A stretch of DNA of 64,000 nucleotides, from positions 506,545 to 570,544 of the forward strand of contig CBDFQE010000001.1 in assembly GCA_965250955.1 (NCBI GenBank), in the 5' to 3' direction. Under the pieces are notes generated by a model. The model had not been told where the DNA came from and did not search any database. It saw nothing but the letters and a program-made list of their open reading frames with translations. The translations under genes and the position numbers were made by a program. Shown one piece after another: positions 1 to 64,000 of this stretch. Source of the DNA: Amylibacter sp. GTDB lineage: Bacteria > Pseudomonadota > Alphaproteobacteria > Rhodobacterales > Rhodobacteraceae. Within the stretch, counting starts at the first letter, position 1; each line of letters starts with the position of its first letter.

Positions 1-590
1 GCCGTTCTCAACAACAGATACCTGCCGTTTCCACGTCTGACCAAATGGAATTCGTTTTTATCATTATTATTCTGCTCAGTATAACCTGATTTTTCGATCT
101 TTGCGATGATTTTGGTAAGATTTGTGCGAATTTCATCAGAATTACCACTATCTAGCGCATATGCGAGCTGAAAGACGCGTTTTGCCTCTCGTAGATTGCC
201 TTGATTGGACAATACAACTCCCAAATTGTTCCAGGCTGGCACAAAACGGTCATCTTTTTCGACGGCACGCTTTAAAAGCTTCTTTGCTTGATTAAGGCGC
301 CCAAGTTTTAAATTGGCAGAACCAAGGGCACTTAACACATCAGAGTTTAACCCGTGTTCTGCTGCGGCGCGGGTATACGCGCGCAAGGCCACCTCGTATT
401 CGCCAGCAGCCATTAGCCGGTGCCCAACAATCAAACCGTCAATGGCTTCAGAGATGTGGGCGATATCAACCGGTGCATTTGGGCCTTGCCCTAAATTTGT
501 CAAAGGATCATTTTGGCTTGATATACAGGCGGTTAAAATGAAGCTTGTTAATATCGCAAATAAAATGTTGGTTGGTTTTGCCTGTTTCAC
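1..590 (-). CDS. tadD: TPR-repeat lipoprotein, TadD-like (partial; 3' end runs off the left window edge)
   Basis: Absent from the ORF track because it is open at the window edge. My minus-strand translation from GTG at 590 gives VKQAKPTNILFAILTSFILTACISSQNDP... (signal peptide plus lipobox LTAC). TPR-like helices follow (GEYEVALRAYTRA, LGRLNQAKKLLKRAVEKD, AWNNLGVVLSNQGNLREAKRVFQLA). It lies 14 nt downstream of tadC, as in tad loci. Confidence 0.6.
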   Translation of the reverse strand, partial: MKQAKPTNILFAILTSFILTACISSQNDPLTNLGQGPNAPVDIAHISEAIDGLIVGHRLMAAGEYEVALRAYTRAAAEHGLNSDVLSALGSANLKLGRLNQAKKLLKRAVEKDDRFVPAWNNLGVVLSNQGNLREAKRVFQLAYALDSGNSDEIRTNLTKIIAKIEKSGYTEQNNNDKNEFHLVRRGNGRYLLLRT

Positions 591-604
591 AGAACTAGCC
601 GATC

Positions 605-1573
605 TTATCCAAGAACTTGCATGATTTGGTATACGGAAGGCCCGACCAAAAGCACCAGCAGTGGTGGCACTGTGAAACCCATTGTACAAAGGGTCATTTT
701 TGTTGGCAGTTTATTGGCTTTTTCTTCAGCGCGCATAATCCTTTTGTCGCGCATTTCGCCAGCATAAACCCGTAAGCTATCCCCGATAGAGGTACCGAAT
801 TGTGCGGATTGCACAAGTACGGTCACAAATGATTTGATGTCCGGAACATCCGCACGTTCAGAAAAATCTTTTAATACCGTTGCTTTTTCCTTACCAGCAC
901 GCATTTCGTTGGCAATAATAATGTATTCATCGGCCAGCTGCGGATATGAGTGCACTAACTCTTTACCCACACGAGCAATACTTTGATCCAGTGATTGGCC
1001 AGCTTCAATACAAACAAGCATTAAGTCCAAGCTATCTGGGAAACCGCTTTCCAGCTCGTCTTTTCGTTTAGTAACACGGCTTTTGATCCAGTAAATTGGT
1101 AAATAATAACCAACACCTGCGGGTGCGGCACCTTTTAATAATTGGTTTGTCATCTCTGTGTCATTTGAGAAGAATATAACGTAAATCACCCCTACAATTA
1201 TGCCTATAATAGCTAATAAAAATTGTATGAAGTGGAAGTGGCGCACTGCGTCTTTAGACCGGTAGCCAGCCCTTAAAAGGTTGAGTTTTCTTTTTGAATA
1301 CTCTTCCACGTCTTGAGGCTCAAGAAAAGAAGCAAACTTGTCTAGGTTTGGCCCTTTCTTTTTTGCAAAACGAAGGCTGGTTGCAGGGTTGTTGGAAGCT
1401 ATTGTATCTGCTTGAAACTGTGTTGGTGACTGTATTCTGTCAAACGGGTCTTTCTTTTTGATAAGCATAAACGGTAGGGTCACCGTGGCCAGAACTAGCC
1501 CGCTTGCACCTAATACTAAAATCGGCCCTAAAGGTCCTAATAGAGATGTGATTGTTTCTATGATACTAGACAT
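605..1573 (-). CDS. tadC: Flp pilus assembly inner-membrane protein TadC (T2SS-F family)
   Basis: ORF track 605..1618. Start trimmed to ATG 1573 (MSSIIETITSLLG), which has an AAGGTG RBS and sits 4 nt after the tadB stop. Polytopic membrane protein with a T2SS-F-like core (GFPDSLDLMLVCIEAGQSLDQSI). Confidence 0.85.
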   Translation of the reverse strand: MSSIIETITSLLGPLGPILVLGASGLVLATVTLPFMLIKKKDPFDRIQSPTQFQADTIASNNPATSLRFAKKKGPNLDKFASFLEPQDVEEYSKRKLNLLRAGYRSKDAVRHFHFIQFLLAIIGIIVGVIYVIFFSNDTEMTNQLLKGAAPAGVGYYLPIYWIKSRVTKRKDELESGFPDSLDLMLVCIEAGQSLDQSIARVGKELVHSYPQLADEYIIIANEMRAGKEKATVLKDFSERADVPDIKSFVTVLVQSAQFGTSIGDSLRVYAGEMRDKRIMRAEEKANKLPTKMTLCTMGFTVPPLLVLLVGPSVYQIMQVLG

Positions 1574-1577
1574 TGCA

Positions 1578-2537
1578 CTACACCTTAATATCGACCATGG
1601 CGCGCATAATAATAACATTAAGCAGCATCATGATTGCAACAATAATACATGCGGGAATGAAGGCAGGTGTGTCCATCACATCGTCATAGTAATTTGGGCG
1701 AATTGCCAAAATAGCCAACAGTGCAACAGCTGGGAATGCAGATAGGAAATAGCCGGAAAACTTTGCTTCCGATGTAATGGCTTTTACACGTCTGAAAAGC
1801 TTGAAACGTGATCGGATCACTTTTCCAAGGCCATCTAATACTTCTGCCAAATTACCACCTGATTGTGCTTGAATACCCACAGCTACGGTTAGAAAACGAA
1901 GGTCTTGGATGTCAACGCGATCAGCCAGATCTTCAAGTGCTACAGTCAGGTCACGGCCATAGGTAGACTCGTCTGAAAGAATGCCAAATTCAGTACCGAT
2001 AGGGTCAGACATTTCTTGGGCGACAACATTGATTGCACTGGAAAAAGGGTGCCCAACACGTAAAGACCGAACGATAAGTTCAACAGCATCGGGTAATTGT
2101 TCTTCGAATAATGCAAGGCGTGCTTTTGCTTTATTGTTCAGCCATATAAAAACGCCACCCACACCCATAGCCACAGAGATAAAAGCAATGATAAGCGGCG
2201 ATATGCTGCTTGCAATGAAAATAATGGTAAAACTTACCATAGAGATAGCAACCATGATCATCACCAGTGCTTTGGGTGAAAATGCGATATTTGCCTGTGC
2301 CGCTTTGTTGCCTAAAATAGAAAACAACGGCACTTTCTTTGATTTAGCATGCTGTTCACGCTCTTTACGCAAGGTGTTAAGAACTTCTTCGTGGCCTTTA
2401 CCTTGTTCCAGCAGGGCTAACCTTCGGTTAACGCGTGAGTTAAGTTTGATATTTTTGCCGAACACGACAAGATACAAACCCTCGATGATCATTAGAACAC
2501 CGATGAACAGTAAAATTAAGAGTGTTGCAATTGACAT
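1578..2537 (-). CDS. tadB: Flp pilus assembly inner-membrane protein TadB (T2SS-F family)
   Basis: 319-aa polytopic protein with a T2SS-F-like segment (LPDAVELIVRSLRVGHPFSSAI). Located between cpaF and tadC. Confidence 0.85.
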   Translation of the reverse strand: MSIATLLILLFIGVLMIIEGLYLVVFGKNIKLNSRVNRRLALLEQGKGHEEVLNTLRKEREQHAKSKKVPLFSILGNKAAQANIAFSPKALVMIMVAISMVSFTIIFIASSISPLIIAFISVAMGVGGVFIWLNNKAKARLALFEEQLPDAVELIVRSLRVGHPFSSAINVVAQEMSDPIGTEFGILSDESTYGRDLTVALEDLADRVDIQDLRFLTVAVGIQAQSGGNLAEVLDGLGKVIRSRFKLFRRVKAITSEAKFSGYFLSAFPAVALLAILAIRPNYYDDVMDTPAFIPACIIVAIMMLLNVIIMRAMVDIKV

Positions 2538-2548
2538 GGTTTACCCTC

Positions 2549-4012
2549 CTACTGGGCTGCTACTTTGGTGTAAATACTTGCAGGCAGGTCATAACCCCAC
2601 TGCTTGAAGCGATCTGCATAGTGTGAGCGCATACCTGTTGGGGTGAAATCCCCAATGATCTTACCGCCAGCACCTGTACCCCGAATTTCATATTTAAAGA
2701 TTTCCTGCATGGAAATAATTCCACCTTCCATCCCGACGATTTCTGTGATGGATGTCATTCGACGTGACCCGTCTTGCAGACGTTTTACCTGTACGATCAG
2801 GTTCACAGCTGATGCGATTTGCGCACGGGATGCAGAGATCGGCAGGTCAACACCTGTCATCGCAATCATATTCTCCAAACGAGCAATAGCATCGCGTGCA
2901 TTATTGGCGTGGATGGTTGTCATGGATCCATCGTGGCCTGTGTTCATTGCTTGAAGCATGTCCAGCACTTCAGAACCACGGGTTTCCCCAACGATAATAC
3001 GGTCCGGGCGCATCCGCAAAGCGTTGCGCAAACAGTCTTCTTGGGTCACAGCGCCACTGCCTTCCACGTTGGCAGGACGGCTTTCCATCCGTGCCAGATG
3101 GGTTTGTTGCAATTGCAACTCGGCTGTGTCTTCGATTGTTGCGATGCGTTCGTCATCGTCAATAAAGCCAGACAACGCATTTAGTGTTGTTGTTTTACCC
3201 GAACCGGTACCACCGGAAACGATAATGTTAAGTCGTGTTGCAACGGCTGACTGTAAATAGGCGGCCATTTCTTCAGTAAAGGCCCCGAATTTGACTAACT
3301 GATCAATGCTCAGCTTTTCTTTCTTGAACTTACGAATGGATACCAATGCACCATCCACCGCAATAGGGGGAACGATTGCGTTGAAACGTGAACCATCCTT
3401 TAGCCGAGCATCTACATAAGGGTTACTTTCATCAACACGGCGCCCAACAGCGGATACGATTTTGTCGATCACGCGCAACAGGTGTTTTTCATCTGCAAAA
3501 CGCACTTTTGACAGTGTTAGTTTACCATTTTTCTCAATGAATATCTGTTTGTGCCCATTGATCAGAATATCGGCGATGTCATCATCCCGCAGCAATGATT
3601 CTAGCGGGCCAAGGCCCGTAACTTCATCCAGTAATTCCTGAACCAAATCGTCTCGCTCTGATTTGTTTAATACAATACCAATTTCTTGCAAACCATCTGC
3701 AGTAACCGCTGTTATCTCACGTCGCAAATCGGCTTCGGAAGCTTTATCAATCGCAGCTAAGTTCAATGTTTCTAGTAAACGTTTGTGCATTTGCATGCGC
3801 ACATCCATTAAACGCTCTTTGCGTTTCTGATCCTTTGACGACGCTTCTGATGAAACCGGTGCCGCTGCGGGCTCTTTTATAGGCACAACGGCTTTTGGTT
3901 TTTCAAGAGACGCGGGGGCTGAAGGTTGAACAACTGGTGGTGGTGCTTCCTGTACAACCTCTGCTACTGCTTTAGGTTTATCTGGCGTTGATTTGCTATA
4001 TCTTTTAAACAT
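2549..4012 (-). CDS. cpaF: Flp pilus assembly ATPase CpaF/TadA
   Basis: Walker A GGTGSGKTT, plus IATIEDTAEL and IIVGETRG (VirB11/T2SS-E type secretion ATPase). Low-complexity Pro/Ala-rich N-terminus. Confidence 0.95.
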   Translation of the reverse strand: MFKRYSKSTPDKPKAVAEVVQEAPPPVVQPSAPASLEKPKAVVPIKEPAAAPVSSEASSKDQKRKERLMDVRMQMHKRLLETLNLAAIDKASEADLRREITAVTADGLQEIGIVLNKSERDDLVQELLDEVTGLGPLESLLRDDDIADILINGHKQIFIEKNGKLTLSKVRFADEKHLLRVIDKIVSAVGRRVDESNPYVDARLKDGSRFNAIVPPIAVDGALVSIRKFKKEKLSIDQLVKFGAFTEEMAAYLQSAVATRLNIIVSGGTGSGKTTTLNALSGFIDDDERIATIEDTAELQLQQTHLARMESRPANVEGSGAVTQEDCLRNALRMRPDRIIVGETRGSEVLDMLQAMNTGHDGSMTTIHANNARDAIARLENMIAMTGVDLPISASRAQIASAVNLIVQVKRLQDGSRRMTSITEIVGMEGGIISMQEIFKYEIRGTGAGGKIIGDFTPTGMRSHYADRFKQWGYDLPASIYTKVAAQ

Positions 4013-4017
4013 GGGCG

Positions 4018-5316
4018 TTACTCAGCTGCGGCAGAAAGTTGCTGCCCCTCGCAGAGCTCTGCGAAGGTTTCTGCGATTTTGACTATATCTTTACGAAGCG
4101 GGTTCTTTGTGGCCATTTCAGCCAAAGGAACGCCGTGATCGCCCGAAGCTGGTACATGCTTTCCGCCATCGGAAAGCTGCCAGCGTAATTCAATATTCAG
4201 CGATTCCGTCATACTTTTCAGGCGTGATTTTCCGCTTAGATCAGTCATTTTGGGTGCGCGATTAAGAATAAACTGGGCCTTTTCGAAAGGTAAGTCTTCT
4301 GCTTTCAATGCGCGCAAAAATCTTTGTATATTTTGCGCGGATCGCATTTCCAGACCCACCAAACATAAGTACAGTTCGCACTCTTGTAATAGTATTTCTG
4401 ACCAACTTACTAATGTACGTGGGACGTCGATAATAACTACATCATAACAGGATCTTGCTAGACTAATGATTTGTTTGACATCCTCAGGGCTGATAAATTC
4501 TAAAGGAACAGCATCTTGCGGGGAAGGCAGAACCGCCAGTTTATCTTTATACTTTGAAACAATTTGCTTAAAGGATTCGGCATCCGCATTACCAATGTCC
4601 GAGATCAGTTCAAATGCAGCTTCATTCTTGGCAACGTCTAGATATGTTGCAACGGAACCAAACTGAAAATCAAAGTCCATAATACAAACAGTTTTGCCTT
4701 TAGGGTTTAGAATAGTTTGCATTTCCCATGCCAGATTGGTCGAAAATGTTGTTGCACCAACACCACCTGCCAGTCCGTAAACGGGAAGAAGCACACCTTG
4801 TTTTACCGCTGTTGGCGCCGACGTTGCTGCAGATGCAGCAGGTGCCCCATCTGATTGTACAAAAACTTCTTTGATGATTACTTTTTCTTCGGGCACTGTT
4901 AGCACACGGTCAACCGCTTCGTTTAAAGCATTTTCCGGAATTGGATAAGGCACAAAATCGTCGGCACCTAGGCGCATCAGTTTATGCAAAGATATGGCTG
5001 ACAGGTCATGTGTGACCAATATTACTTTAATACCGCGTTCTTTTGCGGTAAAAATAATACTGTCTACTACACTTAAATCGGTTTCATCATTTTTATCCAA
5101 AGCGATTGCGATAAATTTCAATGTATCTGCATGTGAACTGCGCAGAATATCTTCTGCATTATTGAAATCTAATCCACCCCAGCTTGCGCCAAGCCGGGCT
5201 TCCAAATCTTCAATCAGTACCCCGAAATTTTCAAGATCACGCGCAATTGCACATGCTTCGATTGTATCGGCGTCTACTTCATTTACTTCTTCTGCTACAC
5301 TCATTTTAATGCCCAA
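4018..5316 (-). CDS. cpaE: Flp pilus assembly protein CpaE/TadZ (receiver-like N-domain plus ParA/MinD-like ATPase domain)
   Basis: C-terminal deviant Walker A region VYGLAGGVGATTFSTNLAWE and DVVIIDVP. Sits between the OmpA-like gene and cpaF. An alternative ATG start exists at 5304. Confidence 0.8.
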   Translation of the reverse strand: MGIKMSVAEEVNEVDADTIEACAIARDLENFGVLIEDLEARLGASWGGLDFNNAEDILRSSHADTLKFIAIALDKNDETDLSVVDSIIFTAKERGIKVILVTHDLSAISLHKLMRLGADDFVPYPIPENALNEAVDRVLTVPEEKVIIKEVFVQSDGAPAASAATSAPTAVKQGVLLPVYGLAGGVGATTFSTNLAWEMQTILNPKGKTVCIMDFDFQFGSVATYLDVAKNEAAFELISDIGNADAESFKQIVSKYKDKLAVLPSPQDAVPLEFISPEDVKQIISLARSCYDVVIIDVPRTLVSWSEILLQECELYLCLVGLEMRSAQNIQRFLRALKAEDLPFEKAQFILNRAPKMTDLSGKSRLKSMTESLNIELRWQLSDGGKHVPASGDHGVPLAEMATKNPLRKDIVKIAETFAELCEGQQLSAAAE

Positions 5317-5445
5317 TCTTTAATCCCTTCGGCGTTTTCGTCGTAAGAGAGAAATTTCCTCTTGAATGATGTAGCCTTGAAATGTGTCATTTTTGCGGGG
5401 GTAATGATAAAAATATACGTATTTTAGTGACTAAATAATCATAAA

Positions 5446-5476
5446 TAAAAAATGGCTCCTCTGAGAGAGAAGCCAT
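5446..5476 (-). terminator. Rho-independent terminator candidate downstream of the OmpA-like gene
   Basis: 10-bp arms at 5452-5461 and 5467-5476 (one G-U pair on the minus-strand RNA), followed by a T-run on the minus strand. Confidence 0.55.
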
Positions 5477-5509
5477 TCCAGCTTTATCAACTATAGGTGT
5501 ATAGCGTAT

Positions 5510-6193
5510 TTAACCGCCGCCAGCGGTTGTACTTGCGGCAACAATACCTTGATCTCTTTCACTCAAAATTTCCTGATTTTCCAGCGTGATGTATCGATTG
5601 TATACTTCCAAAGCATATTTCCCATCAAGTGTACCACCTTTCTTAGCGCCTCCAAAGCCAGAAACTTCCGTAACTGTTCGGCGGTTCTGGCGGTTTGGAC
5701 CTTCTGTTAGTACAAGTGGCTGTGTTTCACCAAAAGAAGCAACTGCGCGCACTTTTGACCGACTTACGCCTAATGAAATCATATAGTTAACGGCATTCAG
5801 CGCACGTCGCTTGCCTAATGCCTTATTAAAGAAATTTCCGCCAACTTTGTCAGTATGTCCAAAAACAGTAAAGGTGATCTGCGGCCGTGCTTTTATCCAT
5901 GCAGCTTGTTGTTGAAGGGCCGCACGGGCTTGCCCATCAAGCTGCGATGAGTTGAACGCAAAATTGATTGTGGCAGGGGTATCGCTTGCAAATTTTCGCG
6001 TAAGATTGGCCAGCATTGCGCTTGTTTGAAGGCCAGCTTGTACCGCAATATTGTTCGCGTTCGCTGCACCAAACGGGCCATTGCGTACTTCAGGCTGCAC
6101 TTCGTGATCGCTGAATATAAAATAGTCGGCACCACCACAGGCTGAAAGTATTACGGCACAAACGGAAAGGGATAAGGTTGAAATTTTCATCAT
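5510..6193 (-). CDS. OmpA-family peptidoglycan-binding lipoprotein in the tad locus
   Basis: Signal peptide with lipobox LSAC. C-terminal OmpA-like domain (FNSSQLDGQARAALQQQAAWI...FGHTDKVG...NKALGKRRALNAVNYM). Confidence 0.8.
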   Translation of the reverse strand: MMKISTLSLSVCAVILSACGGADYFIFSDHEVQPEVRNGPFGAANANNIAVQAGLQTSAMLANLTRKFASDTPATINFAFNSSQLDGQARAALQQQAAWIKARPQITFTVFGHTDKVGGNFFNKALGKRRALNAVNYMISLGVSRSKVRAVASFGETQPLVLTEGPNRQNRRTVTEVSGFGGAKKGGTLDGKYALEVYNRYITLENQEILSERDQGIVAASTTAGGG

Positions 6194-6194
6194 A

Positions 6195-7613
6195 TCACTC
6201 CATCACATAGCCATAAGAGCCACTGAAATCTTGCGCAGCAACTGTTCCGCGTTTCACTGTTCTTTTGCCACCTTCTACTTTCCCACGTAAGAAAAGATCG
6301 TTTTCGCTAGGTAGTTTAACCCGGTCTGTCGGTAGGGTAAGGGTATCGCCATCTACGGGTGTTACCAGATGCGGCGTAACAATAACTACAAGTTCGGTTT
6401 GCGAACGTGAATAGTCGGCACTTCTGAATAAGGCCCCTAAAATAGGAATATCCCCCAGCCAAGGAACCTGTCCTGCCAGATCTCTGAAATTATCTTGCAA
6501 TAGCCCTGCAATCGCAAGGCTTTGCCCGTCACGAATTTCAACAGCAGTTGAAGCCTGACGTTTTGTAAAGGCAGGGATGCTGATACCCCCACTTTCAAAT
6601 GCATTTGTGGGATCAATTTCACTTACGGACGTATCGATGACCAGATTAATTAAGTCGCCGTCTATGACCGTCGGAATGAATTTCATCTCGATACCAAAAG
6701 GTTTAAATTCGACAGTAATAGTGCCGTTGTTATCTTGCGCTACAGGTATTGGAAATTCGCCACCTGCAAGGAAGGTAGCTTCTGCGCCGGATAATGCCAC
6801 CAGATTTGGCTCGGCTAAAGTACGAACTAACCCTTTGCTTTCCAATGCTTCCAGTAATACGGAAATAGCCAGGCCGCCAGATGTGAACCCAATATTAAGA
6901 ATTCCATTTGGTGCTGTCAGTCGTGTGTTTCCCGTCGCCAAAGAGCTGTTGGTAGTTCGCGACCCAGCACTACCAAAAGGAACGCTGGATGATGCAAGTC
7001 CAAGTGACGTACTGAAACTTTTAGCGACTGTGCGCTGCATTTCAGCGAAACGCACTTTCAGCATGACTTGCTGAGACCCGCCAACAGATAGAAGGTTGGT
7101 CAGTTTGTATTCTGAAAGGTTTTCATCAAATACAGCGTAACGTTTGGCTAAATCCATGGCTAGGGCGACTTTTGCAGCCCCGGACACTGTGCCGCTTAGA
7201 ACAATACCATCATTCGCAGAACGCACTCTGATTTTTTCACGAGGTAGAATTTCTTTTAGAAGTTCTTTAAGCTCGGCTAAATCCGGTGTGACTTTGATAT
7301 CCACGTTGGTAATAAGCTTACCGTCAGGGCCTAAAAGCGTCAAAACGGTTCGTCCAGGTGCTTTGCCCAAGATGTAAATTGTTTTGTCGGAAAGAGTTGC
7401 GATATCCGCAATGCCAGGGTTTGCAACGGAAAGTTCTGCAAATGGCTGATCCGACTCCATCACAATAGCTCGGTTCAATTTTACCGAGATTGCACTGGTT
7501 GTAGATCCGCGCATGATTTTAAGTGTGTTTTGTGCATATGACATATGAGCGGGCAATGTTGCGCTCAACAACAAGCCGGTCAAAACCGTGCCTAGTAGTT
7601 TTGTAAGTTTCAT
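6195..7613 (-). CDS. cpaC: Flp pilus secretin CpaC/RcpA
   Basis: ORF track 6195..7634. Start trimmed to ATG 7613 (MKLTKLLGTVLTGLLLSA signal peptide, GAGAGG RBS). Secretin C-terminal region (LAEPNLVALSGAEATFLAGGEFP...ELVVIVTPHLV). Confidence 0.9.
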   Translation of the reverse strand: MKLTKLLGTVLTGLLLSATLPAHMSYAQNTLKIMRGSTTSAISVKLNRAIVMESDQPFAELSVANPGIADIATLSDKTIYILGKAPGRTVLTLLGPDGKLITNVDIKVTPDLAELKELLKEILPREKIRVRSANDGIVLSGTVSGAAKVALAMDLAKRYAVFDENLSEYKLTNLLSVGGSQQVMLKVRFAEMQRTVAKSFSTSLGLASSSVPFGSAGSRTTNSSLATGNTRLTAPNGILNIGFTSGGLAISVLLEALESKGLVRTLAEPNLVALSGAEATFLAGGEFPIPVAQDNNGTITVEFKPFGIEMKFIPTVIDGDLINLVIDTSVSEIDPTNAFESGGISIPAFTKRQASTAVEIRDGQSLAIAGLLQDNFRDLAGQVPWLGDIPILGALFRSADYSRSQTELVVIVTPHLVTPVDGDTLTLPTDRVKLPSENDLFLRGKVEGGKRTVKRGTVAAQDFSGSYGYVME

Positions 7614-7790
7614 GTGATCTGCCTCTCTGACCACTGTTTTCGTTTTTTATTATTTTTCTTATCATGCGACATTTCTGTTTTTATTGCAAGAATCAATAGT
7701 TTATTCGTGTTTCTTACTGTGGATAACTCGCAACAGTCTGTGGGATGCCTTTGAATGCAGAAGCTGTATAATTTGCATCTTGCATTGAAT

Positions 7791-7824
7791 AATAAGCAAA
7801 AAAGGCGCATGAAGATGCGCCTTT
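7791..7824 (-). terminator. Rho-independent terminator candidate between cpaB and cpaC
   Basis: Perfect 10-bp arms at 7801-7810 and 7815-7824 with a GAAG loop. The minus strand reads ATGCGCCTTTTTGCTTATT. Confidence 0.55.
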
Positions 7825-7846
7825 CTGGAAAACTTGTAATGTTGTT

Positions 7847-8704
7847 TTAGTTGGAACAGGGGATTGGAACCTCAATAACCTCTGCGCCTTTACGTGTTTT
7901 AATTGTGCAAACACGTTTAACTTGTTCGGCCTCAACCTGAATTGTTTCGCGTCCCAATAGATCATTTTGTGTGACCTCAATCGCACCCGAAACTGTTTCG
8001 TCGTCTACTCCGCGTAAAGACAACAGCAGCTTACCTGTTGATTGTGCTTGCGCTAAACTGGCAACAATTTTTGGAGATACTGCAACGGTTACAGTTTTAG
8101 CAACTGTTGGCTCTGCGGTGGATTTACCAGAGGTTTGATCAATTGCGATTAATGAAATACCGTCCATAATCAATCTAGTTACTGTCTCACCGCGTCTTTC
8201 ACCGCTACCGCTGAGCTGACCCGTCCAATAAATATCAATTTTATCACCAGGACGCAGAAAGCCGGATACACCAGAGGCAACATCAACGCGTAATGTGAAT
8301 GCCCGCATACCTTTTTCTAAACGCGATGCAACGCCCGCATCTTCACCCAGATCGGTAACTTTGGTCGCTAGTATGATTTCACCTGCATCAACAACACGGA
8401 TCACGATGCGTGCATCTGTTTCGTCTTCTGCACCGAAAAGATCTTCGATTTTAGTAAATGCAGTCTCTGGCACGCTGTCCGCAGGCCATTCGATGATTTT
8501 CACATCCTCTTTTGTCAGAACCTGCCCATATCGAAGCTCAGTAGCAGCTACATAAACCTCTGCCAGTTCAACATTTTTAGTAATACGTTCTTTGAGTTCG
8601 GCAATCCTTGCTTGATTTGCGCCAAATTGCTGTGCTGCAAAATAGACTGCACCCCCAGCCAGAGCGACGCCAAGTATTAATACCAGTGCAAAAACAATAC
8701 GCAT
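7847..8704 (-). CDS. cpaB: Flp pilus assembly protein CpaB/RcpC
   Basis: N-terminal TM helix (IVFALVLILGVALAGGAVYF) followed by a SAF/RcpC-like body. Immediately downstream of the flp gene. Confidence 0.85.
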   Translation of the reverse strand: MRIVFALVLILGVALAGGAVYFAAQQFGANQARIAELKERITKNVELAEVYVAATELRYGQVLTKEDVKIIEWPADSVPETAFTKIEDLFGAEDETDARIVIRVVDAGEIILATKVTDLGEDAGVASRLEKGMRAFTLRVDVASGVSGFLRPGDKIDIYWTGQLSGSGERRGETVTRLIMDGISLIAIDQTSGKSTAEPTVAKTVTVAVSPKIVASLAQAQSTGKLLLSLRGVDDETVSGAIEVTQNDLLGRETIQVEAEQVKRVCTIKTRKGAEVIEVPIPCSN

Positions 8705-8761
8705 GATAACCCCTTAAAATTAGCTAGATATTATGCTTCACAATCATTACAATCAGACTTT

Positions 8762-8800
8762 ATGAAACAAAGAAGGGATAGCTACATGGCAGCTATCCCT
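8762..8800 (-). terminator. Rho-independent terminator/attenuator candidate after the flp pilin gene
   Basis: Perfect 10-bp arms at 8774-8783 (agggatagct) and 8791-8800 (agctatccct). A T-rich tract (TCTTTGTTTC) follows on the minus strand. Confidence 0.65.
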
Positions 8801-8831
8801 CTGTTTAGTATATGGATATTCCATATGTCTC

Positions 8832-8975
8832 TTAAAGAGAGATATCAGAGATCGCTTTAGTAACTTTAGTCGCCAGTGCAGAACCTACGCCCACTGCGAG
8901 CAAAACAGCACCAGCTGTCAGAACTACGAAATCAACTGTTACAGCGCCTGATTCATCATTTAAAAACTTTTTCAT
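8832..8975 (-). CDS. flp: Flp-family type IVb pilin (47 aa)
   Basis: Below the ORF-track size cut-off. My translation is MKKFLNDESGAVTVDFVVLTAGAVLLAVGVGSALATKVTKAISDISL. A GGAGGG RBS lies 6 nt upstream. Flp-type processing motif G/AVTVDF followed by a hydrophobic helix. Confidence 0.85.
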   Translation of the reverse strand: MKKFLNDESGAVTVDFVVLTAGAVLLAVGVGSALATKVTKAISDISL

Positions 8976-9306
8976 TTGTGTACCCTCCAAGGTCTCTAAG
9001 TTAAGAAAGCTATTTGTTTGTTTGGGATTGTTCCCGTGCTTTCGAGACCTAATAAGCCCTTTAAATGCGGCAACAGTTTGGCTGGCCTAAAAAAAAGTAA
9101 AAATAAATCAGATTAAACTGTATTTATTTTTTTAACATAATTAAAACATGTAGTTATAGTGCAATTTTTTTTTATAAGCCTCGCATATTTAATGCGGGTA
9201 GGTTGGACTATGTCAGTAATGCCACAGTATTTGCGCAAATATGGCCATATTCCCCCCGTTTTAAATAAAATCACGTATAAAGATTTAAAAAAAAGAGCAG
9301 GTTTCA

Positions 9307-10146
9307 ATGAAATATCTACAATCATGGCCCATAAATTTATGCCATTGTTTTATTTTAACTGGTTTTGTGATGTCTTATGGAACCGCACAAGCTGGTACTG
9401 AGTATACATTTAAACACATAAAGGTCGGGCAACTGCCGCTTGGGTCGCGCATAAATATCCAGATAGAACCTAAAGTACCCTCAAAAAAGAAACCCAATGT
9501 TGCTCCTGCAGCGGATATAGCAGCAAAAGGTACAATCGCTGTAAATCAATATGATTGGTTTTGGGCCGATTTTAAGCACGATATATCAGGGGCGTCGTTA
9601 ATGCGCCTGATTGATGCAGAGTTACAGCTCAAGAAATCACCGAAAAACGCTCAAAACCTGGCACCTAGTTTAACAACGATGCGTAAACTGGTGGCCAATT
9701 ACGGTACTGACATATTACTGGCAACTGTTGGTAAAGAAATTTCACCTGCCCTGGTCTTGGCCGTTATGGGGGTCGAGTCTGCGGGAATGCCTGATGCAGT
9801 CAGTTCAGCAGGCGCGGTAGGGCTAATGCAACTTATTCCCGCAACCGCGAAACGTTTTAACGTAACAGATAGTACGGACCCCAAGCAGAACATTGCAGGC
9901 GGGGTGGCTTACTTGGATTGGTTGTTCAAAGAGTTCAATCATGACCCTGTACTGGCATTGGCTGGATATAATGCAGGTGAAAACGCGGTTAAGAAACATA
10001 AAGGTGTACCCCCTTTCGCAGAAACACGTGGGTACGTGCCTAAAGTAGTGGCTGCTTGGAAGGTTGCCAAAGCTTTGTGTATTACACCGCCTAAATACGC
10101 CATAGACGGGTGTGTTTTTGATTTAACTCCGAAAGTCAGTAAGTAG
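9307..10146 (+). CDS. Lytic transglycosylase (SLT domain), secreted
   Basis: Signal peptide. SLT motifs MGVESAGMPDAVSSAGAVGLMQLIP and AGYNAGENAV. Confidence 0.85.
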   Translation: MKYLQSWPINLCHCFILTGFVMSYGTAQAGTEYTFKHIKVGQLPLGSRINIQIEPKVPSKKKPNVAPAADIAAKGTIAVNQYDWFWADFKHDISGASLMRLIDAELQLKKSPKNAQNLAPSLTTMRKLVANYGTDILLATVGKEISPALVLAVMGVESAGMPDAVSSAGAVGLMQLIPATAKRFNVTDSTDPKQNIAGGVAYLDWLFKEFNHDPVLALAGYNAGENAVKKHKGVPPFAETRGYVPKVVAAWKVAKALCITPPKYAIDGCVFDLTPKVSK

Positions 10147-10213
10147 TAGAAATACGCACTGGTATTTCCATTGAAAAATTGACAGATTGCCGCTGTATCA
10201 AAGAGGGGTCGTT

Positions 10214-12175
10214 ATGTCTGATAATCTGCAACCAATGTGGGCACCATCACAAGACCGTATCGAAGCCAGTCTGCTGGCAAAGTTTATTGCCGCTGCATCT
10301 AAACAATCGGGCAACGCGGCACTGGATTATGATGCCATATGGAACTGGTCAGTTTCATCCCCCATAGAATTCTGGGATGCGTTATGGGATTTCTGCGGAG
10401 TTATCGGTGATAAATCCAGCCCAGTGATGGCCCAAACTGGCACTCTTATAGACACACAGTTTTTCCCGAACGCGAAAATCAATTTCGCAGAGAACCTTTT
10501 GGGCCACGCGGGCGAAGGCCCCTGTATTATCTTTCGCAGTGAAGATGGCGGGCGTACTGTATGGTCATGGGACGACTTGAAACAAACCGTTTCAAAGCTA
10601 CAACAGGTTTTAATTGCACAAGGTATAGGGCAGGGCGACCGCGTTGCGGGCTTCGTGCCCAACCTACCCGAAGCCATCGCTGCCATGCTGGCGGTCACCA
10701 GTCTAGGTGCCGTCTGGTCATCGTGTTCACCTGATTTCGGTCTGAACGGCGTCAAAGACCGCTTTGGCCAAATTGAACCTAAAATCCTGTTCACCGCAGA
10801 CGCCTATCACTACAACGGCAAAACGCATTCTTCTTTGGACGTGGCCGCCCAACTGGCCCAAGATTTGCCCTCGGTGCAAAAAGTCATTGTCATTCCTTAT
10901 GTGGAAACATCTGCGGATATTTCTGTTCTGGGCGCAAAAGGCCTGCATTGGGCCGATGCATTGGCTGCATATGAAGCCAAAGAAATCGCTTATACCCGCG
11001 TCGATTTCGCCTCACCCTTATATATAATGTTCTCATCGGGCACCACAGGCCTGCCCAAATGCATCATCCATTCTGTTGGCGGCGTGCTGTTGCAGCACTT
11101 AAAAGAACACCAGCTGCAATGCGATGTCAAACCGAACGACCGCTTCTTTTATTTCACCACATGCGGTTGGATGATGTGGAACTGGCTGGTTACGGGGCTG
11201 GCCTCAGGGGCCACACTGGTCTTGTTTGACGGCTCACCGTTTTACCCCGATGGCAATATTCTGGCCGATATCGCCGCATCCGAAAGTGTCACCCAATTCG
11301 GCACTTCAGCCAAATATATAGACGCTTGCGCCAAAGCCGGCATAAAACCCGCCCAAACCCATGATCTATCTGCCCTGCGCACAATCCTGTCCACAGGTTC
11401 CCCGCTGGCCCCCGAAGGTTTCGACTATATATATAGCGATTGGAAATCCGACGTTTGCCTGTCTTCGGTTGCAGGCGGCACTGATATTGTGGCCTGTTTC
11501 GTCGGCGGCAGCCCGATTAGCCCAGTTTATCGTGGCCAATGCCAGAAACGGCACCTTGGCATGAACACGCAAGTGTTCGATGAAAACGCCAAGCCATTGC
11601 AGTGTGAACCCGGTGAATTGGTCTGCACATCCGCACACCCCTCAATGCCAGTAGGTTTTTGGAATGATCCTGATCGCAAGAAATACTCTGCGGCCTATTT
11701 CGAAAAATTTGACAACATTTGGCACCACGGTGACTGGGTGGAACTGACAGCTCAAGGCGGCATGACTTTCTTTGGCCGCTCGGATGCTGTACTGAACCCC
11801 GGCGGTGTGCGTATCGGCACAGCCGAAATTTATCGCCAAGTCGAACGCATCGAAGAAGTGCTTGAAGGTCTGGTGATCGGTCAGCAATGGGATAACGACG
11901 TGCGCGTTGTGCTGTTCGTGCGTTTGCGTGAAGGGGCCACATTGGATGAGGTTTTGATCAAACGCATCAAAACCGAGATACGCCAAAACGCCACCCCGCG
12001 TCATGTGCCTGCAAAGGTCATCGCTGTGACGGACATTCCACGCACCAAATCTGGTAAAATTACCGAACTGGCGGTGCGTGATGTAGTGCATGGGCGCGTG
12101 GTGAAAAATACCGAAGCTATGGCAAACCCCGAAGCACTGGAATTGTTCAAGGATTTGCCGGAACTACAAGTCTAA
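10214..12175 (+). CDS. Acetoacetyl-CoA synthetase (acetoacetate-CoA ligase)
   Basis: ORF track 10187..12175. Start trimmed to ATG 10214 (AGAGGGG RBS). AMP-binding motif [11 protein letters not shown], about 650 aa with an AACS-type N-terminus ([17 protein letters not shown]). Confidence 0.85.
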
Positions 12176-13278
12176 AATCCGAACAGCTCTACATAGTCGT
12201 CAATGATACTGGAATAAAACGCCTGAACCCGCGCGTTCGGTTGGCGAATTTCAAAGGTTTCGGCAAAAGGATCGTCGGCCTCTATATCACTACCCGACAT
12301 TTGTGTCAGGATCGCGTGACCGCAAAACGGCACATAAACCTCGGAATACCCACCTTCGTGGGCCATCACCAAACGTCCGTCACACAGCTCTTCGGCCGCA
12401 CCCATAACCATACCTGTCATGTCTTGAAATGTTTGTGCCGTTGCCATCATACGCGCTAGCGGGTCAACGGCAGCTGCATCATACCCGCAAGCAATGATGA
12501 TTACATCGGGGGCAAAGGCATCCAGCGCAGGCAATACCAGACGCTGCATCGTTTCCAAATAAGTCGCGTGCCCTGCACCGGGTGGTAGGGGGATATTCAT
12601 ATTATAACCTAGTCCGGCCTCAGATCCGCAATCCACGGCAGCACCCGTATCCAACGGGTAATTGTTTTCCTGATGGATCGATATGGTCAGCACAGCATCG
12701 CGATCATAAAATATCGCTTCGGTGCCATTACCGTGATGCACATCCCAGTCAATAATAGCCACACGCGATGTCAGGCCTTGGGCAAACGCGGCTTCAACCG
12801 CTATTGCAATATTGGCAAACAGGCAAAATCCGTTGGGGTCGTCAGGCAGACAATGGTGCCCGGGCGGGCGCGATAGTGCATAGGCATTTTGTGTGTCACC
12901 TGCCAAGACACTGAATAATGCGCCCTTTACCAGCCCTGCTGAAAGGGCCGCAATCTCAAATCCACCTTGCCCGAATGGCGCATGAAAACCTATCTCACCA
13001 CCACCATTATCCGACATCTTCTTAAAACTGGTTAAATAGCTGTCAGGATGCACGCGGCGCAAATCCTGCATGCTGGCAGGCTCTGCGGATTGACATGAAA
13101 GTTCTTTTGCCAACCCCGTCACATCAATCAGGTTTTTCAACCGCCGCTTGGTTTCCGGGTCTTCAGGCAGGCCGCCACTGGCGAAAGGTTGTACATTGCC
13201 GCCTACAGGCGTGGTCAGCGCATAATTTCCACCACTGTGCCAGAAACATTTCTCATCCCAGAAAAACCCTGTTTTCAT
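12172..13278 (-). CDS. Histone deacetylase-family (class II HDAC-like) amidohydrolase
   Basis: Motifs RPPGHH, DWDVHHGNGT and EGGY. Confidence 0.85.
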   Translation of the reverse strand: MKTGFFWDEKCFWHSGGNYALTTPVGGNVQPFASGGLPEDPETKRRLKNLIDVTGLAKELSCQSAEPASMQDLRRVHPDSYLTSFKKMSDNGGGEIGFHAPFGQGGFEIAALSAGLVKGALFSVLAGDTQNAYALSRPPGHHCLPDDPNGFCLFANIAIAVEAAFAQGLTSRVAIIDWDVHHGNGTEAIFYDRDAVLTISIHQENNYPLDTGAAVDCGSEAGLGYNMNIPLPPGAGHATYLETMQRLVLPALDAFAPDVIIIACGYDAAAVDPLARMMATAQTFQDMTGMVMGAAEELCDGRLVMAHEGGYSEVYVPFCGHAILTQMSGSDIEADDPFAETFEIRQPNARVQAFYSSIIDDYVELFGF

Positions 13279-13358
13279 CTGCTTTTTCCCTTAGCTTGCT
13301 TAAACGAATCTATGACATGGCTTTGCCCAATCGCAAAGCCGCAATTTAAGGCAAGGTT

Positions 13359-13616
13359 TTGAAAGACATTGATCTTAGCTATCTGGCACAATCGGGCAAA
13401 CCCTTTGAGGTGGTGGTGACCCCCAAAGCATCGCGCAACCGGATCAAACTGGATGGCGCGAATATTCGGGTCTATGTCACAACCGTTCCTGAGAACGGCA
13501 AAGCAACGGCGGCTGTTATTAAATTGTTATCGAAAGCGATCGGAGTGCCTAAAAGTAAAATAAAACTGATCTGCGGCGCCATCTCCAAGCATAAATTATT
13601 TCAAATAGACCTATAG
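13359..13616 (+). CDS. DUF167 (YggU-like) protein
   Basis: TTG start with an AAGG RBS. Pattern VVVTPKASRNRI...IRVYVTTVPENGKATAAVIKLLSKAIGVPKSKI is typical of DUF167. Confidence 0.7.
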   Translation: MKDIDLSYLAQSGKPFEVVVTPKASRNRIKLDGANIRVYVTTVPENGKATAAVIKLLSKAIGVPKSKIKLICGAISKHKLFQIDL

Positions 13617-13640
13617 TAGTTACAAGATAAATAAGGGCGG

Positions 13641-13877
13641 CTAAGTGGGTTTCTTAATTATGTAACTGCCTTCAGGTAAATCCAATGCTGCCTCTAGTTC
13701 ACGTAGCTGTCCCAAAGACAGGCTGATTTTTTGCACCGTATCCGTGCGCGCATCCAGTTGTTCAACATTCACCTGTGAGGCAAAAACTGTAATGGTCACA
13801 TCTTCTTTAAGTGGGGCCTTGCCTTCGTCTATTAATGTAATAACCGAGGCATCAAATTCGTGTTCTATGGTAAACAT
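13641..13877 (-). CDS. Hypothetical 78-aa protein at the distal end of the T1SS operon
   Basis: ORF only. It lies 42 nt downstream of hlyD on the same strand. No motif recognised. Confidence 0.4.
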   Translation of the reverse strand: MFTIEHEFDASVITLIDEGKAPLKEDVTITVFASQVNVEQLDARTDTVQKISLSLGQLRELEAALDLPEGSYIIKKPT

Positions 13878-13919
13878 GACCTCAGCCTAGCGATGAAAGT
13901 GATAACTGGCAATGTCGTT

Positions 13920-15203
13920 CTAGTCCTGAATAGCCCCATCAAACATGGTAAAGAAAGGGGTCACTAAATACTGTGAAAAAGTGGTCTTTCGCCCTTCCAA
14001 AGCAACTGATACAGGCATGTCCGCAATAAGATGTAAACCCCCATGCAGACCAGCAACCGCCTGTTGCAGATCGTCCCCTATAATGGTGGCTTGCGCAGGG
14101 TACCCCGTTGGGTTTCCGTCATTATCTTTGGCGGCATCGGGTGAAATGGATTTCAATCGCACGCGTATCTTGGACAAATTGCGCTGCGGCAGGCTTGTAA
14201 CAGTCAACGTGCCTGACATGCCAACCCGAACCTGATCAATGGTTTGTGTTGGGATCAGCATTTGCACAATCGGCTGATCCAAGGCCTGTGAAAGTGTGAC
14301 CAGTGTGGTGCCCTTGGCTGCATACATCTGATTGGTGTCATAGCCTAGAAAAACAACCGTGCCTGAAACAGGCGAGCGAATTACTGCACTATCAATCTCA
14401 TCTTCTAAAGCCAACGATTGTCGCCGCAAATTCGGCAAAAGCTTAGTGTTCTCAAATTGTCTGCTTAACAAAGACAGGCGAAACTTGGTTTTTAGCTTTT
14501 GCGTATTCAAAACCGCTTGATCCGCCTGATTTTGCACCGATGCCAGTTGTTCTTCCTGCTCATTAATTTCGCCCTCCAGTGACAGAACCTGATCAGATTG
14601 CAATTCTTCTTGCGCCTTTGATAGCAAGCCCTTTTGCACCAGCGCATTTAGGTTGACCGACCTTTCAGACCTCACGCGCCGCCGCATAACCAAAATACTT
14701 ATACCATCTTCAATGGAACTGGCCCGCTTCCGGTTCGCATTCGCTGTTTGCAATTCCGCATTGATATCCAGCTTCAGCTGACGACGTTGTTCATAATAAC
14801 GCGCATTGATCAGATCGTTTGGCGGGATTTTCAAAATCTTATCTGTATCCGTGGCCGTCAGAATTTGCCTTATAACCGCATTTTCAGCCTCAATATTTGC
14901 GATCTGGATTTTAACCTCACTTAAACCTTTCACTTGGGTCGCAACATCCAACTCAAATAAAATCTGCCCTTTTTCCACCTGGCTTTGGGCTTTGACTAAA
15001 ACCTGCCTAATACGCCCGCCAAAGGAATGCTGGATGTCATAGCTGGGTTTTGCTGAAACCAAGGTGCCATTTGCCCTTATCGTGGTGGATAAGGGGGCAA
15101 AAATCGCCCAGGCCATCAGGCATAAAATGGCGATACTCAGGCTGATAAACGCCAACTGTAATGGTCTCGTAATTTCTGTCGGCATTTCGGTTTCAGGGTT
15201 CAA
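13920..15203 (-). CDS. HlyD-family type I secretion membrane fusion protein
   Basis: N-terminal TM helix, long coiled-coil middle, and a C-terminal beta domain typical of HlyD/PrtE. 4-nt overlap with the upstream ABC gene. Confidence 0.85.
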   Translation of the reverse strand: MNPETEMPTEITRPLQLAFISLSIAILCLMAWAIFAPLSTTIRANGTLVSAKPSYDIQHSFGGRIRQVLVKAQSQVEKGQILFELDVATQVKGLSEVKIQIANIEAENAVIRQILTATDTDKILKIPPNDLINARYYEQRRQLKLDINAELQTANANRKRASSIEDGISILVMRRRVRSERSVNLNALVQKGLLSKAQEELQSDQVLSLEGEINEQEEQLASVQNQADQAVLNTQKLKTKFRLSLLSRQFENTKLLPNLRRQSLALEDEIDSAVIRSPVSGTVVFLGYDTNQMYAAKGTTLVTLSQALDQPIVQMLIPTQTIDQVRVGMSGTLTVTSLPQRNLSKIRVRLKSISPDAAKDNDGNPTGYPAQATIIGDDLQQAVAGLHGGLHLIADMPVSVALEGRKTTFSQYLVTPFFTMFDGAIQD

Positions 15204-17278
15204 TGTTTTGTAACCTCTGCAAGTTTAGATTTGTCACTGGAAAGCCAAGCCGAGAATAGAGATGCTTTATCTATATTTTGCACCTCCAACTTATCAGCCA
15301 GTTGGGTGACAACTGCTAAAGCAATTTCGTCAGGGGGCAGATCAAACATATTCACTTCCGGATGGCGCACCAATGAGCGGATTTTTTGCATTTTCCCAAC
15401 CGCATCCGTCGGTCGCTCTTCTTTTAAAATAATCTCACAACGGACAGCATCCAGAAACTTAAAGATAAACATCGCTTCTCGCGGTTTATCCTGCGGGCCG
15501 TTTTGACAGGCCGCATTAAACATCTCTGTCGCCACCAGAACTGATTTTTGACAAAACTCTGTATCGGAATTGCGTGAAAACTGGGCAATAATCCAATCAT
15601 TCAAATCCTGTAAAGAGGCAGGATTTAACGGAATAGTCAGACGTTGACGCCCATCACTCATCCGCCCCAAAACTTCAGAACGCGCACCGAAATCGGCGGT
15701 GCGCCCATGATCCAGCATCAAAACTTTATCTGCCAGCCCCATGATGCCTGAACGATGCAAAACCATAATAATAGTTGTGCCTTTCGTTTTTAATGTGGCC
15801 AACGTATCGCAAAGTTGCCGTTCACCTGCGGCATCCAGAAGCGCGTTGGGTTCATCCAGAAACAGGTATCTGGGGGATTGAAAAATGGCTCGCGCCAAAG
15901 CAACCCGTTGCTTTTGCCCGGCTGACAGCAAATATGGGTTTTCACCCATGTCTGCCTCATATGCCCCCGGCAAGGCAGAAATCAATCCATGAACCCCTGC
16001 GGTTTTCGCCGCATTGACGATCTGCTGATCATCCGGATCCGGCGCAAAACAGGAAATATTCTGGGCCAATGTGCCGTTCAGCAACTGCGCTTGTTGCGGC
16101 AAGTACCCAACTGCCTGATTGAATGTGACAGGGCCAAGCGTGCGTATTTCGCTTTCGTCCAGAAAGGTAGAGCCGATAGGGCAGGGATCAATGCCGCAAA
16201 GCGCATGTAGTAATGTGGTCTTGCCACTGCCACTATCACCCAAAATCGCTAGGCATTCCCCTGCTTCCAGCGAAAAAGAAACCCGATCAAGGCGTGGGGG
16301 TGCGCCACCGCCACGGGGAAAAATCAGCCCTTCAACACGCAGCGCACCTGAAAGATCGGGCACTTCGGTCGGGGCCACATGATTGCGCGCCAAATCTATG
16401 CGCATTTGTTGGAACGCGCCATAAGACATCTTGATGTCTGTAAGGCTGTTAATACTGGCTTCAATCGTGGTGATGGTCTTTGCCGTGATAATAGAGGCCC
16501 CGATCATCCCCCCCGAAGACAAATCACCGCTTACAACCAGTGATGCCCCAAGTGCCAATGCCAATATTTGTGAAGACATCCGTATAAACCCAAGGCTTGC
16601 CGTGCGCATAGAGGTGGCAGCCGTGATCTGATCTTCGCTTAAGTGCCGTTGCGATTGAATGTTGAAAAACTTTGCTTTCAGGTTTTCCGCCATTGCCTGT
16701 ATCCCAGACACTTTTTGAAAATCAGTTGCATCCTTTAATGTCTGCTGTTCTTGGCGCGATAAAGCCGCCGATGATTGCGTCTGATCTTGCGTCAGCAATT
16801 TTGTGACGAACTTGATCAGGATAATTGTTGCTATAACGCCTGTGGCCAGCAGCAGAAATAACGGGTGAATAAGAACAAGGGCGGTTAAGAATAACGGCAC
16901 CCAAACAATATTAAGTGCCGCCGTCGCTGTCGGCCCTTTAAAAAACCGTGACAGTTGACCAACATTGTGGATCGCCACTTGGCGTTCTTGCCCTGTCAGC
17001 TGCAAAGCAGAGCTTGCCCCGATGGCTTCCACCCACCGCGCGGTCTTGGAAAAAAACTGATCACGGTAAAATTCAACAAAAGCATGGGTCGCGATGGCCC
17101 CCAAGGCCACCATCAATAACATCAACAATGTGCTTAGGTTTTCACTGGGAACGACACGATCAATTACTTGCATCATGAAGATCGGGCTGACCAAAACCGC
17201 AAGGTTCGTGACCATGCTGAAAATAATCAGCGGGGTTACCTGCTTTTTCAACTGACTTAGGGGATCAGGTTGTGACAA
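15200..17278 (-). CDS. Type I secretion ABC transporter (permease + ATPase, PrtD-type, no C39 domain) with about 150-aa C-terminal extension
   Basis: N-terminal TMD. Walker A GDSGSGKTT, signature LSAGQKQRV, Walker B YLFLDEP. The NBD ends near aa 540 of 692. Confidence 0.9.
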   Translation of the reverse strand: MSQPDPLSQLKKQVTPLIIFSMVTNLAVLVSPIFMMQVIDRVVPSENLSTLLMLLMVALGAIATHAFVEFYRDQFFSKTARWVEAIGASSALQLTGQERQVAIHNVGQLSRFFKGPTATAALNIVWVPLFLTALVLIHPLFLLLATGVIATIILIKFVTKLLTQDQTQSSAALSRQEQQTLKDATDFQKVSGIQAMAENLKAKFFNIQSQRHLSEDQITAATSMRTASLGFIRMSSQILALALGASLVVSGDLSSGGMIGASIITAKTITTIEASINSLTDIKMSYGAFQQMRIDLARNHVAPTEVPDLSGALRVEGLIFPRGGGAPPRLDRVSFSLEAGECLAILGDSGSGKTTLLHALCGIDPCPIGSTFLDESEIRTLGPVTFNQAVGYLPQQAQLLNGTLAQNISCFAPDPDDQQIVNAAKTAGVHGLISALPGAYEADMGENPYLLSAGQKQRVALARAIFQSPRYLFLDEPNALLDAAGERQLCDTLATLKTKGTTIIMVLHRSGIMGLADKVLMLDHGRTADFGARSEVLGRMSDGRQRLTIPLNPASLQDLNDWIIAQFSRNSDTEFCQKSVLVATEMFNAACQNGPQDKPREAMFIFKFLDAVRCEIILKEERPTDAVGKMQKIRSLVRHPEVNMFDLPPDEIALAVVTQLADKLEVQNIDKASLFSAWLSSDKSKLAEVTKH

Positions 17279-17341
17279 AATAAGTGGCTTTCATTAAGTA
17301 TAGGGGAAACCGTCGTTGTTAGGCAGTTTCCATATTCAAGA

Positions 17342-19195
17342 TCACAAGATGAAATTGCTTTCGTCCAGATCATCGGGATCAATCGACTTGATCAATATTT
17401 CGTCCAGATCATCGGGATCAATCGACTTGATCAATATTTTGTCGCCGCTCTGCCCGCCGTCCAAGCCGCTAAGATCAATCTCTGTAGCCCAGCCTTGATT
17501 TGTCATTAGATTTTGTAGGTCGGAAAATTCCAATCCGTATGATGACAGGTCAATTTGGTCATGGCCTGTTTCAAAGTCGTGGATCATATCCTTGCCGCCC
17601 CCTGCGGACACAACAAAGGTATCCGTACTTCCGTCTTTCCACCAATTACCGCCCCACATATGGTCGTCACCGGCACCACCTTCAATCGTGTCAGAACCCG
17701 ATCCCCCGACAAGCTTGTCAGAACCTGCCCCACCCGCGATAACATCATCGCCGCCACCCCCCAGCACCTTGTCGTCACCGGCCCCGCCATCCAGCTTATC
17801 GTCGCCGGTTCCCCCTTCTATGTGGTCATTACCGTCACCGCCTGACATTTTATCATTGCCACCGCCGCCAAATAACTTGTCATTACCTGCACCGCCCGAA
17901 ACGGCATCATCACCTTTGCCAGCATGGATCACATCGCTGCCTTCACCGCCATGTAACTGATCATCCCCGTCACCACCGCGCAGCTTATCGTCACCCGCCC
18001 CGCCAAAGGTCACATCATCACCAGCCCCCGCATTTATGATATCGTCGCCCGCACCGCCTTCAGCATAATCATCGCCGTCTTCCAGGTTAAGTGTGTCATT
18101 GCCGTCACCACCATAAGCGATATCATCACCGTCACCGGCATTCACAACATCATCGCCTGCATCACCATATAGCTGATCATTGCCCCCGCCGCCCAAAACC
18201 ACGTCATCGCCGTCACCACCATGTATGGTGTCGCCTGATGCATCCAGTTTGGGGCCATTAGCACCTCCTGTCGCTATGGCCGATGCGTCATAAACCCATT
18301 TGCCACCCACAAGGCTCCATTCATTGCCCGCAACACCGCCTGCAGCCAGATCATTGCCTTGGCCTGCGATAATATCATCGGCACCGCCATACCCTAAAAT
18401 AACATCCGCATTACCATCATCCCCATCGATTGTGTCGCCATGTTGATCGACAAACCCCACATGCATCGTGTCGGCCCCTTCAGTGCCATCTACAGTTACA
18501 GCCGTTAAATCCGCCTCATCAATGATTTGTATCGCGTCACCGGCAATCAGAATTGCACTGTCATATATATTGTCACCTACATCTGCGATCACAATTTTAA
18601 TTGTATTTTCCTGCCCCGGAATAAGCTTCGCTGTCACCGACAAGCTTGTAACCACACCATCAAACTCGGTGTTAATCGAACTATCCGTGTTATTGTAGAA
18701 ATCCCCAGCATTCACATCGACAATACCATTCGTTGTACCTGTAATAGGCACCAACTCACCATTCACGTAAACCGCTGCCATGTCATTATATATGCTACCC
18801 ACATATTCAGGGTATTCTTCGCTAGCGAAAGTCATCGTAAAACTAAGCGCATCCTGATCGGGTATAAAAGTCACTTCCAACCCGGCTGCATCAAAAGTTT
18901 TATGTGTCGTGTGTTCGGCAATGTCATCACTACCTTCGGTTTTCATCTTGCCCGATGTATTTAACTTTTGATTGAATTCGCCACTTTCATTGGTAGCATG
19001 CGTGGCGTTGCCAGTTGAAAAGATCAACCCGGTGTCAGCAGGTGTTAGTTCATCCGCCACCGCATCGCCATTTGAAAAAGCCGCGACCTGTTGGTCAGAA
19101 CCGATAAGAGAAGCACTTACAATCGTAGCACCTCCTGAAAATAATGCTTCCGCCGCATTTGTTGCATCAATACTTGAATAATCTAGATTTGCCAT
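17342..19195 (-). CDS. RTX-type calcium-binding secreted protein (N-terminal choice-of-anchor-L-like domain, GGxGxD nonapeptide repeats, C-terminal T1SS signal)
   Basis: ORF track 17342..19207. ATG at 19195 is preferred because of its GAGGA RBS. Many GGAGDD/GGDGND repeats. N-terminal FTMTFASEEYPEYVGSIYNDMAAVYVNGE. C-terminal DMIHDFETGHDQIDLS. Confidence 0.9.
   Translation of the reverse strand: MANLDYSSIDATNAAEALFSGGATIVSASLIGSDQQVAAFSNGDAVADELTPADTGLIFSTGNATHATNESGEFNQKLNTSGKMKTEGSDDIAEHTTHKTFDAAGLEVTFIPDQDALSFTMTFASEEYPEYVGSIYNDMAAVYVNGELVPITGTTNGIVDVNAGDFYNNTDSSINTEFDGVVTSLSVTAKLIPGQENTIKIVIADVGDNIYDSAILIAGDAIQIIDEADLTAVTVDGTEGADTMHVGFVDQHGDTIDGDDGNADVILGYGGADDIIAGQGNDLAAGGVAGNEWSLVGGKWVYDASAIATGGANGPKLDASGDTIHGGDGDDVVLGGGGNDQLYGDAGDDVVNAGDGDDIAYGGDGNDTLNLEDGDDYAEGGAGDDIINAGAGDDVTFGGAGDDKLRGGDGDDQLHGGEGSDVIHAGKGDDAVSGGAGNDKLFGGGGNDKMSGGDGNDHIEGGTGDDKLDGGAGDDKVLGGGGDDVIAGGAGSDKLVGGSGSDTIEGGAGDDHMWGGNWWKDGSTDTFVVSAGGGKDMIHDFETGHDQIDLSSYGLEFSDLQNLMTNQGWATEIDLSGLDGGQSGDKILIKSIDPDDLDEILIKSIDPDDLDESNFIL
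17361..17438. repeat. Perfect 39-bp tandem duplication (2 units) inside the RTX gene 3' end
   Basis: The unit tcgtccagatcatcgggatcaatcgacttgatcaatatt occurs at 17361-17399 and again at 17400-17438. This encodes ILIKSIDPDDLDE twice. Confidence 0.97.
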
Positions 19196-19677
19196 TTTTC
19201 CTCGCAATTTTATGAGTGCCGTGCCTGCAAAGCAGACTTGCCTGTATTCTGCTGCCCATAGCTAAGGATGATTTCCTAAGAATGTGTTGAGCGGGTTATA
19301 TGTATAAGGAGAAATTATCGGAAATTTTAAAAGACTCAGTTTTATAAAAATTAGCCCAAGAAAGCAGTGTGATTCACTTGAAATTACTTGAAATGATAAA
19401 AAACTTTCACTGTACGCCCCATTTTCGCCCGCTCACAAGAATGTGGTGAAGGTTTCTGTTGCAGGGATGTAACGATTCACTATCCAATTCGGTCTAAAAC
19501 TATCGGATGCCTTGTTTGTGAGGCCGGAATATGTGCTTTTAGGTCAACGAACGGAGCTTCATGGTGAAGTTTGTTATAAAAACTCTGGTTTTTGATGCTG
19601 GCTCAACCTGTAGTCATCGAAGATCAGAAAACCGAATATGCTAATTTACTAGCAACACGATCAAAAGGATTGGGATA

Positions 19678-20772
19678 ATGAAGAACACATTACTAACGAC
19701 AACAGCTATCGCCCTTACAGGCATCGCTGGTGCGGCAAACGCTGTAGAAATCTCTGCAGGCGCTTTGTCAATGAACGTAAGCGGTTTCTACACAACTAAC
19801 ATCGCTATCGCTTCTGTAGGCGGCGCAGGCGTTGCTGGTGCTGACTTTGACGGCATCGACATCCAAACAAACGCAGAGATCTGGTTCAAACCATCTTTGA
19901 CTTTGGACAACGGCATCAAAATCGGTGTTGATGTACAATTGGAAGCCGGCTCAAACACAAACGACGACCAAATCGACGAATCATACATCACTGTATCAGG
20001 TGACTTCGGTAAAGTGATCATCGGTTCTGAAAACTCAGTTGGCTACAAAATGACTGTGTCAGCACCTGATGTTTCATTGATCTCTGCAAACTCAAGCTCA
20101 TTGACAGCATTCGTACCTTACTCAAGTGCAACAGCTGGTGCTGACTTGTTCCGTGGTACATTGGGTTCAACATTGATTGAGAACGCTCGTAACAATGATG
20201 CGGCGCGTATCAGCTACTTCTCACCACGTTTCAGCGGTCTGCAACTGGGTATTTCATACGCACGTGACGCTGGCGAAACAAACGGCCCAGTAAACAACAA
20301 CGCTACAACAACTGACTTCATCGATATTGCTGCTAACTACAGCGGTTCCTTCGGTGGTGTTGATGTGAATGCATCTGCACGTTGGGGTACAGCTTCTTCT
20401 ATTGCTGTAGGTATAGATCCTGAAGTTTGGGGCGCTGGTCTGAGCGTTGGCTTTAACGGCTTCACAATCGGCGGTTCATATGCTGAGCAAGACGGTACTC
20501 CGGCACAAGACGGTCACTCATATGACATCGGTATCGGTTATGCAAACGGCCCAATGAGCTACTCATTGACATACTTTGAAGGTTCAAACGTAGACAACGA
20601 AGCCGGTGGCGAAGAGAAACTGCAAACAATCATGTTGGCTGCAAAATACAAAGTTGCATCAAACTTCTCAGTGGGCGCATGGATTGCAAGCGTTGACTTC
20701 GAAGAAGTTGGTGTTGGCGTTGATGATGTAGACGCAACTGTTGTTGGCGTAGGCGCATCATTCAGCTTCTAA
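19678..20772 (+). CDS. Outer-membrane general porin (Rhodobacter-type, Porin_4-like)
   Basis: Signal peptide ending AANA, alternating beta-strand pattern, and C-terminal ...GVGASFSF. Confidence 0.85.
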   Translation: MKNTLLTTTAIALTGIAGAANAVEISAGALSMNVSGFYTTNIAIASVGGAGVAGADFDGIDIQTNAEIWFKPSLTLDNGIKIGVDVQLEAGSNTNDDQIDESYITVSGDFGKVIIGSENSVGYKMTVSAPDVSLISANSSSLTAFVPYSSATAGADLFRGTLGSTLIENARNNDAARISYFSPRFSGLQLGISYARDAGETNGPVNNNATTTDFIDIAANYSGSFGGVDVNASARWGTASSIAVGIDPEVWGAGLSVGFNGFTIGGSYAEQDGTPAQDGHSYDIGIGYANGPMSYSLTYFEGSNVDNEAGGEEKLQTIMLAAKYKVASNFSVGAWIASVDFEEVGVGVDDVDATVVGVGASFSF

Positions 20773-20800
20773 ACTGAACGATCTATATAAATTAAAAAAA

Positions 20801-20825
20801 GGGAGGACTTCGGTCTTCCCTTTTT
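20801..20825 (+). terminator. Rho-independent terminator after the porin gene
   Basis: Stem gggaggac / gtcttccc (one G-U pair) with a ttcg loop, followed by ttttt. Confidence 0.75.
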
Positions 20826-20868
20826 ACTATGTATAAGACGCAAAAGAATCACAAAGAATTGACGTTTT

Positions 20869-21696
20869 ATGAAATCCATCGTTTGGCTTGCCTCTTATCC
20901 TAAATCCGGAAACACTTGGTTGCGGGTGTTTTTGGCGAATTATGTTTATAATTCGGAAAAACCTGTTCCGATCAATCAGATACACCGTGTTGGTATCGGG
21001 GATTCCAATGTCAAAGCTTACCGTATGGTCACCAAAGAGCCGATTGATCCAACCAACCCCGCACAAGGGGCACGTATCCGACCTGCTGTTTTACAGGGAA
21101 TTGTAAACAACAAGGCTGATATCAATCTGGTCAAAACCCATTGCGAAAACGCCACTGCTTATGGGGTACGCTTAATTCCACCGGAATTAACCCGATCAGC
21201 GATCTATATCATTCGCAACCCGTTGGACATGATCGTTTCTTATGCCAGCCATTACGGCAACACGATCGATGAAGCGATTGAAGGGATTGGACGAAAAGAT
21301 AATTCACTGCTTGGGGTCTCTGACACGGTCTATCAATACTTGGGAACATGGTCGAACCATGCCATCGGCTGGTCAAAGGCCAGAAAATTTCCTGTCTTGG
21401 TATTGCGTTATGAAGACATGTTGAATGACCCGGTCGAAGCATTTGAACGCGCAGTACACCATATTGGCCTGCCGTTTGACCAAGAACGTTTGGAACGCTC
21501 CACGCGCTTTTCTGATTTCAAACTGTTGCAGGAACAGGAACAGAAAACCAGTTTTGTGGAAAATTCTGACAACCAAAAGCTTTTCTTCAGAAAAGGTAAA
21601 GCCGAGCAATGGAAAACAGAGCTGACAAATGAACAAGTTGATCAAATTATTCAAGACCATGGGCGGGTCATGAAGAAATTCGGGTATGAAGTATGA
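20869..21696 (+). CDS. PAPS-dependent sulfotransferase-domain protein (paralog 1)
   Basis: 5'-PSB motif SYPKSGNTWLRVFL and 3'-PB-like IIRNPLDMIVSYASH. No signal peptide. Confidence 0.8.
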   Translation: MKSIVWLASYPKSGNTWLRVFLANYVYNSEKPVPINQIHRVGIGDSNVKAYRMVTKEPIDPTNPAQGARIRPAVLQGIVNNKADINLVKTHCENATAYGVRLIPPELTRSAIYIIRNPLDMIVSYASHYGNTIDEAIEGIGRKDNSLLGVSDTVYQYLGTWSNHAIGWSKARKFPVLVLRYEDMLNDPVEAFERAVHHIGLPFDQERLERSTRFSDFKLLQEQEQKTSFVENSDNQKLFFRKGKAEQWKTELTNEQVDQIIQDHGRVMKKFGYEV

Positions 21697-22565
21697 ATGT
21701 GCCGCAAAATATCATCTGGATCGGGTCTTTCCCAAAATCAGGTAACACATGGGTGCGCGCCTTTTTGGGTAATTACTTTCAACCCACCGGCAAGAACCTG
21801 TCAATCAATGAACTGTCGTCAATAACAACATCGGATGTGCGAACCGACTGGTTCGACATGGCCGCAGGAAAACCCTTTATCGGGGCGGGTTTTGATCATT
21901 GGTTCGAGACGCGTGTAAAGGTTTTGCGTTTGATCGCCCAATCAAGCCAAGGCAACCGGTTTGTCAAAACGCATTCAAAAATTGACCGGGTGGGGGATAT
22001 TGACTTTATTATGCCTGAAGTCACCGCCGCCGCGATTTGTATCATCCGCAATCCTTTTGATGTGGTGATTTCATTTTCCCGGCACAATGACATACCCATC
22101 GACGATGCGATTGATCGCATGTGCGATCATAATAATATTTCATCGACTGATAACGGTATTTTAGAAGTACTTGGGCGTTGGGATGATCATATACAAAGTT
22201 GGGTAAAGGCCCCGGGCCTGCCACGCCATATCATGCGTTATGAAGATATGGTCGATAACCCCAAAACGGCCTTTACAGGCCTGTTGAAATTCCTGCAGGT
22301 ACCTGTTGACTATAAGACCATGCAAAGGGCGCTCAAGGAAACCTCGTTCGCAGCCTTGCAAAAACAGGAAAGCAGTGAAGGTTTTCGCGAAAAACCACCT
22401 AGCATGGACAAGTTCTTTTCCACAGGAAAGTACGGCGGTTGGCTGGATAAACTAGCCCCTGAACAGGTGGAACGCATTCATACTGAATTCCAGACGGCAA
22501 TAGAAGAATACTTCCCCGAAGTAGGGGCCCAAGCATTGACTTTTATAGCGAATGAGAAAGCTTAA
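21693..22565 (+). CDS. PAPS-dependent sulfotransferase-domain protein (paralog 2)
   Basis: SFPKSGNTWVRAFL and IIRNPFDVVISFSRH. 4-nt ATGA overlap with paralog 1. Confidence 0.8.
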   Translation: MNVPQNIIWIGSFPKSGNTWVRAFLGNYFQPTGKNLSINELSSITTSDVRTDWFDMAAGKPFIGAGFDHWFETRVKVLRLIAQSSQGNRFVKTHSKIDRVGDIDFIMPEVTAAAICIIRNPFDVVISFSRHNDIPIDDAIDRMCDHNNISSTDNGILEVLGRWDDHIQSWVKAPGLPRHIMRYEDMVDNPKTAFTGLLKFLQVPVDYKTMQRALKETSFAALQKQESSEGFREKPPSMDKFFSTGKYGGWLDKLAPEQVERIHTEFQTAIEEYFPEVGAQALTFIANEKA

Positions 22566-22609
22566 TAAAAAGACAACATTCAGCAAAACAATGGCATAAA
22601 GGAAAACAG

Positions 22610-23479
22610 ATGGCAAAAGTAGCATTTTTAGGGTTGGGTGTCATGGGTTACCCGATGGCAGGGCACTTGCAAGCGGCAGGTCACGATGTAACCGTTTATA
22701 ACCGTACAGCCAGCAAAGCTGAAGGCTGGGCTGCAAAGCATGGCGGCAAAGCTGCCGCAAGCCCGGCAGCAGCCGCAAAAGGGGCCACATTCGTGCTGTG
22801 CTGTGTTGGCAATGATGACGATTTGCGCGCGGTTTGCCTAGGTGATGGCGGTGCGTTCGCCGGCATGGATGCAGGGACGATTTTTGTGGATCACACAACA
22901 GTTTCCGCCGCCGTTACCCGTGAATTGTTCGCCAGCAGTGCAAATAAAGACATCGCCTTTGTCGATGCCCCCGTTTCAGGCGGCCAGGCCGGTGCAGAAA
23001 ATGGCGCACTTTCCGTTATGTGCGGTGGCGAACAAGCCGCTTACGACAAAGCCGAACCGATCATCGCTGCTTACGCCCGCATTTGTAAACGCATTGGTGA
23101 TAGCGGTGCCGGTCAAATGACTAAAATGTGCAACCAAATTGCCATTGCAGGCCTTGTGCAAGGCCTGTCAGAAGCCCTGCATTTCGCCGAAAAAGCCGGC
23201 CTTGATGGTCGTGCTGTGGTCGAGGTGATCAGTCAGGGTGCCGCAGGCAGTTGGCAGATGTCAAACCGTTATGAAACCATGCTAGACGGCCATTTTGAAC
23301 ACGGCTTTGCCGTGGACTGGATGCGCAAAGATCTAGGCATTTGCCTTGCAACAGCAGATGAAAACGGTGCCAGCCTGCCTGTAACCGCCCTTGTGGATCA
23401 ATTCTATAAAGATGTGCAAAATATGGGCGGCAACCGCTGGGATACTTCTGCCCTGATCAAGCGCTTGCGGGATGTTTAG
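22610..23479 (+). CDS. NAD(P)-dependent beta-hydroxyacid dehydrogenase (3-hydroxyisobutyrate dehydrogenase family)
   Basis: Rossmann motif AFLGLGVMGYPMAGHL, plus DAPVSGG and GAGQMTKMCNQ. Confidence 0.85.
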   Translation: MAKVAFLGLGVMGYPMAGHLQAAGHDVTVYNRTASKAEGWAAKHGGKAAASPAAAAKGATFVLCCVGNDDDLRAVCLGDGGAFAGMDAGTIFVDHTTVSAAVTRELFASSANKDIAFVDAPVSGGQAGAENGALSVMCGGEQAAYDKAEPIIAAYARICKRIGDSGAGQMTKMCNQIAIAGLVQGLSEALHFAEKAGLDGRAVVEVISQGAAGSWQMSNRYETMLDGHFEHGFAVDWMRKDLGICLATADENGASLPVTALVDQFYKDVQNMGGNRWDTSALIKRLRDV

Positions 23480-23502
23480 TGAATGAAGGGTAGGCGGCAA
23501 GC

Positions 23503-24798
23503 CTACCCATCTAATGCACCGTTCTCTAACGTAGTTTTGATAATGATTTCAACCAGTTCGAAACTTGTTTCTGAACTGATATCTTCAAAATATACCGTAC
23601 CCGGCCACGGTGGGATTTTGCTGTTGTAGCCGTTTTTCGAAATTGTTTGAGCCACGTTTTTGATCGCGGCAGTATATTTTGTTGCGGTGTCCAGAGTGCT
23701 GATTTTGGTCGCGGCCATATCTTCAATACTGTTACGGTCAATCTGCCCGGCGCCGATGCCCAAAAACAATGGGATGTTGCGGGTTATCGATTGTTCTTCG
23801 TAAAAAGACATGGCTACCCGGTCGTCATCCAGACGCATGATATAATCGCAGCACACACTGTGCTTCAAATCGGTTAGCTGCTCTAATGTTATCACATCGG
23901 CATTTCCAGCTTTAGCCGCTCTACGTCTTGATGAGCGGTTCTTTTTTTCGGCCAGTGTAACATAGTCGCCGCGTAAATTAGCATCGTATACACGGTGCCC
24001 CCATGGGTTTTCGTCAACCAGTCTGCGGCTTGATCTGATGGCCATATTCTTGCAATTATTGGGGCCGATAAAAAATGGTGACCCGGATGCATCCGATAGT
24101 TCAAGCCAGCCGTTGGGGAAGCATTTGAAGAAATGATCAGCCCAAGGCTGGATCACCTTATCGGTTAACATATCCAACAGATCATTGGCAAAATCAGGTT
24201 CATGAACAAGGGCTGCAAGAAGCGGTTCTTGCCCGAACGTGTCGGCGGCAAGGCTATAGGCGGCACTTAGGTGCAAAATGGGTTCAAGCCCGGTTAAACG
24301 CTCATATGCAGCGATGATGTCTGTTACAATTTTGGGAATGCCACTGTCAAAATCGGGGGTTTGGATATTCTGCCAGTTATCTCTGGTCAGCAACATATCA
24401 TCGGGGTCAGCCCCGGGTGGAAAGCGATCAGGATACATTGTTGATTGCCCCATCGCCTCGGCGGTAAAGCCGTAAACAGGCCAGCTTACATAAAATTTGT
24501 TCATGCCCAGCAAGCGGCGCGACATTAAGGTTGTACGCACATAGCGTTCTGCGTCACCTTTATAAAACTCGGATGACTCGTAACCATAAAGGTCATTCAT
24601 GATAGTTAGGGTCATAAGGTTTAAAGACCCGCCGATATTTACCGTATTTTCTTCGGTTGGGCGGGCGAAATCTGCATCATAATCACCTGCTATGGCGGCA
24701 TCAAAGATTTGCCGTAATCGGTGCAACGCTTCGGGCTCACCCGCTTGCCAACGTGATAGTAAACGACATCCCGCAGTAACATTAAACTCTTCAATCAT
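23503..24798 (-). CDS. Hypothetical 431-aa protein (possibly URO-D/MtaA-like fold; weak)
   Basis: ORF track 23503..24885. Start trimmed to ATG 24798 (MIEEFNV, AGGAA RBS). The only resemblance is a weak one, LELSDASGSPFFIGP, to the D..SG..IsP segment of URO-D-like methyltransferases. Confidence 0.5.
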   Translation of the reverse strand: MIEEFNVTAGCRLLSRWQAGEPEALHRLRQIFDAAIAGDYDADFARPTEENTVNIGGSLNLMTLTIMNDLYGYESSEFYKGDAERYVRTTLMSRRLLGMNKFYVSWPVYGFTAEAMGQSTMYPDRFPPGADPDDMLLTRDNWQNIQTPDFDSGIPKIVTDIIAAYERLTGLEPILHLSAAYSLAADTFGQEPLLAALVHEPDFANDLLDMLTDKVIQPWADHFFKCFPNGWLELSDASGSPFFIGPNNCKNMAIRSSRRLVDENPWGHRVYDANLRGDYVTLAEKKNRSSRRRAAKAGNADVITLEQLTDLKHSVCCDYIMRLDDDRVAMSFYEEQSITRNIPLFLGIGAGQIDRNSIEDMAATKISTLDTATKYTAAIKNVAQTISKNGYNSKIPPWPGTVYFEDISSETSFELVEIIIKTTLENGALDG

Positions 24799-24892
24799 TT
24801 CAGATATTCCTAAATATGTCTTATGTGATATTTTGCGTAGAAATTTGAAAAAAACAATTTGAATGTTTTTAGTAAGTGCATACAATAATTAT

Positions 24893-25771
24893 ATGAAAAA
24901 TATTCAACATATCTTAAATACCCTGCCGGCATTTGTTGAAGCGGCGCGTTTGGGTAGTTTTACAAAAGCAGGTGATAAACTGGGCATGGCGCAACCTTCG
25001 GTCAGCCGGTTCATCAATAATCTTGAAGCCAGTATCGGGTCGGCGTTATTTCATAGAAATCACAACCAGATTGAGTTAACTGAAAACGGCAAAAAACTAT
25101 ATGATGCGGTGACATTGGGCTTGGACCATATCAGTAGAACCGTTGCTACGTTGCATGAAATCGACGAAAAATCAGTCATAACGATCAGTTGTTCACATGG
25201 ATTTTCACATATGTGGTTGCAAGCTAGGTTGCCTGAAATTCAAAAAAAACTACCAACGCACAAGGTGCAGATTGTAACCTCGGATCACACAGCCCCCTTA
25301 ACCCATGACGATGTCAGTTGTGCTGTGCGGTTGGGGGATGGAAACTGGCCTGATTGCATTTCGAAATTTCTTTTTTTAGAAGAGGTTTTCCCCGTGTGCA
25401 CAACTGAGTTTGCCCATAAATATAATATCCAAGATATAATCACTGCAAAAGAAATACAGACCCTACCGCTTCTTGCGTTGGATGCAGGGAAATATGGCTG
25501 GTTGGGTTGGCGTGAATGGTTTTCACATCACGGCCTTTCTTATGATGTTCCCGTGGGTACCGAGTTGATCAACAATTATGCCTTCACGTTGCAGGCGGCG
25601 ATGGCAGGCCAAGGCATTGCCCTGATGTGGAAAGGTTTGGATATACCATATCTGAATAGAGGTTGGTTGAAAGAGCTGGGAACACTGCGCGTAAAAACCC
25701 GTAACGCCTATTATCTGACTTTCCCTGAAGACAGCCCGTATGTTGGGCAATTCAGTCAGGTGTTTATATGA
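24893..25771 (+). CDS. LysR-family transcriptional regulator
   Basis: ORF track 24863..25771. Start trimmed to ATG 24893. wHTH segment LPAFVEAARLGSFTKAGDKLGMAQPSVSRFINNLE. Divergent from the 431-aa ORF. Confidence 0.9.
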   Translation: MKNIQHILNTLPAFVEAARLGSFTKAGDKLGMAQPSVSRFINNLEASIGSALFHRNHNQIELTENGKKLYDAVTLGLDHISRTVATLHEIDEKSVITISCSHGFSHMWLQARLPEIQKKLPTHKVQIVTSDHTAPLTHDDVSCAVRLGDGNWPDCISKFLFLEEVFPVCTTEFAHKYNIQDIITAKEIQTLPLLALDAGKYGWLGWREWFSHHGLSYDVPVGTELINNYAFTLQAAMAGQGIALMWKGLDIPYLNRGWLKELGTLRVKTRNAYYLTFPEDSPYVGQFSQVFI

Positions 25772-25921
25772 TTTAAATTATGTACTATGAGGGAAAAGAG
25801 TTGAGCAAAGTGTTTGATAAGGTGACTGATTAGAAAGTTGTCTTGCAGGATGCGAACGGCCAGAGAATGAAGTTTAATCCAGAACCATAATCAGTCACCC
25901 GAACGTCTCGCGCCATTTACG

Positions 25922-26077
25922 ATGCGTGTGACACTACAGAAGCGTCAAATATTGGAGCGTTGGGCGAATGATGTTGGCATGCCTTTGGCCAGGTATGTAA
26001 AATATTGTGTTTTTGATAAGGGTGACTCCAACAGTTATATTGGCAATGCGGATTACCTTTTACGTCACGGTATGTGA
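25922..26077 (+). CDS. Small RHH/MobC-like ORF or remnant (51 aa)
   Basis: My translation is MRVTLQKRQILERWANDVGMPLARYVKYCVFDKGDSNS.... This fits the pattern 'x-R-V-T-x-x-x-x-x-L-E-x-x-A-x-x-x-G-x-x-L-x-x-Y' of MobC/RHH proteins. The frame stays open upstream (..ERLAPFT) without a start codon, which suggests a truncated remnant. Confidence 0.3.
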   Translation: MRVTLQKRQILERWANDVGMPLARYVKYCVFDKGDSNSYIGNADYLLRHGM

Positions 26078-26156
26078 CAAATGTCACAGCCGCAGATCAG
26101 AATATCTATACCCTAGGTTTACTAAAATATTTTTTCATAAACTTAGGAGATATATA

Positions 26157-26417
26157 ATGTCTGACGAAAAAATGACCAAACATGGAGCATTAAATATTGA
26201 TGCGCGTAATTCGATTCTCGAGGCTATTCGTGCATCGGTCAGTAAAGAGAAATTATTGAATTTGGAAAGTGCGGGAAGCATAGCCACAGCACTTGATTCT
26301 TTGGCCGCTCGGAATTTGTATTCTAAGGGGCCAACAGGCGATAATTACTCAAAAAATACGCAACGCGTTGGTTTTGACAATCTTGTACGTCCTGCTGACT
26401 TGGGTGGCTTAGAGTAA
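26157..26417 (+). CDS. Candidate RiPP precursor peptide (86 aa, Cys-free)
   Basis: Inner ATG of ORF 26007..26417, with an AGGAG RBS at 26145-26149. It is the first gene of a same-strand operon with HExxH and radical SAM enzymes. The C-terminal third carries YSK, YSK and FDN. Confidence 0.6.
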   Translation: MSDEKMTKHGALNIDARNSILEAIRASVSKEKLLNLESAGSIATALDSLAARNLYSKGPTGDNYSKNTQRVGFDNLVRPADLGGLE

Positions 26418-26540
26418 TACGCTTCGTGTTTCAAAGCACCAAGGTAAGGTGTGAACGAAGAGTTTAGAAAGGTTTTCGCCCTTGATGTTCCATTAATCCG
26501 GGGCGGGAACATTTTAATTATTATTTTTTTCGGAGGCGAC

Positions 26541-27722
26541 ATGTTGGATTTAAATACATCTGAAGTAACTGTCTTTCTATCAGGATTTGCGGGGCCGATT
26601 GAACCGATCAATGTAGAATTGTTGGAAATGATTGTTGGGGAACGGGGTAAAATCAGTGCTCAACAATTTTTTGAAGCAAATGCAGAGCGTTTGCAAAGCA
26701 GCAATCCTGGTCTTTTAAATTTTTTACAAACCACTTTAAAACAGAGTTTACCGTTTCAAGCACTTTGGACGCCCACTATCGGGATACTGGAAGAATGCTT
26801 GCGCCAAGGTGTGAATGATATTGAAACTGTCGAACGTGTGGGCGTATCTTTGGCTTGGGATTTGGTTTGCGCGGGGTTTCAGGGCCGCTGGTCAAGTATG
26901 TTGCCCCCGATGAACCCGTTGACAATAGGTAAATATGTGCTGCCGAAGGCTGACCGGATTGACGTTGTTTCGGATGCCTCGCAAATAGTAGTTACCTACC
27001 CTGAAAAAGTGCGCTGGATTTATACCCGTGGCACCGAAACAGCCCAAGCACCAAATGAATTAATGCTGGAAAACGGCAGCACCTGCGAGCAGATAACTTT
27101 TCTTGTTGGCGGTTTAGACAGGTCACACAGTTTTGCCAATCTGGCAGAATTAGCCCTTGCACCTTCAAATCTGGATAAAGCCGTAGCAAAACATGCAGAA
27201 GCTGTAGCGTTACTTCGTGAACACGCGCCAGAATACTTGGAATATGTGAGCCGCGTAATTCATACAGTGATCCCCCTACAAGATAATGATGGTATTCTTA
27301 ATAGTGGCTCCAGTCGTTGTGAACCCGGTGTGGTTCATGCAAGTGTGGATTGTTGCGCCGAGGCATATGCAGAGATGCTGGTGCATGAAGCATCGCATCA
27401 GTATTATTATATTTTACGCCGGATGGGAGAGATCGAAGATGGTAGTGATCCTACGCTATATTTTTCCCCTGTAAAACAAACAGGCCGTCCTATTGCAATG
27501 ATCCTATTGGCTTATCATGCTTTTGCAAATGTAGTTTTGATGGGGCGGCGTATCACACAAAGCGGTTTTATTTCCCCTGGCGATTATTTTCGTCAGAATG
27601 AAGATTTTCTGATGCCGATTTTGGATACGCTTAAAGATGGTTTGACAACCACACAGGCGCTGACCCCGTTGGGAAGCTGCGTGTGGGAGCCTTTGGATCA
27701 GGAATTATTGGTGAAATCGTGA
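26541..27722 (+). CDS. HExxH-motif peptide-modification protein (alpha-KG-HExxH-type hydroxylase family candidate)
   Basis: ORF track 26451..27722. ATG 26541 is preferred because of the GGAGG RBS at 26533-26537. Motif AEMLVHEASHQYYY...SPVKQTGRPIAMILLAYHAFANV. Confidence 0.75.
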   Translation: MLDLNTSEVTVFLSGFAGPIEPINVELLEMIVGERGKISAQQFFEANAERLQSSNPGLLNFLQTTLKQSLPFQALWTPTIGILEECLRQGVNDIETVERVGVSLAWDLVCAGFQGRWSSMLPPMNPLTIGKYVLPKADRIDVVSDASQIVVTYPEKVRWIYTRGTETAQAPNELMLENGSTCEQITFLVGGLDRSHSFANLAELALAPSNLDKAVAKHAEAVALLREHAPEYLEYVSRVIHTVIPLQDNDGILNSGSSRCEPGVVHASVDCCAEAYAEMLVHEASHQYYYILRRMGEIEDGSDPTLYFSPVKQTGRPIAMILLAYHAFANVVLMGRRITQSGFISPGDYFRQNEDFLMPILDTLKDGLTTTQALTPLGSCVWEPLDQELLVKS

Positions 27723-28882
27723 GCTATTCCATTCGCCATGTAGTTTTGAAGATCGCCAGCCGATGCAATTTGAACTGTAGCTATTGCTATTTGTATAATC
27801 ACGAAGATCAAAGTGCGTTGCGCCAGCCGAAACGTATTTCTGATACGGTGTTTCAACAAATTGTGCACCGAATGAAAGAATATTCAGACAAGGAACATAC
27901 GCCTATTGGCCTGACATTTCACGGCGGCGAGCCAATGTTGTTGCAGGCAGAGCGTTTCGCAGAATTGCTGGAATATGCGCGTAACAAACTTGGATCGGCA
28001 CTTGAAAGTGTCAGCATCCAAACAAATGGCACACTGGTAACAGATCGATGGGCCCAAATTCTAAAGGATGGCAATGTCGGCGTAGGCGTAAGTCTTGACG
28101 GCCCACCTGATATTCATGATGCGTCGCGCCCTTTGCATAGCGGGCGTGGTAGCCATGCATTAACTCTTAAAGGCATTCGATTACTGCAAAAGCATGGGGT
28201 TGATCCAAAAATCCTTTGCGTGGTGAACCCTGATACCAGCGGTCTTGATACATACAAACATTTCCGCAATGAGGGCCTGACATTATTTGACTTTTTAATG
28301 CCTGATGTTTCCCATGATAACCGCCAGCTATTTTATGGTGTTGGCCCACATCCTGTTTACGATTTTCTGGCACCCATTTTGGATGCCTGGATTAAAGAAG
28401 ACAATACCAATGTGGTCATCCCGTTATTCTCGGAATTACTTCGGTCACTGATGTCCGGACAACCCGTACGATCTGAATGTTTTGGCAATGCGCCAATGAA
28501 TTATGTGGTGATCAATACTGACGGTACTATCGAGCCTTTGGATGCTTTGAAAGTGTGTTCTGACGGATTAACTGATGCAAATAGAACCGTGTTCAATGAC
28601 AGTTTTTCGGATCTGGGTGACGGTGATGATTTTCTGTCACAATGTTTGACCGGTCGTCATGAACTGCCTTCAAAATGTATGGAATGCGTATGGAAAGACC
28701 TATGCGCAGGTGGTTATCTGCCCCATCGTTACAGCCGTGCCGAAGGTTTTTCTAACCCATCAGTTTGGTGCGCCGACATTCAGCTATTGCTTGTGAAATT
28801 AGCCAATATCATAGAGCCAATGTCGTTGCCTGCCCCCGTACTTGAAGGCTCATACGGAAATATGGTGCCGCAACATGGCTGA
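27683..28882 (+). CDS. Radical SAM/SPASM peptide maturase, FxsB-like
   Basis: CNLNCSYC (CxxxCxxC) near the N-terminus and GGEPML. C-terminal Cys-rich tail CMECVWKDLCAGGYLPHRY...SVWCADI. An alternative GTG start at 27719 overlaps the upstream stop as GTGA. Confidence 0.85.
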   Translation: MGAFGSGIIGEIVSYSIRHVVLKIASRCNLNCSYCYLYNHEDQSALRQPKRISDTVFQQIVHRMKEYSDKEHTPIGLTFHGGEPMLLQAERFAELLEYARNKLGSALESVSIQTNGTLVTDRWAQILKDGNVGVGVSLDGPPDIHDASRPLHSGRGSHALTLKGIRLLQKHGVDPKILCVVNPDTSGLDTYKHFRNEGLTLFDFLMPDVSHDNRQLFYGVGPHPVYDFLAPILDAWIKEDNTNVVIPLFSELLRSLMSGQPVRSECFGNAPMNYVVINTDGTIEPLDALKVCSDGLTDANRTVFNDSFSDLGDGDDFLSQCLTGRHELPSKCMECVWKDLCAGGYLPHRYSRAEGFSNPSVWCADIQLLLVKLANIIEPMSLPAPVLEGSYGNMVPQHG

Positions 28883-29846
28883 AAAATCATCCCTGCCCAC
28901 AGTCATCTTGCTAAATGGAAGAGGTGATTATCTGATGAATCTGCCCGCCTTGCGTGCATTTTCGGCAAAGCTTGACGGCCAGTTCAAGCTAGTTGCAGCA
29001 CCGGATGCCCATCGTATGATACTGCCAGAACTTGATGTAACCGAGGTGATCGAGTTACCGTATACCACCAGTGCTTATGGCAAAGAGTTTGATACGGATT
29101 TATTGTCAGATCAGATCGGGTCAACGCCACTGTTGGTTTCATTGAACCCGTGGCATAGCCTATCCATGCAATCATTTTTGAAGAAAGTGGATGCACAGCA
29201 CAGTATCGGCTTTTTCGAAGATTTCAATGAATGCCTGCCATTGGATTTTTCCAAACATTCAATCGAACTGGCCTTTGACCCGGTTCAGCGTGTTTTTGAA
29301 AATGCTTGCTTGTCTGATTACCTGGAACCGCCAAAATTTCGCCAAGAAGATGAGGATTTGGCCACAGCTATTATTGCAAGTATTGATAGCCATGGCCCCG
29401 TAATCATTGTTCATGGCGACACATTGCCAAACAAGATGTGGGCAAAGGAAAATATGACTGAGCTTATTCAGAAGGTTCTTAATTTCTGGCCAAATTCCGT
29501 TGTATTGGATGTAGGTTTGAAGCCTTGTGCTCAAGAACCTGAAAAAATGCCGGAACGATATATTCACCTAAACCAGATAATATTGCCCGCAGGGTTTGCC
29601 CTTATTAAATATGCAGATCTTTTTTTCGGCATAGATTCTTGTTTTTTGCATGCGGCGGATTTTTTCCGCAAACCTACGGTTGCCCTATTCGGCCCAACCG
29701 ACCCACATGAATTCGGTGTTTTCATGGGTGGTCCGGCACACCACCTAAAAGAACATAAGCTAGATGATATTGCAGTGGATGATGTTTTCAAAGCTGTTAT
29801 ATCGATGATGCCTGATCAATTTCCCAGCCAGGTTGTTGCTGCATGA
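28875..29846 (+). CDS. Glycosyltransferase family 9 (heptosyltransferase-like)
   Basis: ORF track 28842..29846. ATG 28875 (MAEKSSLPTVILLNGRGDYLMNLPALRAF) overlaps the rSAM stop by 8 nt. C-terminal GT9 signature FFGIDSCFLHAADFFRKPTVALFGPTDP. Confidence 0.75.
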   Translation: MAEKSSLPTVILLNGRGDYLMNLPALRAFSAKLDGQFKLVAAPDAHRMILPELDVTEVIELPYTTSAYGKEFDTDLLSDQIGSTPLLVSLNPWHSLSMQSFLKKVDAQHSIGFFEDFNECLPLDFSKHSIELAFDPVQRVFENACLSDYLEPPKFRQEDEDLATAIIASIDSHGPVIIVHGDTLPNKMWAKENMTELIQKVLNFWPNSVVLDVGLKPCAQEPEKMPERYIHLNQIILPAGFALIKYADLFFGIDSCFLHAADFFRKPTVALFGPTDPHEFGVFMGGPAHHLKEHKLDDIAVDDVFKAVISMMPDQFPSQVVAA

Positions 29847-30817
29847 CTTTGATTAAAGACACCATAGGCTTTGGCCTGGGGCAGATTACTCACACCGATA
29901 ACGCCACCGAAATTGCAGCCCATCAGCGGGCTGTAGAAACGGCTCTTGAAAATGGAATAGTTGTATATGACACCGCGCCGAATTATGCAGATGGGGTGGC
30001 AGAAACGATCTTTGGGCAGGCGTTGAAAAATTCAGCGGCTGACGTTAACCGCAAGGATCTGACAATTATTGTCAAAGCAGGATATCCCGCAAAACAAAGT
30101 GCAATTATTCCCTTCAATCTAAAGCTCGCAAAAGATGGCGAAAAGCAAGTTGCCCACCATGTACATTGCTTAAATCCAGAGTTTTTAGTCGCAGAATTTC
30201 AGCAAAGTATTGATCGGATGGGGCTTCAATACGCCGATATCTTCCTTCTCCATAACCCAGAAGAACAACTTGAAGCCTTTGGGCCGGATATCTTTTGCAC
30301 GCGCCTTGTCACAGCCTTTGGAGCTGCAGAAGAATTAAAACGTTCAGGGCAAATCAAAGGCATCGGGATAGCTTGTTCACAAGATATTTTTGATATAGAC
30401 GCATCTGTCTTTCTACATACAGTTTTGCATGCAGCCAATGCTGCAGGCATTACTCTTGATGTTATGCAGGTGCCTTTTAGTCTATCATGCCCCTATGCCC
30501 TTTGGCCCGAGGGCAATACGAAATCTTTGTTGATGGAAGCTGAAAAACTGGATGTTGCAATAATGACAAGCGCATCTTTAGGTAAGATGTTTTTGCCTTT
30601 GCGTACCATAGAAAAGTTGGGTAAAATTTATGGTTTAGAGAGAACGGCACAAGTTGCTTTAGAATTTGCACGCTCTGCGCCTGCAGTTCAGTGTGCGGTT
30701 TTTGGATCAAATTCCGAATCCCATATTCGTGAATTGGCGGAAATAGCCCATAGGGGGAAAACTAGCCGGGTTAGGCATGGCGCGGGCGACAGTTCACACA
30801 GTACCAAACCGAGGTGA
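29843..30817 (+). CDS. Aldo/keto reductase
   Basis: ATGA overlap with GT9. AKR catalytic residues are in context (YDTAPNYADG, IIVKAGY, FLLHNPE). AKR-like C-terminal segment AQVALEFARSAPAVQCAVFGSNSESHIRELAE. The last 25 or so codons may be altered by the adjacent rearrangement. Confidence 0.85.
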   Translation: MTLIKDTIGFGLGQITHTDNATEIAAHQRAVETALENGIVVYDTAPNYADGVAETIFGQALKNSAADVNRKDLTIIVKAGYPAKQSAIIPFNLKLAKDGEKQVAHHVHCLNPEFLVAEFQQSIDRMGLQYADIFLLHNPEEQLEAFGPDIFCTRLVTAFGAAEELKRSGQIKGIGIACSQDIFDIDASVFLHTVLHAANAAGITLDVMQVPFSLSCPYALWPEGNTKSLLMEAEKLDVAIMTSASLGKMFLPLRTIEKLGKIYGLERTAQVALEFARSAPAVQCAVFGSNSESHIRELAEIAHRGKTSRVRHGAGDSSHSTKPR

Positions 30818-30907
30818 TCGGCCCAAAGTTGCAAGAACAACCATCACAAGGAACATTTAAAGAGCCCCTCGGGAGGGTTAAATTTGGGCGCATTGCCAAA
30901 GTTCCAC

Positions 30908-30946
30908 GCTCTAAAGGGGAGCTTAGGGATAGATTAAAGATTTAAG
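30908..30946. repeat. 39-bp direct repeat, copy 1
   Basis: gctctaaaggggagcttagggatagattaaagatttaag, identical to 32561-32599. Confidence 0.95.
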
Positions 30947-30961
30947 GTAAGCGTCCGGCGT

Positions 30962-32162
30962 CTACGTTTCGGGGCTATAATTCCAGGGCATCAGCTCATC
31001 TAGCCTGTTGATTTTGTGATCTGCGATGCGTTCCAGAACCCATGTGAGCCATGCCTGTGGATCGACCTTGTTCAGTTTGGCGGTTTCTATCAGGGTGAAG
31101 GCGATGGCCATGGAATTGCCGCCTCGTTGTGAGCCAGCAAACATCCAGTTTTTACGTCCGATGGCGACGGGCTTCATGGCGCGTTCTGCGGTGTTGTTAT
31201 CCAGCTCCAGAAAGCCGTTGTCGAGGTATGGCCGTGTTTTGGGCATGCGGCCCAGGGCATATCGAATGGCCTTCGCCAGTGGTGATTTGCCGGAAATTTT
31301 GGGAAGTTGTGCGTGCAGCCATTCCTCCAGATCGTCGAAGACGGGTTTTGAATTACCTTGACGTAAAGCCATACGAGCCTCGGGAGATTGGCCCCGCACC
31401 TGTTTTTCTACGCCATACAATTGTGCAATCCGTTTTGGCTTCTTCGGCGATGGCGGACCTTGCGCGGCACATCAACAAACTTGCGCCGAATGTGGGCCAT
31501 ACAGGCGATCCGAGGCTTTGTCTTTACCGAACACATTATTGGCATAACCGTCCGCATGCACCCAATAACCGGATAGATGTTTGACCGGGTGTTGCATCCA
31601 TAAAATGACAAGCGCATCTGACATTAGTCTTTTTGTTATTTTGAGATGTCAATCCATCCTTTTTTGCTATGGCATCCGCCAACGGTTCCAACAGGGCTGT
31701 GGATTTCCCCACCAATCCGCCATGGTCGAGCGGCCCAGATCGACGCCTTCACGGGCATAGATTTGTGATTGGCGGTAAAGCGGCAGATGATCGGCAAACT
31801 TGCTCACCAGAACATGTGCCAACAGACCGGGACCAGGTCTGCCTCGTTCAATCGGGCGCGAGGGCAGCGGGGCTTGTGATATGGCCTAGAGAGTTCACCA
31901 CAAACGGCACAGTTCTTCCGTTGTCTTTATGAATTCAGGGCAATGCACGCTCGTTGTTCGCCTGCAGTTCAGTGTGCGGTTTGTTCAACCTCGGTAGGTT
32001 TTTGGATCGGCAAAGTTGATCCGAATCCCGATACCGCTGCCGGTTTGCCCCGTGCAACTGGTGTTGGAGCTTCTCAATCATCAACGCCTGCGCCTTCACC
32101 TCAGCCGCCAAAAGCTTGGTGACAGCCCAATTCTGCGGGGGGTAGGTTAAAACGTTCAGCAT
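30962..32162 (-). pseudogene. IS66-family transposase TnpC, fragmented
   Basis: Fragments in different frames: LLAAEVKAQALMIEKLQHQLHG (about 32040-32130); PIERGRPGPGLLAHVLVSKFADHLPLYRQSQIYAREGVDLGRSTMADW (about 31730-31870, my translation); [12 protein letters not shown] (ORF 31408..31617); [19 protein letters not shown]...[11 protein letters not shown] (ORF 30962..31420). The zinc-finger region is missing. Confidence 0.85.
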
Positions 32163-32396
32163 GGCCGGGTCCCGAAATGGGAACCTATAGCCTGCATGAT
32201 ATTTGTGCCTGCTGCGGAATGCGACAGCATTCACACACCTTGCCTTCTTTACCAAACCGTTTGGAGGGCCCCCTGTGAATCCCACCAAATCGGCCCTCGA
32301 AAAGAATTGCAAGAACAACCTGTTCGGCCATGCAGCCAAAGTATTAAAAAGGTCACACCCGCAGCCAACCCGCGTGTTGTTTGGCACGGGGATCAC
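32163..32396 (-). pseudogene. IS66 Orf2 (TnpB) remnant
   Basis: Begins MIPVPNNTRV, the typical IS66 TnpB N-terminus, then degenerates through frameshifts. Confidence 0.6.
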
Positions 32397-32560
32397 GAGG
32401 AAAGCCCTTTAAAGACATCAAACCCGCCCCTCGGGGAGGGATTCCGGCCCGTAAGTTTGGGCGATCTCGACTGGCATTTCCAGCATAAAATCCACGGCGG
32501 GAGCATACCGATCATCCTTCAGCCATCATCTTGCGAAAACCGAAAAGTTCACCACTAAGT

Positions 32561-32599
32561 GCTCTAAAGGGGAGCTTAGGGATAGATTAAAGATTTAAG
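32561..32599. repeat. 39-bp direct repeat, copy 2
   Basis: Identical to 30908-30946. Confidence 0.95.
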
Positions 32600-32728
32600 T
32601 CAAGCTGTGCTTTGTCTTTATCGTGAAAATTATCATTTCACGTTCCAGCACTGTCAGTGCGCGCCTCATAAGACGCTATCACCCTACTGCTGGTTGCCTC
32701 AATAATTCGCTTAAACACTGCATGGATA

Positions 32729-34099
32729 TTAACTCACGACACTGAATGTTGATTTGTTATCAATGTATTGGTCAAATACTTTTGCTACCAGGCGTGCCAG
32801 TGCACGTTTGTGTTGCGTTATGGTGAATCCTGTTTTTGAAAATTGAATGAAGCCTTTAAATGCGTTTTGCAGTTGATGCACACCATTATCTAGACATGAT
32901 AAATCAGTGTTAAATTCCCGTTTCAACACTGTGTAATCTACGGCAAAATCGCACATGATCATTTCTATAACGCGTGCAATAATACGATCTTCATATGTGA
33001 TTTCAATTCCTCTGTATGAGGGTAGGCTGCCCGCCTTTATCATAGAGATATAATCTGATGACTTAGCGGCATTTTGCACATATCCGGTTGGATACTTTGA
33101 TATTGAGCTGGCCCCCAGCCCGATCATGGTATCCAGATTATCGGTTGTATAACCTTGGAAATTGCGTCGAATCTGGCCGTTATCTTGGGCAAGTGCCATA
33201 CTGTCTGTTGGCTTCGCAAAGTGATCTATGCCAATAGGTACATATCCTGCGGTCTCCAACCTTGCCCCCATGGCACGAAAAAGACCATATCGGGCCTCAC
33301 CGTCTGGTAGGGCATGCTCATCTATTAGTTGCTGGCGTTTGGCCATCCACGGTACATGGGCATAGCCGAATAGGGCAATACGATCCGGCGATAAATCCAG
33401 TACATTTTGGATAGTATCCAACACGCTGGCCTGAGTTTGATTGGGCAACCCGTAAAGAATATCCATGTTTAAGGACATGACATTTGCATGGCGCAACATG
33501 TCTACGCATTCCTGAGTAACCTCAAGACTTTGCATTCGGCCGATAGCCTTTTGAACACTGACTTCAAAATCCTGCACACCGATGCTGGCACGCTTCATGC
33601 CAGCACCCACAAGCGCATCTATTTTAGCTTGATCAACCAGCGTTGGATCGATTTCCACAGAAAATTCGGCGTCTTTCGTGCGGGGGATTTTCTGTTCCAA
33701 GGCATCTGTAAGGCGGGTTATCAGGTCAGGTGTTAAAATTGTTGGTGTGCCACCGCCCCAATGAATATGGCTGGCTTTGATGCCCTTGGGCAGGTGTTGT
33801 GCAACCAGATCAATCTCGGCGATCACCTTATCCAGATAATTGGCCACGGGGGATGCGGATCTGGTGCCTTGGGTGCGACAGGCGCAAAACCAGCATAGGC
33901 GTTCGCAAAACGGAATATGGATGTAAACCGATACGGGCTTGTCGGCAGGTAGTGCTGAAAGGGCGGCTTTGGTGAAGGCTACACCCACATTATTTGTGAA
34001 TTGCACAGCCGTTGGGTAGCTGGTATAGCGCGGGGCGCGGGCGTTGTAGACGCCTAAGCGTGCCAGTTCAGTGTTCTGTGTCATAAGAACTGATAGCAT
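32729..34099 (-). CDS. hemN: Oxygen-independent coproporphyrinogen III oxidase
   Basis: RYTSYPTA and the radical SAM motif IPFCERLCWFCAC. About 450 aa. Confidence 0.95.
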   Translation of the reverse strand: MLSVLMTQNTELARLGVYNARAPRYTSYPTAVQFTNNVGVAFTKAALSALPADKPVSVYIHIPFCERLCWFCACRTQGTRSASPVANYLDKVIAEIDLVAQHLPKGIKASHIHWGGGTPTILTPDLITRLTDALEQKIPRTKDAEFSVEIDPTLVDQAKIDALVGAGMKRASIGVQDFEVSVQKAIGRMQSLEVTQECVDMLRHANVMSLNMDILYGLPNQTQASVLDTIQNVLDLSPDRIALFGYAHVPWMAKRQQLIDEHALPDGEARYGLFRAMGARLETAGYVPIGIDHFAKPTDSMALAQDNGQIRRNFQGYTTDNLDTMIGLGASSISKYPTGYVQNAAKSSDYISMIKAGSLPSYRGIEITYEDRIIARVIEMIMCDFAVDYTVLKREFNTDLSCLDNGVHQLQNAFKGFIQFSKTGFTITQHKRALARLVAKVFDQYIDNKSTFSVVS

Positions 34100-34116
34100 G
34101 CGACACTTAAACGACC

Positions 34117-34130
34117 TTGATCTAAGTCAA
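34117..34130. promoter_or_regulatory. FNR/FnrL box (TTGAT-N4-GTCAA) in the hemN-fnrL divergent intergenic region
   Basis: ttgatctaagtcaa matches 9 of 10 positions of the TTGAT-N4-ATCAA consensus. Confidence 0.7.
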
Positions 34131-34150
34131 GTTTTTTGGTTTTATAGCCT

Positions 34151-34900
34151 ATGATGATTTCACCACCCGTATTTAACCCTGCAAGTGTTGATTGCAATGA
34201 CTGCCCGATCAAACATCGGGCCGTTTGTGCTTATTGTGAGAAGTCAGAAATGGCGATGCTTGAGATGATGAAATCATACAAGACATATCCTGCGGGCAGT
34301 CCGATTATATTCGCGGGTGATCGTATGAAATTTGTAGGTTCAGTTGTGACGGGGCTGGCCCGCCTTTCACAGACGATGGAAGATGGTCGAAGGCAAATGG
34401 TTGGCCTGTTGCTACCAAGCGATTTTGTTGGCCGACCGGGGCGTTCCTATGCGGTTTTTGATGTGGAAGCGACAACAGATGTGGTTTTGTGCCGCTTTGA
34501 ACGCAAGCCGTTTGAAAAGCTGCTGAAAGACATTCCGCATCTGCGTGAACGCATGCTGGAAATGGCTTTGGATGAGTTGGATTCGGCGCGTGAATGGATG
34601 TTGCTGCTGGGGCGCAAGACTGCGCGTGAAAAAATTGCCAGCCTGCTGATTATTATCGCGCGGCGTCAAAATGCTGTTCAGGGTGAAAAAGATGCCGATG
34701 TTAGCTTTGATTTAAGTCTGACACGTGAAGCGATGTCTGAGTATCTGGGGCTAACGCTGGAAACGGTCAGCCGACAGATAAATGCGCTAAAAAAAGACAA
34801 GATCATAGCACTTGAGAAGAAGCGCCGTGTGGTTGTGAAAGATTTTGCCCGCCTCCTTTCGGAGACGGGCGATGATGAAGACGGCGGTTTTTTAGTCTAG
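34151..34900 (+). CDS. fnrL: Crp/Fnr-family anaerobic regulator FnrL
   Basis: N-terminal Cys cluster (CNDCPIKHRAVCAYC), a cNMP-binding-like domain, and the C-terminal HTH REAMSEYLGLTLETVSRQI. Confidence 0.9.
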   Translation: MMISPPVFNPASVDCNDCPIKHRAVCAYCEKSEMAMLEMMKSYKTYPAGSPIIFAGDRMKFVGSVVTGLARLSQTMEDGRRQMVGLLLPSDFVGRPGRSYAVFDVEATTDVVLCRFERKPFEKLLKDIPHLRERMLEMALDELDSAREWMLLLGRKTAREKIASLLIIIARRQNAVQGEKDADVSFDLSLTREAMSEYLGLTLETVSRQINALKKDKIIALEKKRRVVVKDFARLLSETGDDEDGGFLV

Positions 34901-34919
34901 GGGAAATTAGTTAAAAAAC

Positions 34920-35762
34920 CTAATGTGCCATAAAGACCGGCACCTTACTGTCTTGCAACATATCTCGGGTTGGCCCGCCAAAGAAAAACTCTCGCAGGGG
35001 GGTGTGCCCGTATCCGCCCATAACAATCAAATTAGCGCCCACATCCAAGGCGTGCGAGCGTATGATGTCGGAAATTTTTGAAGATGTTTTGGCGATTATA
35101 TTGACTTCTACTTTTATGCGGTGGCGGGCCAAAAAGGTTGCGATATCACTGGATACTTCCGCCTCTCTGGTGGCGCGTCTGGTATTGGTGATGATCACGA
35201 CATCCACTTGTGATGCTTCGCGCAACAATGGCAATGCCAAGCGCACTGCGCGTAAAGATTGCACACCGCCATCCCAAGCAATAACCGCTTTTGTTTCCCG
35301 GTGCCCCATGTCGTCTGACGGAATAATTAGAATCGGGCAATCGGATGTTAGAAGCGTGCTTTCTGTTATTTTTTCGTCTGTTTCGGTGCGATCCGTTCCA
35401 AACGGGCGTGGAAACACGGCCAAATCACAAAATTTAGCGGTCTGCGACATTAAGTCTGGTAGTTGATCGCGGTTGATCACCGCCACCTCTGTACTGAAGA
35501 ACAGAAGCTCTTCTTTGGCGAACTTTTCGGCTTCGGCAACCAATTTTTCGGCGGTCTCTTTTGCCCTTACACGCTCTTCGGCTTTCAGGTCTTCGGGGAA
35601 GTCTAAATAGGGGTATGCTTGGGTTTGCAGGATGGTGATATAGGCAGGACAGATGATGTGCAGATGGCCGCCTGCGGCTACTGTAAGCGCAATGGCTTTC
35701 TTCAGGGCTGCAACACTGCTGTCTTTGCCGTCCCAGAGGGTTAAGATGGATTTGTATGACAT
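34920..35762 (-). CDS. Universal stress protein (tandem Usp domains)
   Basis: ORF track 34920..35843. Start trimmed to ATG 35762 (MSYKSILTLWDG) so that the FNR box stays intergenic. C-terminal LIVMGGYGHTPLREFFFGGPTRDML. Confidence 0.85.
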   Translation of the reverse strand: MSYKSILTLWDGKDSSVAALKKAIALTVAAGGHLHIICPAYITILQTQAYPYLDFPEDLKAEERVRAKETAEKLVAEAEKFAKEELLFFSTEVAVINRDQLPDLMSQTAKFCDLAVFPRPFGTDRTETDEKITESTLLTSDCPILIIPSDDMGHRETKAVIAWDGGVQSLRAVRLALPLLREASQVDVVIITNTRRATREAEVSSDIATFLARHRIKVEVNIIAKTSSKISDIIRSHALDVGANLIVMGGYGHTPLREFFFGGPTRDMLQDSKVPVFMAH

Positions 35763-35816
35763 GGATAACGCCTGTCTTTGTTTCACCTCTTTATAAGCGG
35801 TGGTTTTTATGAAACA

Positions 35817-35830
35817 TTGATGCAGATCAA
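35817..35830. promoter_or_regulatory. Perfect FNR/FnrL box upstream of ccoN (shared with divergent usp)
   Basis: ttgatgcagatcaa equals TTGAT-N4-ATCAA. It lies 61 nt upstream of the ccoN ATG. Confidence 0.85.
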
Positions 35831-35890
35831 AGATCATAGCCAATAATCTGATGCATTAAGTGCCAGAACAGGACAACAAAAGGGCGGACT

Positions 35891-37483
35891 ATGGAAATTT
35901 TTAAACTTATCGTATTGTCATTCATTACGATTTTCGCAGCTATGGCTGCTAATTTTGGTCAGGATGCAGCCTATACATTGCACGCCTTGATCATCATGGC
36001 CGTTGCATTCTTTCTTTTCGTACGAGAGCTGCGACAGTTTGGGGATGCCAAGCCTGTGGTCGAAACTGGATACCGCGATGATGTCATCAGGGCGGGGATT
36101 ATCGCCACGTCGTTCTGGGGTGTTGTCGGTATGCTGGTCGGCGTCATTATTGCGTTTCAGTTGGCGTTTCCTGCGCTGAACCTGGACTTTTCGTTCACAA
36201 CGTTTGGGCGTTTACGCCCCTTACACACATCAGCCGTGATTTTCGCCTTTGGCGGCAACGCGCTGATTGCGACATCTTTTTATATCGTCCAACGCACATC
36301 CGCCGCGCGACTGTGGGGCGGCAACCTTTGTTGGTTCGTATTCTGGGGGTATCAGTTGTTTATCGTGCTGGCCGCAACAGGTTATTTACTGGGGGCCACG
36401 CAATCCAAAGAATATGCTGAACCTGAATGGTACACTGACATTTGGTTAACTGTTGTCTGGCTATCATATCTGGCAGTCTTTTTGGGGACTATCGTTAAAC
36501 GTAAAGAGCCGCATATCTATGTGGCCAACTGGTTCTTCCTGTCGTTCATCGTCACGGTGGCAATGCTGCATGTGATGAATAACTTGTCTTTGCCGGTGTC
36601 GATCTTCGGTTCTAAATCCGTACAACTGTTTTCAGGTGTGCAAGATGCATTGCTACAGTGGTGGTATGGCCACAATGCGGTTGGTTTCTTCTTAACGGCG
36701 GGTTTCTTGGGCATGATGTACTATTTCGTACCCAAGCAGGCCAATCGACCTGTGTTCAGTTATAAACTGTCGATCATCCACTTTTGGTCTTTGATCTTTT
36801 TATATATCTGGGCTGGCCCGCACCACTTGCACTACACGGCTTTGCCTGACTGGGCGCAAACTTTGGGCATGGCGTTTTCCATCATGTTATGGATGCCCAG
36901 CTGGGGTGGTATGATCAACGGTCTGATGACGTTGAACGGGGCATGGGACAAGTTGCGTACTGACCCTATTTTGAAAATGATGGTGCTGAGCCTTGCATTC
37001 TACGGCATGTCCACATTTGAAGGGCCAGTTATGTCGATCAAAGTGATCAACTCACTGTCGCATTATACTGACTGGACCATCGGACATGTGCATTCAGGTG
37101 CGCTGGGCTGGAACGGCATGATCACATTTTGTGCGCTTTACTATCTGACACCGCGCCTGTGGGGCCAAAAGGAATTGTACAGCTTACCTATGGTGAACTG
37201 GCACTTCTGGTTGGCCACAATCGGTATCATTCTTTACGCGTCGTCCATGTGGGTGACGGGCATCATGGAAGGCCTGATGTGGCGTGAAGTTGATGCGCAG
37301 GGCTTCCTTGTGAACTCTTTCGCAGACACTGTTAAAGCCAAGTTCCCGATGTATGTGGTACGCGGCTTGGGTGGCGTGATGTATCTGACGGGTATGATCA
37401 TAATGTGCGTGAACCTGTGGCTGACTGCCACAGGGGCAGGCGAACGCAAAGCAAGTGCAGCACATGCTGTACCTGCGGAATAA
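35891..37483 (+). CDS. ccoN: cbb3-type cytochrome c oxidase subunit I
   Basis: 530-aa polytopic haem-copper oxidase with the conserved His pattern. First gene of ccoNOQP. Confidence 0.97.
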
Positions 37484-37493
37484 GGAGAAAAAT

Positions 37494-38219
37494 ATGTCAC
37501 TCTTTCGCCATCACAAAAAAGTCGAAACCAACGCCAACACTTTGTTCATACTTAGCTTGGCCGTGGTCACCATCGGCGGTATCGTCGAAATCGCACCGTT
37601 GTTCTACCTTGAAAATACCATCGAAAAAGTAGAAGGAATGCGGCCCTATACGCCGTTGGAACTGGCCGGGCGTAATATTTACGTTCGCGAAGGGTGCTAC
37701 CTTTGTCACAGTCAAATGATCCGTCCGTTGCGCGACGAAGTTGAACGTTACGGTCACTATTCATTGGCTGTGGAAAGTATTTATGACCACCCGTTCCAAT
37801 GGGGTTCAAAACGCACGGGGCCTGATTTAGCCCGCGTTGGTGCGCGCTATTCTGATGAATGGCATGTGGACCATCTGACCGATCCGCGTTCTGTTGTGCC
37901 TGAAAGCATCATGCCTAAATACCGCTTCTTGAAAGAGGCTGTACTGAAGCCTGAAGATATTCAGGCGGTGGTAATAGCCAACAGCCGTGTGGGCGTTCCT
38001 TACACGGATGAAATGATCGAAAATGCTGCGGATGATTTCAAAGCGCAAGTTGACCCCGATAGTGATTGGGAAGATATGGTTGCGCGTTATCCCAAAGCAC
38101 AAGTGCGTAACTTTGATGGGCAAGACGATCTGACCGAAATGGATGCGCTGGTAGCTTACCTGCAAATGCTTGGCACGCTGGTTGATTTTTCAACCTTCAC
38201 GCCAGACGCCAGCCGATAG
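37494..38219 (+). CDS. ccoO: cbb3-type cytochrome c oxidase subunit II (monohaem)
   Basis: ORF track 37455..38219. Start trimmed to ATG 37494 (AAGGAG RBS). Haem motif CYLCHS. Confidence 0.95.
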
Positions 38220-38225
38220 GGGGGA

Positions 38226-38438
38226 ATGAACATGGATACTTATTCCTTAATGCGCGAAATTGCCGACAGCTGGGGCTTGTTGGGTATGGTCGCCTTCTTT
38301 TTGATCGCGGTTTTGATGCTGTTTCGCCCCGGTGCCAAAAAGATGCACAAAGACGCATCACAAATACCGTTTCACGATCATGAGCAGCCTTTGGCTGATC
38401 AGGATGACAAAAAACAACAGTTGGAGAGCCAGTCATGA
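38226..38438 (+). CDS. ccoQ: cbb3-type cytochrome c oxidase subunit CcoQ
   Basis: Small single-TM protein (WGLLGMVAFFLIAVLMLF) between ccoO and ccoP. Confidence 0.7.
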   Translation: MNMDTYSLMREIADSWGLLGMVAFFLIAVLMLFRPGAKKMHKDASQIPFHDHEQPLADQDDKKQQLESQS

Positions 38439-39298
38439 GCAAGAAAATCAAAAAAAGTGACGAAGACTATCCAACAACTGGCCATGAATGGGACGGCATT
38501 CGCGAGTATGATAAACCGATGCCGCGCTGGTGGCTCTATACGTTCTATCTGTGTATCATCTTTGCGTTCGGTTATATGATTGCTTACCCTGCAATCCCTT
38601 TACTTAAAGGGGCGACGCCCGGCTTGTTAGGCTATGCATCACGGACTGAAGTGGCCGAGCATATTGCCGAAGTAAATGCGAAAAACCATGAGATTGAAAC
38701 ACAACTGCTATCAACACCCTTAGAAGAAATCTCTGCCGATGCGGATTTGGTGCGTTTTGCCACAGCAGGTGGCGGTGCCGTTTTTCGTACCTATTGCGCG
38801 CAATGCCACGGCGAAGGTGCACAAGGTGCCAAAGGCTATCCGAACCTTCAGGATGATGACTGGCTTTGGGGGGGTGATTTGGCCGCTATCGAAACCACCG
38901 TTCGCCACGGTATTCGCCATGAAGCGGATGAAGATACGCGGTATTCTGAAATGCCTAAATTCGGTGAATTTATGGAAAAAACAGAAATTGCAGCCCTTGC
39001 TGAATATGTACTGCAAGTATCAGGCCGCGATCATGATGCCGCTTTGGCCACAACCGGCCAACCTTTGTTTGAAGAAAACTGTGTTGCTTGCCATGCAGAG
39101 CAAGCCACAGGGGATCGCGAACAAGGCGCGCCTAATCTGGCAGATGCGATTTGGCTTTACGGGCGTGAGCGTGAAACCATCACAGCGACGATTACCAACA
39201 GCCGCTTTGGTGTGATGCCTGCATGGCAGGGCCGGATTACCGAAGCACAGATTAAGCAAGTAACATTCTACGTTCACCAACTGGGTGGCGGAGAATAA
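38435..39298 (+). CDS. ccoP: cbb3-type cytochrome c oxidase subunit III (dihaem)
   Basis: Two haem c motifs, CAQCHG and CVACHA. Confidence 0.95.
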   Translation: MSKKIKKSDEDYPTTGHEWDGIREYDKPMPRWWLYTFYLCIIFAFGYMIAYPAIPLLKGATPGLLGYASRTEVAEHIAEVNAKNHEIETQLLSTPLEEISADADLVRFATAGGGAVFRTYCAQCHGEGAQGAKGYPNLQDDDWLWGGDLAAIETTVRHGIRHEADEDTRYSEMPKFGEFMEKTEIAALAEYVLQVSGRDHDAALATTGQPLFEENCVACHAEQATGDREQGAPNLADAIWLYGRERETITATITNSRFGVMPAWQGRITEAQIKQVTFYVHQLGGGE

Positions 39299-39322
39299 GG
39301 TTCCTTTCCAACTGGGAACCTG

Positions 39323-39366
39323 ACACCAGCCCTTGTCCTGTTCAGATCTGGGCTGGTGTTTATTTG
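39323..39366 (+). terminator. Terminator candidate after ccoP
   Basis: Perfect 10-bp arms acaccagccc (39323-39332) and gggctggtgt (39350-39359), then ttatttg. The 17-nt loop is long. Confidence 0.5.
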
Positions 39367-39410
39367 CCTATTTAAACGATAAAACTTGCGAACAGGACGT
39401 CTGGTGACAC

Positions 39411-40829
39411 ATGACAACCCAAACGACACAAGAACCGCCAAAGCTATTTGAAGCCCGTGAACCAGTATTCCCGCAAAGGGTATCGGGTTGGTATCGCCGC
39501 TTGAAATGGTGGCTGATGGCGTTTACGCTTAGCATTTATTACATCACGCCTTGGTTGCGTTGGGACAGGGGTGAAAACCTGCCTGATCAGGCGGTTCTGA
39601 TTGATATTGGCCACGCCCGCTTTTTCTTTTTCTGGATCCAAATATGGCCACATGAGTTTTACTTTGTTGCAGGCCTGTTGATCATGGCAGGCTTGGGCCT
39701 GTTTTTGTTCACCTCTGCTTTGGGCCGGGTCTGGTGCGGTTATGCTTGTCCGCAAACTGTGTGGACAGATCTGTTTATTCTGGTGGAACGCTGGGTTGAG
39801 GGGGATCGCAATGAGCGTATTCGCCTGCTGCGCGCGAAAACAAGTTTTCGAAAAGCCCGGCTTCGGGTCACTAAATGGATGATTTGGTTGCTGCTTTCCA
39901 TAGCAACGGGCGGGGCATGGGTTTTCTACTTTGCTGATGCACCGACATTGCTGCGCGATCTTGTGATCGGGCAAGCGGCTATGGCCGCTTATATAACGAT
40001 TGCGGTTCTAGCTGGTGCTACTTTCATGTTTGGTGGTTTCCTGCGCGAACAGGTCTGCACATATATGTGCCCGTGGCCACGCATTCAGGCAGCAATGATG
40101 GATGAACATTCCCTGACCGTTGCTTACCGCGATTGGCGCGGTGAACCGCGTGGGAAAATGGGTAAAGCCGAGGGTGATTGTATTGATTGCATGGCTTGTG
40201 TGACGGTTTGTCCGCAAGGGATTGATATCCGTGACGGGCAACAAGTTGAATGTATTACCTGTGCTTTGTGTATCGATGCCTGCGATAACATGATGGAAAA
40301 AATCGGCCGCCCACGTGGGTTGATCGATTATTGTGCGCTGAGTGATGAAGTTTTGGAACGTGCCGGTAATGAACCCAAAACAGTGTGGAGTCATATCCTG
40401 CGCTTGCGCAACTTTATCTACTTCGCCCTTTGGGGGCTTATCGGTGTGGGGTTGGTCGTTGCCCTGTTTGTCCGCTCTGATTTCTCGGTCTCTGTCAAAC
40501 CTGATCGCAATCCACGGTTTGTGATCTTGTCGGACGGTACCATTCGTAATGCATATGACCTGAAACTCAGCAACCAGACAGGCGAAGATCGGGTATTTCA
40601 TATTTCGATTAAAACAAGTGACCCCTTGCGTCTGGATTTAGAGGGAACGGATGAGTTGAGTGTTCTTGTGGCTGCAGATGACAGATTGCATCAGCGGGTT
40701 TATATTTTCGCCAAACCAGAGTATTCTGCCAGTACTTCAGACAAATCGCCCGTACGGTTTTGGGTTGAAGATAGAAATGCCGACGCACGTCTTTCGGTGG
40801 ACAGTGTGTTTGCAGGAGATGCGGAATGA
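39411..40829 (+). CDS. ccoG: cbb3 oxidase maturation ferredoxin CcoG/FixG/RdxB
   Basis: Motifs CGYACPQTVW, CIDCMACVTVCPQGIDIR and CITCALCIDACD. Confidence 0.9.
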   Translation: MTTQTTQEPPKLFEAREPVFPQRVSGWYRRLKWWLMAFTLSIYYITPWLRWDRGENLPDQAVLIDIGHARFFFFWIQIWPHEFYFVAGLLIMAGLGLFLFTSALGRVWCGYACPQTVWTDLFILVERWVEGDRNERIRLLRAKTSFRKARLRVTKWMIWLLLSIATGGAWVFYFADAPTLLRDLVIGQAAMAAYITIAVLAGATFMFGGFLREQVCTYMCPWPRIQAAMMDEHSLTVAYRDWRGEPRGKMGKAEGDCIDCMACVTVCPQGIDIRDGQQVECITCALCIDACDNMMEKIGRPRGLIDYCALSDEVLERAGNEPKTVWSHILRLRNFIYFALWGLIGVGLVVALFVRSDFSVSVKPDRNPRFVILSDGTIRNAYDLKLSNQTGEDRVFHISIKTSDPLRLDLEGTDELSVLVAADDRLHQRVYIFAKPEYSASTSDKSPVRFWVEDRNADARLSVDSVFAGDAE

Positions 40830-41302
40830 GCGATACTTCAAAGCGACCGCCTTTGACCGGGCGTAAAGTAACTTGGATGTTTGTCGGGGCCTTTGCCACG
40901 ATAGTCTGTGCAAACCTAGCGTTGGTATATGCCGCTATCGGATCGTTTCCCGGGCTTGAAACCCGCGCGCCCTATAATGAAAGCCTAAGCTTTGAGTTGC
41001 GCAGGATAGCGCAGGAAAAATTGAATTGGTCATCATCGATATCCTACAAAGATGGGCAAATTGTTCTGGATTTAAAGGAACCAAGTGGCGTGCCTGTTGT
41101 GACCCCGAATATTGCTGTGACTTTTGGTCGTGCCACTTCGGCAAAATATGACCAAGAGCTAGATGTATATTTCGACGGTGACTTTTTTGTGGCCGATGTG
41201 GATGTGCCTGCCGGAAACTGGCAGGTGAAAATAAAGGCCACAGCATTGGATGGCACTGATTTCAGGCGCACCTTGTCGCTTTATATCCGACCTGCGTCAT
41301 GA
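40826..41302 (+). CDS. ccoH: CcoH/FixH
   Basis: Single N-terminal TM helix. Position between ccoG and ccoI, with 4-nt overlaps on both sides. Confidence 0.8.
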   Translation: MSDTSKRPPLTGRKVTWMFVGAFATIVCANLALVYAAIGSFPGLETRAPYNESLSFELRRIAQEKLNWSSSISYKDGQIVLDLKEPSGVPVVTPNIAVTFGRATSAKYDQELDVYFDGDFFVADVDVPAGNWQVKIKATALDGTDFRRTLSLYIRPAS

Positions 41303-43452
41303 CCGTTGCCAGCTGCCCAGCTTGCGTTGCAGTTCCCCATGAAAAGATGGAACAAACGGTTGCGGCAGCTTTGACGTTGGAAATATCTGTGCCAACGGTT
41401 CATTGTGCGGGTTGTATCGGAAAGATTGAAAAAGGTTTGCGACAGCTGGACGGTGTTCAAGATGCGCGGGTTAACCTGTCATTAAAACGTGTGCGGGTGC
41501 AAGGCGACGGAAAGGATGGCATTGAAGATGCGGTTCTGGATAAGCTGGCGAACCTTGGTTTTGAAGCGCATCCACTGGACAATAAAACCTTAGCCCAAAA
41601 GCCTGATGATGTATCACGCGGCCTGCTGATCCGTTTGGGGATCGCAGGGTTTGCGATGATGAACGTGATGCTGTTGTCTGTGTCTGTTTGGGCAGGTGCC
41701 GAAGGTGCCACGCGTGATTTTCTGCACTGGGTGTCCGCCGCGATTGCATTGCCCACGATTGCCTATACGGCACAGCCATTTTTCAAAAATGCGTGGTCTG
41801 CGTTGCGTGTGCGCAGCCTGAATATGGATGTGCCGATCAGTCTGGCCATTCTTATGGCGGCTGGTCTTTCGTTATATGAAACCGCCCATGGCGGTGAACA
41901 TGCTTATTTTGATGCGGCCCTGTCATTGACGTTTTTCTTGCTGGCGGGGCGGTATCTGGATCATCAGACCCGTGCCAAAGCACGGTCTGCGGCGGTAGAG
42001 CTGACAGCCCTTGAAGTTCCGCGTGCGCAAAGATTGCGTGATGGACAGGTTGAAACCGTTGATATCGGCGATCTGCACGTGGGTGAGCGCGTTCTGGTGC
42101 GTCGCGGGGCGCGCGTGCCGGTGGACGGGTTAGTGGCTAAAGGGGCCAGTGATCTGGATATGTCTTTGCTGACAGGTGAAACCATGCCGCATAGCATTGC
42201 GAAGGGTGACGCGGTTTATAGTGGCACGCTGAACCTAGGCCCGCCCTTTGAGGCTGATATAACCCACATCGGTAAGGGGACGAAGCTGGCAGAGATTGCC
42301 CAGCTTGTGGCCACAGCGGAAACAACCAAGACCAAATACACCACGCTGGCCGATCAGGCCGCACGGATATACGCGCCCTTGGTTCACCTGCTGGCGTTCG
42401 GGGCTTTTTTATTCTGGCAATTCTATACAGGTGACACCCGTCTTGCGATCGGTATTGCCACAGCGGTACTGATCATCACATGCCCCTGCGCCTTGGGGTT
42501 GGCGGTGCCTGCCGTGATGACAGTGGTCAGCGGGCGGTTGTACCGTATGGGTGTCTTGATCCGCAATGGTGCGGCACTGGAACGCTTGGTGGATATCGAT
42601 ACCGTTGTTTTTGATAAAACCGGCACTTTGACAACTGGGCAGATGACGGTGGTTGAGGCCCCCAATGGTAAGACATTACTGATAGCGGCAAGCCTTGCCG
42701 CGCAATCGGATCATCCGTTATCCAAGGCTGTGACCAAGCTTGCGCAGGGGCAAAACTTACTGGCGGTAGAAAATGTTGTTGAACATGGCGGCATGGGGCT
42801 GGAGTCAAATGTTGGTGGCACACTTGTGCGTCTTGGGCGGGCTGAATGGATAGGTTGTGAGCCGCATAAGGGTTATGTGCAAAGCTGGCTTCAAGTTGGG
42901 GATGATGCCCCTGTGCCGTTCCTGTTTGAAGATACGATTAAACTAAGTGCCAAAGATGCGGTTTTACGCTTACAACAGCGAGGGCTTAAAGTGGTTGTGC
43001 TGTCAGGGGATACACAGATCACAACAGACCGGTTGGCAGATAAACTAGGTATTGAACACGCTATCGGCGCCGTTCTGCCCGATGAAAAACTGCAAATTGT
43101 GCAATCTTATGGCGGGCATGTTTTGATGGTGGGCGACGGGTTGAATGATACGGCTGCACTGGCAGGGGCGGATGTTTCCATGTCACCTGCTTCTGCAATA
43201 GATGCCGCACGTGCGGCATCTGATTTTGTTTTGATCAAAGATGATCTGACCTTGATCGACAGCTGTATTGCCTTGTCAAAATCCGCAAAACGCCGCATGT
43301 TGGAAAACTTCGGTATTGCGGCGGGCTATAACGCCGTTGCAATCCCTGTGGCTTTAATCGGGCTAGCAACGCCGTTACTGGCGGCTTTGGCCATGTCGGC
43401 CTCATCCATATGTGTATCCTTAAATGCAATGCGCCTGACCCAGAGGAAATAA
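41299..43452 (+). CDS. ccoI: Copper-translocating P-type ATPase CcoI/FixI
   Basis: HMA-like CAGC, TM CPC motif, DKTGTLT and VGDGLND. Confidence 0.9.
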   Translation: MTVASCPACVAVPHEKMEQTVAAALTLEISVPTVHCAGCIGKIEKGLRQLDGVQDARVNLSLKRVRVQGDGKDGIEDAVLDKLANLGFEAHPLDNKTLAQKPDDVSRGLLIRLGIAGFAMMNVMLLSVSVWAGAEGATRDFLHWVSAAIALPTIAYTAQPFFKNAWSALRVRSLNMDVPISLAILMAAGLSLYETAHGGEHAYFDAALSLTFFLLAGRYLDHQTRAKARSAAVELTALEVPRAQRLRDGQVETVDIGDLHVGERVLVRRGARVPVDGLVAKGASDLDMSLLTGETMPHSIAKGDAVYSGTLNLGPPFEADITHIGKGTKLAEIAQLVATAETTKTKYTTLADQAARIYAPLVHLLAFGAFLFWQFYTGDTRLAIGIATAVLIITCPCALGLAVPAVMTVVSGRLYRMGVLIRNGAALERLVDIDTVVFDKTGTLTTGQMTVVEAPNGKTLLIAASLAAQSDHPLSKAVTKLAQGQNLLAVENVVEHGGMGLESNVGGTLVRLGRAEWIGCEPHKGYVQSWLQVGDDAPVPFLFEDTIKLSAKDAVLRLQQRGLKVVVLSGDTQITTDRLADKLGIEHAIGAVLPDEKLQIVQSYGGHVLMVGDGLNDTAALAGADVSMSPASAIDAARAASDFVLIKDDLTLIDSCIALSKSAKRRMLENFGIAAGYNAVAIPVALIGLATPLLAALAMSASSICVSLNAMRLTQRK

Positions 43453-43598
43453 TGTCTATTCTGATTTACCTGATACCAGCTTCACTACTGTTAGGCGGCC
43501 TTGGCCTCGCAGCTTTTTTCTGGGCGATTAAATCAAAGCAGTTTGATGACCCTGAGGGTAATGCGGCACGCATTTTACTGGATGATGAAGAGTTGTAA
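43452..43598 (+). CDS. ccoS: CcoS/FixS (48 aa)
   Basis: Inner ATG of ORF 43410..43598, overlapping the ccoI stop as TAATG. Sequence MSILIYLIPASLLLGGLGLAAFFWAIKSKQFDD. Confidence 0.8.
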   Translation: MSILIYLIPASLLLGGLGLAAFFWAIKSKQFDDPEGNAARILLDDEEL

Positions 43599-43815
43599 GT
43601 GTCTGCGTTAGACTAAGATCAATGGATGGACTGCATATATATAGTAAGGTAATAACGCCACATTGCAGTCCTGTAGCGACATCAGTTTATTTTATCAGTT
43701 TTTAAACGATCTTCCGTTTGACAAAAGACGGGGCACGTGTACAAATTAGCGCGGATTTTTCGGGTATCCCGAACGGCCTAATAGGCTGCAAAATTCAATA
43801 AACAGGGAGAATAAT

Positions 43816-44814
43816 ATGAATAAATTTACAACAGGGCTGGCCGTTGCTGGCACGATGCTTGCCGCATCTACAGCGGCTTATGCCGAATGCGGTGACATCC
43901 AAGTAGCCGAGTTTAACTGGGCATCAGGCGAATTGATGGCCAACGTAGACAAGTTTATCCTGGAAGCAGGATACGGTTGTAACGTTGAGCTGGTAATCGG
44001 CGGTACGACTGCGATTTTTGCGTCAATGAACGAAAAAGGCCAACCTGACATTGCCGGCGAACAATGGGTTAACGCATTGCGCGAAACCCTTGATCCTGCC
44101 CTTGAAGAGGGCCGTCTGCATGCGGTCAACAAAGGCCCGATACTAGGTTTGGGCGAGGGTTGGTGGATACCGCCACACACTGCAAAAGCACACCCAGAGT
44201 TGAAAACAGCTTTGGACATCCTTGAGCACCCTGAACTGTTTCCAGATGACGAAGATCCGTCAAAAGGTGCTTTTATCGGTTGTCCTGCCGGGTGGGGTTG
44301 CCAACACGTGAACAACAATCTGTTCAAAGCGTTTGACATGGAAGCAAAAGGCTGGGTTTTGGTTGATCCAGGTTCAGCGGCCGGTCTTGACGGCTCTATC
44401 GCCAAAGCGAATGAGCGTGGCGAAAACTGGTTTGGCTATTACTGGTCACCAACATCCATCATCGGCAAATACGACATGCAATCCGTACCGTTTGGTGTAG
44501 AGTTTGCAGGTAAAGATCATTGGGATGCGTGCATTTCGCAAGAAGAATGTGCTGATCCGAAAGCAACATCTTGGATCGAATCACAGGTGTTCACTATCGT
44601 GACCGATAAGTTCATGAAAGAGGGCGGCGAGATCAATGATTTCCTAGCGAAACGTGTTTATCCTGGCCCGGTAATGGGTTCTATGCTGGTATACATGGCT
44701 GACGAGCAGGCCGCTGGTGAAGATGCCGCGATTGAGTTCCTGACCAAATATGAAGATATTTGGACAACATGGGTATCAGACGAAGTTGCTGCTAAAGTTA
44801 AAGGCGCACTTTAA
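43816..44814 (+). CDS. proX: Glycine betaine/choline-type ABC transporter substrate-binding protein (OpuAC family)
   Basis: Signal peptide and an OpuAC-like body. Followed by proW and proV. Confidence 0.8.
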   Translation: MNKFTTGLAVAGTMLAASTAAYAECGDIQVAEFNWASGELMANVDKFILEAGYGCNVELVIGGTTAIFASMNEKGQPDIAGEQWVNALRETLDPALEEGRLHAVNKGPILGLGEGWWIPPHTAKAHPELKTALDILEHPELFPDDEDPSKGAFIGCPAGWGCQHVNNNLFKAFDMEAKGWVLVDPGSAAGLDGSIAKANERGENWFGYYWSPTSIIGKYDMQSVPFGVEFAGKDHWDACISQEECADPKATSWIESQVFTIVTDKFMKEGGEINDFLAKRVYPGPVMGSMLVYMADEQAAGEDAAIEFLTKYEDIWTTWVSDEVAAKVKGAL

Positions 44815-44893
44815 TCTGAATATATGATACATCTATAGGCCCGTCTGTTATTCAGGCGGGCCTATTTATATGAAAAGATAGTAGGGGGATAAA

Positions 44894-45802
44894 ATGGCAC
44901 TGAAAGAAATTTTGCCAGAGGTTTTAATCGAATTTCCAGAAATGGGCCGCACAGATTTGCGCGACCTGAAGAAAGGTATTGATGAAACCTTTCGGACATT
45001 CACACGCGCAAACGGAGAGATGATTGAAGACTTCTTTTATCCTTTGAAAGTTTTCATGGTCTTTTTCCAAAAATTGCTGGTCGCAACACCGTGGCCCCTG
45101 ATGATCCTTGTTCTTGCTGTTCTTGTATGGTTTGGGTCTCGTAAATGGAGCTTGGTGATAGGCACAATCATTTCCTTGCTTTTGATCGGCTATCTTGGCA
45201 TGTGGGAAGATACCATGAAAACGCTGGCATTAGTTTCTGTGTCTACTTTTGTGTGCATCGCCATCGGTATTCCGTTGGGTATTCTGATGTCAAAATCTGA
45301 CAGAACACAGGCACTTATTGTGCCCATATTGGACATCATGCAGACCATTCCTGCATTTGTGTATCTGATCCCTGTGCTGATGCTGTTGGGTATCGGCAAA
45401 GTACCTGGCCTAATCGCGGTATGTATCTATGCCATCCCACCTGTTGTACGCCTAACTGATCTGGGCATTCGTCTGGTAGACAAGGATGTGCTTGAAGCGG
45501 CTGACGCGTTTGGTGCATCACCAAGGCAAAAAATGATGCGTGTGCAGTTGCCACTAGCACTGCCCAATTTGTTTGCCGGTGTAAACCAAACCATTATGAT
45601 GGCTTTGGCTATGGTTGTGGTGGCGTCGTTAATTGGCGCGCATGGTCTTGGGTCTAATGTGCTTAAAGCTGTAAACAACCAGTATCTGACGCTTGGTCTG
45701 ATGAACGGTCTGGCCATTGTTGCCATTGCGATTGTGTTTGATCGCGTTTCACAAGAATTCGGCAAACGCCTGCAAAAACATTCGGAGACTATTCATGGCT
45801 GA
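44894..45802 (+). CDS. proW: Glycine betaine/proline ABC transporter permease
   Basis: Polytopic BPD-type permease. Confidence 0.9.
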   Translation: MALKEILPEVLIEFPEMGRTDLRDLKKGIDETFRTFTRANGEMIEDFFYPLKVFMVFFQKLLVATPWPLMILVLAVLVWFGSRKWSLVIGTIISLLLIGYLGMWEDTMKTLALVSVSTFVCIAIGIPLGILMSKSDRTQALIVPILDIMQTIPAFVYLIPVLMLLGIGKVPGLIAVCIYAIPPVVRLTDLGIRLVDKDVLEAADAFGASPRQKMMRVQLPLALPNLFAGVNQTIMMALAMVVVASLIGAHGLGSNVLKAVNNQYLTLGLMNGLAIVAIAIVFDRVSQEFGKRLQKHSETIHG

Positions 45803-46841
45803 TCACAGTATTGAGGTTAAAGGCCTTTACAAAATCTTTGGCCCGCATGGCGACCGTTATGTAGAAGCCGTTCAAGGCGGTATGACCAAGGATGAGCTGA
45901 AAGCAAAGCACGGGCATGTGTTGGGGTTGAAAGACATCAACATCCATATGCCTTCTGCTAAAATTCAGGTGATCATGGGGCTGTCGGGATCAGGTAAATC
46001 CACCATGATCCGTCACATCAACCGCCTGATTGAACCCACCGTGGGTGAGGTGATTTTCCAAGGCCAAGACGTTTGTAAAATGTCCGATGCCGAATTGCAG
46101 GAATTCCGCCGTCATAAAACTGCGATGGTGTTCCAGAAGTTCGCTTTGCTGCCGCACCGCACGGTGATCGACAACACGCTTTTCGGGATAGAACTGCAAG
46201 GCGTTTCGCGTGGTGAATGTGAAGAACGCGCCAAGCATTGGTTGAAACGTGTAGGGTTGGACGGGTTTGAAGATAACTACCCCAACCAGCTGTCCGGCGG
46301 TATGCAACAACGTGTGGGTTTGGCGCGCGCGCTGACCAATGACGCAGATATTCTGTTGATGGATGAAGCTTTTTCGGCACTTGATCCGCTGATCCGTATG
46401 GACATGCAGAGCATCCTTTTGGAGCTACAAGAAGAGCTGCACAAAACCATTGTATTCATCACCCACGATCTGGATGAGGCTTTGCGCCTTGGTGACCGGA
46501 TTGCAATTTTGCGTGATGGCATCATGGTCCAACAAGACGAGCCGCAACAGATTTTGCTGAACCCGGCTGATGATTATGTCACCGATTTCATCAAAGACAT
46601 CAACCGTGTGCGGGTGTTGGAAGTTGGGTCTATCATGTCAAAGAAAAAGGCGGCTAAAGGGCCGAAGATTGAGCGTACTGTTGTTATTGAAGATGCGTTG
46701 CAAATATTGTCTCAGGCAAATGCTGCAGAAGCTGCCGTTACTGATAATGGTAAAGCAATAGGATCCATTACAATGGATACAATGATCGCATCGATTGCTA
46801 GGCGCGAGAATCTAAACAATAACAAGGGTACTTATAAATAG
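45795..46841 (+). CDS. proV: Glycine betaine/proline ABC transporter ATPase with C-terminal CBS region
   Basis: ORF track 45717..46841. Start trimmed to ATG 45795 (MADHSIEVKGLYKIFG), an 8-nt overlap with proW. Motifs GLSGSGKST, LSGGMQQRVGLARAL and LLMDEAFSALD. Confidence 0.9.
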   Translation: MADHSIEVKGLYKIFGPHGDRYVEAVQGGMTKDELKAKHGHVLGLKDINIHMPSAKIQVIMGLSGSGKSTMIRHINRLIEPTVGEVIFQGQDVCKMSDAELQEFRRHKTAMVFQKFALLPHRTVIDNTLFGIELQGVSRGECEERAKHWLKRVGLDGFEDNYPNQLSGGMQQRVGLARALTNDADILLMDEAFSALDPLIRMDMQSILLELQEELHKTIVFITHDLDEALRLGDRIAILRDGIMVQQDEPQQILLNPADDYVTDFIKDINRVRVLEVGSIMSKKKAAKGPKIERTVVIEDALQILSQANAAEAAVTDNGKAIGSITMDTMIASIARRENLNNNKGTYK

Positions 46842-46876
46842 TAAGTACGTCCCTATAGACCCTTTTGAAATTTAGC

Positions 46877-46910
46877 AGAGCCCAGAGAGTTATTTTTGGG
46901 CTCTTTGCTT
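46877..46910. terminator. Hairpin between convergent proV and the PrpD-family gene (bidirectional terminator candidate)
   Basis: Arms agagccca (46877-46884) and tgggctct (46897-46904), then ttgctttc. Confidence 0.45.
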
Positions 46911-46922
46911 TCAAATTGAATT

Positions 46923-48281
46923 TTATGGGGATGCTAAGCACATATCCATAAGCTCTGAGAAATCAACTGCGTTTAAGGTGTCGAACTTTTCAGATAATTC
47001 TTCAATACGTTTGGCGCGTGTCGTGCCCAATACCGGGTCGGCGAAGCTGTGAAATTTATGGCTGATCTCAGCGTCACTTAACGGCAAGTCAGTGTCGCCA
47101 CGCGGGGTGCGCGGCGCGTCAGCATATTCAACACCATCCACATCGATAATCGTGACCTGCGCCCAGCGTTTGCCGACACTGATTTTGGTCAGATGTGGGT
47201 CGTCAATCAACTCGGTCGCGCGGCTGATACGCAAGATATCAGGGTCTTGCAGAGTGTCAGATGTCAGTTCATCAATACCAACTTGTCCGCGCACGATCAT
47301 TGCGGCCACGGGAAAGGCGATGGCATAGGTGAATTCGTCCGGTGACTGCGGCTCATGGCCCGCCAGCCGTGTGGCATTGTGGAAAGTTTTGATTTTAACC
47401 GCTTTGACACGATCGTGCGTCAGGTTGTTTTCCGTCATCAATTCCTGCACCGCATCCAGTGACGGATGCGCCCAACGACAGCAGGGGTAGGGCTTGTAAT
47501 GGGTGTGTTCAACCGTCAACCATTGATCCCCCAGACTATTCCAATAAGGTTCAGCATCTTTACCTTCGCAGGTCAGGGCAGGCGCACCCGTGAAACCTTC
47601 GCGTGCAAGATATGCCGCCGTTACACCGCTGGGTGCGCCCCAGCCAACACCGTCACGCAGCATAGTTGGAAAGTCGATGCAACGCATCATCTGGCTGCGC
47701 GGCCCGTGATATTCACCAATACCTGCGGCATGGCGAATTTCCTCACCATCACAGCCCAGCATTTTGGCACAAGCAGCGGCAACCCCGACGGCAGTCCATG
47801 CGCCTGAGGTGTGATAATCAGCGCAAGTCGCGTGTTGCACTTGGCCTGCGCGGTAGCAAACCTCATAAGCCACAGCCAGCCATGTTGCGAAATCTTTGCC
47901 TGTTACCAATGTGCCGTTAGTGCGCATGGTATCTGCCACAGCCAGTAATGCAGGAAAAATGGCTGATCCCGCATGGCCTTTATTAGGTGTGGTGCCATCA
48001 TGGGCGTCGATGCTGTCAACGGTAAAGGCCCCCGCCATTGCAGCCCCCGCAGGGCTAAGGCTGCGGCCATCCATTAACATGCGCGCGCCGCCTGCGGTGC
48101 CTGTGCCGAAAACTGCCAAGGCACCTTTGCGGGCAAGGTCTGAAAGCTCGGTAGTAGACCCGATTGCAGCAACCCCCATCGTATCCAGAAAACTGCGGCG
48201 CAAGACTTGTAGCAAAGGTTCGGGCAGGTCAGCATAAGTCAGGTTTTCGGCGAAGGTGGGCATGGAAAGGGTCATTGGCAT
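46923..48281 (-). CDS. MmgE/PrpD-family protein (2-methylcitrate dehydratase-like)
   Basis: About 450 aa with the PrpD-family pattern (FLDTMGVAAIGS, HAGSAIFPALLAVA, GAPSGVTAAYLA). Confidence 0.8.
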   Translation of the reverse strand: MPMTLSMPTFAENLTYADLPEPLLQVLRRSFLDTMGVAAIGSTTELSDLARKGALAVFGTGTAGGARMLMDGRSLSPAGAAMAGAFTVDSIDAHDGTTPNKGHAGSAIFPALLAVADTMRTNGTLVTGKDFATWLAVAYEVCYRAGQVQHATCADYHTSGAWTAVGVAAACAKMLGCDGEEIRHAAGIGEYHGPRSQMMRCIDFPTMLRDGVGWGAPSGVTAAYLAREGFTGAPALTCEGKDAEPYWNSLGDQWLTVEHTHYKPYPCCRWAHPSLDAVQELMTENNLTHDRVKAVKIKTFHNATRLAGHEPQSPDEFTYAIAFPVAAMIVRGQVGIDELTSDTLQDPDILRISRATELIDDPHLTKISVGKRWAQVTIIDVDGVEYADAPRTPRGDTDLPLSDAEISHKFHSFADPVLGTTRAKRIEELSEKFDTLNAVDFSELMDMCLASP

Positions 48282-49480
48282 TTTCCTATTTTCAGTGCGT
48301 TGCAGGCAGCCGCCATGCGTTTCAGGCCTTCGGTAATATTAGCTTCTGATGTGGCAATGGACATACGGAAATATGGGTCACAGAAAAACCCGGCACCCGG
48401 CACAATAACAACGCCTGCGTCCAATAGGTAAGAGGCCAAATCAGTTGATGTTTCAATTACTTTACCATCGGGGCGTTTGCGCCCTAACAACCCGCCGCAA
48501 TGGGGCATCAGATAAAACGCGCCTTCTGGTTTGCTAAGTTTTAGGCCGTCAATTTTTGCCAGCCCTTCAAGGGCGATATCGCGCCTGTTGCAGTAGGTAT
48601 CACACCATGTTGCCAAAAATTCCTGTGGCCCATCTAAGGCGGCAATGCTTGCGGCTTGACTGATTGAACACGGGCCACCGTTGATTTGGGATGAGATTTT
48701 ACGGATACCATCCATCCACCACTTTGGCCCGCCCGCATACCCAATGCGCCAACCCGTCATCGCGTACGCTTTTGACACACCGTTCACGGTCAAAATGTGG
48801 TCGCGCAAATCGGGGGCAACGGCAGCCAGTGTGGCAAAGCGGTTGTCGTCAAAAACGATATGTTCATAAAGGTCGTCAGAGATGACCAGAATGTTAGAAT
48901 GACGGCGCAGCACTTCGGCCAGTTCTTTAAGTGCTTTGGCAGAATAAACCGCCCCAGTGGGGTTGGATGGTGAGCACAACAGCAGCAACTTGGTTTTGGG
49001 CGTAATCGCGGTCTCCAACGTGGCGGCATTCAGCTTGAAGCCATCCTGATGTGTTGTCGCCACCATCACGGGGTTTGCATTGCAAACCTCGACCATTCCG
49101 ATATGTGATGGCCAAGCGGGCGTAGGGATGATCACTTCGTCGCCCGCATTCAATACAGCCTGCATTGCAGTAGCCAAAAGCGGCTTGGCCCCGGCACTGA
49201 TAACTATTTCAGCGGTGCTATAATTCAGATCATTATCTGTCTGAAATTTTCGTGCGATGGCTGCTTTCAGATTGGCTGTGCCGTCAACTGGGGTGTAGCG
49301 CGTTACACCCTGTTTAATCGCGTCTATACCCGCCGCACAGATATGTTCAGGTGTATCGAAATCAGGTTCGCCCACTGAAAAATCAATCAAATCGCGCCCC
49401 TCTGCACGCAACTTGGTTGCCTGATCGAAAATGGCTGAAATAGCGGAACCTTGGATTTTACTGATGGCGGTGGCAAGCAT
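48272..49480 (-). CDS. Class I/II pyridoxal-phosphate aminotransferase (aspartate aminotransferase-like)
   Basis: PLP-lysine region NGVSKAYAMTGWRIGY and SPSNPTG. Confidence 0.9.
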   Translation of the reverse strand: MLATAISKIQGSAISAIFDQATKLRAEGRDLIDFSVGEPDFDTPEHICAAGIDAIKQGVTRYTPVDGTANLKAAIARKFQTDNDLNYSTAEIVISAGAKPLLATAMQAVLNAGDEVIIPTPAWPSHIGMVEVCNANPVMVATTHQDGFKLNAATLETAITPKTKLLLLCSPSNPTGAVYSAKALKELAEVLRRHSNILVISDDLYEHIVFDDNRFATLAAVAPDLRDHILTVNGVSKAYAMTGWRIGYAGGPKWWMDGIRKISSQINGGPCSISQAASIAALDGPQEFLATWCDTYCNRRDIALEGLAKIDGLKLSKPEGAFYLMPHCGGLLGRKRPDGKVIETSTDLASYLLDAGVVIVPGAGFFCDPYFRMSIATSEANITEGLKRMAAACNALKIGKCQ

Positions 49481-49566
49481 GTTTGGCGTCCGTGAATAAG
49501 AATTGTTAAATCCACTATGCTCAATAAAATTGCGCCGACTAGTAAAAACACGACAATTATGCTCTG

Positions 49567-50022
49567 TTATTTGGTCTTAAACGGTTCCATACCCATCCGC
49601 GCCAATTCATCTGCGCGTTCATTCTCAACATGACCCGCGTGGCCCTTGATCCATTCCCAAGTGATTTGGTGCCGTTTGGTGGCTTCATCCAATCGCTGCC
49701 AAAGCTCGGTATTTTTAACGGGCTTCTTGGCGGCATTTCGCCACCCGTTTTTCTTCCAGCCATGTATCCATTTGGTAATGCCGTCTTTGACGTAGGAACT
49801 ATCGGTTACAATGGTGATCGTGCTGGCTTTCGCCAGGGTTTCCAACGCGCTGATTGCCGCCATCAGTTCCATCTGGTTATTGGTAGTGTCCGCCGCACCG
49901 CCGCTTAGTTCGCGTTCTTTGACGATGGCCTCGCCGTTGCGCGCCAGAAACAAAACCCCCCAACCGCCGGGGCCGGGATTGCCAGAACAAGCACCATCCG
50001 TGTAGGCAAATAATTCAGGCAT
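49567..50022 (-). CDS. rnhA: Ribonuclease HI
   Basis: ORF track 49567..50052. ATG 50022 ([22 protein letters not shown]) overlaps the upstream stop as ATGCCTGA. Confidence 0.95.
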
Positions 50023-50605
50023 GTGCGGTAATGATGATGAAAGGTTCGACATCGCCTGCCATGCCTTTCATGGCATCCTTGCGGCAAGTGACAATGGTAA
50101 AACCTGCATTTTTCATCAAGCCTTTCAATTCATCTTCTTCGTAATAGGTGTACATGCGGGCTAACTTATCGCGTATTTCACCTGTTCCCAGTTTCATACC
50201 AATATGAAAATACCCGCCTTTTTTCAGCGCGGTATGGGCTGCTTTCAAATGCTTTGCCATGCTGGATTTAGGGGCGTGCAACAGGCTGAAATTAGCCCAA
50301 AGACCATCATAGCGGGCCTTTTCATTCAAGTCATCGAATGTTGCCTGTTTGACATTTAAACCAAGTTCGACACGCGCCAGCTCCACCATTTTTTCAGAAG
50401 CATCAATCGCTTCAGCCACCAACCCTGCCGTTTGCATCATTGCCGCAGAATTGCCAGGGCCGCAGCCCCAATCCAGAACCCGCCCACCCTTCGGGACGGC
50501 GTCAATAAACCGTTGCAAATCTTTGTCAGGCGTGTCGCGGCTGACAAATTTCACGTAATCGCCAGCTGTCGCATTGTAAGTTTTAATGGTTTCTTGATCA
50601 GCCAT
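50015..50605 (-). CDS. Class I SAM-dependent methyltransferase
   Basis: Motif [11 protein letters not shown]. Confidence 0.8.
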
Positions 50606-50607
50606 AA

Positions 50608-51555
50608 TTATTCCACTTCTCGTAAAACGCGCGGTACTTTAAATTCGACATTCTCCACAGCAGTTTCAACAATTTTTGTGGTGATATCATAGCGGTCTTT
50701 GAATGCGTCGATCACCTCGTTTATCAACACCTCTGGGGCAGATGCCCCTGCTGTGATGCCAACGGATTTCACCCCGTCCATTGCGCGCCAGTCAATATCT
50801 TTGGCACGTTGTACCAGTTGCGAATATTTGCATCCTGCATTTGCTCCAACTTCGACTAACCGTTTCGAATTTGATGAATTAGGTGCGCCAATTACCAAAA
50901 GTGCGTCAATATCTTTGGCCACTGCTTTGACAGCTTCCTGACGGTTGGTGGTTGCATAACAGATATCTTCTTTGTGCGGGCCGATGATGTTTGGAAACCG
51001 CGCATGCAAGGCTTTGACGATTTCAATGGTGTCATCAACGCTCAGCGTGGTTTGGGTGATGAAGGCCAGTTTGGCAGGGTCTCGCGGTTTCAGTTTGGTC
51101 ACGTCTGCGGGGGTTTCGACCAGCAAAACCTCGCCTTCTGGCAGTTGTCCCATCGTACCGATGGTTTCGGGATGGCCGGCATGGCCGATCATCACCATTT
51201 GCATCCCGTTTTGATGGTGGCGTTCTGCTTCGATGTGAACCTTGGATACCAGCGGGCAGGTGGCGTCCACATAAATCATGTTACGTGCTTCGGCTTTTGC
51301 GGGTACAGATTTTGGCACGCCGTGGGCCGAAAAAATCACGGGGCGGTCAAGCGGGCATTCATCCAATTCTTCAACAAAAATTGCCCCTTTGGCCCGCAAC
51401 CCATCAACGACATATCTATTGTGAACGATCTCGTGTCGCACATAAACAGGTGCACCCCACTTTTCGATTGCCATCTCGACGATTTTTATTGCGCGATCAA
51501 CGCCAGCACAAAAGCCGCGTGGCGCAGCAAGATAAAGGGTGAGTTTTTGTTTCAT
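50608..51555 (-). CDS. ispH: 4-hydroxy-3-methylbut-2-enyl diphosphate reductase
   Basis: ORF track 50608..51597. Start trimmed to ATG 51555. Motifs [18 protein letters not shown] and SAHGV. Confidence 0.95.
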
Positions 51556-51621
51556 GGATTTGATATGACACAGTTCCCAAAAAGTTTTAAGCCCCAAACG
51601 CTGTGGTTCGGGGCTTGAAGT

Positions 51622-52200
51622 TTATTCGGCTGTTTCAGGTTCTAGCGTAGGTGCATTAAATTCATCATCCGGGCGCGGTGGCCGGCCCACAACATCGCGT
51701 AATTCATCAAGCTCGATAAAGTTGTCAGCCTGACGGCGTAGGTCATCTGAAATCATCGGCGGTTGAGAACGAATAGTGGAAACCACAGAAACACGCACAC
51801 CTTGGCGTTGTAGCGATTCGACTAATGGCCGATAATCGCCGTCGCCGGAAAAAATCACCATGTGATCTACATGTGGCGCCAATTCCATCGCATTCACGGC
51901 CAATTCAATGTCCATGTTGCCTTTGACTTTTTTGCGGCCCATAGAATCAGTGTATTCCTTGGCGGGTTTTGTCACCATCGTGAAACCGTTGTAATTCAAC
52001 CAGTCCACCAAAGGGCGGATCGGTGAATATTCATCGTTTTCAAGAAGAGCTGTATAGTAAAACGCACGCAGCAATTTGCCACGGCGCATAAACTCTGTTC
52101 GCAACAGCTTGTAATCTATATCAAAACCAAGCGACTTCGCTGCAGCATATAGATTTGAGCCATCAATAAAAAGAGCGAGGCGTTCGTCACGGTAAAACAT
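51622..52200 (-). CDS. NYN-domain (LabA-like) protein
   Basis: ALFIDGSNLY...MDIELAVNAM...VIFSGDGDYRPLV. Confidence 0.8.
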   Translation of the reverse strand: MFYRDERLALFIDGSNLYAAAKSLGFDIDYKLLRTEFMRRGKLLRAFYYTALLENDEYSPIRPLVDWLNYNGFTMVTKPAKEYTDSMGRKKVKGNMDIELAVNAMELAPHVDHMVIFSGDGDYRPLVESLQRQGVRVSVVSTIRSQPPMISDDLRRQADNFIELDELRDVVGRPPRPDDEFNAPTLEPETAE

Positions 52201-52303
52201 AAGGTTTCCCTTTTTAAATTAATTTCGTAGTTTTATTCAGCCGATAAACTAAGTTTTGCGTGTGTCCAAAGACTGAATTGCGTGAACATAGGATAAATTA
52301 TAC

Positions 52304-52900
52304 ATGCATCAAGTTAAAAATGACAGAACTAACCAAAAGACAGTGTATTTGGCGTTTGGAACGAATGAATGCAAGCATTCTGAGCGTGTTCATGAAGTAA
52401 TTAATGCGTCTTATGATTTATTACAGGATAAATACTTGAGAATCCTTAAATCCAGCCAGTTTTATAAAACACCTGCATTTCCTGCAGGCAACGGGCCAGA
52501 TTATGTAAATTCGGTCATTATTGCGCAAACTTCATTAAATCCGGATGATTTATTAAGCACTATACACGATGTAGAAAAACAACTGGGGCGTGTGCGTAAA
52601 AAGCGTTGGGGGGCGCGGGTTATTGATATTGATTTATTGGATTATCAGGGGCAGGTCTTACCGACACGATCAATATACCAAAAATGGCGCGATATGCCAC
52701 TTGAATTGCAAAAAACCACTTGGCCTGATGATTTGATTTTGCCCCATCCACGCCTTCAGGATAGGGGCTTTGTTTTAGTGCCGTTAATGGCTGTGGCCCC
52801 TGATTGGGTACATCCAGTAACGGGCGAAAAAATTGATACGCTTATTGCGCAAATCGACGATGAAGAATTGAAACAAATCGTGCAGTTGCCCAGTGGTTAA
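52304..52900 (+). CDS. folK: 2-amino-4-hydroxy-6-hydroxymethyldihydropteridine diphosphokinase
   Basis: RWGARVIDIDLL and LPHPRLQDRGFVLVPL. Confidence 0.9.
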   Translation: MHQVKNDRTNQKTVYLAFGTNECKHSERVHEVINASYDLLQDKYLRILKSSQFYKTPAFPAGNGPDYVNSVIIAQTSLNPDDLLSTIHDVEKQLGRVRKKRWGARVIDIDLLDYQGQVLPTRSIYQKWRDMPLELQKTTWPDDLILPHPRLQDRGFVLVPLMAVAPDWVHPVTGEKIDTLIAQIDDEELKQIVQLPSG

Positions 52901-52981
52901 AACTCTATCAATTCCCCTTGCCATTATTATCGAAAAGGCGTAATGACCCGTTTCATTCATACCGTTTTCGGAGTTACCCCC

Positions 52982-53332
52982 ATGGCACGTGTCACCGTAG
53001 AAGATTGCGTCGATAAAGTTGATAATCAGTTTGACCTGGTTTTACTGGCTGCACACCGTGCGCGCGAACTGTCCGCAGGTGCTGAACTTACTGTGCCACG
53101 CGACAATGATAAAAACCCAGTTGTGGCCCTTCGTGAAATCGCCGAAGAAACTATGACGGCTGATTATCTGATGGAAGCCGCGATTGAAAGCCACCAGACA
53201 CAAATCGAAGTGGATGAACCAGAAGAAGATCAAATGGCATTGCTGATGGGCGAAGAACCGGATCAAGCCGAAGATGATATGTCAGAAGAAAACCTGCTGC
53301 GCGCTTTGATGGAAGCTCAGGAAGTGAAATAA
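52982..53332 (+). CDS. rpoZ: DNA-directed RNA polymerase subunit omega
   Basis: ORF track 52943..53332. Start trimmed to ATG 52982 (GGAG RBS). Sequence [30 protein letters not shown]. Confidence 0.95.
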
Positions 53333-53389
53333 GGACAAGTTGCCAAGGGCAACCTTGGCACGGCACCTAGCATAAGGCCTCGCCGAATT

Positions 53390-55531
53390 ATGATCCCCGT
53401 TGAAGAACTTGTAGATCACGTCCGCACGTACAATCCCAATAGCAATGCCAAACTTATTACCCAAGCGTATGAGTACGGCAAAGAAATGCACGATGGCCAG
53501 ACCCGCCATTCGGGCGAACCCTATTTCACCCACCCCATTGAAGTGGCCCTTTTACTGGCGCAGCAAAATCTGGACGATTCCACGATTATCACCGCCCTTT
53601 TGCATGATGTGATCGAAGACACGCAGGCAACTTATAGACAAGTGGCCCAAAAATTCGGGGTAGGGGTGGCGCAGCTTGTTGATGGGGTGACCAAGCTGAC
53701 CAACCTTGAATTATCCTCAAACGATGCAAAGCAGGCCGAAAATGTGCGCAAGTTGCTGCTGGCGATGTCCAAAGATGTGCGGGTTATCCTAGTAAAACTG
53801 GGCGACCGTTTGCACAACATGCGCACGATCAAGCATATGCGACCTGAAAAACAGCTGCAAAAAGCCCGCGAAACAATGGATATTTTTGCGCCACTTGCGG
53901 GCCGTATGGGCATGCAATGGATGCGTGATGAATTGGAAGACCTGTCATTTCGGGTATTGAACCCCGAAGGGCGCAATTCAATCATGCGCCGTTTCTTGAC
54001 TTTGCGCAGTCAAACCGAAGATGTCATTCCTAAAATCACCCAGGATATCCGGGATGTTCTGATCAAAGCGGGTATTGAAGCAGAAGTGGTTGGGCGTGAA
54101 AAAAAACCCTATTCGGTTTGGCGTAAAATGCAGGAAAAAGGCGAAGGTTTTTCACGGCTCAGTGACATATATGCGTTTCGCATTCTGACCACTAATGAAG
54201 AAGATATTTATAGAACTTTGGGGGCGGTTCATAACCGTTGGACTGCAGTGCCCGGGCGTTTCAAAGATTACTTAAGCCAACCAAAATCGAACGGGTATCG
54301 TTCGGTTCACACAACGGTTTCAGGGCGTGACGGCAAGCGTGTGGAAATCCAGATCCGCACACGTCTTATGCATGAAGTGGCCGAAACAGGTGTTGCCGCA
54401 CACTGGTCATATAAAGATGGCCAACGGGTTGAAAACCCGTTTGCAGTAGACCCGTTTACATGGCTGGCCTCCCTTACCGAACGTTTCGGTAATTCCGACG
54501 ATCAGGATCATGAAGAATTTCTGGAACATGTGAAACTGGATATGTTCGCAGATCAGGTGTTCTGTTTCACGCCCAAAGGTGAAGTAATCCAACTGCCGCG
54601 CGGGGCTACACCAATAGATTTTGCCTACGCCATCCACACCCGCATCGGGGCGGCGTGTGTTGGGGCAAAAGTTGATGGTCGCCGTGTGCCGCTTTGGACG
54701 CGCCTGCGTAATGGTCAGTCTGTGGAAATTACTACCGCCGAAGGCCAACGCCCGCAATCCAGCTGGATTGATATTGCGGTGACAGGCCGTGCAAAATCTG
54801 CGATCAGGCGGGCTTTGCGTGAAGAACATCGCGATGGCTATGTCCGCCTTGGCACAGAATTGGCCCGTGTGGCTTTGGAACATGTCGGTAAAAAATCTAC
54901 GGATAAGGCTTTGACGACAGCCGCTAAAAAACTGGGCCTTAAAAACAAAGACGCTTTGCTTGCCCGTTTGGGCAGTGCAGAAATGACAGGTTCTGATCTG
55001 GTAGGCGCACTTTATCCAGAACTGTTGTCAAAAGATGCAACAAATGCAGATCAACCTATTGCTGAAATTGTGGGCCTCGACCCCGGCCAATACGCGCAAC
55101 CCGGCCAATGTTGCCAACCTTTGCCGGGCGAACGTATCGTGGGGATTGCAACACGCGGCAAAGGGGTGACATTTCACACCATCCACTGCGAAAAACTGGC
55201 GCAATATGAAGACCAGACAAACCGCTGGATTGATCTGCATTGGACCCAAGGGCGCAATGAGCCGACCAATAATGTGACCGTAGAAGTGACAATGGCAAAC
55301 GATGCAGGTGTATTAGGGCGAATATGTACCTTGATCGGTGAGCAAAATGCCAATATTGCTGACTTACAGTTTACCGAACGAAAGCCTGATTTTTACCGGA
55401 TGACGATTGAAATACAGGTACGTGATGTGGAACATCTGCATCACGTAATGACAGCTGTAGAGGCGGATTCTGATGTGGCACGTGTGATACGCACACGGCA
55501 AAAGACACATCTGCAAGATGGAGTAAAATAA
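53390..55531 (+). CDS. spoT: Bifunctional (p)ppGpp synthetase/hydrolase (RSH)
   Basis: HD domain (HDVIEDT), synthetase region (YRSVHTTV), and TGS and ACT-like C-terminal domains. Confidence 0.95.
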   Translation: MIPVEELVDHVRTYNPNSNAKLITQAYEYGKEMHDGQTRHSGEPYFTHPIEVALLLAQQNLDDSTIITALLHDVIEDTQATYRQVAQKFGVGVAQLVDGVTKLTNLELSSNDAKQAENVRKLLLAMSKDVRVILVKLGDRLHNMRTIKHMRPEKQLQKARETMDIFAPLAGRMGMQWMRDELEDLSFRVLNPEGRNSIMRRFLTLRSQTEDVIPKITQDIRDVLIKAGIEAEVVGREKKPYSVWRKMQEKGEGFSRLSDIYAFRILTTNEEDIYRTLGAVHNRWTAVPGRFKDYLSQPKSNGYRSVHTTVSGRDGKRVEIQIRTRLMHEVAETGVAAHWSYKDGQRVENPFAVDPFTWLASLTERFGNSDDQDHEEFLEHVKLDMFADQVFCFTPKGEVIQLPRGATPIDFAYAIHTRIGAACVGAKVDGRRVPLWTRLRNGQSVEITTAEGQRPQSSWIDIAVTGRAKSAIRRALREEHRDGYVRLGTELARVALEHVGKKSTDKALTTAAKKLGLKNKDALLARLGSAEMTGSDLVGALYPELLSKDATNADQPIAEIVGLDPGQYAQPGQCCQPLPGERIVGIATRGKGVTFHTIHCEKLAQYEDQTNRWIDLHWTQGRNEPTNNVTVEVTMANDAGVLGRICTLIGEQNANIADLQFTERKPDFYRMTIEIQVRDVEHLHHVMTAVEADSDVARVIRTRQKTHLQDGVK

Positions 55532-55533
55532 GC

Positions 55534-56166
55534 GTGGTTTTCAAGCGCAGAGATAAACAATCGTACTGGCAGTGGATCGTCGAGTTTATGTACCCCCGCA
55601 AAGGTTGGCGGCGTGGTATGGATTATCTCAGCCACCGCTTAAAACGCTTGCCCGACACCCCGCATAAAATTGCTATGGGTATTGCGTGTGGTGTGTTCGT
55701 AACATTTACACCACTTTTCGGGCTTCACTTCTTTGCGGCATGGTTTCTGGCACTGGTTCTTCGCGGCAATGTCTTTGCCGCACTCTTGGGAACATTTGTC
55801 GGCAACCCCATCACATTCCCGATTATTGCCGCCGTAAGCTTTAAACTGGGATCACGTATTTTAGGGCTGGGCCACGAAAAAACCGCATGGACAACAATAC
55901 GCGACGGGTTTGAACACGCTTTCACAGCAACTTGGGCCAATGTGAAATCCGTCTTTGGGTACGGGCCAAGCACATGGGATGGTATCAAAGAGTTCGGCTA
56001 TGAGGTGTTCTTGCCATATTTTGTCGGCGGCATCATCCCGGGCATCATCACAGCCACGATTTTTTACGTTTTTTCCAAACCTCTTATTGCCAGTTACCAA
56101 AAACGGCGTAGGCTGAGGTTGGAAAAACGCCGTGCGCGGAAACTGGCAGAACAAAAACTGCCATAA
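55534..56166 (+). CDS. DUF2062-domain membrane protein
   Basis: Pattern PHKIAMGIACGVFVTFTPLFGLHFFAAWFLALVLRGN. Confidence 0.7.
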   Translation: MVFKRRDKQSYWQWIVEFMYPRKGWRRGMDYLSHRLKRLPDTPHKIAMGIACGVFVTFTPLFGLHFFAAWFLALVLRGNVFAALLGTFVGNPITFPIIAAVSFKLGSRILGLGHEKTAWTTIRDGFEHAFTATWANVKSVFGYGPSTWDGIKEFGYEVFLPYFVGGIIPGIITATIFYVFSKPLIASYQKRRRLRLEKRRARKLAEQKLP

Positions 56167-56208
56167 CACATGGCGGTTCCGTATCGTTAGTTAAAGGGCT
56201 GTGACACT

Positions 56209-56961
56209 ATGGAAGATAATCAAAATAAATTACGCCTTGGCGTAAATATTGATCACGTGGCCACTGTGCGCAATGCGCGCGGTGGGGCTTATCCTGATCC
56301 GCTACGTGCTGCATTGCTGGCGGAAAAAGCAGGGGCCGACGGGATCACCGCACACCTGCGCGAAGATCGCCGCCACATTACGGATACGGATATTGAGGCG
56401 CTAATGGACGGGCTAAGCGTGCCGTTGAACTTTGAGATGGCCGCAACCGAAGAAATGCAAAAAATCGCTTTGCGCCACAAACCGCACGCGGTTTGTATCG
56501 TGCCTGAAAAACGCGAAGAGCGCACAACCGAGGGCGGCTTGAACGTGGCACGTGAAGAAAACAAACTAGCCCACTTCATCGCCCCTTTGCGCGATGCAGG
56601 GTGCCGCGTGTCGATCTTTATTGCCGCTGAAATGAAACAGGTCGAAGCCGCCCACCGTATTGGTGCCGATATTATCGAACTTCACGTTGGGCCCTATTGC
56701 GATGCCTTCACCGAAGGCCGCTTTGATGTCAGTGATGTAGAACTGGAACGCCTGCGCGAAATGGCTGTCATTGCCCATGAATTGGGGTTGGAAGTACATG
56801 CAGGCCACGGGATTACCTATGACACGGTCAAACCGATTGCCGAATTTCCTGAGGTGATGGAACTGAACATCGGCCATTTCCTGATCGGTGAAGCGATCTT
56901 TGACGGGTTGGAAAATGCGATTGGGAAAATGCGTAATTTGATGGATGGGGCGCGATCATGA
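56209..56961 (+). CDS. pdxJ: Pyridoxine 5'-phosphate synthase
   Basis: LGVNIDHVATVRNARG, HLREDRRHI and ELHVG. Confidence 0.95.
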   Translation: MEDNQNKLRLGVNIDHVATVRNARGGAYPDPLRAALLAEKAGADGITAHLREDRRHITDTDIEALMDGLSVPLNFEMAATEEMQKIALRHKPHAVCIVPEKREERTTEGGLNVAREENKLAHFIAPLRDAGCRVSIFIAAEMKQVEAAHRIGADIIELHVGPYCDAFTEGRFDVSDVELERLREMAVIAHELGLEVHAGHGITYDTVKPIAEFPEVMELNIGHFLIGEAIFDGLENAIGKMRNLMDGARS

Positions 56962-57401
56962 AAACCCTGTACGCATTAGGTCTTATGCTTTGCGCAAATA
57001 CTGCGATTGCGCAACAAGTGATCGATTGTGATTGGCATGTTGCTATGCCGGGCATCGTAGAACCATGGGAAGAAAACAGTCGCGTGTTTGCAAACGGGGC
57101 CGTGCGCTTGACTTTAGTTGATACAAGTGAACCCGCTGCGGGTTCATTTCACATTGTGGTTATGTCACCGCCGGACGATGGGTTTGGCGGGCGGATGTGC
57201 AAAGTTGTTAGTGCCTCTGAAACAGTTGGATTCTCATATGTGGATTTCAAGAAATTAAAGTCAGCGTATGATGCCAGAGTGGGCCTGGCCTTTGTTGTGC
57301 CTGTGCGGGTATATAATGGCCAAAATGATGCGTTTGAGCCTAAAAAATTAGCGTTTTCGCTTAATCAAACCACGGGCGAGATTATGGTTTCTTACCCGTG
57401 A
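56958..57401 (+). CDS. Hypothetical secreted protein (147 aa)
   Basis: Signal peptide [18 protein letters not shown]. 4-nt overlaps with both pdxJ and acpS. No motif recognised. Confidence 0.5.
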
Positions 57402-57799
57402 TCATCGGCATCGGCACAGACCTTGCAAATATCGACCGTATCCAAGGTACGCTTGACCGCTTTGGCGAACGTTTCAAGAACCGTGTTTTCACAAAAATAG
57501 AACAGGCGAAATCTGAACGCCGCAAAGATGTGGCAGGCACTTACGCCAAACGCTGGGCCGCGAAAGAAGCCTGTTCAAAAGCGCTGGGTACAGGGCTTGC
57601 TATGGGGATCGCGTGGAAAGATATGGGCGTAAAGAATATGCGCACGGGCCAACCAACAATGGAACTGACGGGTTGGGCTGCGGAACGTTTGGTAAAACTG
57701 ACCCCCAAAGGCCACGAAGCCTTTGTTCACGTAACATTGACCGATGATCACCCATGGGCGCAGGCTTTTGTCGTGATAGAAGCGCGCCCCATCGCTTGA
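57398..57799 (+). CDS. acpS: Holo-[acyl-carrier-protein] synthase
   Basis: MIIGIGTDL...[15 protein letters not shown]. Confidence 0.9.
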
Positions 57800-57851
57800 C
57801 TATAGTGCAAGCACACGCCATGTAGCGATCAAGCTTTAAGGAATATCAATA

Positions 57852-58634
57852 ATGGCAAACAATAACCCGGACGGCATCGGTGAAACAATCAAGACAGTTG
57901 TCTATGCATTGCTGATTGCAGGTCTCATCAGAACCCTGTTTTTCCAGCCGTTCTGGATCCCGTCAGGGTCAATGAAATCCACACTTCTGATCGGCGATTT
58001 TATGTTTGTGAATAAAATGGCTTACGGCTATTCAAAACATTCCTGCCCGTTTTCAATGTGCCCGTTTTCAGGGCGTATTTTTGCCAGTGAGCCAGAACGC
58101 GGCGACATTATTGTTTTCAAACATCCCACGTCTAAAGTGGATTACATTAAACGCTTGATCGGCCTGCCGGGCGATACAATCCAAGTCAAACAAGGGCAGT
58201 TGTCTTTGAACGGCAAAGAAGTGCCAATGGAACGTGACGGTGTGTTCACCGAAACATATGCAGCCCAAGGGCCGTTGAAAAGAACACCGCGTTGCAGCAA
58301 TGGCTTGGTTCCGTTGGGCGGCACTTGTGAAAAAGAGCGCTTCATTGAAACACTTCCAAATGGTGTGAAGCATACGATTTTAAATATCAGAGATGGTTCA
58401 GGTGATAACACTTTCCTCTACACGGTTCCCGAAGGTCATTATTTCTTTATGGGCGATAACCGTGACAATTCTGTCGATAGCCGTTTTGCCCAAGGCTCTG
58501 GTGGCGGCGTTGGATTTGTGCCTACCGAATTGCTGGTAGGGCGCGCTGACCGCGTGATATTCTCATCTGCCGGTTCCAGAATGTTGTATTTCTGGACGTG
58601 GCGTTCAGATCGTTTTTTCAAGAGGCTTGAGTGA
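57852..58634 (+). CDS. lepB: Signal peptidase I
   Basis: [30 protein letters not shown] and [11 protein letters not shown]. Confidence 0.95.
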
Positions 58635-59311
58635 AACTCGCAAGTGAACTGAAAGAATTTTGCACACGTTTGGGCCACCGGTTTGCGCGGCCCGAACTGC
58701 TGATCGAAGCCACAACACATTCCTCATTAAGCTCGCCCACTCGGGCCGATAACCAACGGCTGGAGTTTTTGGGCGACCGGGTTCTGGCATTGGTGATCGC
58801 GCAAGCCTTACTGGAAAAAGACAAAGAAGCCGCCGAAGGGCTGTTGGCACCGCGTTTTAACGCATTGGTACGCAAAGAAGCCTGCGCCGATGTTGCCGTG
58901 CAAATTGATCTGGGCAGCGCCCTGAAACTGGGCCGCTCGGAAATGCTGTCAGGAGGGCGCAAGAAAACCGCCATCCTAGGGGATGCGATGGAAGCGGTCA
59001 TTGCCGCGGTCTATCTGGATGCAGGGTTTGACACCGCTGAAGAACTGATCCTGCGGCTTTGGGCTACGCGGATAAATGCTGCAAAAGAAGATGCGCGTGA
59101 TCCGAAAACAACATTGCAGGAATGGGCGCAAGGCCATAAGATGACACCGCCTAAATATGTGGAAGTTGGCCGCACTGGCCCTGATCATGCGCCGGTCTTT
59201 GAAATTGAAGCACAGCTTTCCAACGGGGTGTCTGCCATCGCTTGCGCCCCATCAAAAAGACAAGCCCAGCAAATGGCAGCGGCGAAATTATTGGAACAGG
59301 TAGAACAATGA
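58631..59311 (+). CDS. rnc: Ribonuclease III
   Basis: [12 protein letters not shown] and a C-terminal dsRBD (PKTTLQEW...GPDHAPVF). Confidence 0.95.
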
Positions 59312-60222
59312 GCGATACAAAATGCGGCTATGTGGCCCTGATCGGTGAGCCGAATGCAGGCAAGTCAACACTGATGAACTATATGGTGGGTGCCAAGGTC
59401 TCGATCGTCACCCATAAGGTGCAAACTACCCGCACCCGCATTCGCGGCATCGCAATAGAAGATGATGCGCAGCTGATTTTTGTTGATACACCCGGCCTGT
59501 TCCAAACGCGGCGCAATCTGGATAAAGCCATGGTTGCCGCCGCATGGTCAGGGGCGGCTGATGGTGATGTTGTGGTGTTGTTGATCGAAGCACATCGTGG
59601 TGTCACCAAGGGTGTTGAGATGATTTTAGAGGGCCTAAGCAAACGCTTGCGCCCCAAGCAAAAGATGGTTCTGCTGATCAATAAAATCGATATGGTCAAA
59701 TCAGAAAAACTGTTGGCCCTGACGCAGCAGATAAATGAAATGTTCCAATTTGAAGAGACCTTTATGGTCTCTGCCGAAAAAGGTTTCGGGGTAAAGGAAC
59801 TGCGCACATATTTGGCCGCCAACATGCCCAAAGGCCCGTGGTTATACCCCGAAGATCAGATCGCCGACGTGCCAATGCGCATGATCGCCGCTGAAACCAC
59901 GCGCGAAAAACTGATGTTGCGATTGCACCAGGAACTGCCCTATTTCCTGACCGTGGAAACCACGGGTTGGGAACAGAAAAAAGACGGTTCCGTGCGTATT
60001 GATCAAATTGTTTACGTGATCCGCGAACGTCACAAAGGTATTACGCTGGGTCCGAAGGGCCAAACAATTAAAGCGGTCAGCATTGCGTCCCGCACCGAGT
60101 TGAAAAACCTGGTGGGCGCCGAAGTGCATCTGTTTATTCAGGTCAAAGTACGCCCGAAATGGGAAAATGAAGCGGAACGGTTTACCGAAATGGGCCTGAA
60201 TTTTGCGGACACCAAAAAATGA
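59308..60222 (+). CDS. era: GTPase Era
   Basis: ORF track 59242..60222. Start trimmed to ATG 59308 (ATGA overlap with rnc). Motifs [13 protein letters not shown] and NKID, with a KH domain at the C-terminus. Confidence 0.95.
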
Positions 60223-60551
60223 CACCCAGACTGACCAGTGACTTTTGGGTGCGCGCTTATCTTCGCCGCCTTCAGCTGGTTGATATCCCTGCCTTTATAA
60301 CTGCAAAAGGTGATGCAACGGCGGGTGCTGTTATTGTGAAATTGAACACATTAGACGGCAATGCAAAAGCCTTTCACCGCATCTATGACTTAGATGGCAA
60401 CCGCGTTTGGGCAACGCTGGCCGAAGGGGCTGAGCGCGATGTGGATGCAAGTCTTACAAAGCAACGATCCTTTGATCCTGACATCTGGGTGATCGAAGTC
60501 GAAAGTCGTGATGGGCGGCACCTACTCGACGAAGACGGGTTAAGCGGGTAG
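60219..60551 (+). CDS. DUF1491-family protein
   Basis: LTSDFWVRAYLRRL...AFITAKGDATAGAVIVKL pattern. Conserved alphaproteobacterial position between era and recO. Confidence 0.65.
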   Translation: MTPRLTSDFWVRAYLRRLQLVDIPAFITAKGDATAGAVIVKLNTLDGNAKAFHRIYDLDGNRVWATLAEGAERDVDASLTKQRSFDPDIWVIEVESRDGRHLLDEDGLSG

Positions 60552-60560
60552 CTTCACGTC

Positions 60561-61322
60561 ATGGAATGGCAAGATACAGGCACCATTATATCGGTTCGCA
60601 AACACGGCGAAAATTCTACGATTGTGGATGTACTGACCCAAACCCACGGTCGTCATGCGGGTCTTGTGCGCGGCGGGGCTGGGCGCAGGTTGGCCCCAAT
60701 CCTGCAACCGGGCACGCAGGTAGATGTGGAATGGCGCGCGCGGCTTGAAGACCATCTTGGTACTTATAACATTGAACCCATTCAATCACGCGCAACAATC
60801 CTGTCAAACCGTCTGGCCCTATCGGCGATGGGGTCGGTTTGTGCGTTGGTCAACTTTTCTTTCCCCGAACGCATGTCTTTACCGCGCTTATATGTTGAAA
60901 CGATTAACTTGTTTGATCAAATGGCCGCAGGCGGTGCGTGGCTATCAGATTATGCGTTATGGGAATACGCCGTCCTGGAAGAATTAGGGTACGGGTTGGA
61001 TTTAGAAAGCTGTGCGGCCACAGGTGTGCAACAGGATCTGATTTATGTCTCCCCGAAATCAGGCCGCGCGGTTAGCCGCCAAGCGGGTGCCGATTGGGCG
61101 GATCGGATGCTGCCATTGCCAAGATTCCTGCGGGCGCAAACTGCCACAAAAGAAGCGGCAGAAGTTTTGGACGCCCTGAAAACTACAGGCTACTTTCTTG
61201 AACGCCGCCTTGCACCTGCATTAGGCAACCGCCCACTACCCGATGCCCGCGCGCGATTTTTGGCGGTATTAGAAAAAACAACTAGAGCTTCTCCTACGTC
61301 AACAGACCTTAATAAAGGGTAG
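60561..61322 (+). CDS. recO: DNA repair protein RecO
   Basis: MEWQDTGTIISVRKHGENSTIV (OB-fold N-terminus). About 250 aa, downstream of era. Confidence 0.9.
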   Translation: MEWQDTGTIISVRKHGENSTIVDVLTQTHGRHAGLVRGGAGRRLAPILQPGTQVDVEWRARLEDHLGTYNIEPIQSRATILSNRLALSAMGSVCALVNFSFPERMSLPRLYVETINLFDQMAAGGAWLSDYALWEYAVLEELGYGLDLESCAATGVQQDLIYVSPKSGRAVSRQAGADWADRMLPLPRFLRAQTATKEAAEVLDALKTTGYFLERRLAPALGNRPLPDARARFLAVLEKTTRASPTSTDLNKG

Positions 61323-61600
61323 TGTGTAAAAATTTATTGCATAGCGCAAGCATTGGCGTTAAGTTAAACCTAACGAGACTACGCTATTACTGCCATAATA
61401 GTGGGCTAAATTAATAACGGACTACAGATATGGCAGACACTCAAACATACTCAATTTTATCAACTATGAAAAATGAAGGCCCATTTATTTTGGAATGGGT
61501 TGCACATTACAAAGCGCTTGGGTTTGATCATATCGTGGTTAGAGGTGGTCCTACTATTTCGACCAGTTAGCAGCCATTTTAAGATGGATCAGGGTTTCAT

Positions 61601-62431
61601 TTAGGCTGCCAATCTCGTTGGTTCTGTTTTTCTTTCATAAGCTTCATCCGGCGTCAATATTCCGTGGGTCGAATGCGGGCGTTCGGCGTTATAGTATGCC
61701 ATCCATTTTCCGATTCCTGTGCGAGCTTGTGAACCCATTTCAAATGCGTTCAGGTAGATGCATTCATATTTCAGGGATCGCCAAAGCCGCTCAATCATGC
61801 GGTTGTCGACCCAGCAGCCTTTTCCATCCATAGATATCGCCACATCGGCATCTCTCAGCGCCTGTGTCCATTCGAAGCCAGTGAACTGGCTGCCCTGGTC
61901 ACTGTTCATAATCTCTGGTTTACTGTATTTGGCGATGGCCTCTTTCAAGGCTTCGACGCAAAAATCCGCTTCCATGCTATTTGACAAACGCCAGCTCAAA
62001 ACCTTGCGACTGTGCCAGTCCATAATCGCCACCAGATACAAAAACCCACGCTGCATAGGGATGTAAGTAATGTCGACACACCACACCTGATTTGGCCTAT
62101 CAATCGCCAGGTTTCTTAGCAGATATGGGTAAATCTTGTGCTGCGGATGCTTCTTGCTGGTGTTAGGCGTCTGGTAGATTGGAACCAAACACATCAGACG
62201 CATCAAGCGTCGCACACGGTGGCGGCCACACTTGTGGTCTTGCCGCTGCATATAACGCGCCATTTGCCGTGACCCATACCAAGGCGTATCTAGGAATTGT
62301 TTGTCGATTATTTCCATGAACCGCAAATTCTCGGCACTTTCACCCTTCGGCTGATAATACAGGTTTGACCGCGCCAACAACAGCAGCCCACATTGTCGCC
62401 GAACGCTCAGGTTATGATCCTTGCTCACCAT
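61601..62431 (-). CDS. IS3-family transposase OrfB (DDE integrase core)
   Basis: RPNQVWCVDITYI...AIMDWHSRKV...NSDQGSQFT...ERLWRSLKYE. Confidence 0.9.
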   Translation of the reverse strand: MVSKDHNLSVRRQCGLLLLARSNLYYQPKGESAENLRFMEIIDKQFLDTPWYGSRQMARYMQRQDHKCGRHRVRRLMRLMCLVPIYQTPNTSKKHPQHKIYPYLLRNLAIDRPNQVWCVDITYIPMQRGFLYLVAIMDWHSRKVLSWRLSNSMEADFCVEALKEAIAKYSKPEIMNSDQGSQFTGFEWTQALRDADVAISMDGKGCWVDNRMIERLWRSLKYECIYLNAFEMGSQARTGIGKWMAYYNAERPHSTHGILTPDEAYERKTEPTRLAA

Positions 62432-62733
62432 TTTTTGCCTCGTGTTCCGAGCAACTGAACCGAGGCACTTGCTAAAAAATCCCGTTCCACAACCAGTTGA
62501 CCGATCTTCGAGTGCAGCTTGTCAATTTGAGCGTCATCAGCGCGCCCCAGATCACTGCCACGCCTGGAAAATGTCGCGGCCATATTCTCAATCGCAGCAC
62601 GCTTCCATGTCCCAATCTGGGTTGGATGCACACCGTACTTCTTTGACAGCTCCGCCATCGTCATTTCTTCACGGATCGCCTCAAGCGCAACCTTGGCCTT
62701 GAAATCGGGAGAGTGGTTCTTTCGTTTCGTCAT
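62425..62733 (-). CDS. IS3-family transposase OrfA (HTH)
   Basis: MTKRKNHSPDFKAKVALEAIREEMTMAELSKKYGVHPTQIGTWKR, followed by a leucine-zipper-like tail. Confidence 0.9.
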   Translation of the reverse strand: MTKRKNHSPDFKAKVALEAIREEMTMAELSKKYGVHPTQIGTWKRAAIENMAATFSRRGSDLGRADDAQIDKLHSKIGQLVVERDFLASASVQLLGTRGKKW

Positions 62734-63709
62734 TTTGAATCGTCTTTCTCGTTAGTCGATCCATCTTAACTACTGGTCCGAAATCTTGCGACCACCTCTG
62801 TTTGCACGAATGATTGTGAAGACACTACGGTTGAAATTCTTCAACACTTACAAAAGATGGGCTTGGTTCGACATCACGCAACAAGAGTTGGAGCCGGTGG
62901 TATTCAAAGAAGTGCATTACGTCAGGCACGTAAAACACCAGGCATAAAAAATGCCGATTGGGTGTTTGTGACTGATGCGGATGAGTTTTTGAATATTCAT
63001 GTGGGTGATGGAACTGTGCGTGCCCTGGTTGAACATTCCGGCGAGAATGTTGATATGATATCCGTGCCGTGGCGCATTTTCGGCCCGAAAAATATTTTTA
63101 AATTTCATGACAGGCTGGTAAAACAGCAGTTTAACTTAGCAGAAGTTGGTTCTGAGAAAAACCCTGAGGCCGGGAAATTTGTTAAAACCCTGTTTAAAAG
63201 CCCAAAAACATTCAAACGCATCGGGTTACATATGCCGGTACCGCACCCGGAGCAGGGCTACCCGCCACATTGTATGCTGCCGGGTGGAAAATTATATTTA
63301 CGAAATGGCAAGCGGACAAGAAATCTTCCGGTTTTTGATTGTGCGCAGGTAAATCACTACGCTCTGCGTTCAGCAGAGTCATTTTTAATCAAACGCGCAC
63401 GCGGACGTGCAAATCATTCCAGTCATGTTTTGGGGACACCGTATTGGGATAAATTCAATCTGAATGATGTCGAAGACAACAGTATTCGCCGATATGACAT
63501 CACTGCCGGTGCATGGTTGGAAAAATTTGAGGATGACGTTGTTTTATACGATCTGCATTTGAAGGCGGTCGATTGGCACCGTAATAAAGCGAAAGAGTTG
63601 TTACAGGATTCCGACTTTTTGCCGCTGATTAAAGATATACGTAATTCCATGAATATTGTTGAGAATACTGGCTGGCCGCACCCGATTTCTAAACAACCTT
63701 TGGATCAAG

Positions 63710-64000
63710 TTACAGATCACGTTTGAAAAGTTTATTGGCTTTCCAGTCACGCTCAAGAACATAACCGCAATCCTTAATGCGGCTGTTCAAGTCATATTTC
63801 CAAGCCTCATTATGCTTGTCTTCAAAATAAATTCGTTCCGGGCGAAGTTTTTCTGAGACCTGATCAAGCATGGGGGAAATAACGCGGTCTTCTAGCCCTT
63901 CCACATCTACCTTCAAGAAATGAACCGGTCCTTGCTTTGGAAAGAAGTCAGTCAATAATTTAACATCTACCGAGACAGAGTTTGAGCGCGTTTGCTGAGC
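63710..64000 (-). CDS. FkbM-family methyltransferase (partial; 5' end beyond the right window edge)
   Basis: ORF track 63710..63955. The frame stays open to position 64000 (..SNSVSVDVKLLTDFF..). The motif HFLKVDVEGLE is typical of FkbM-type methyltransferases. Confidence 0.65.
   Translation of the reverse strand, partial: AQQTRSNSVSVDVKLLTDFFPKQGPVHFLKVDVEGLEDRVISPMLDQVSEKLRPERIYFEDKHNEAWKYDLNSRIKDCGYVLERDWKANKLFKRDL

Follow-up and report, generated by a model that had tools for sequence, protein, structure and literature searches.

Architecture of the locus

The window analyzed here, a 64,000-nucleotide stretch of an Amylibacter sp. genome, contains an intact five-gene cassette in which an ORF for an 86-aa peptide is followed by four enzyme genes with overlapping stops and starts, viz., those for an aKG-HExxH hydroxylase, a cyclophane-type radical SAM enzyme, a GT9 glycosyltransferase, and an aldo-keto reductase (AKR), in that order (Table 1). 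The three junctions, GTGA between the HExxH and radical SAM genes (27719-27722), ATGGCTGA between the radical SAM and GT9 genes (28875-28882), and ATGA between the GT9 and AKR genes (29843-29846), are in frame with both flanking ORFs. ORF and family searches recovered no protease, exporter, or TPR gene within the cassette, which we regard as a self-contained, translationally coupled RiPP operon. A degenerate IS66-family element forms its downstream boundary and is treated as context outside the pathway: GTAAGCG lies with its first base at 30947, the ORFs of the element are fragmented upstream of ORF 30962-31420, and it is bracketed by an exact 39-bp direct repeat (30908-30946 and 32561-32599).

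A first-pass annotation, made without database searches, had described the ribosome-binding site, the 86-aa ORF, the gene overlaps, and the motifs LVHEASHQYYY, RPIAMILLAYHAFANV, CNLNCSYC, CMECVWKDLCAGGYLPHRY, and WCADI; all of these held, every motif being present in the translations. Its family assignments (HExxH, FxsB-like radical SAM/SPASM, GT9, and AKR) were upheld by HMM searches, with a refined start for the HExxH gene, and its guess of a Rhodobacterales-type host is supported by the CcoN encoded in the window, which clusters at 90% identity with a protein from an Amylibacter sp. MAG.

Table 1. Features of the cassette and its downstream boundary (window coordinates)
Feature	Positions	Strand	Basis
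Ribosome-binding site, AGGAG	26145-26149	+	Direct sequence reading; 7 nt 5' of precursor ATG
Precursor peptide gene, 86 aa	26157-26417	+	ORF from ATG 26157; homologs
Conserved precursor core L54-D74, LYSKG-x3-(D/N)NYSKNT-x4-FD	26316-26378	+	Six-sequence alignment
aKG-HExxH-type peptide hydroxylase, 393 aa (likely start)	26541-27722	+	TIGR04267, structural model, invariant residues
Radical SAM peptide maturase, three-residue cyclophane-synthase type, 387 aa (start GTG 27719)	27719-28882	+	NCBIfam, PDB, invariant Cys
Divergent GT9-family (GT-B) glycosyltransferase, 323 aa	28875-29846	+	PF01075, Foldseek, hhalign
Aldo-keto reductase, 324 aa	29843-30817	+	PF00248, intact tetrad
Degenerate IS66-family element	30947-32560	-	PF03050, PF13817, and NF033517 matches on ORF 30962-31420

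A precursor with a conserved three-motif core

The 86-aa peptide matches no Pfam or NCBIfam family. Five homologs share M1 and the core with it, and the same enzymes adjoin them on every contig of sufficient length. A conserved helix motif (KH...RNxILxxI) marks the leader, and the C-terminal follower is variable; across the six aligned sequences (52-90% identical overall), the core LYSKG/NYSKNT/FD is invariant while leader and follower vary, the invariant columns being L54, Y55, S56, K57, G58, N63, Y64, S65, K66, N67, T68, F73, and D74. Within this core, Tyr-Ser-Lys occurs twice and Phe-Asp-X once, all being Omega1-X2-X3 motifs as defined together with the YDR, HNR, and HTK motifs of ChlB, YhhB, and HtkB, respectively (PMC11499958). 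Tyr-Ser-Lys is not reported as a characterized motif in the literature searched. Since X3 of the Phe-Asp-X motif varies (N/Q/E/D among the six sequences), the formation of a third ring at this site is uncertain. Related clusters display Y-x-K/R cores preceded by the same ILxxI leader motif.

The predicted modifying enzymes

The HExxH ORF opens with GTG 26451, and a GGAGG at 26532 precedes ATG 26541; the latter is likely the true start, the resulting 393-aa product agreeing with orthologs of 394-395 aa. The protein scores 76.4 bits against TIGR04267 (mod_HExxH; cut-off 40) and displays the metal motif H282-E283-x-x-H286 along with R316 and H326; H282, E283, H286, P310, R316, H326, and N330 are invariant across 61 homologs. 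Its AF2 model (pLDDT 94.6) recovers only two PDB matches with E <0.001 in Foldseek searches, namely SjiH (22ob, 6e-14) and the HExxH domain of ChlBH (8s5f, 1e-9).

The radical SAM enzyme scores highest in NCBIfam against YhhB (291.8 bits), followed by FxsB (262.8), XyeB (215.6), and anSME (179.2), and reaches the curated cut-off of none of the named cyclophane-synthase families (cut-offs: YhhB 445, FxsB 370; anSME 349). The nearest solved structure is the radical SAM domain of ChlB (9gm3; E 2.4e-50 versus 1e-33 for anSME in the PDB). The enzyme combines CNLNCSYC with one auxiliary-cluster cysteine set, the invariant residues being C16, C20, C23, C320, C323, C329, and C351; thus, the invariant cysteines of the SPASM tail number only four, sufficient for one auxiliary cluster. 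The enzyme groups with the three-residue cyclophane synthases and not with the anaerobic sulfatase maturases. Membership in the FxsB/FxSxx-COOH or YhhB families was rejected, as neither the family cut-offs nor the precursor motifs are met.

The glycosyltransferase matches PF01075 (37.1 bits; cut-off 22), and its sequence profile recovered no PDB homolog. Its AF2 model (pLDDT 94.5) finds the GT9 structure 3tov, WaaC, and WaaF as best Foldseek matches, and in an hhalign comparison with E. coli WaaC its HGDTxxxK, GIDSCFLHAAD, and GPTDP segments fall on the donor-domain motifs of the latter; the N-terminal acceptor domain is not profile-alignable to WaaC. Heptosyltransferases I-III are its only named NCBIfam matches, with 40 bits against a cut-off of 185 for the LPS heptosyltransferase equivalogs. 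A search returned 226 homologs (the 120 listed all with E <1e-59), and the protein belongs to a divergent clade of about 485 representative clusters at 50% identity (E<=1e-30). All nine of the clade contexts inspected have an adjacent aKG-HExxH gene, eight of them also a radical SAM gene, and natural fusions include HExxH-GT9 (P0296), GT9-AKR (P0341), and GT9-kinase-DUF4254 (P0239). HExxH and radical SAM relatives with and without GT9 interleave by identity, and GT9 is thus an exchangeable accessory.

The AKR (PF00248, 107.8 bits; cut-off 24) retains an intact tetrad, D43-Y48-K78-H137, invariant in five cassette orthologs. No close characterized relative was found (best NCBIfam match 52.8 bits, best PDB match E 5e-7). 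Its distribution is limited to the YSK/YSK/FD subfamily and a single distant Methylorubrum cluster (25% identity); among relatives, coupling or fusion of the AKR to a DUF6165/DUF4254 protein is seen (e.g., the AKR-DUF6165 fusion in L013).

Conservation across genomes

The order peptide-HExxH-radical SAM-GT9-AKR recurs in four other unrelated contexts spanning 43-69% GC (L001, 43%; L002-L004, 61%; L013, 69%; and L014, a Thermoanaerobaculia MAG, 62%), and the genes flanking the cassette differ in each. Because it recurs in independent contexts, the arrangement is beyond chance. The cassette is spread across distant lineages. None of the five cassettes includes a conserved protease, exporter, or immunity gene.

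Relationship to known systems

Among the closest counterparts is YhhA/YhhB/YhhC, a split system of a 3-CyFE radical SAM enzyme and a stand-alone aKG-HExxH beta-hydroxylase, in which, as here, separate radical SAM and HExxH genes adjoin the precursor. YhhB is the best, full-length NCBIfam match of the cassette radical SAM enzyme, and YhhC makes erythro-beta-hydroxy-Asp (PMC12186529), an Asp being invariant at X2 of FDx in the cassette. However, the equivalog cut-off of YhhB is not reached, its motif is HNR as against YSK, YSK, and FDx, and the cassette places HExxH before radical SAM and adds the conserved GT9 and AKR. In ChlBH, a fused radical SAM/aKG-HExxH protein, cyclophane formation on YDR (PMC11499958) is followed by beta-hydroxylation of the Asp. 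It supplies the nearest radical SAM structure and one of the two HExxH matches, and shares the aromatic-Asp-X motif logic; in contrast, the cassette enzymes are two separate proteins (HExxH identity 14-18% in Foldseek alignments), the precursor family is a different one, and GT9 and AKR are present as predicted tailoring enzymes. The FxsB/FxSxx-COOH systems (TIGR04269, TIGR04268, TIGR04267, FxsC, FxsT) likewise pair an HExxH-motif protein with an FxsB-like radical SAM/SPASM maturase, but the cassette enzyme is under the TIGR04269 cut-off, the precursor lacks the FxSxx-COOH end, there is no FxsC or TPR partner, and the host belongs to Rhodobacterales and not to the actinobacteria that the first-pass annotation linked with that system.

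With the LPS inner-core heptosyltransferases WaaC and WaaF, the cassette GT9 shares the GT-B fold and the donor-domain motifs HxxTxxxK, GxDS/TxxxH, and GPTDP, and the protein heptosyltransferase TibC shows polypeptide glycosylation to be within the reach of GT9-like enzymes (PDB entry titles). Nevertheless, identity is 14-17%, the equivalog cut-offs are far from met, and the genomic partners are RiPP enzymes rather than LPS core genes. Glycocin-type RiPP glycosyltransferases are known as GT2 enzymes. Minviopeptin, a triceptide with ADP-ribosylation, offers a precedent for a nucleotide-derived group on a triceptide scaffold (PMC12912966), albeit one installed by an ADP-ribosyltransferase rather than a GT9; an aldo-keto reductase is not mentioned in that paper ('reductase' occurs 0 times).

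These comparisons support the core of the earlier triceptide-like RiPP reading, which the conserved cassettes and precursor core extend. Two outcomes that would have refuted it, i.e., a radical SAM enzyme grouping with anSME rather than peptide maturases and a lack of adjacent 86-aa ORF homologs elsewhere, were not encountered: YhhB, FxsB, and XyeB score above anSME, and homologs adjoin the same enzymes in other contexts. The departures it listed (no FxSxx terminus, extra GT9 and AKR, and no protease, exporter, or TPR partner) all held. Three points needed correction: the likeness to Fxs gives way to a nearer, split YhhB/YhhC-type arrangement, with family-specific cut-offs of both unmet; the SPASM tail, with its four invariant cysteines, can hold one auxiliary cluster; and the contrast between actinobacterial and alphaproteobacterial hosts does not apply to a cassette occurring in distant lineages.

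Proposed pathway

We propose that the locus is likely (probability about 0.7) a triceptide (three-residue cyclophane) RiPP operon with two extra conserved tailoring enzymes, GT9 and AKR. The demonstrated part is limited to gene content and conservation; the crosslink positions, hydroxylated residue, sugar, attachment site, and AKR substrate are all inferred, no chemistry having been observed. Weighing against the proposal are the radical SAM scores under cut-off, the uncharacterized Tyr-Ser-Lys motif, the variable X3 of Phe-Asp-X, the exchangeability of GT9, the narrow distribution of the AKR, and the small number (nine) of GT9 contexts inspected. The precursor would first be bound via its conserved leader helix, whereupon the radical SAM enzyme would join the Omega1 aromatic ring to the C-beta of X3 at both invariant Tyr-Ser-Lys motifs and probably also at Phe-Asp-(Asn/Gln/Glu/Asp). 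The aKG-HExxH enzyme may then hydroxylate a beta-carbon within a ring; hydroxylation of Asp and His by such enzymes requires a cyclophane installed beforehand (PMC12636437), and if ChlBH, acting on YDR, and YhhC are taken as models, the invariant Asp of Phe-Asp-X is the best candidate. GT9 is predicted to move a sugar from a nucleotide sugar onto the peptide, with a donor pocket similar to those of ADP-heptose transferases; the sugar itself is an inference. The hydroxyl made by the aKG-HExxH enzyme would be the most economical acceptor, making O-glycosylation there possible; yet beta-hydroxy-Asp cannot be the acceptor in all relatives, because the GT9-bearing L021 and L016 have cores without Asp. 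Finally, the AKR would use NAD(P)H to reduce an unknown carbonyl; we favor one on or near the sugar over one on the peptide. For leader cleavage and export, the pathway would draw on genes outside the cassette. The literature searched contains no description of GT9 or AKR tailoring of triceptides; the significance of the system accordingly lies in sugar-adding and reductase enzymes as conserved partners unreported there for this peptide class.

Alternative explanations

The best-surviving alternative, which we nonetheless consider unlikely, is that the peptide is cyclized and hydroxylated as proposed but GT9 and AKR are merely co-located and serve envelope glycan chemistry by heptosylating LPS or polysaccharide and reducing sugars. 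In its favor, GT9 enzymes are classically LPS heptosyltransferases, the only named NCBIfam matches are of this kind, polysaccharide genes (epimerases, GT2, GtrA, and an ABC-2 transporter) flank L001, and two sulfotransferases and a porin lie upstream in the window. Against it, the LPS equivalog scores are far under cut-off, the sequence profile finds no PDB homolog, GT9 remains stop/start-coupled to the radical SAM and AKR genes despite wholly different flanks, and the HExxH gene accompanies it in 9/9 clade contexts, with HExxH-GT9 fusions known.

Very unlikely is a small peptide-derived cofactor or redox molecule with the AKR as cognate redox partner rather than tailoring enzyme, on the model of mycofactocin, which is made by a radical SAM/SPASM enzyme and a glycosyltransferase and used by dedicated oxidoreductases. 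The lack of a conserved protease, exporter, or immunity gene across the five cassettes, the intact AKR tetrad, and the invariant Tyr-containing core would fit. However, the closest matches of the radical SAM enzyme are cyclophane synthases and not MftC-like enzymes, the conserved core, with its more than 20 residues and three motifs, does not resemble a cofactor derived from a C-terminal dipeptide, the GT9-AKR and AKR-DUF6165 fusions suggest a tailoring role, and an MftE-type peptidase is absent.

Also very unlikely is an anSME-like activity converting the Ser of YSK to formylglycine, with the aldehyde then processed by AKR and GT9. For this speak the full-length anSME match (179 bits; PDB E 1e-33), the invariant Ser in both YSK motifs, the AKR as a natural aldehyde reductase, and a sulfatase gene ~1.2 kb downstream of the L001 cassette. 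Yet the anSME score is well under its own cut-off and under the cyclophane-synthase scores; the invariant auxiliary cysteines number only four, in line with the ChlB alignment, the further cysteines of the aligned anSME sequence being at positions unconserved here; YSK does not match the sulfatase signature C/S-x-P/A-x-R; reduction of formylglycine would merely give Ser back; and the sulfatase neighbor is seen in one context only.

That the Amylibacter cassette was acquired horizontally and is now a remnant in decay, with expression or function lost, could be argued from the abutting degenerate IS66 element, the absence of the DUF6165/DUF4254 gene of L002 and L013, and the lack of a close relative among 185,579 species-representative genomes, but is again very unlikely given that the five ORFs, their coupling, and the ribosome-binding site are preserved, all catalytic residues are conserved, L001 and L014 likewise lack the sixth gene, and the GC of the cassette (0.42-0.46) is near that of its flanks.

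Organization and conservation of the cassette

We regard the cassette as a conserved, phylogenetically scattered "glyco-triceptide" unit; the finding stands and the evidence supports the interpretation, with the chemistry still unverified. Its five genes, coding in order for an 86-aa precursor, an aKG-HExxH protein, a radical SAM (rSAM) enzyme, a GT9 glycosyltransferase, and an AKR (genes 1–5), form a self-contained 4.7 kb unit that is bounded on its 3' side by a degenerate IS66 element. The first-pass annotation had described this layout, and its ribosome-binding site, small ORF, and junctions held exactly as described. The ORF of gene 2 opens at GTG 26451, and the ATG at 26541, with GGAGG ahead of it, gives a product of 393 aa, which fits the 394–395 aa of the orthologs. 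The same annotation had guessed a host of marine Rhodobacterales type, which is supported by the CcoN protein of the window falling in a 90%-identity cluster with a protein from an Amylibacter sp. MAG.

Features of the window and of the other genomic contexts compared (handles beginning with L)
Feature	Context	Position	Strand	Remarks
RTX/ABC/HlyD genes	window	13920-19207	-	621-aa RTX calcium-binding repeat protein, ABC transporter, HlyD-type protein
Tandem sulfotransferase genes	window	20869-21696, 21693-22565	+	PF00685; stop/start overlap; downstream of porin gene
URO-D/MtaA-like protein, 460 aa	window	23503-24885	-	weak URO-D / methylcobalamin:CoM methyltransferase similarity
LysR regulator	window	24863-25771	+	best match choline-sulfate utilization regulator, below cut-off
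Five-gene cassette	window	26145-30817	+	
Ribosome-binding site AGGAG	window	26145-26149	+	5' of ATG 26157
Precursor ORF, 86 codons	window	starts ATG 26157	+	AGGAG upstream
GTGA junction	window	27719-27722	+	in frame with both neighboring ORFs
ATGGCTGA junction	window	28875-28882	+	in frame with both neighboring ORFs
ATGA junction	window	29843-29846	+	in frame with both neighboring ORFs
Exact 39-bp direct repeat	window	30908-30946, 32561-32599		brackets the IS66 element
Degenerate IS66 element	window	30947-32560		
Five-gene cassette	L001			43% GC; polysaccharide-gene flanks
Sulfatase gene	L001	9889-11490		~1.2 kb downstream of cassette
Five-gene cassette	L002-L004			61% GC; marine metagenomes
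Five-gene cassette	L013			69% GC
Five-gene cassette	L014			62% GC; Thermoanaerobaculia MAG
GT9 locus	L015	5686-8993		Streptomyces sp. NPDC090057, GCA_044747705.1; 69-aa ORF, M29/CgnE-like, short HExxH-like, GT9, then convergent S8 peptidase
HExxH/rSAM cluster	L017	5354-13258		Methylorubrum extorquens, GCA_053606405.1; peptide, rSAM, aKG-HExxH, B12-type rSAM, AKR, S8 peptidase
Multi-GT9 locus	L010	3408-11178		uncultured Bacteroidetes MAG, CAISPO010000005.1; three full-length GT9 genes and a short GT9 fragment
Larger relative	L020	3379-15065		M16 peptidase, methyltransferase, large second radical SAM protein, Ser/Thr-kinase-like protein, MacB-type exporter
Larger relative	L016	4574-14427		B12-type radical SAM protein, methyltransferase, S9 peptidase

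In four contig groups, wherever the contig extends far enough, a homolog of the small ORF (52–90% identity) precedes the four enzyme genes, whose order is unchanged; the absence of such a homolog beside the enzymes elsewhere, which the first-pass annotation had named as grounds for rejecting its reading, is not observed. As the flanks differ in every case, selection is holding the five genes together. The HExxH proteins of L001, L002, and L013 share 41–71% identity with that of the window. The carriers come from several phyla and include marine and soil bacteria; beside the Amylibacter-like host, the cassette is present in GCA_035629865.1. Two of the cassettes add a sixth component, viz., a DUF4254/DUF6165 gene overlapping the AKR stop (L002-L004) or the same domain fused to the AKR (L013). 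Neither a protease nor an exporter was found within the conserved unit in the cassettes compared.

The precursor peptide

Across six precursor sequences, the N-terminal ~50 residues retain a helix-like motif of the form KH...RNxILxxI, the stretches L54-Y-S-K-G, N63-Y-S-K-N-T, and F73-D are invariant, and the last 10–15 residues vary freely. Triceptides are defined by an Omega1-X2-X3 motif with an aromatic residue at position 1, the characterized versions being YDR (ChlB), HNR (YhhB), and HTK (HtkB, His-C2 to Lys-C-beta) (PMC11499958). The requirement for an adjacent precursor with such motifs is met by YSK, YSK, and FD(N/Q/E/D), which are invariant or conserved in the six homologs. More distant HExxH/rSAM clusters also have short precursors, in which the ILxxI leader motif recurs and the cores are of the Y-x-K/R type (YVK, YIK, YIR, YLK, YMK, and YSK). 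The three ring motifs within an invariant 21-residue core point to a rigid and decorated scaffold, the biological function of which is unknown. The peptide has no match in NCBIfam. None of the precursor homologs has an FxSxx-COOH ending, their C-termini being variable, and no FxsC or TPR (FxsT) gene was found among the ORFs near the cassette; for these reasons we do not consider it an FxSxx-COOH system.

The radical SAM enzyme and the HExxH hydroxylase

The first-pass annotation had inferred a triceptide-like RiPP operon and proposed searches with family HMMs for the four enzymes, the support sought being matches to the HExxH, FxsB-type rSAM, GT9, and AKR families; grouping of the rSAM enzyme with anaerobic sulfatase maturases (anSMEs) would have counted against it. 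The triceptide-like interpretation is supported and extended by our results. Gene 2 passed its family model, GT9 (PF01075) and AKR (PF00248) both scored above cut-off, and for gene 3 FxsB is among the best models, yet under its cut-off. The grouping with anSMEs is not seen, their score lying below those of YhhB, FxsB, and XyeB.

Gene 3 matches PF04055 (radical SAM), and its closest solved structure is the rSAM domain of ChlB (E 2.4e-50), as against 1e-33 for anSME. Its invariant cysteines comprise C16, C20, and C23 (CX3CX2C) and, beyond these, only C320, C323, C329, and C351, a set of four that suffices for one auxiliary cluster. The test for membership among the three-residue cyclophane-forming radical SAM enzymes (3-CyFEs), namely homology to them with CX3CX2C and an auxiliary Fe-S domain, is met; the actual crosslink from an aromatic carbon to a C-beta is inferred.

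Assignment to one of the named families was considered and rejected, all scores of gene 3 with these families being under the family-specific cut-offs. The strongest candidate, YhhB (NF041707), is the best full-length match at 291.8 bits, short of the cut-off of 445 bits, and the HNR motif is absent from the precursor. FxsB (TIGR04269) follows with 262.8 bits against a cut-off of 370 bits, and XyeB with 215.6 bits, both likewise over the full length. The weakest, anSME (TIGR03942), scores 179.2 bits against 349 bits, and gene 3 has just one complete invariant auxiliary Cys set, short of the two auxiliary clusters that anSMEs carry. Because of these scores and the differing motifs, we place the rSAM enzyme of the cassette outside the YhhB, FxsB, and XyeB equivalogs and retain the reading as a 3-CyFE homolog. 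In its operation, the cassette would be akin to a split triceptide pathway of the YhhB/YhhC or ChlBH type.

Gene 2 belongs to the aKG-HExxH-type family by score, metal motif, downstream Arg/His, and fold. It reaches 76.4 bits with TIGR04267 ("aKG-HExxH-type peptide beta-hydroxylase"; curated cut-off 40), and H282, E283, H286, R316, H326, and N330 are invariant in 61 homologs. A Foldseek search of the PDB with its AlphaFold model (pLDDT 94.6) recovered at E < 0.001 only SjiH (22ob) and the HExxH domain of ChlBH (8s5f), and its sequence profile matches PDB 22nu. The aKG/Fe-dependent hydroxylation of a peptide is inferred.

The glycosyltransferase, the reductase, and their partnership

Gene 4 is very divergent in sequence, and its profile recovered no relative in the PDB by sequence. 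It meets both tests for GT9: it passes PF01075 (37.1 bits; gathering score 22) and has a GT-B fold, the best Foldseek superpositions of its model (pLDDT 94.5) being GT9 structures, viz., 3tov, WaaC, and WaaF (E 1e-11 to 1e-15). Alignment with E. coli WaaC (hhalign) further matches the nucleotide-sugar motifs of heptosyltransferases in the donor domain, HxxTxxxK, GxDSxxxH, and GPTDP, corresponding in gene 4 to H180/T183/K187, D254/H259, and GPTDP; G17-D18 is invariant at its N-terminus. The sugar-nucleotide role of these motifs is inferred by analogy with WaaC. Orthology to an LPS heptosyltransferase (I/II/III equivalogs, cut-offs 134–185) is rejected, the best score being 40 bits (TIGR02193) against a cut-off of 185. 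Gene 5 meets the AKR family test (PF00248, 107.8 bits), and the tetrad D43, Y48, K78, and H137 is invariant in five orthologs; a search for a hint of its substrate among characterized relatives found no close characterized AKR.

The GT9 profile recovered 226 homologs, at least 120 of them with E < 1e-59 over nearly the full length. At E<=1e-30, a search across 1.84 billion representatives gives 485 representative clusters for the clade. A scan of species-representative genomes with this profile found no close relative, just three weak matches, one of them the unrelated multi-GT9 locus L010. An aKG-HExxH gene directly adjoins the GT9 gene in 9/9 contexts inspected, the only nine that could be, and a cyclophane-type radical SAM gene is also present in eight of them. 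The GT9-adjacent HExxH proteins score 76–87 bits with TIGR04267 in the window, L014, L016, L020, and L021; that of the Streptomyces locus reaches 34 bits. Natural fusion proteins join HExxH to GT9 (P0296), GT9 to an AKR (P0341; aligned across the whole AKR at 26% identity), GT9 to a kinase and DUF4254 (P0239), and GT9 to NTP_transf_5 (P0333). HExxH/rSAM clusters without GT9 (L017-L019) are interleaved by identity with GT9-bearing ones, which indicates that GT9 is a modular accessory of this RiPP family with the hydroxylase as its constant companion. The AKR is confined to the YSK/YSK/FD precursor subfamily, the sole exception being a distant AKR in the Methylorubrum extorquens cluster.

Proposed biochemistry

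The evidence shown consists of gene content, conservation, catalytic residues, folds, and co-occurrence; all of the chemistry that follows is inferred. We propose that the radical SAM enzyme would form rings by joining the aromatic side chain to a C-beta in the YSK motifs and perhaps in FDx, after which the HExxH enzyme would hydroxylate a ring residue. Here D74 is the best candidate, given that HExxH-type enzymes are reported to act on Asp and His once the cyclophane is formed (PMC12636437) and that the YhhC product is erythro-beta-OH-Asp (PMC12186529). The GT9 would then add a sugar to the peptide, the new hydroxyl being the most economical site, with the donor held in a WaaC-like pocket. 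In the least certain step, the AKR would reduce a carbonyl, more likely a sugar-associated one in light of the GT9-AKR and AKR-DUF6165 fusions.

A bolder reading, which we offer only as a possibility, is that glycosylated triceptides are widespread and undescribed, with a dedicated GT9 clade (~485 clusters at 50% identity) O-glycosylating the fresh aKG-HExxH hydroxyl. The sugar might be a heptose, with a donor resembling ADP-heptose, and the AKR, DUF4254/DUF6165, and kinase modules might process it further; if so, heptose transfer would bring LPS inner-core chemistry to a ribosomal peptide.

Research on triceptides and aKG-HExxH hydroxylases is young and active, and the tailoring reported for them in the literature searched comprises hydroxylation, oxidative backbone cleavage, and ADP-ribosylation. 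Full-text searches found no description of triceptide or HExxH systems with GT9/AKR tailoring, and those on heptosyltransferases with RiPPs, on DUF4254/DUF6165, and on cyclophanes with glycosyltransferases did not return this composition; the nearest precedent is triceptide ADP-ribosylation (PMC12912966). Through a GT9 that travels with, and is at times fused to, an HExxH hydroxylase, RiPP chemistry would gain a hydroxylate-then-glycosylate step, and a glycosyltransferase family known chiefly for its part in LPS cores would gain a function on peptides. The small, self-contained cassette yields clear mass-shift predictions and is directly testable.

Genomic surroundings and related loci

A remnant of the sixth gene (DUF6165/DUF4254) past the AKR stop of the window was sought and rejected. 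A GTG at 30814 does overlap that stop; tblastn gave just a 15-aa match (30898-30942, E 3.9), which we ascribe to chance since it has an in-frame stop and lies inside the 39-bp repeat copied exactly beyond the IS66 remnant. The IS66 target duplication is 8 bp, and the 39-bp repeat is much longer; patchy further similarity links 30829-30890 with 32307-32463. Terminator-like sites occur at chance level (5 found vs 5.2 expected), the promoter scan was uninformative, and window-wide RNA scans found no Rfam family and no tRNA.

Upstream of the cassette, the LysR gene runs divergently from the URO-D/MtaA-like gene, with which it overlaps at the latter's start, and probably regulates that gene rather than the RiPP cassette; it is left out of the system because it is absent beside other cassettes. 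The RTX/ABC/HlyD genes, ~7 kb upstream, have the appearance of a type I secretion set and are not kept beside other cassettes. The tandem sulfotransferase genes also lie in this part of the window.

Among the related loci, L020 and L016 carry extra genes around an HExxH-rSAM-GT9 core, and the Streptomyces locus (L015) has a GT9 of the same clade and no radical SAM gene. The Methylorubrum extorquens cluster, with an AKR and without GT9, comes from a cultured methylotroph and might serve as a tractable model of the reductase step. In L010, the GT9 genes are interspersed with genes for an R2K-type ATP-grasp protein, a 2OG-Fe(II) oxygenase-like protein, and a DUF4116 domain; this locus, unrelated to the cassette, may be another island of polypeptide-directed glycosylation. 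Finally, the sulfatase gene of L001, seen in no other context, merits mention because gene 3 is distantly related to sulfatase maturases.
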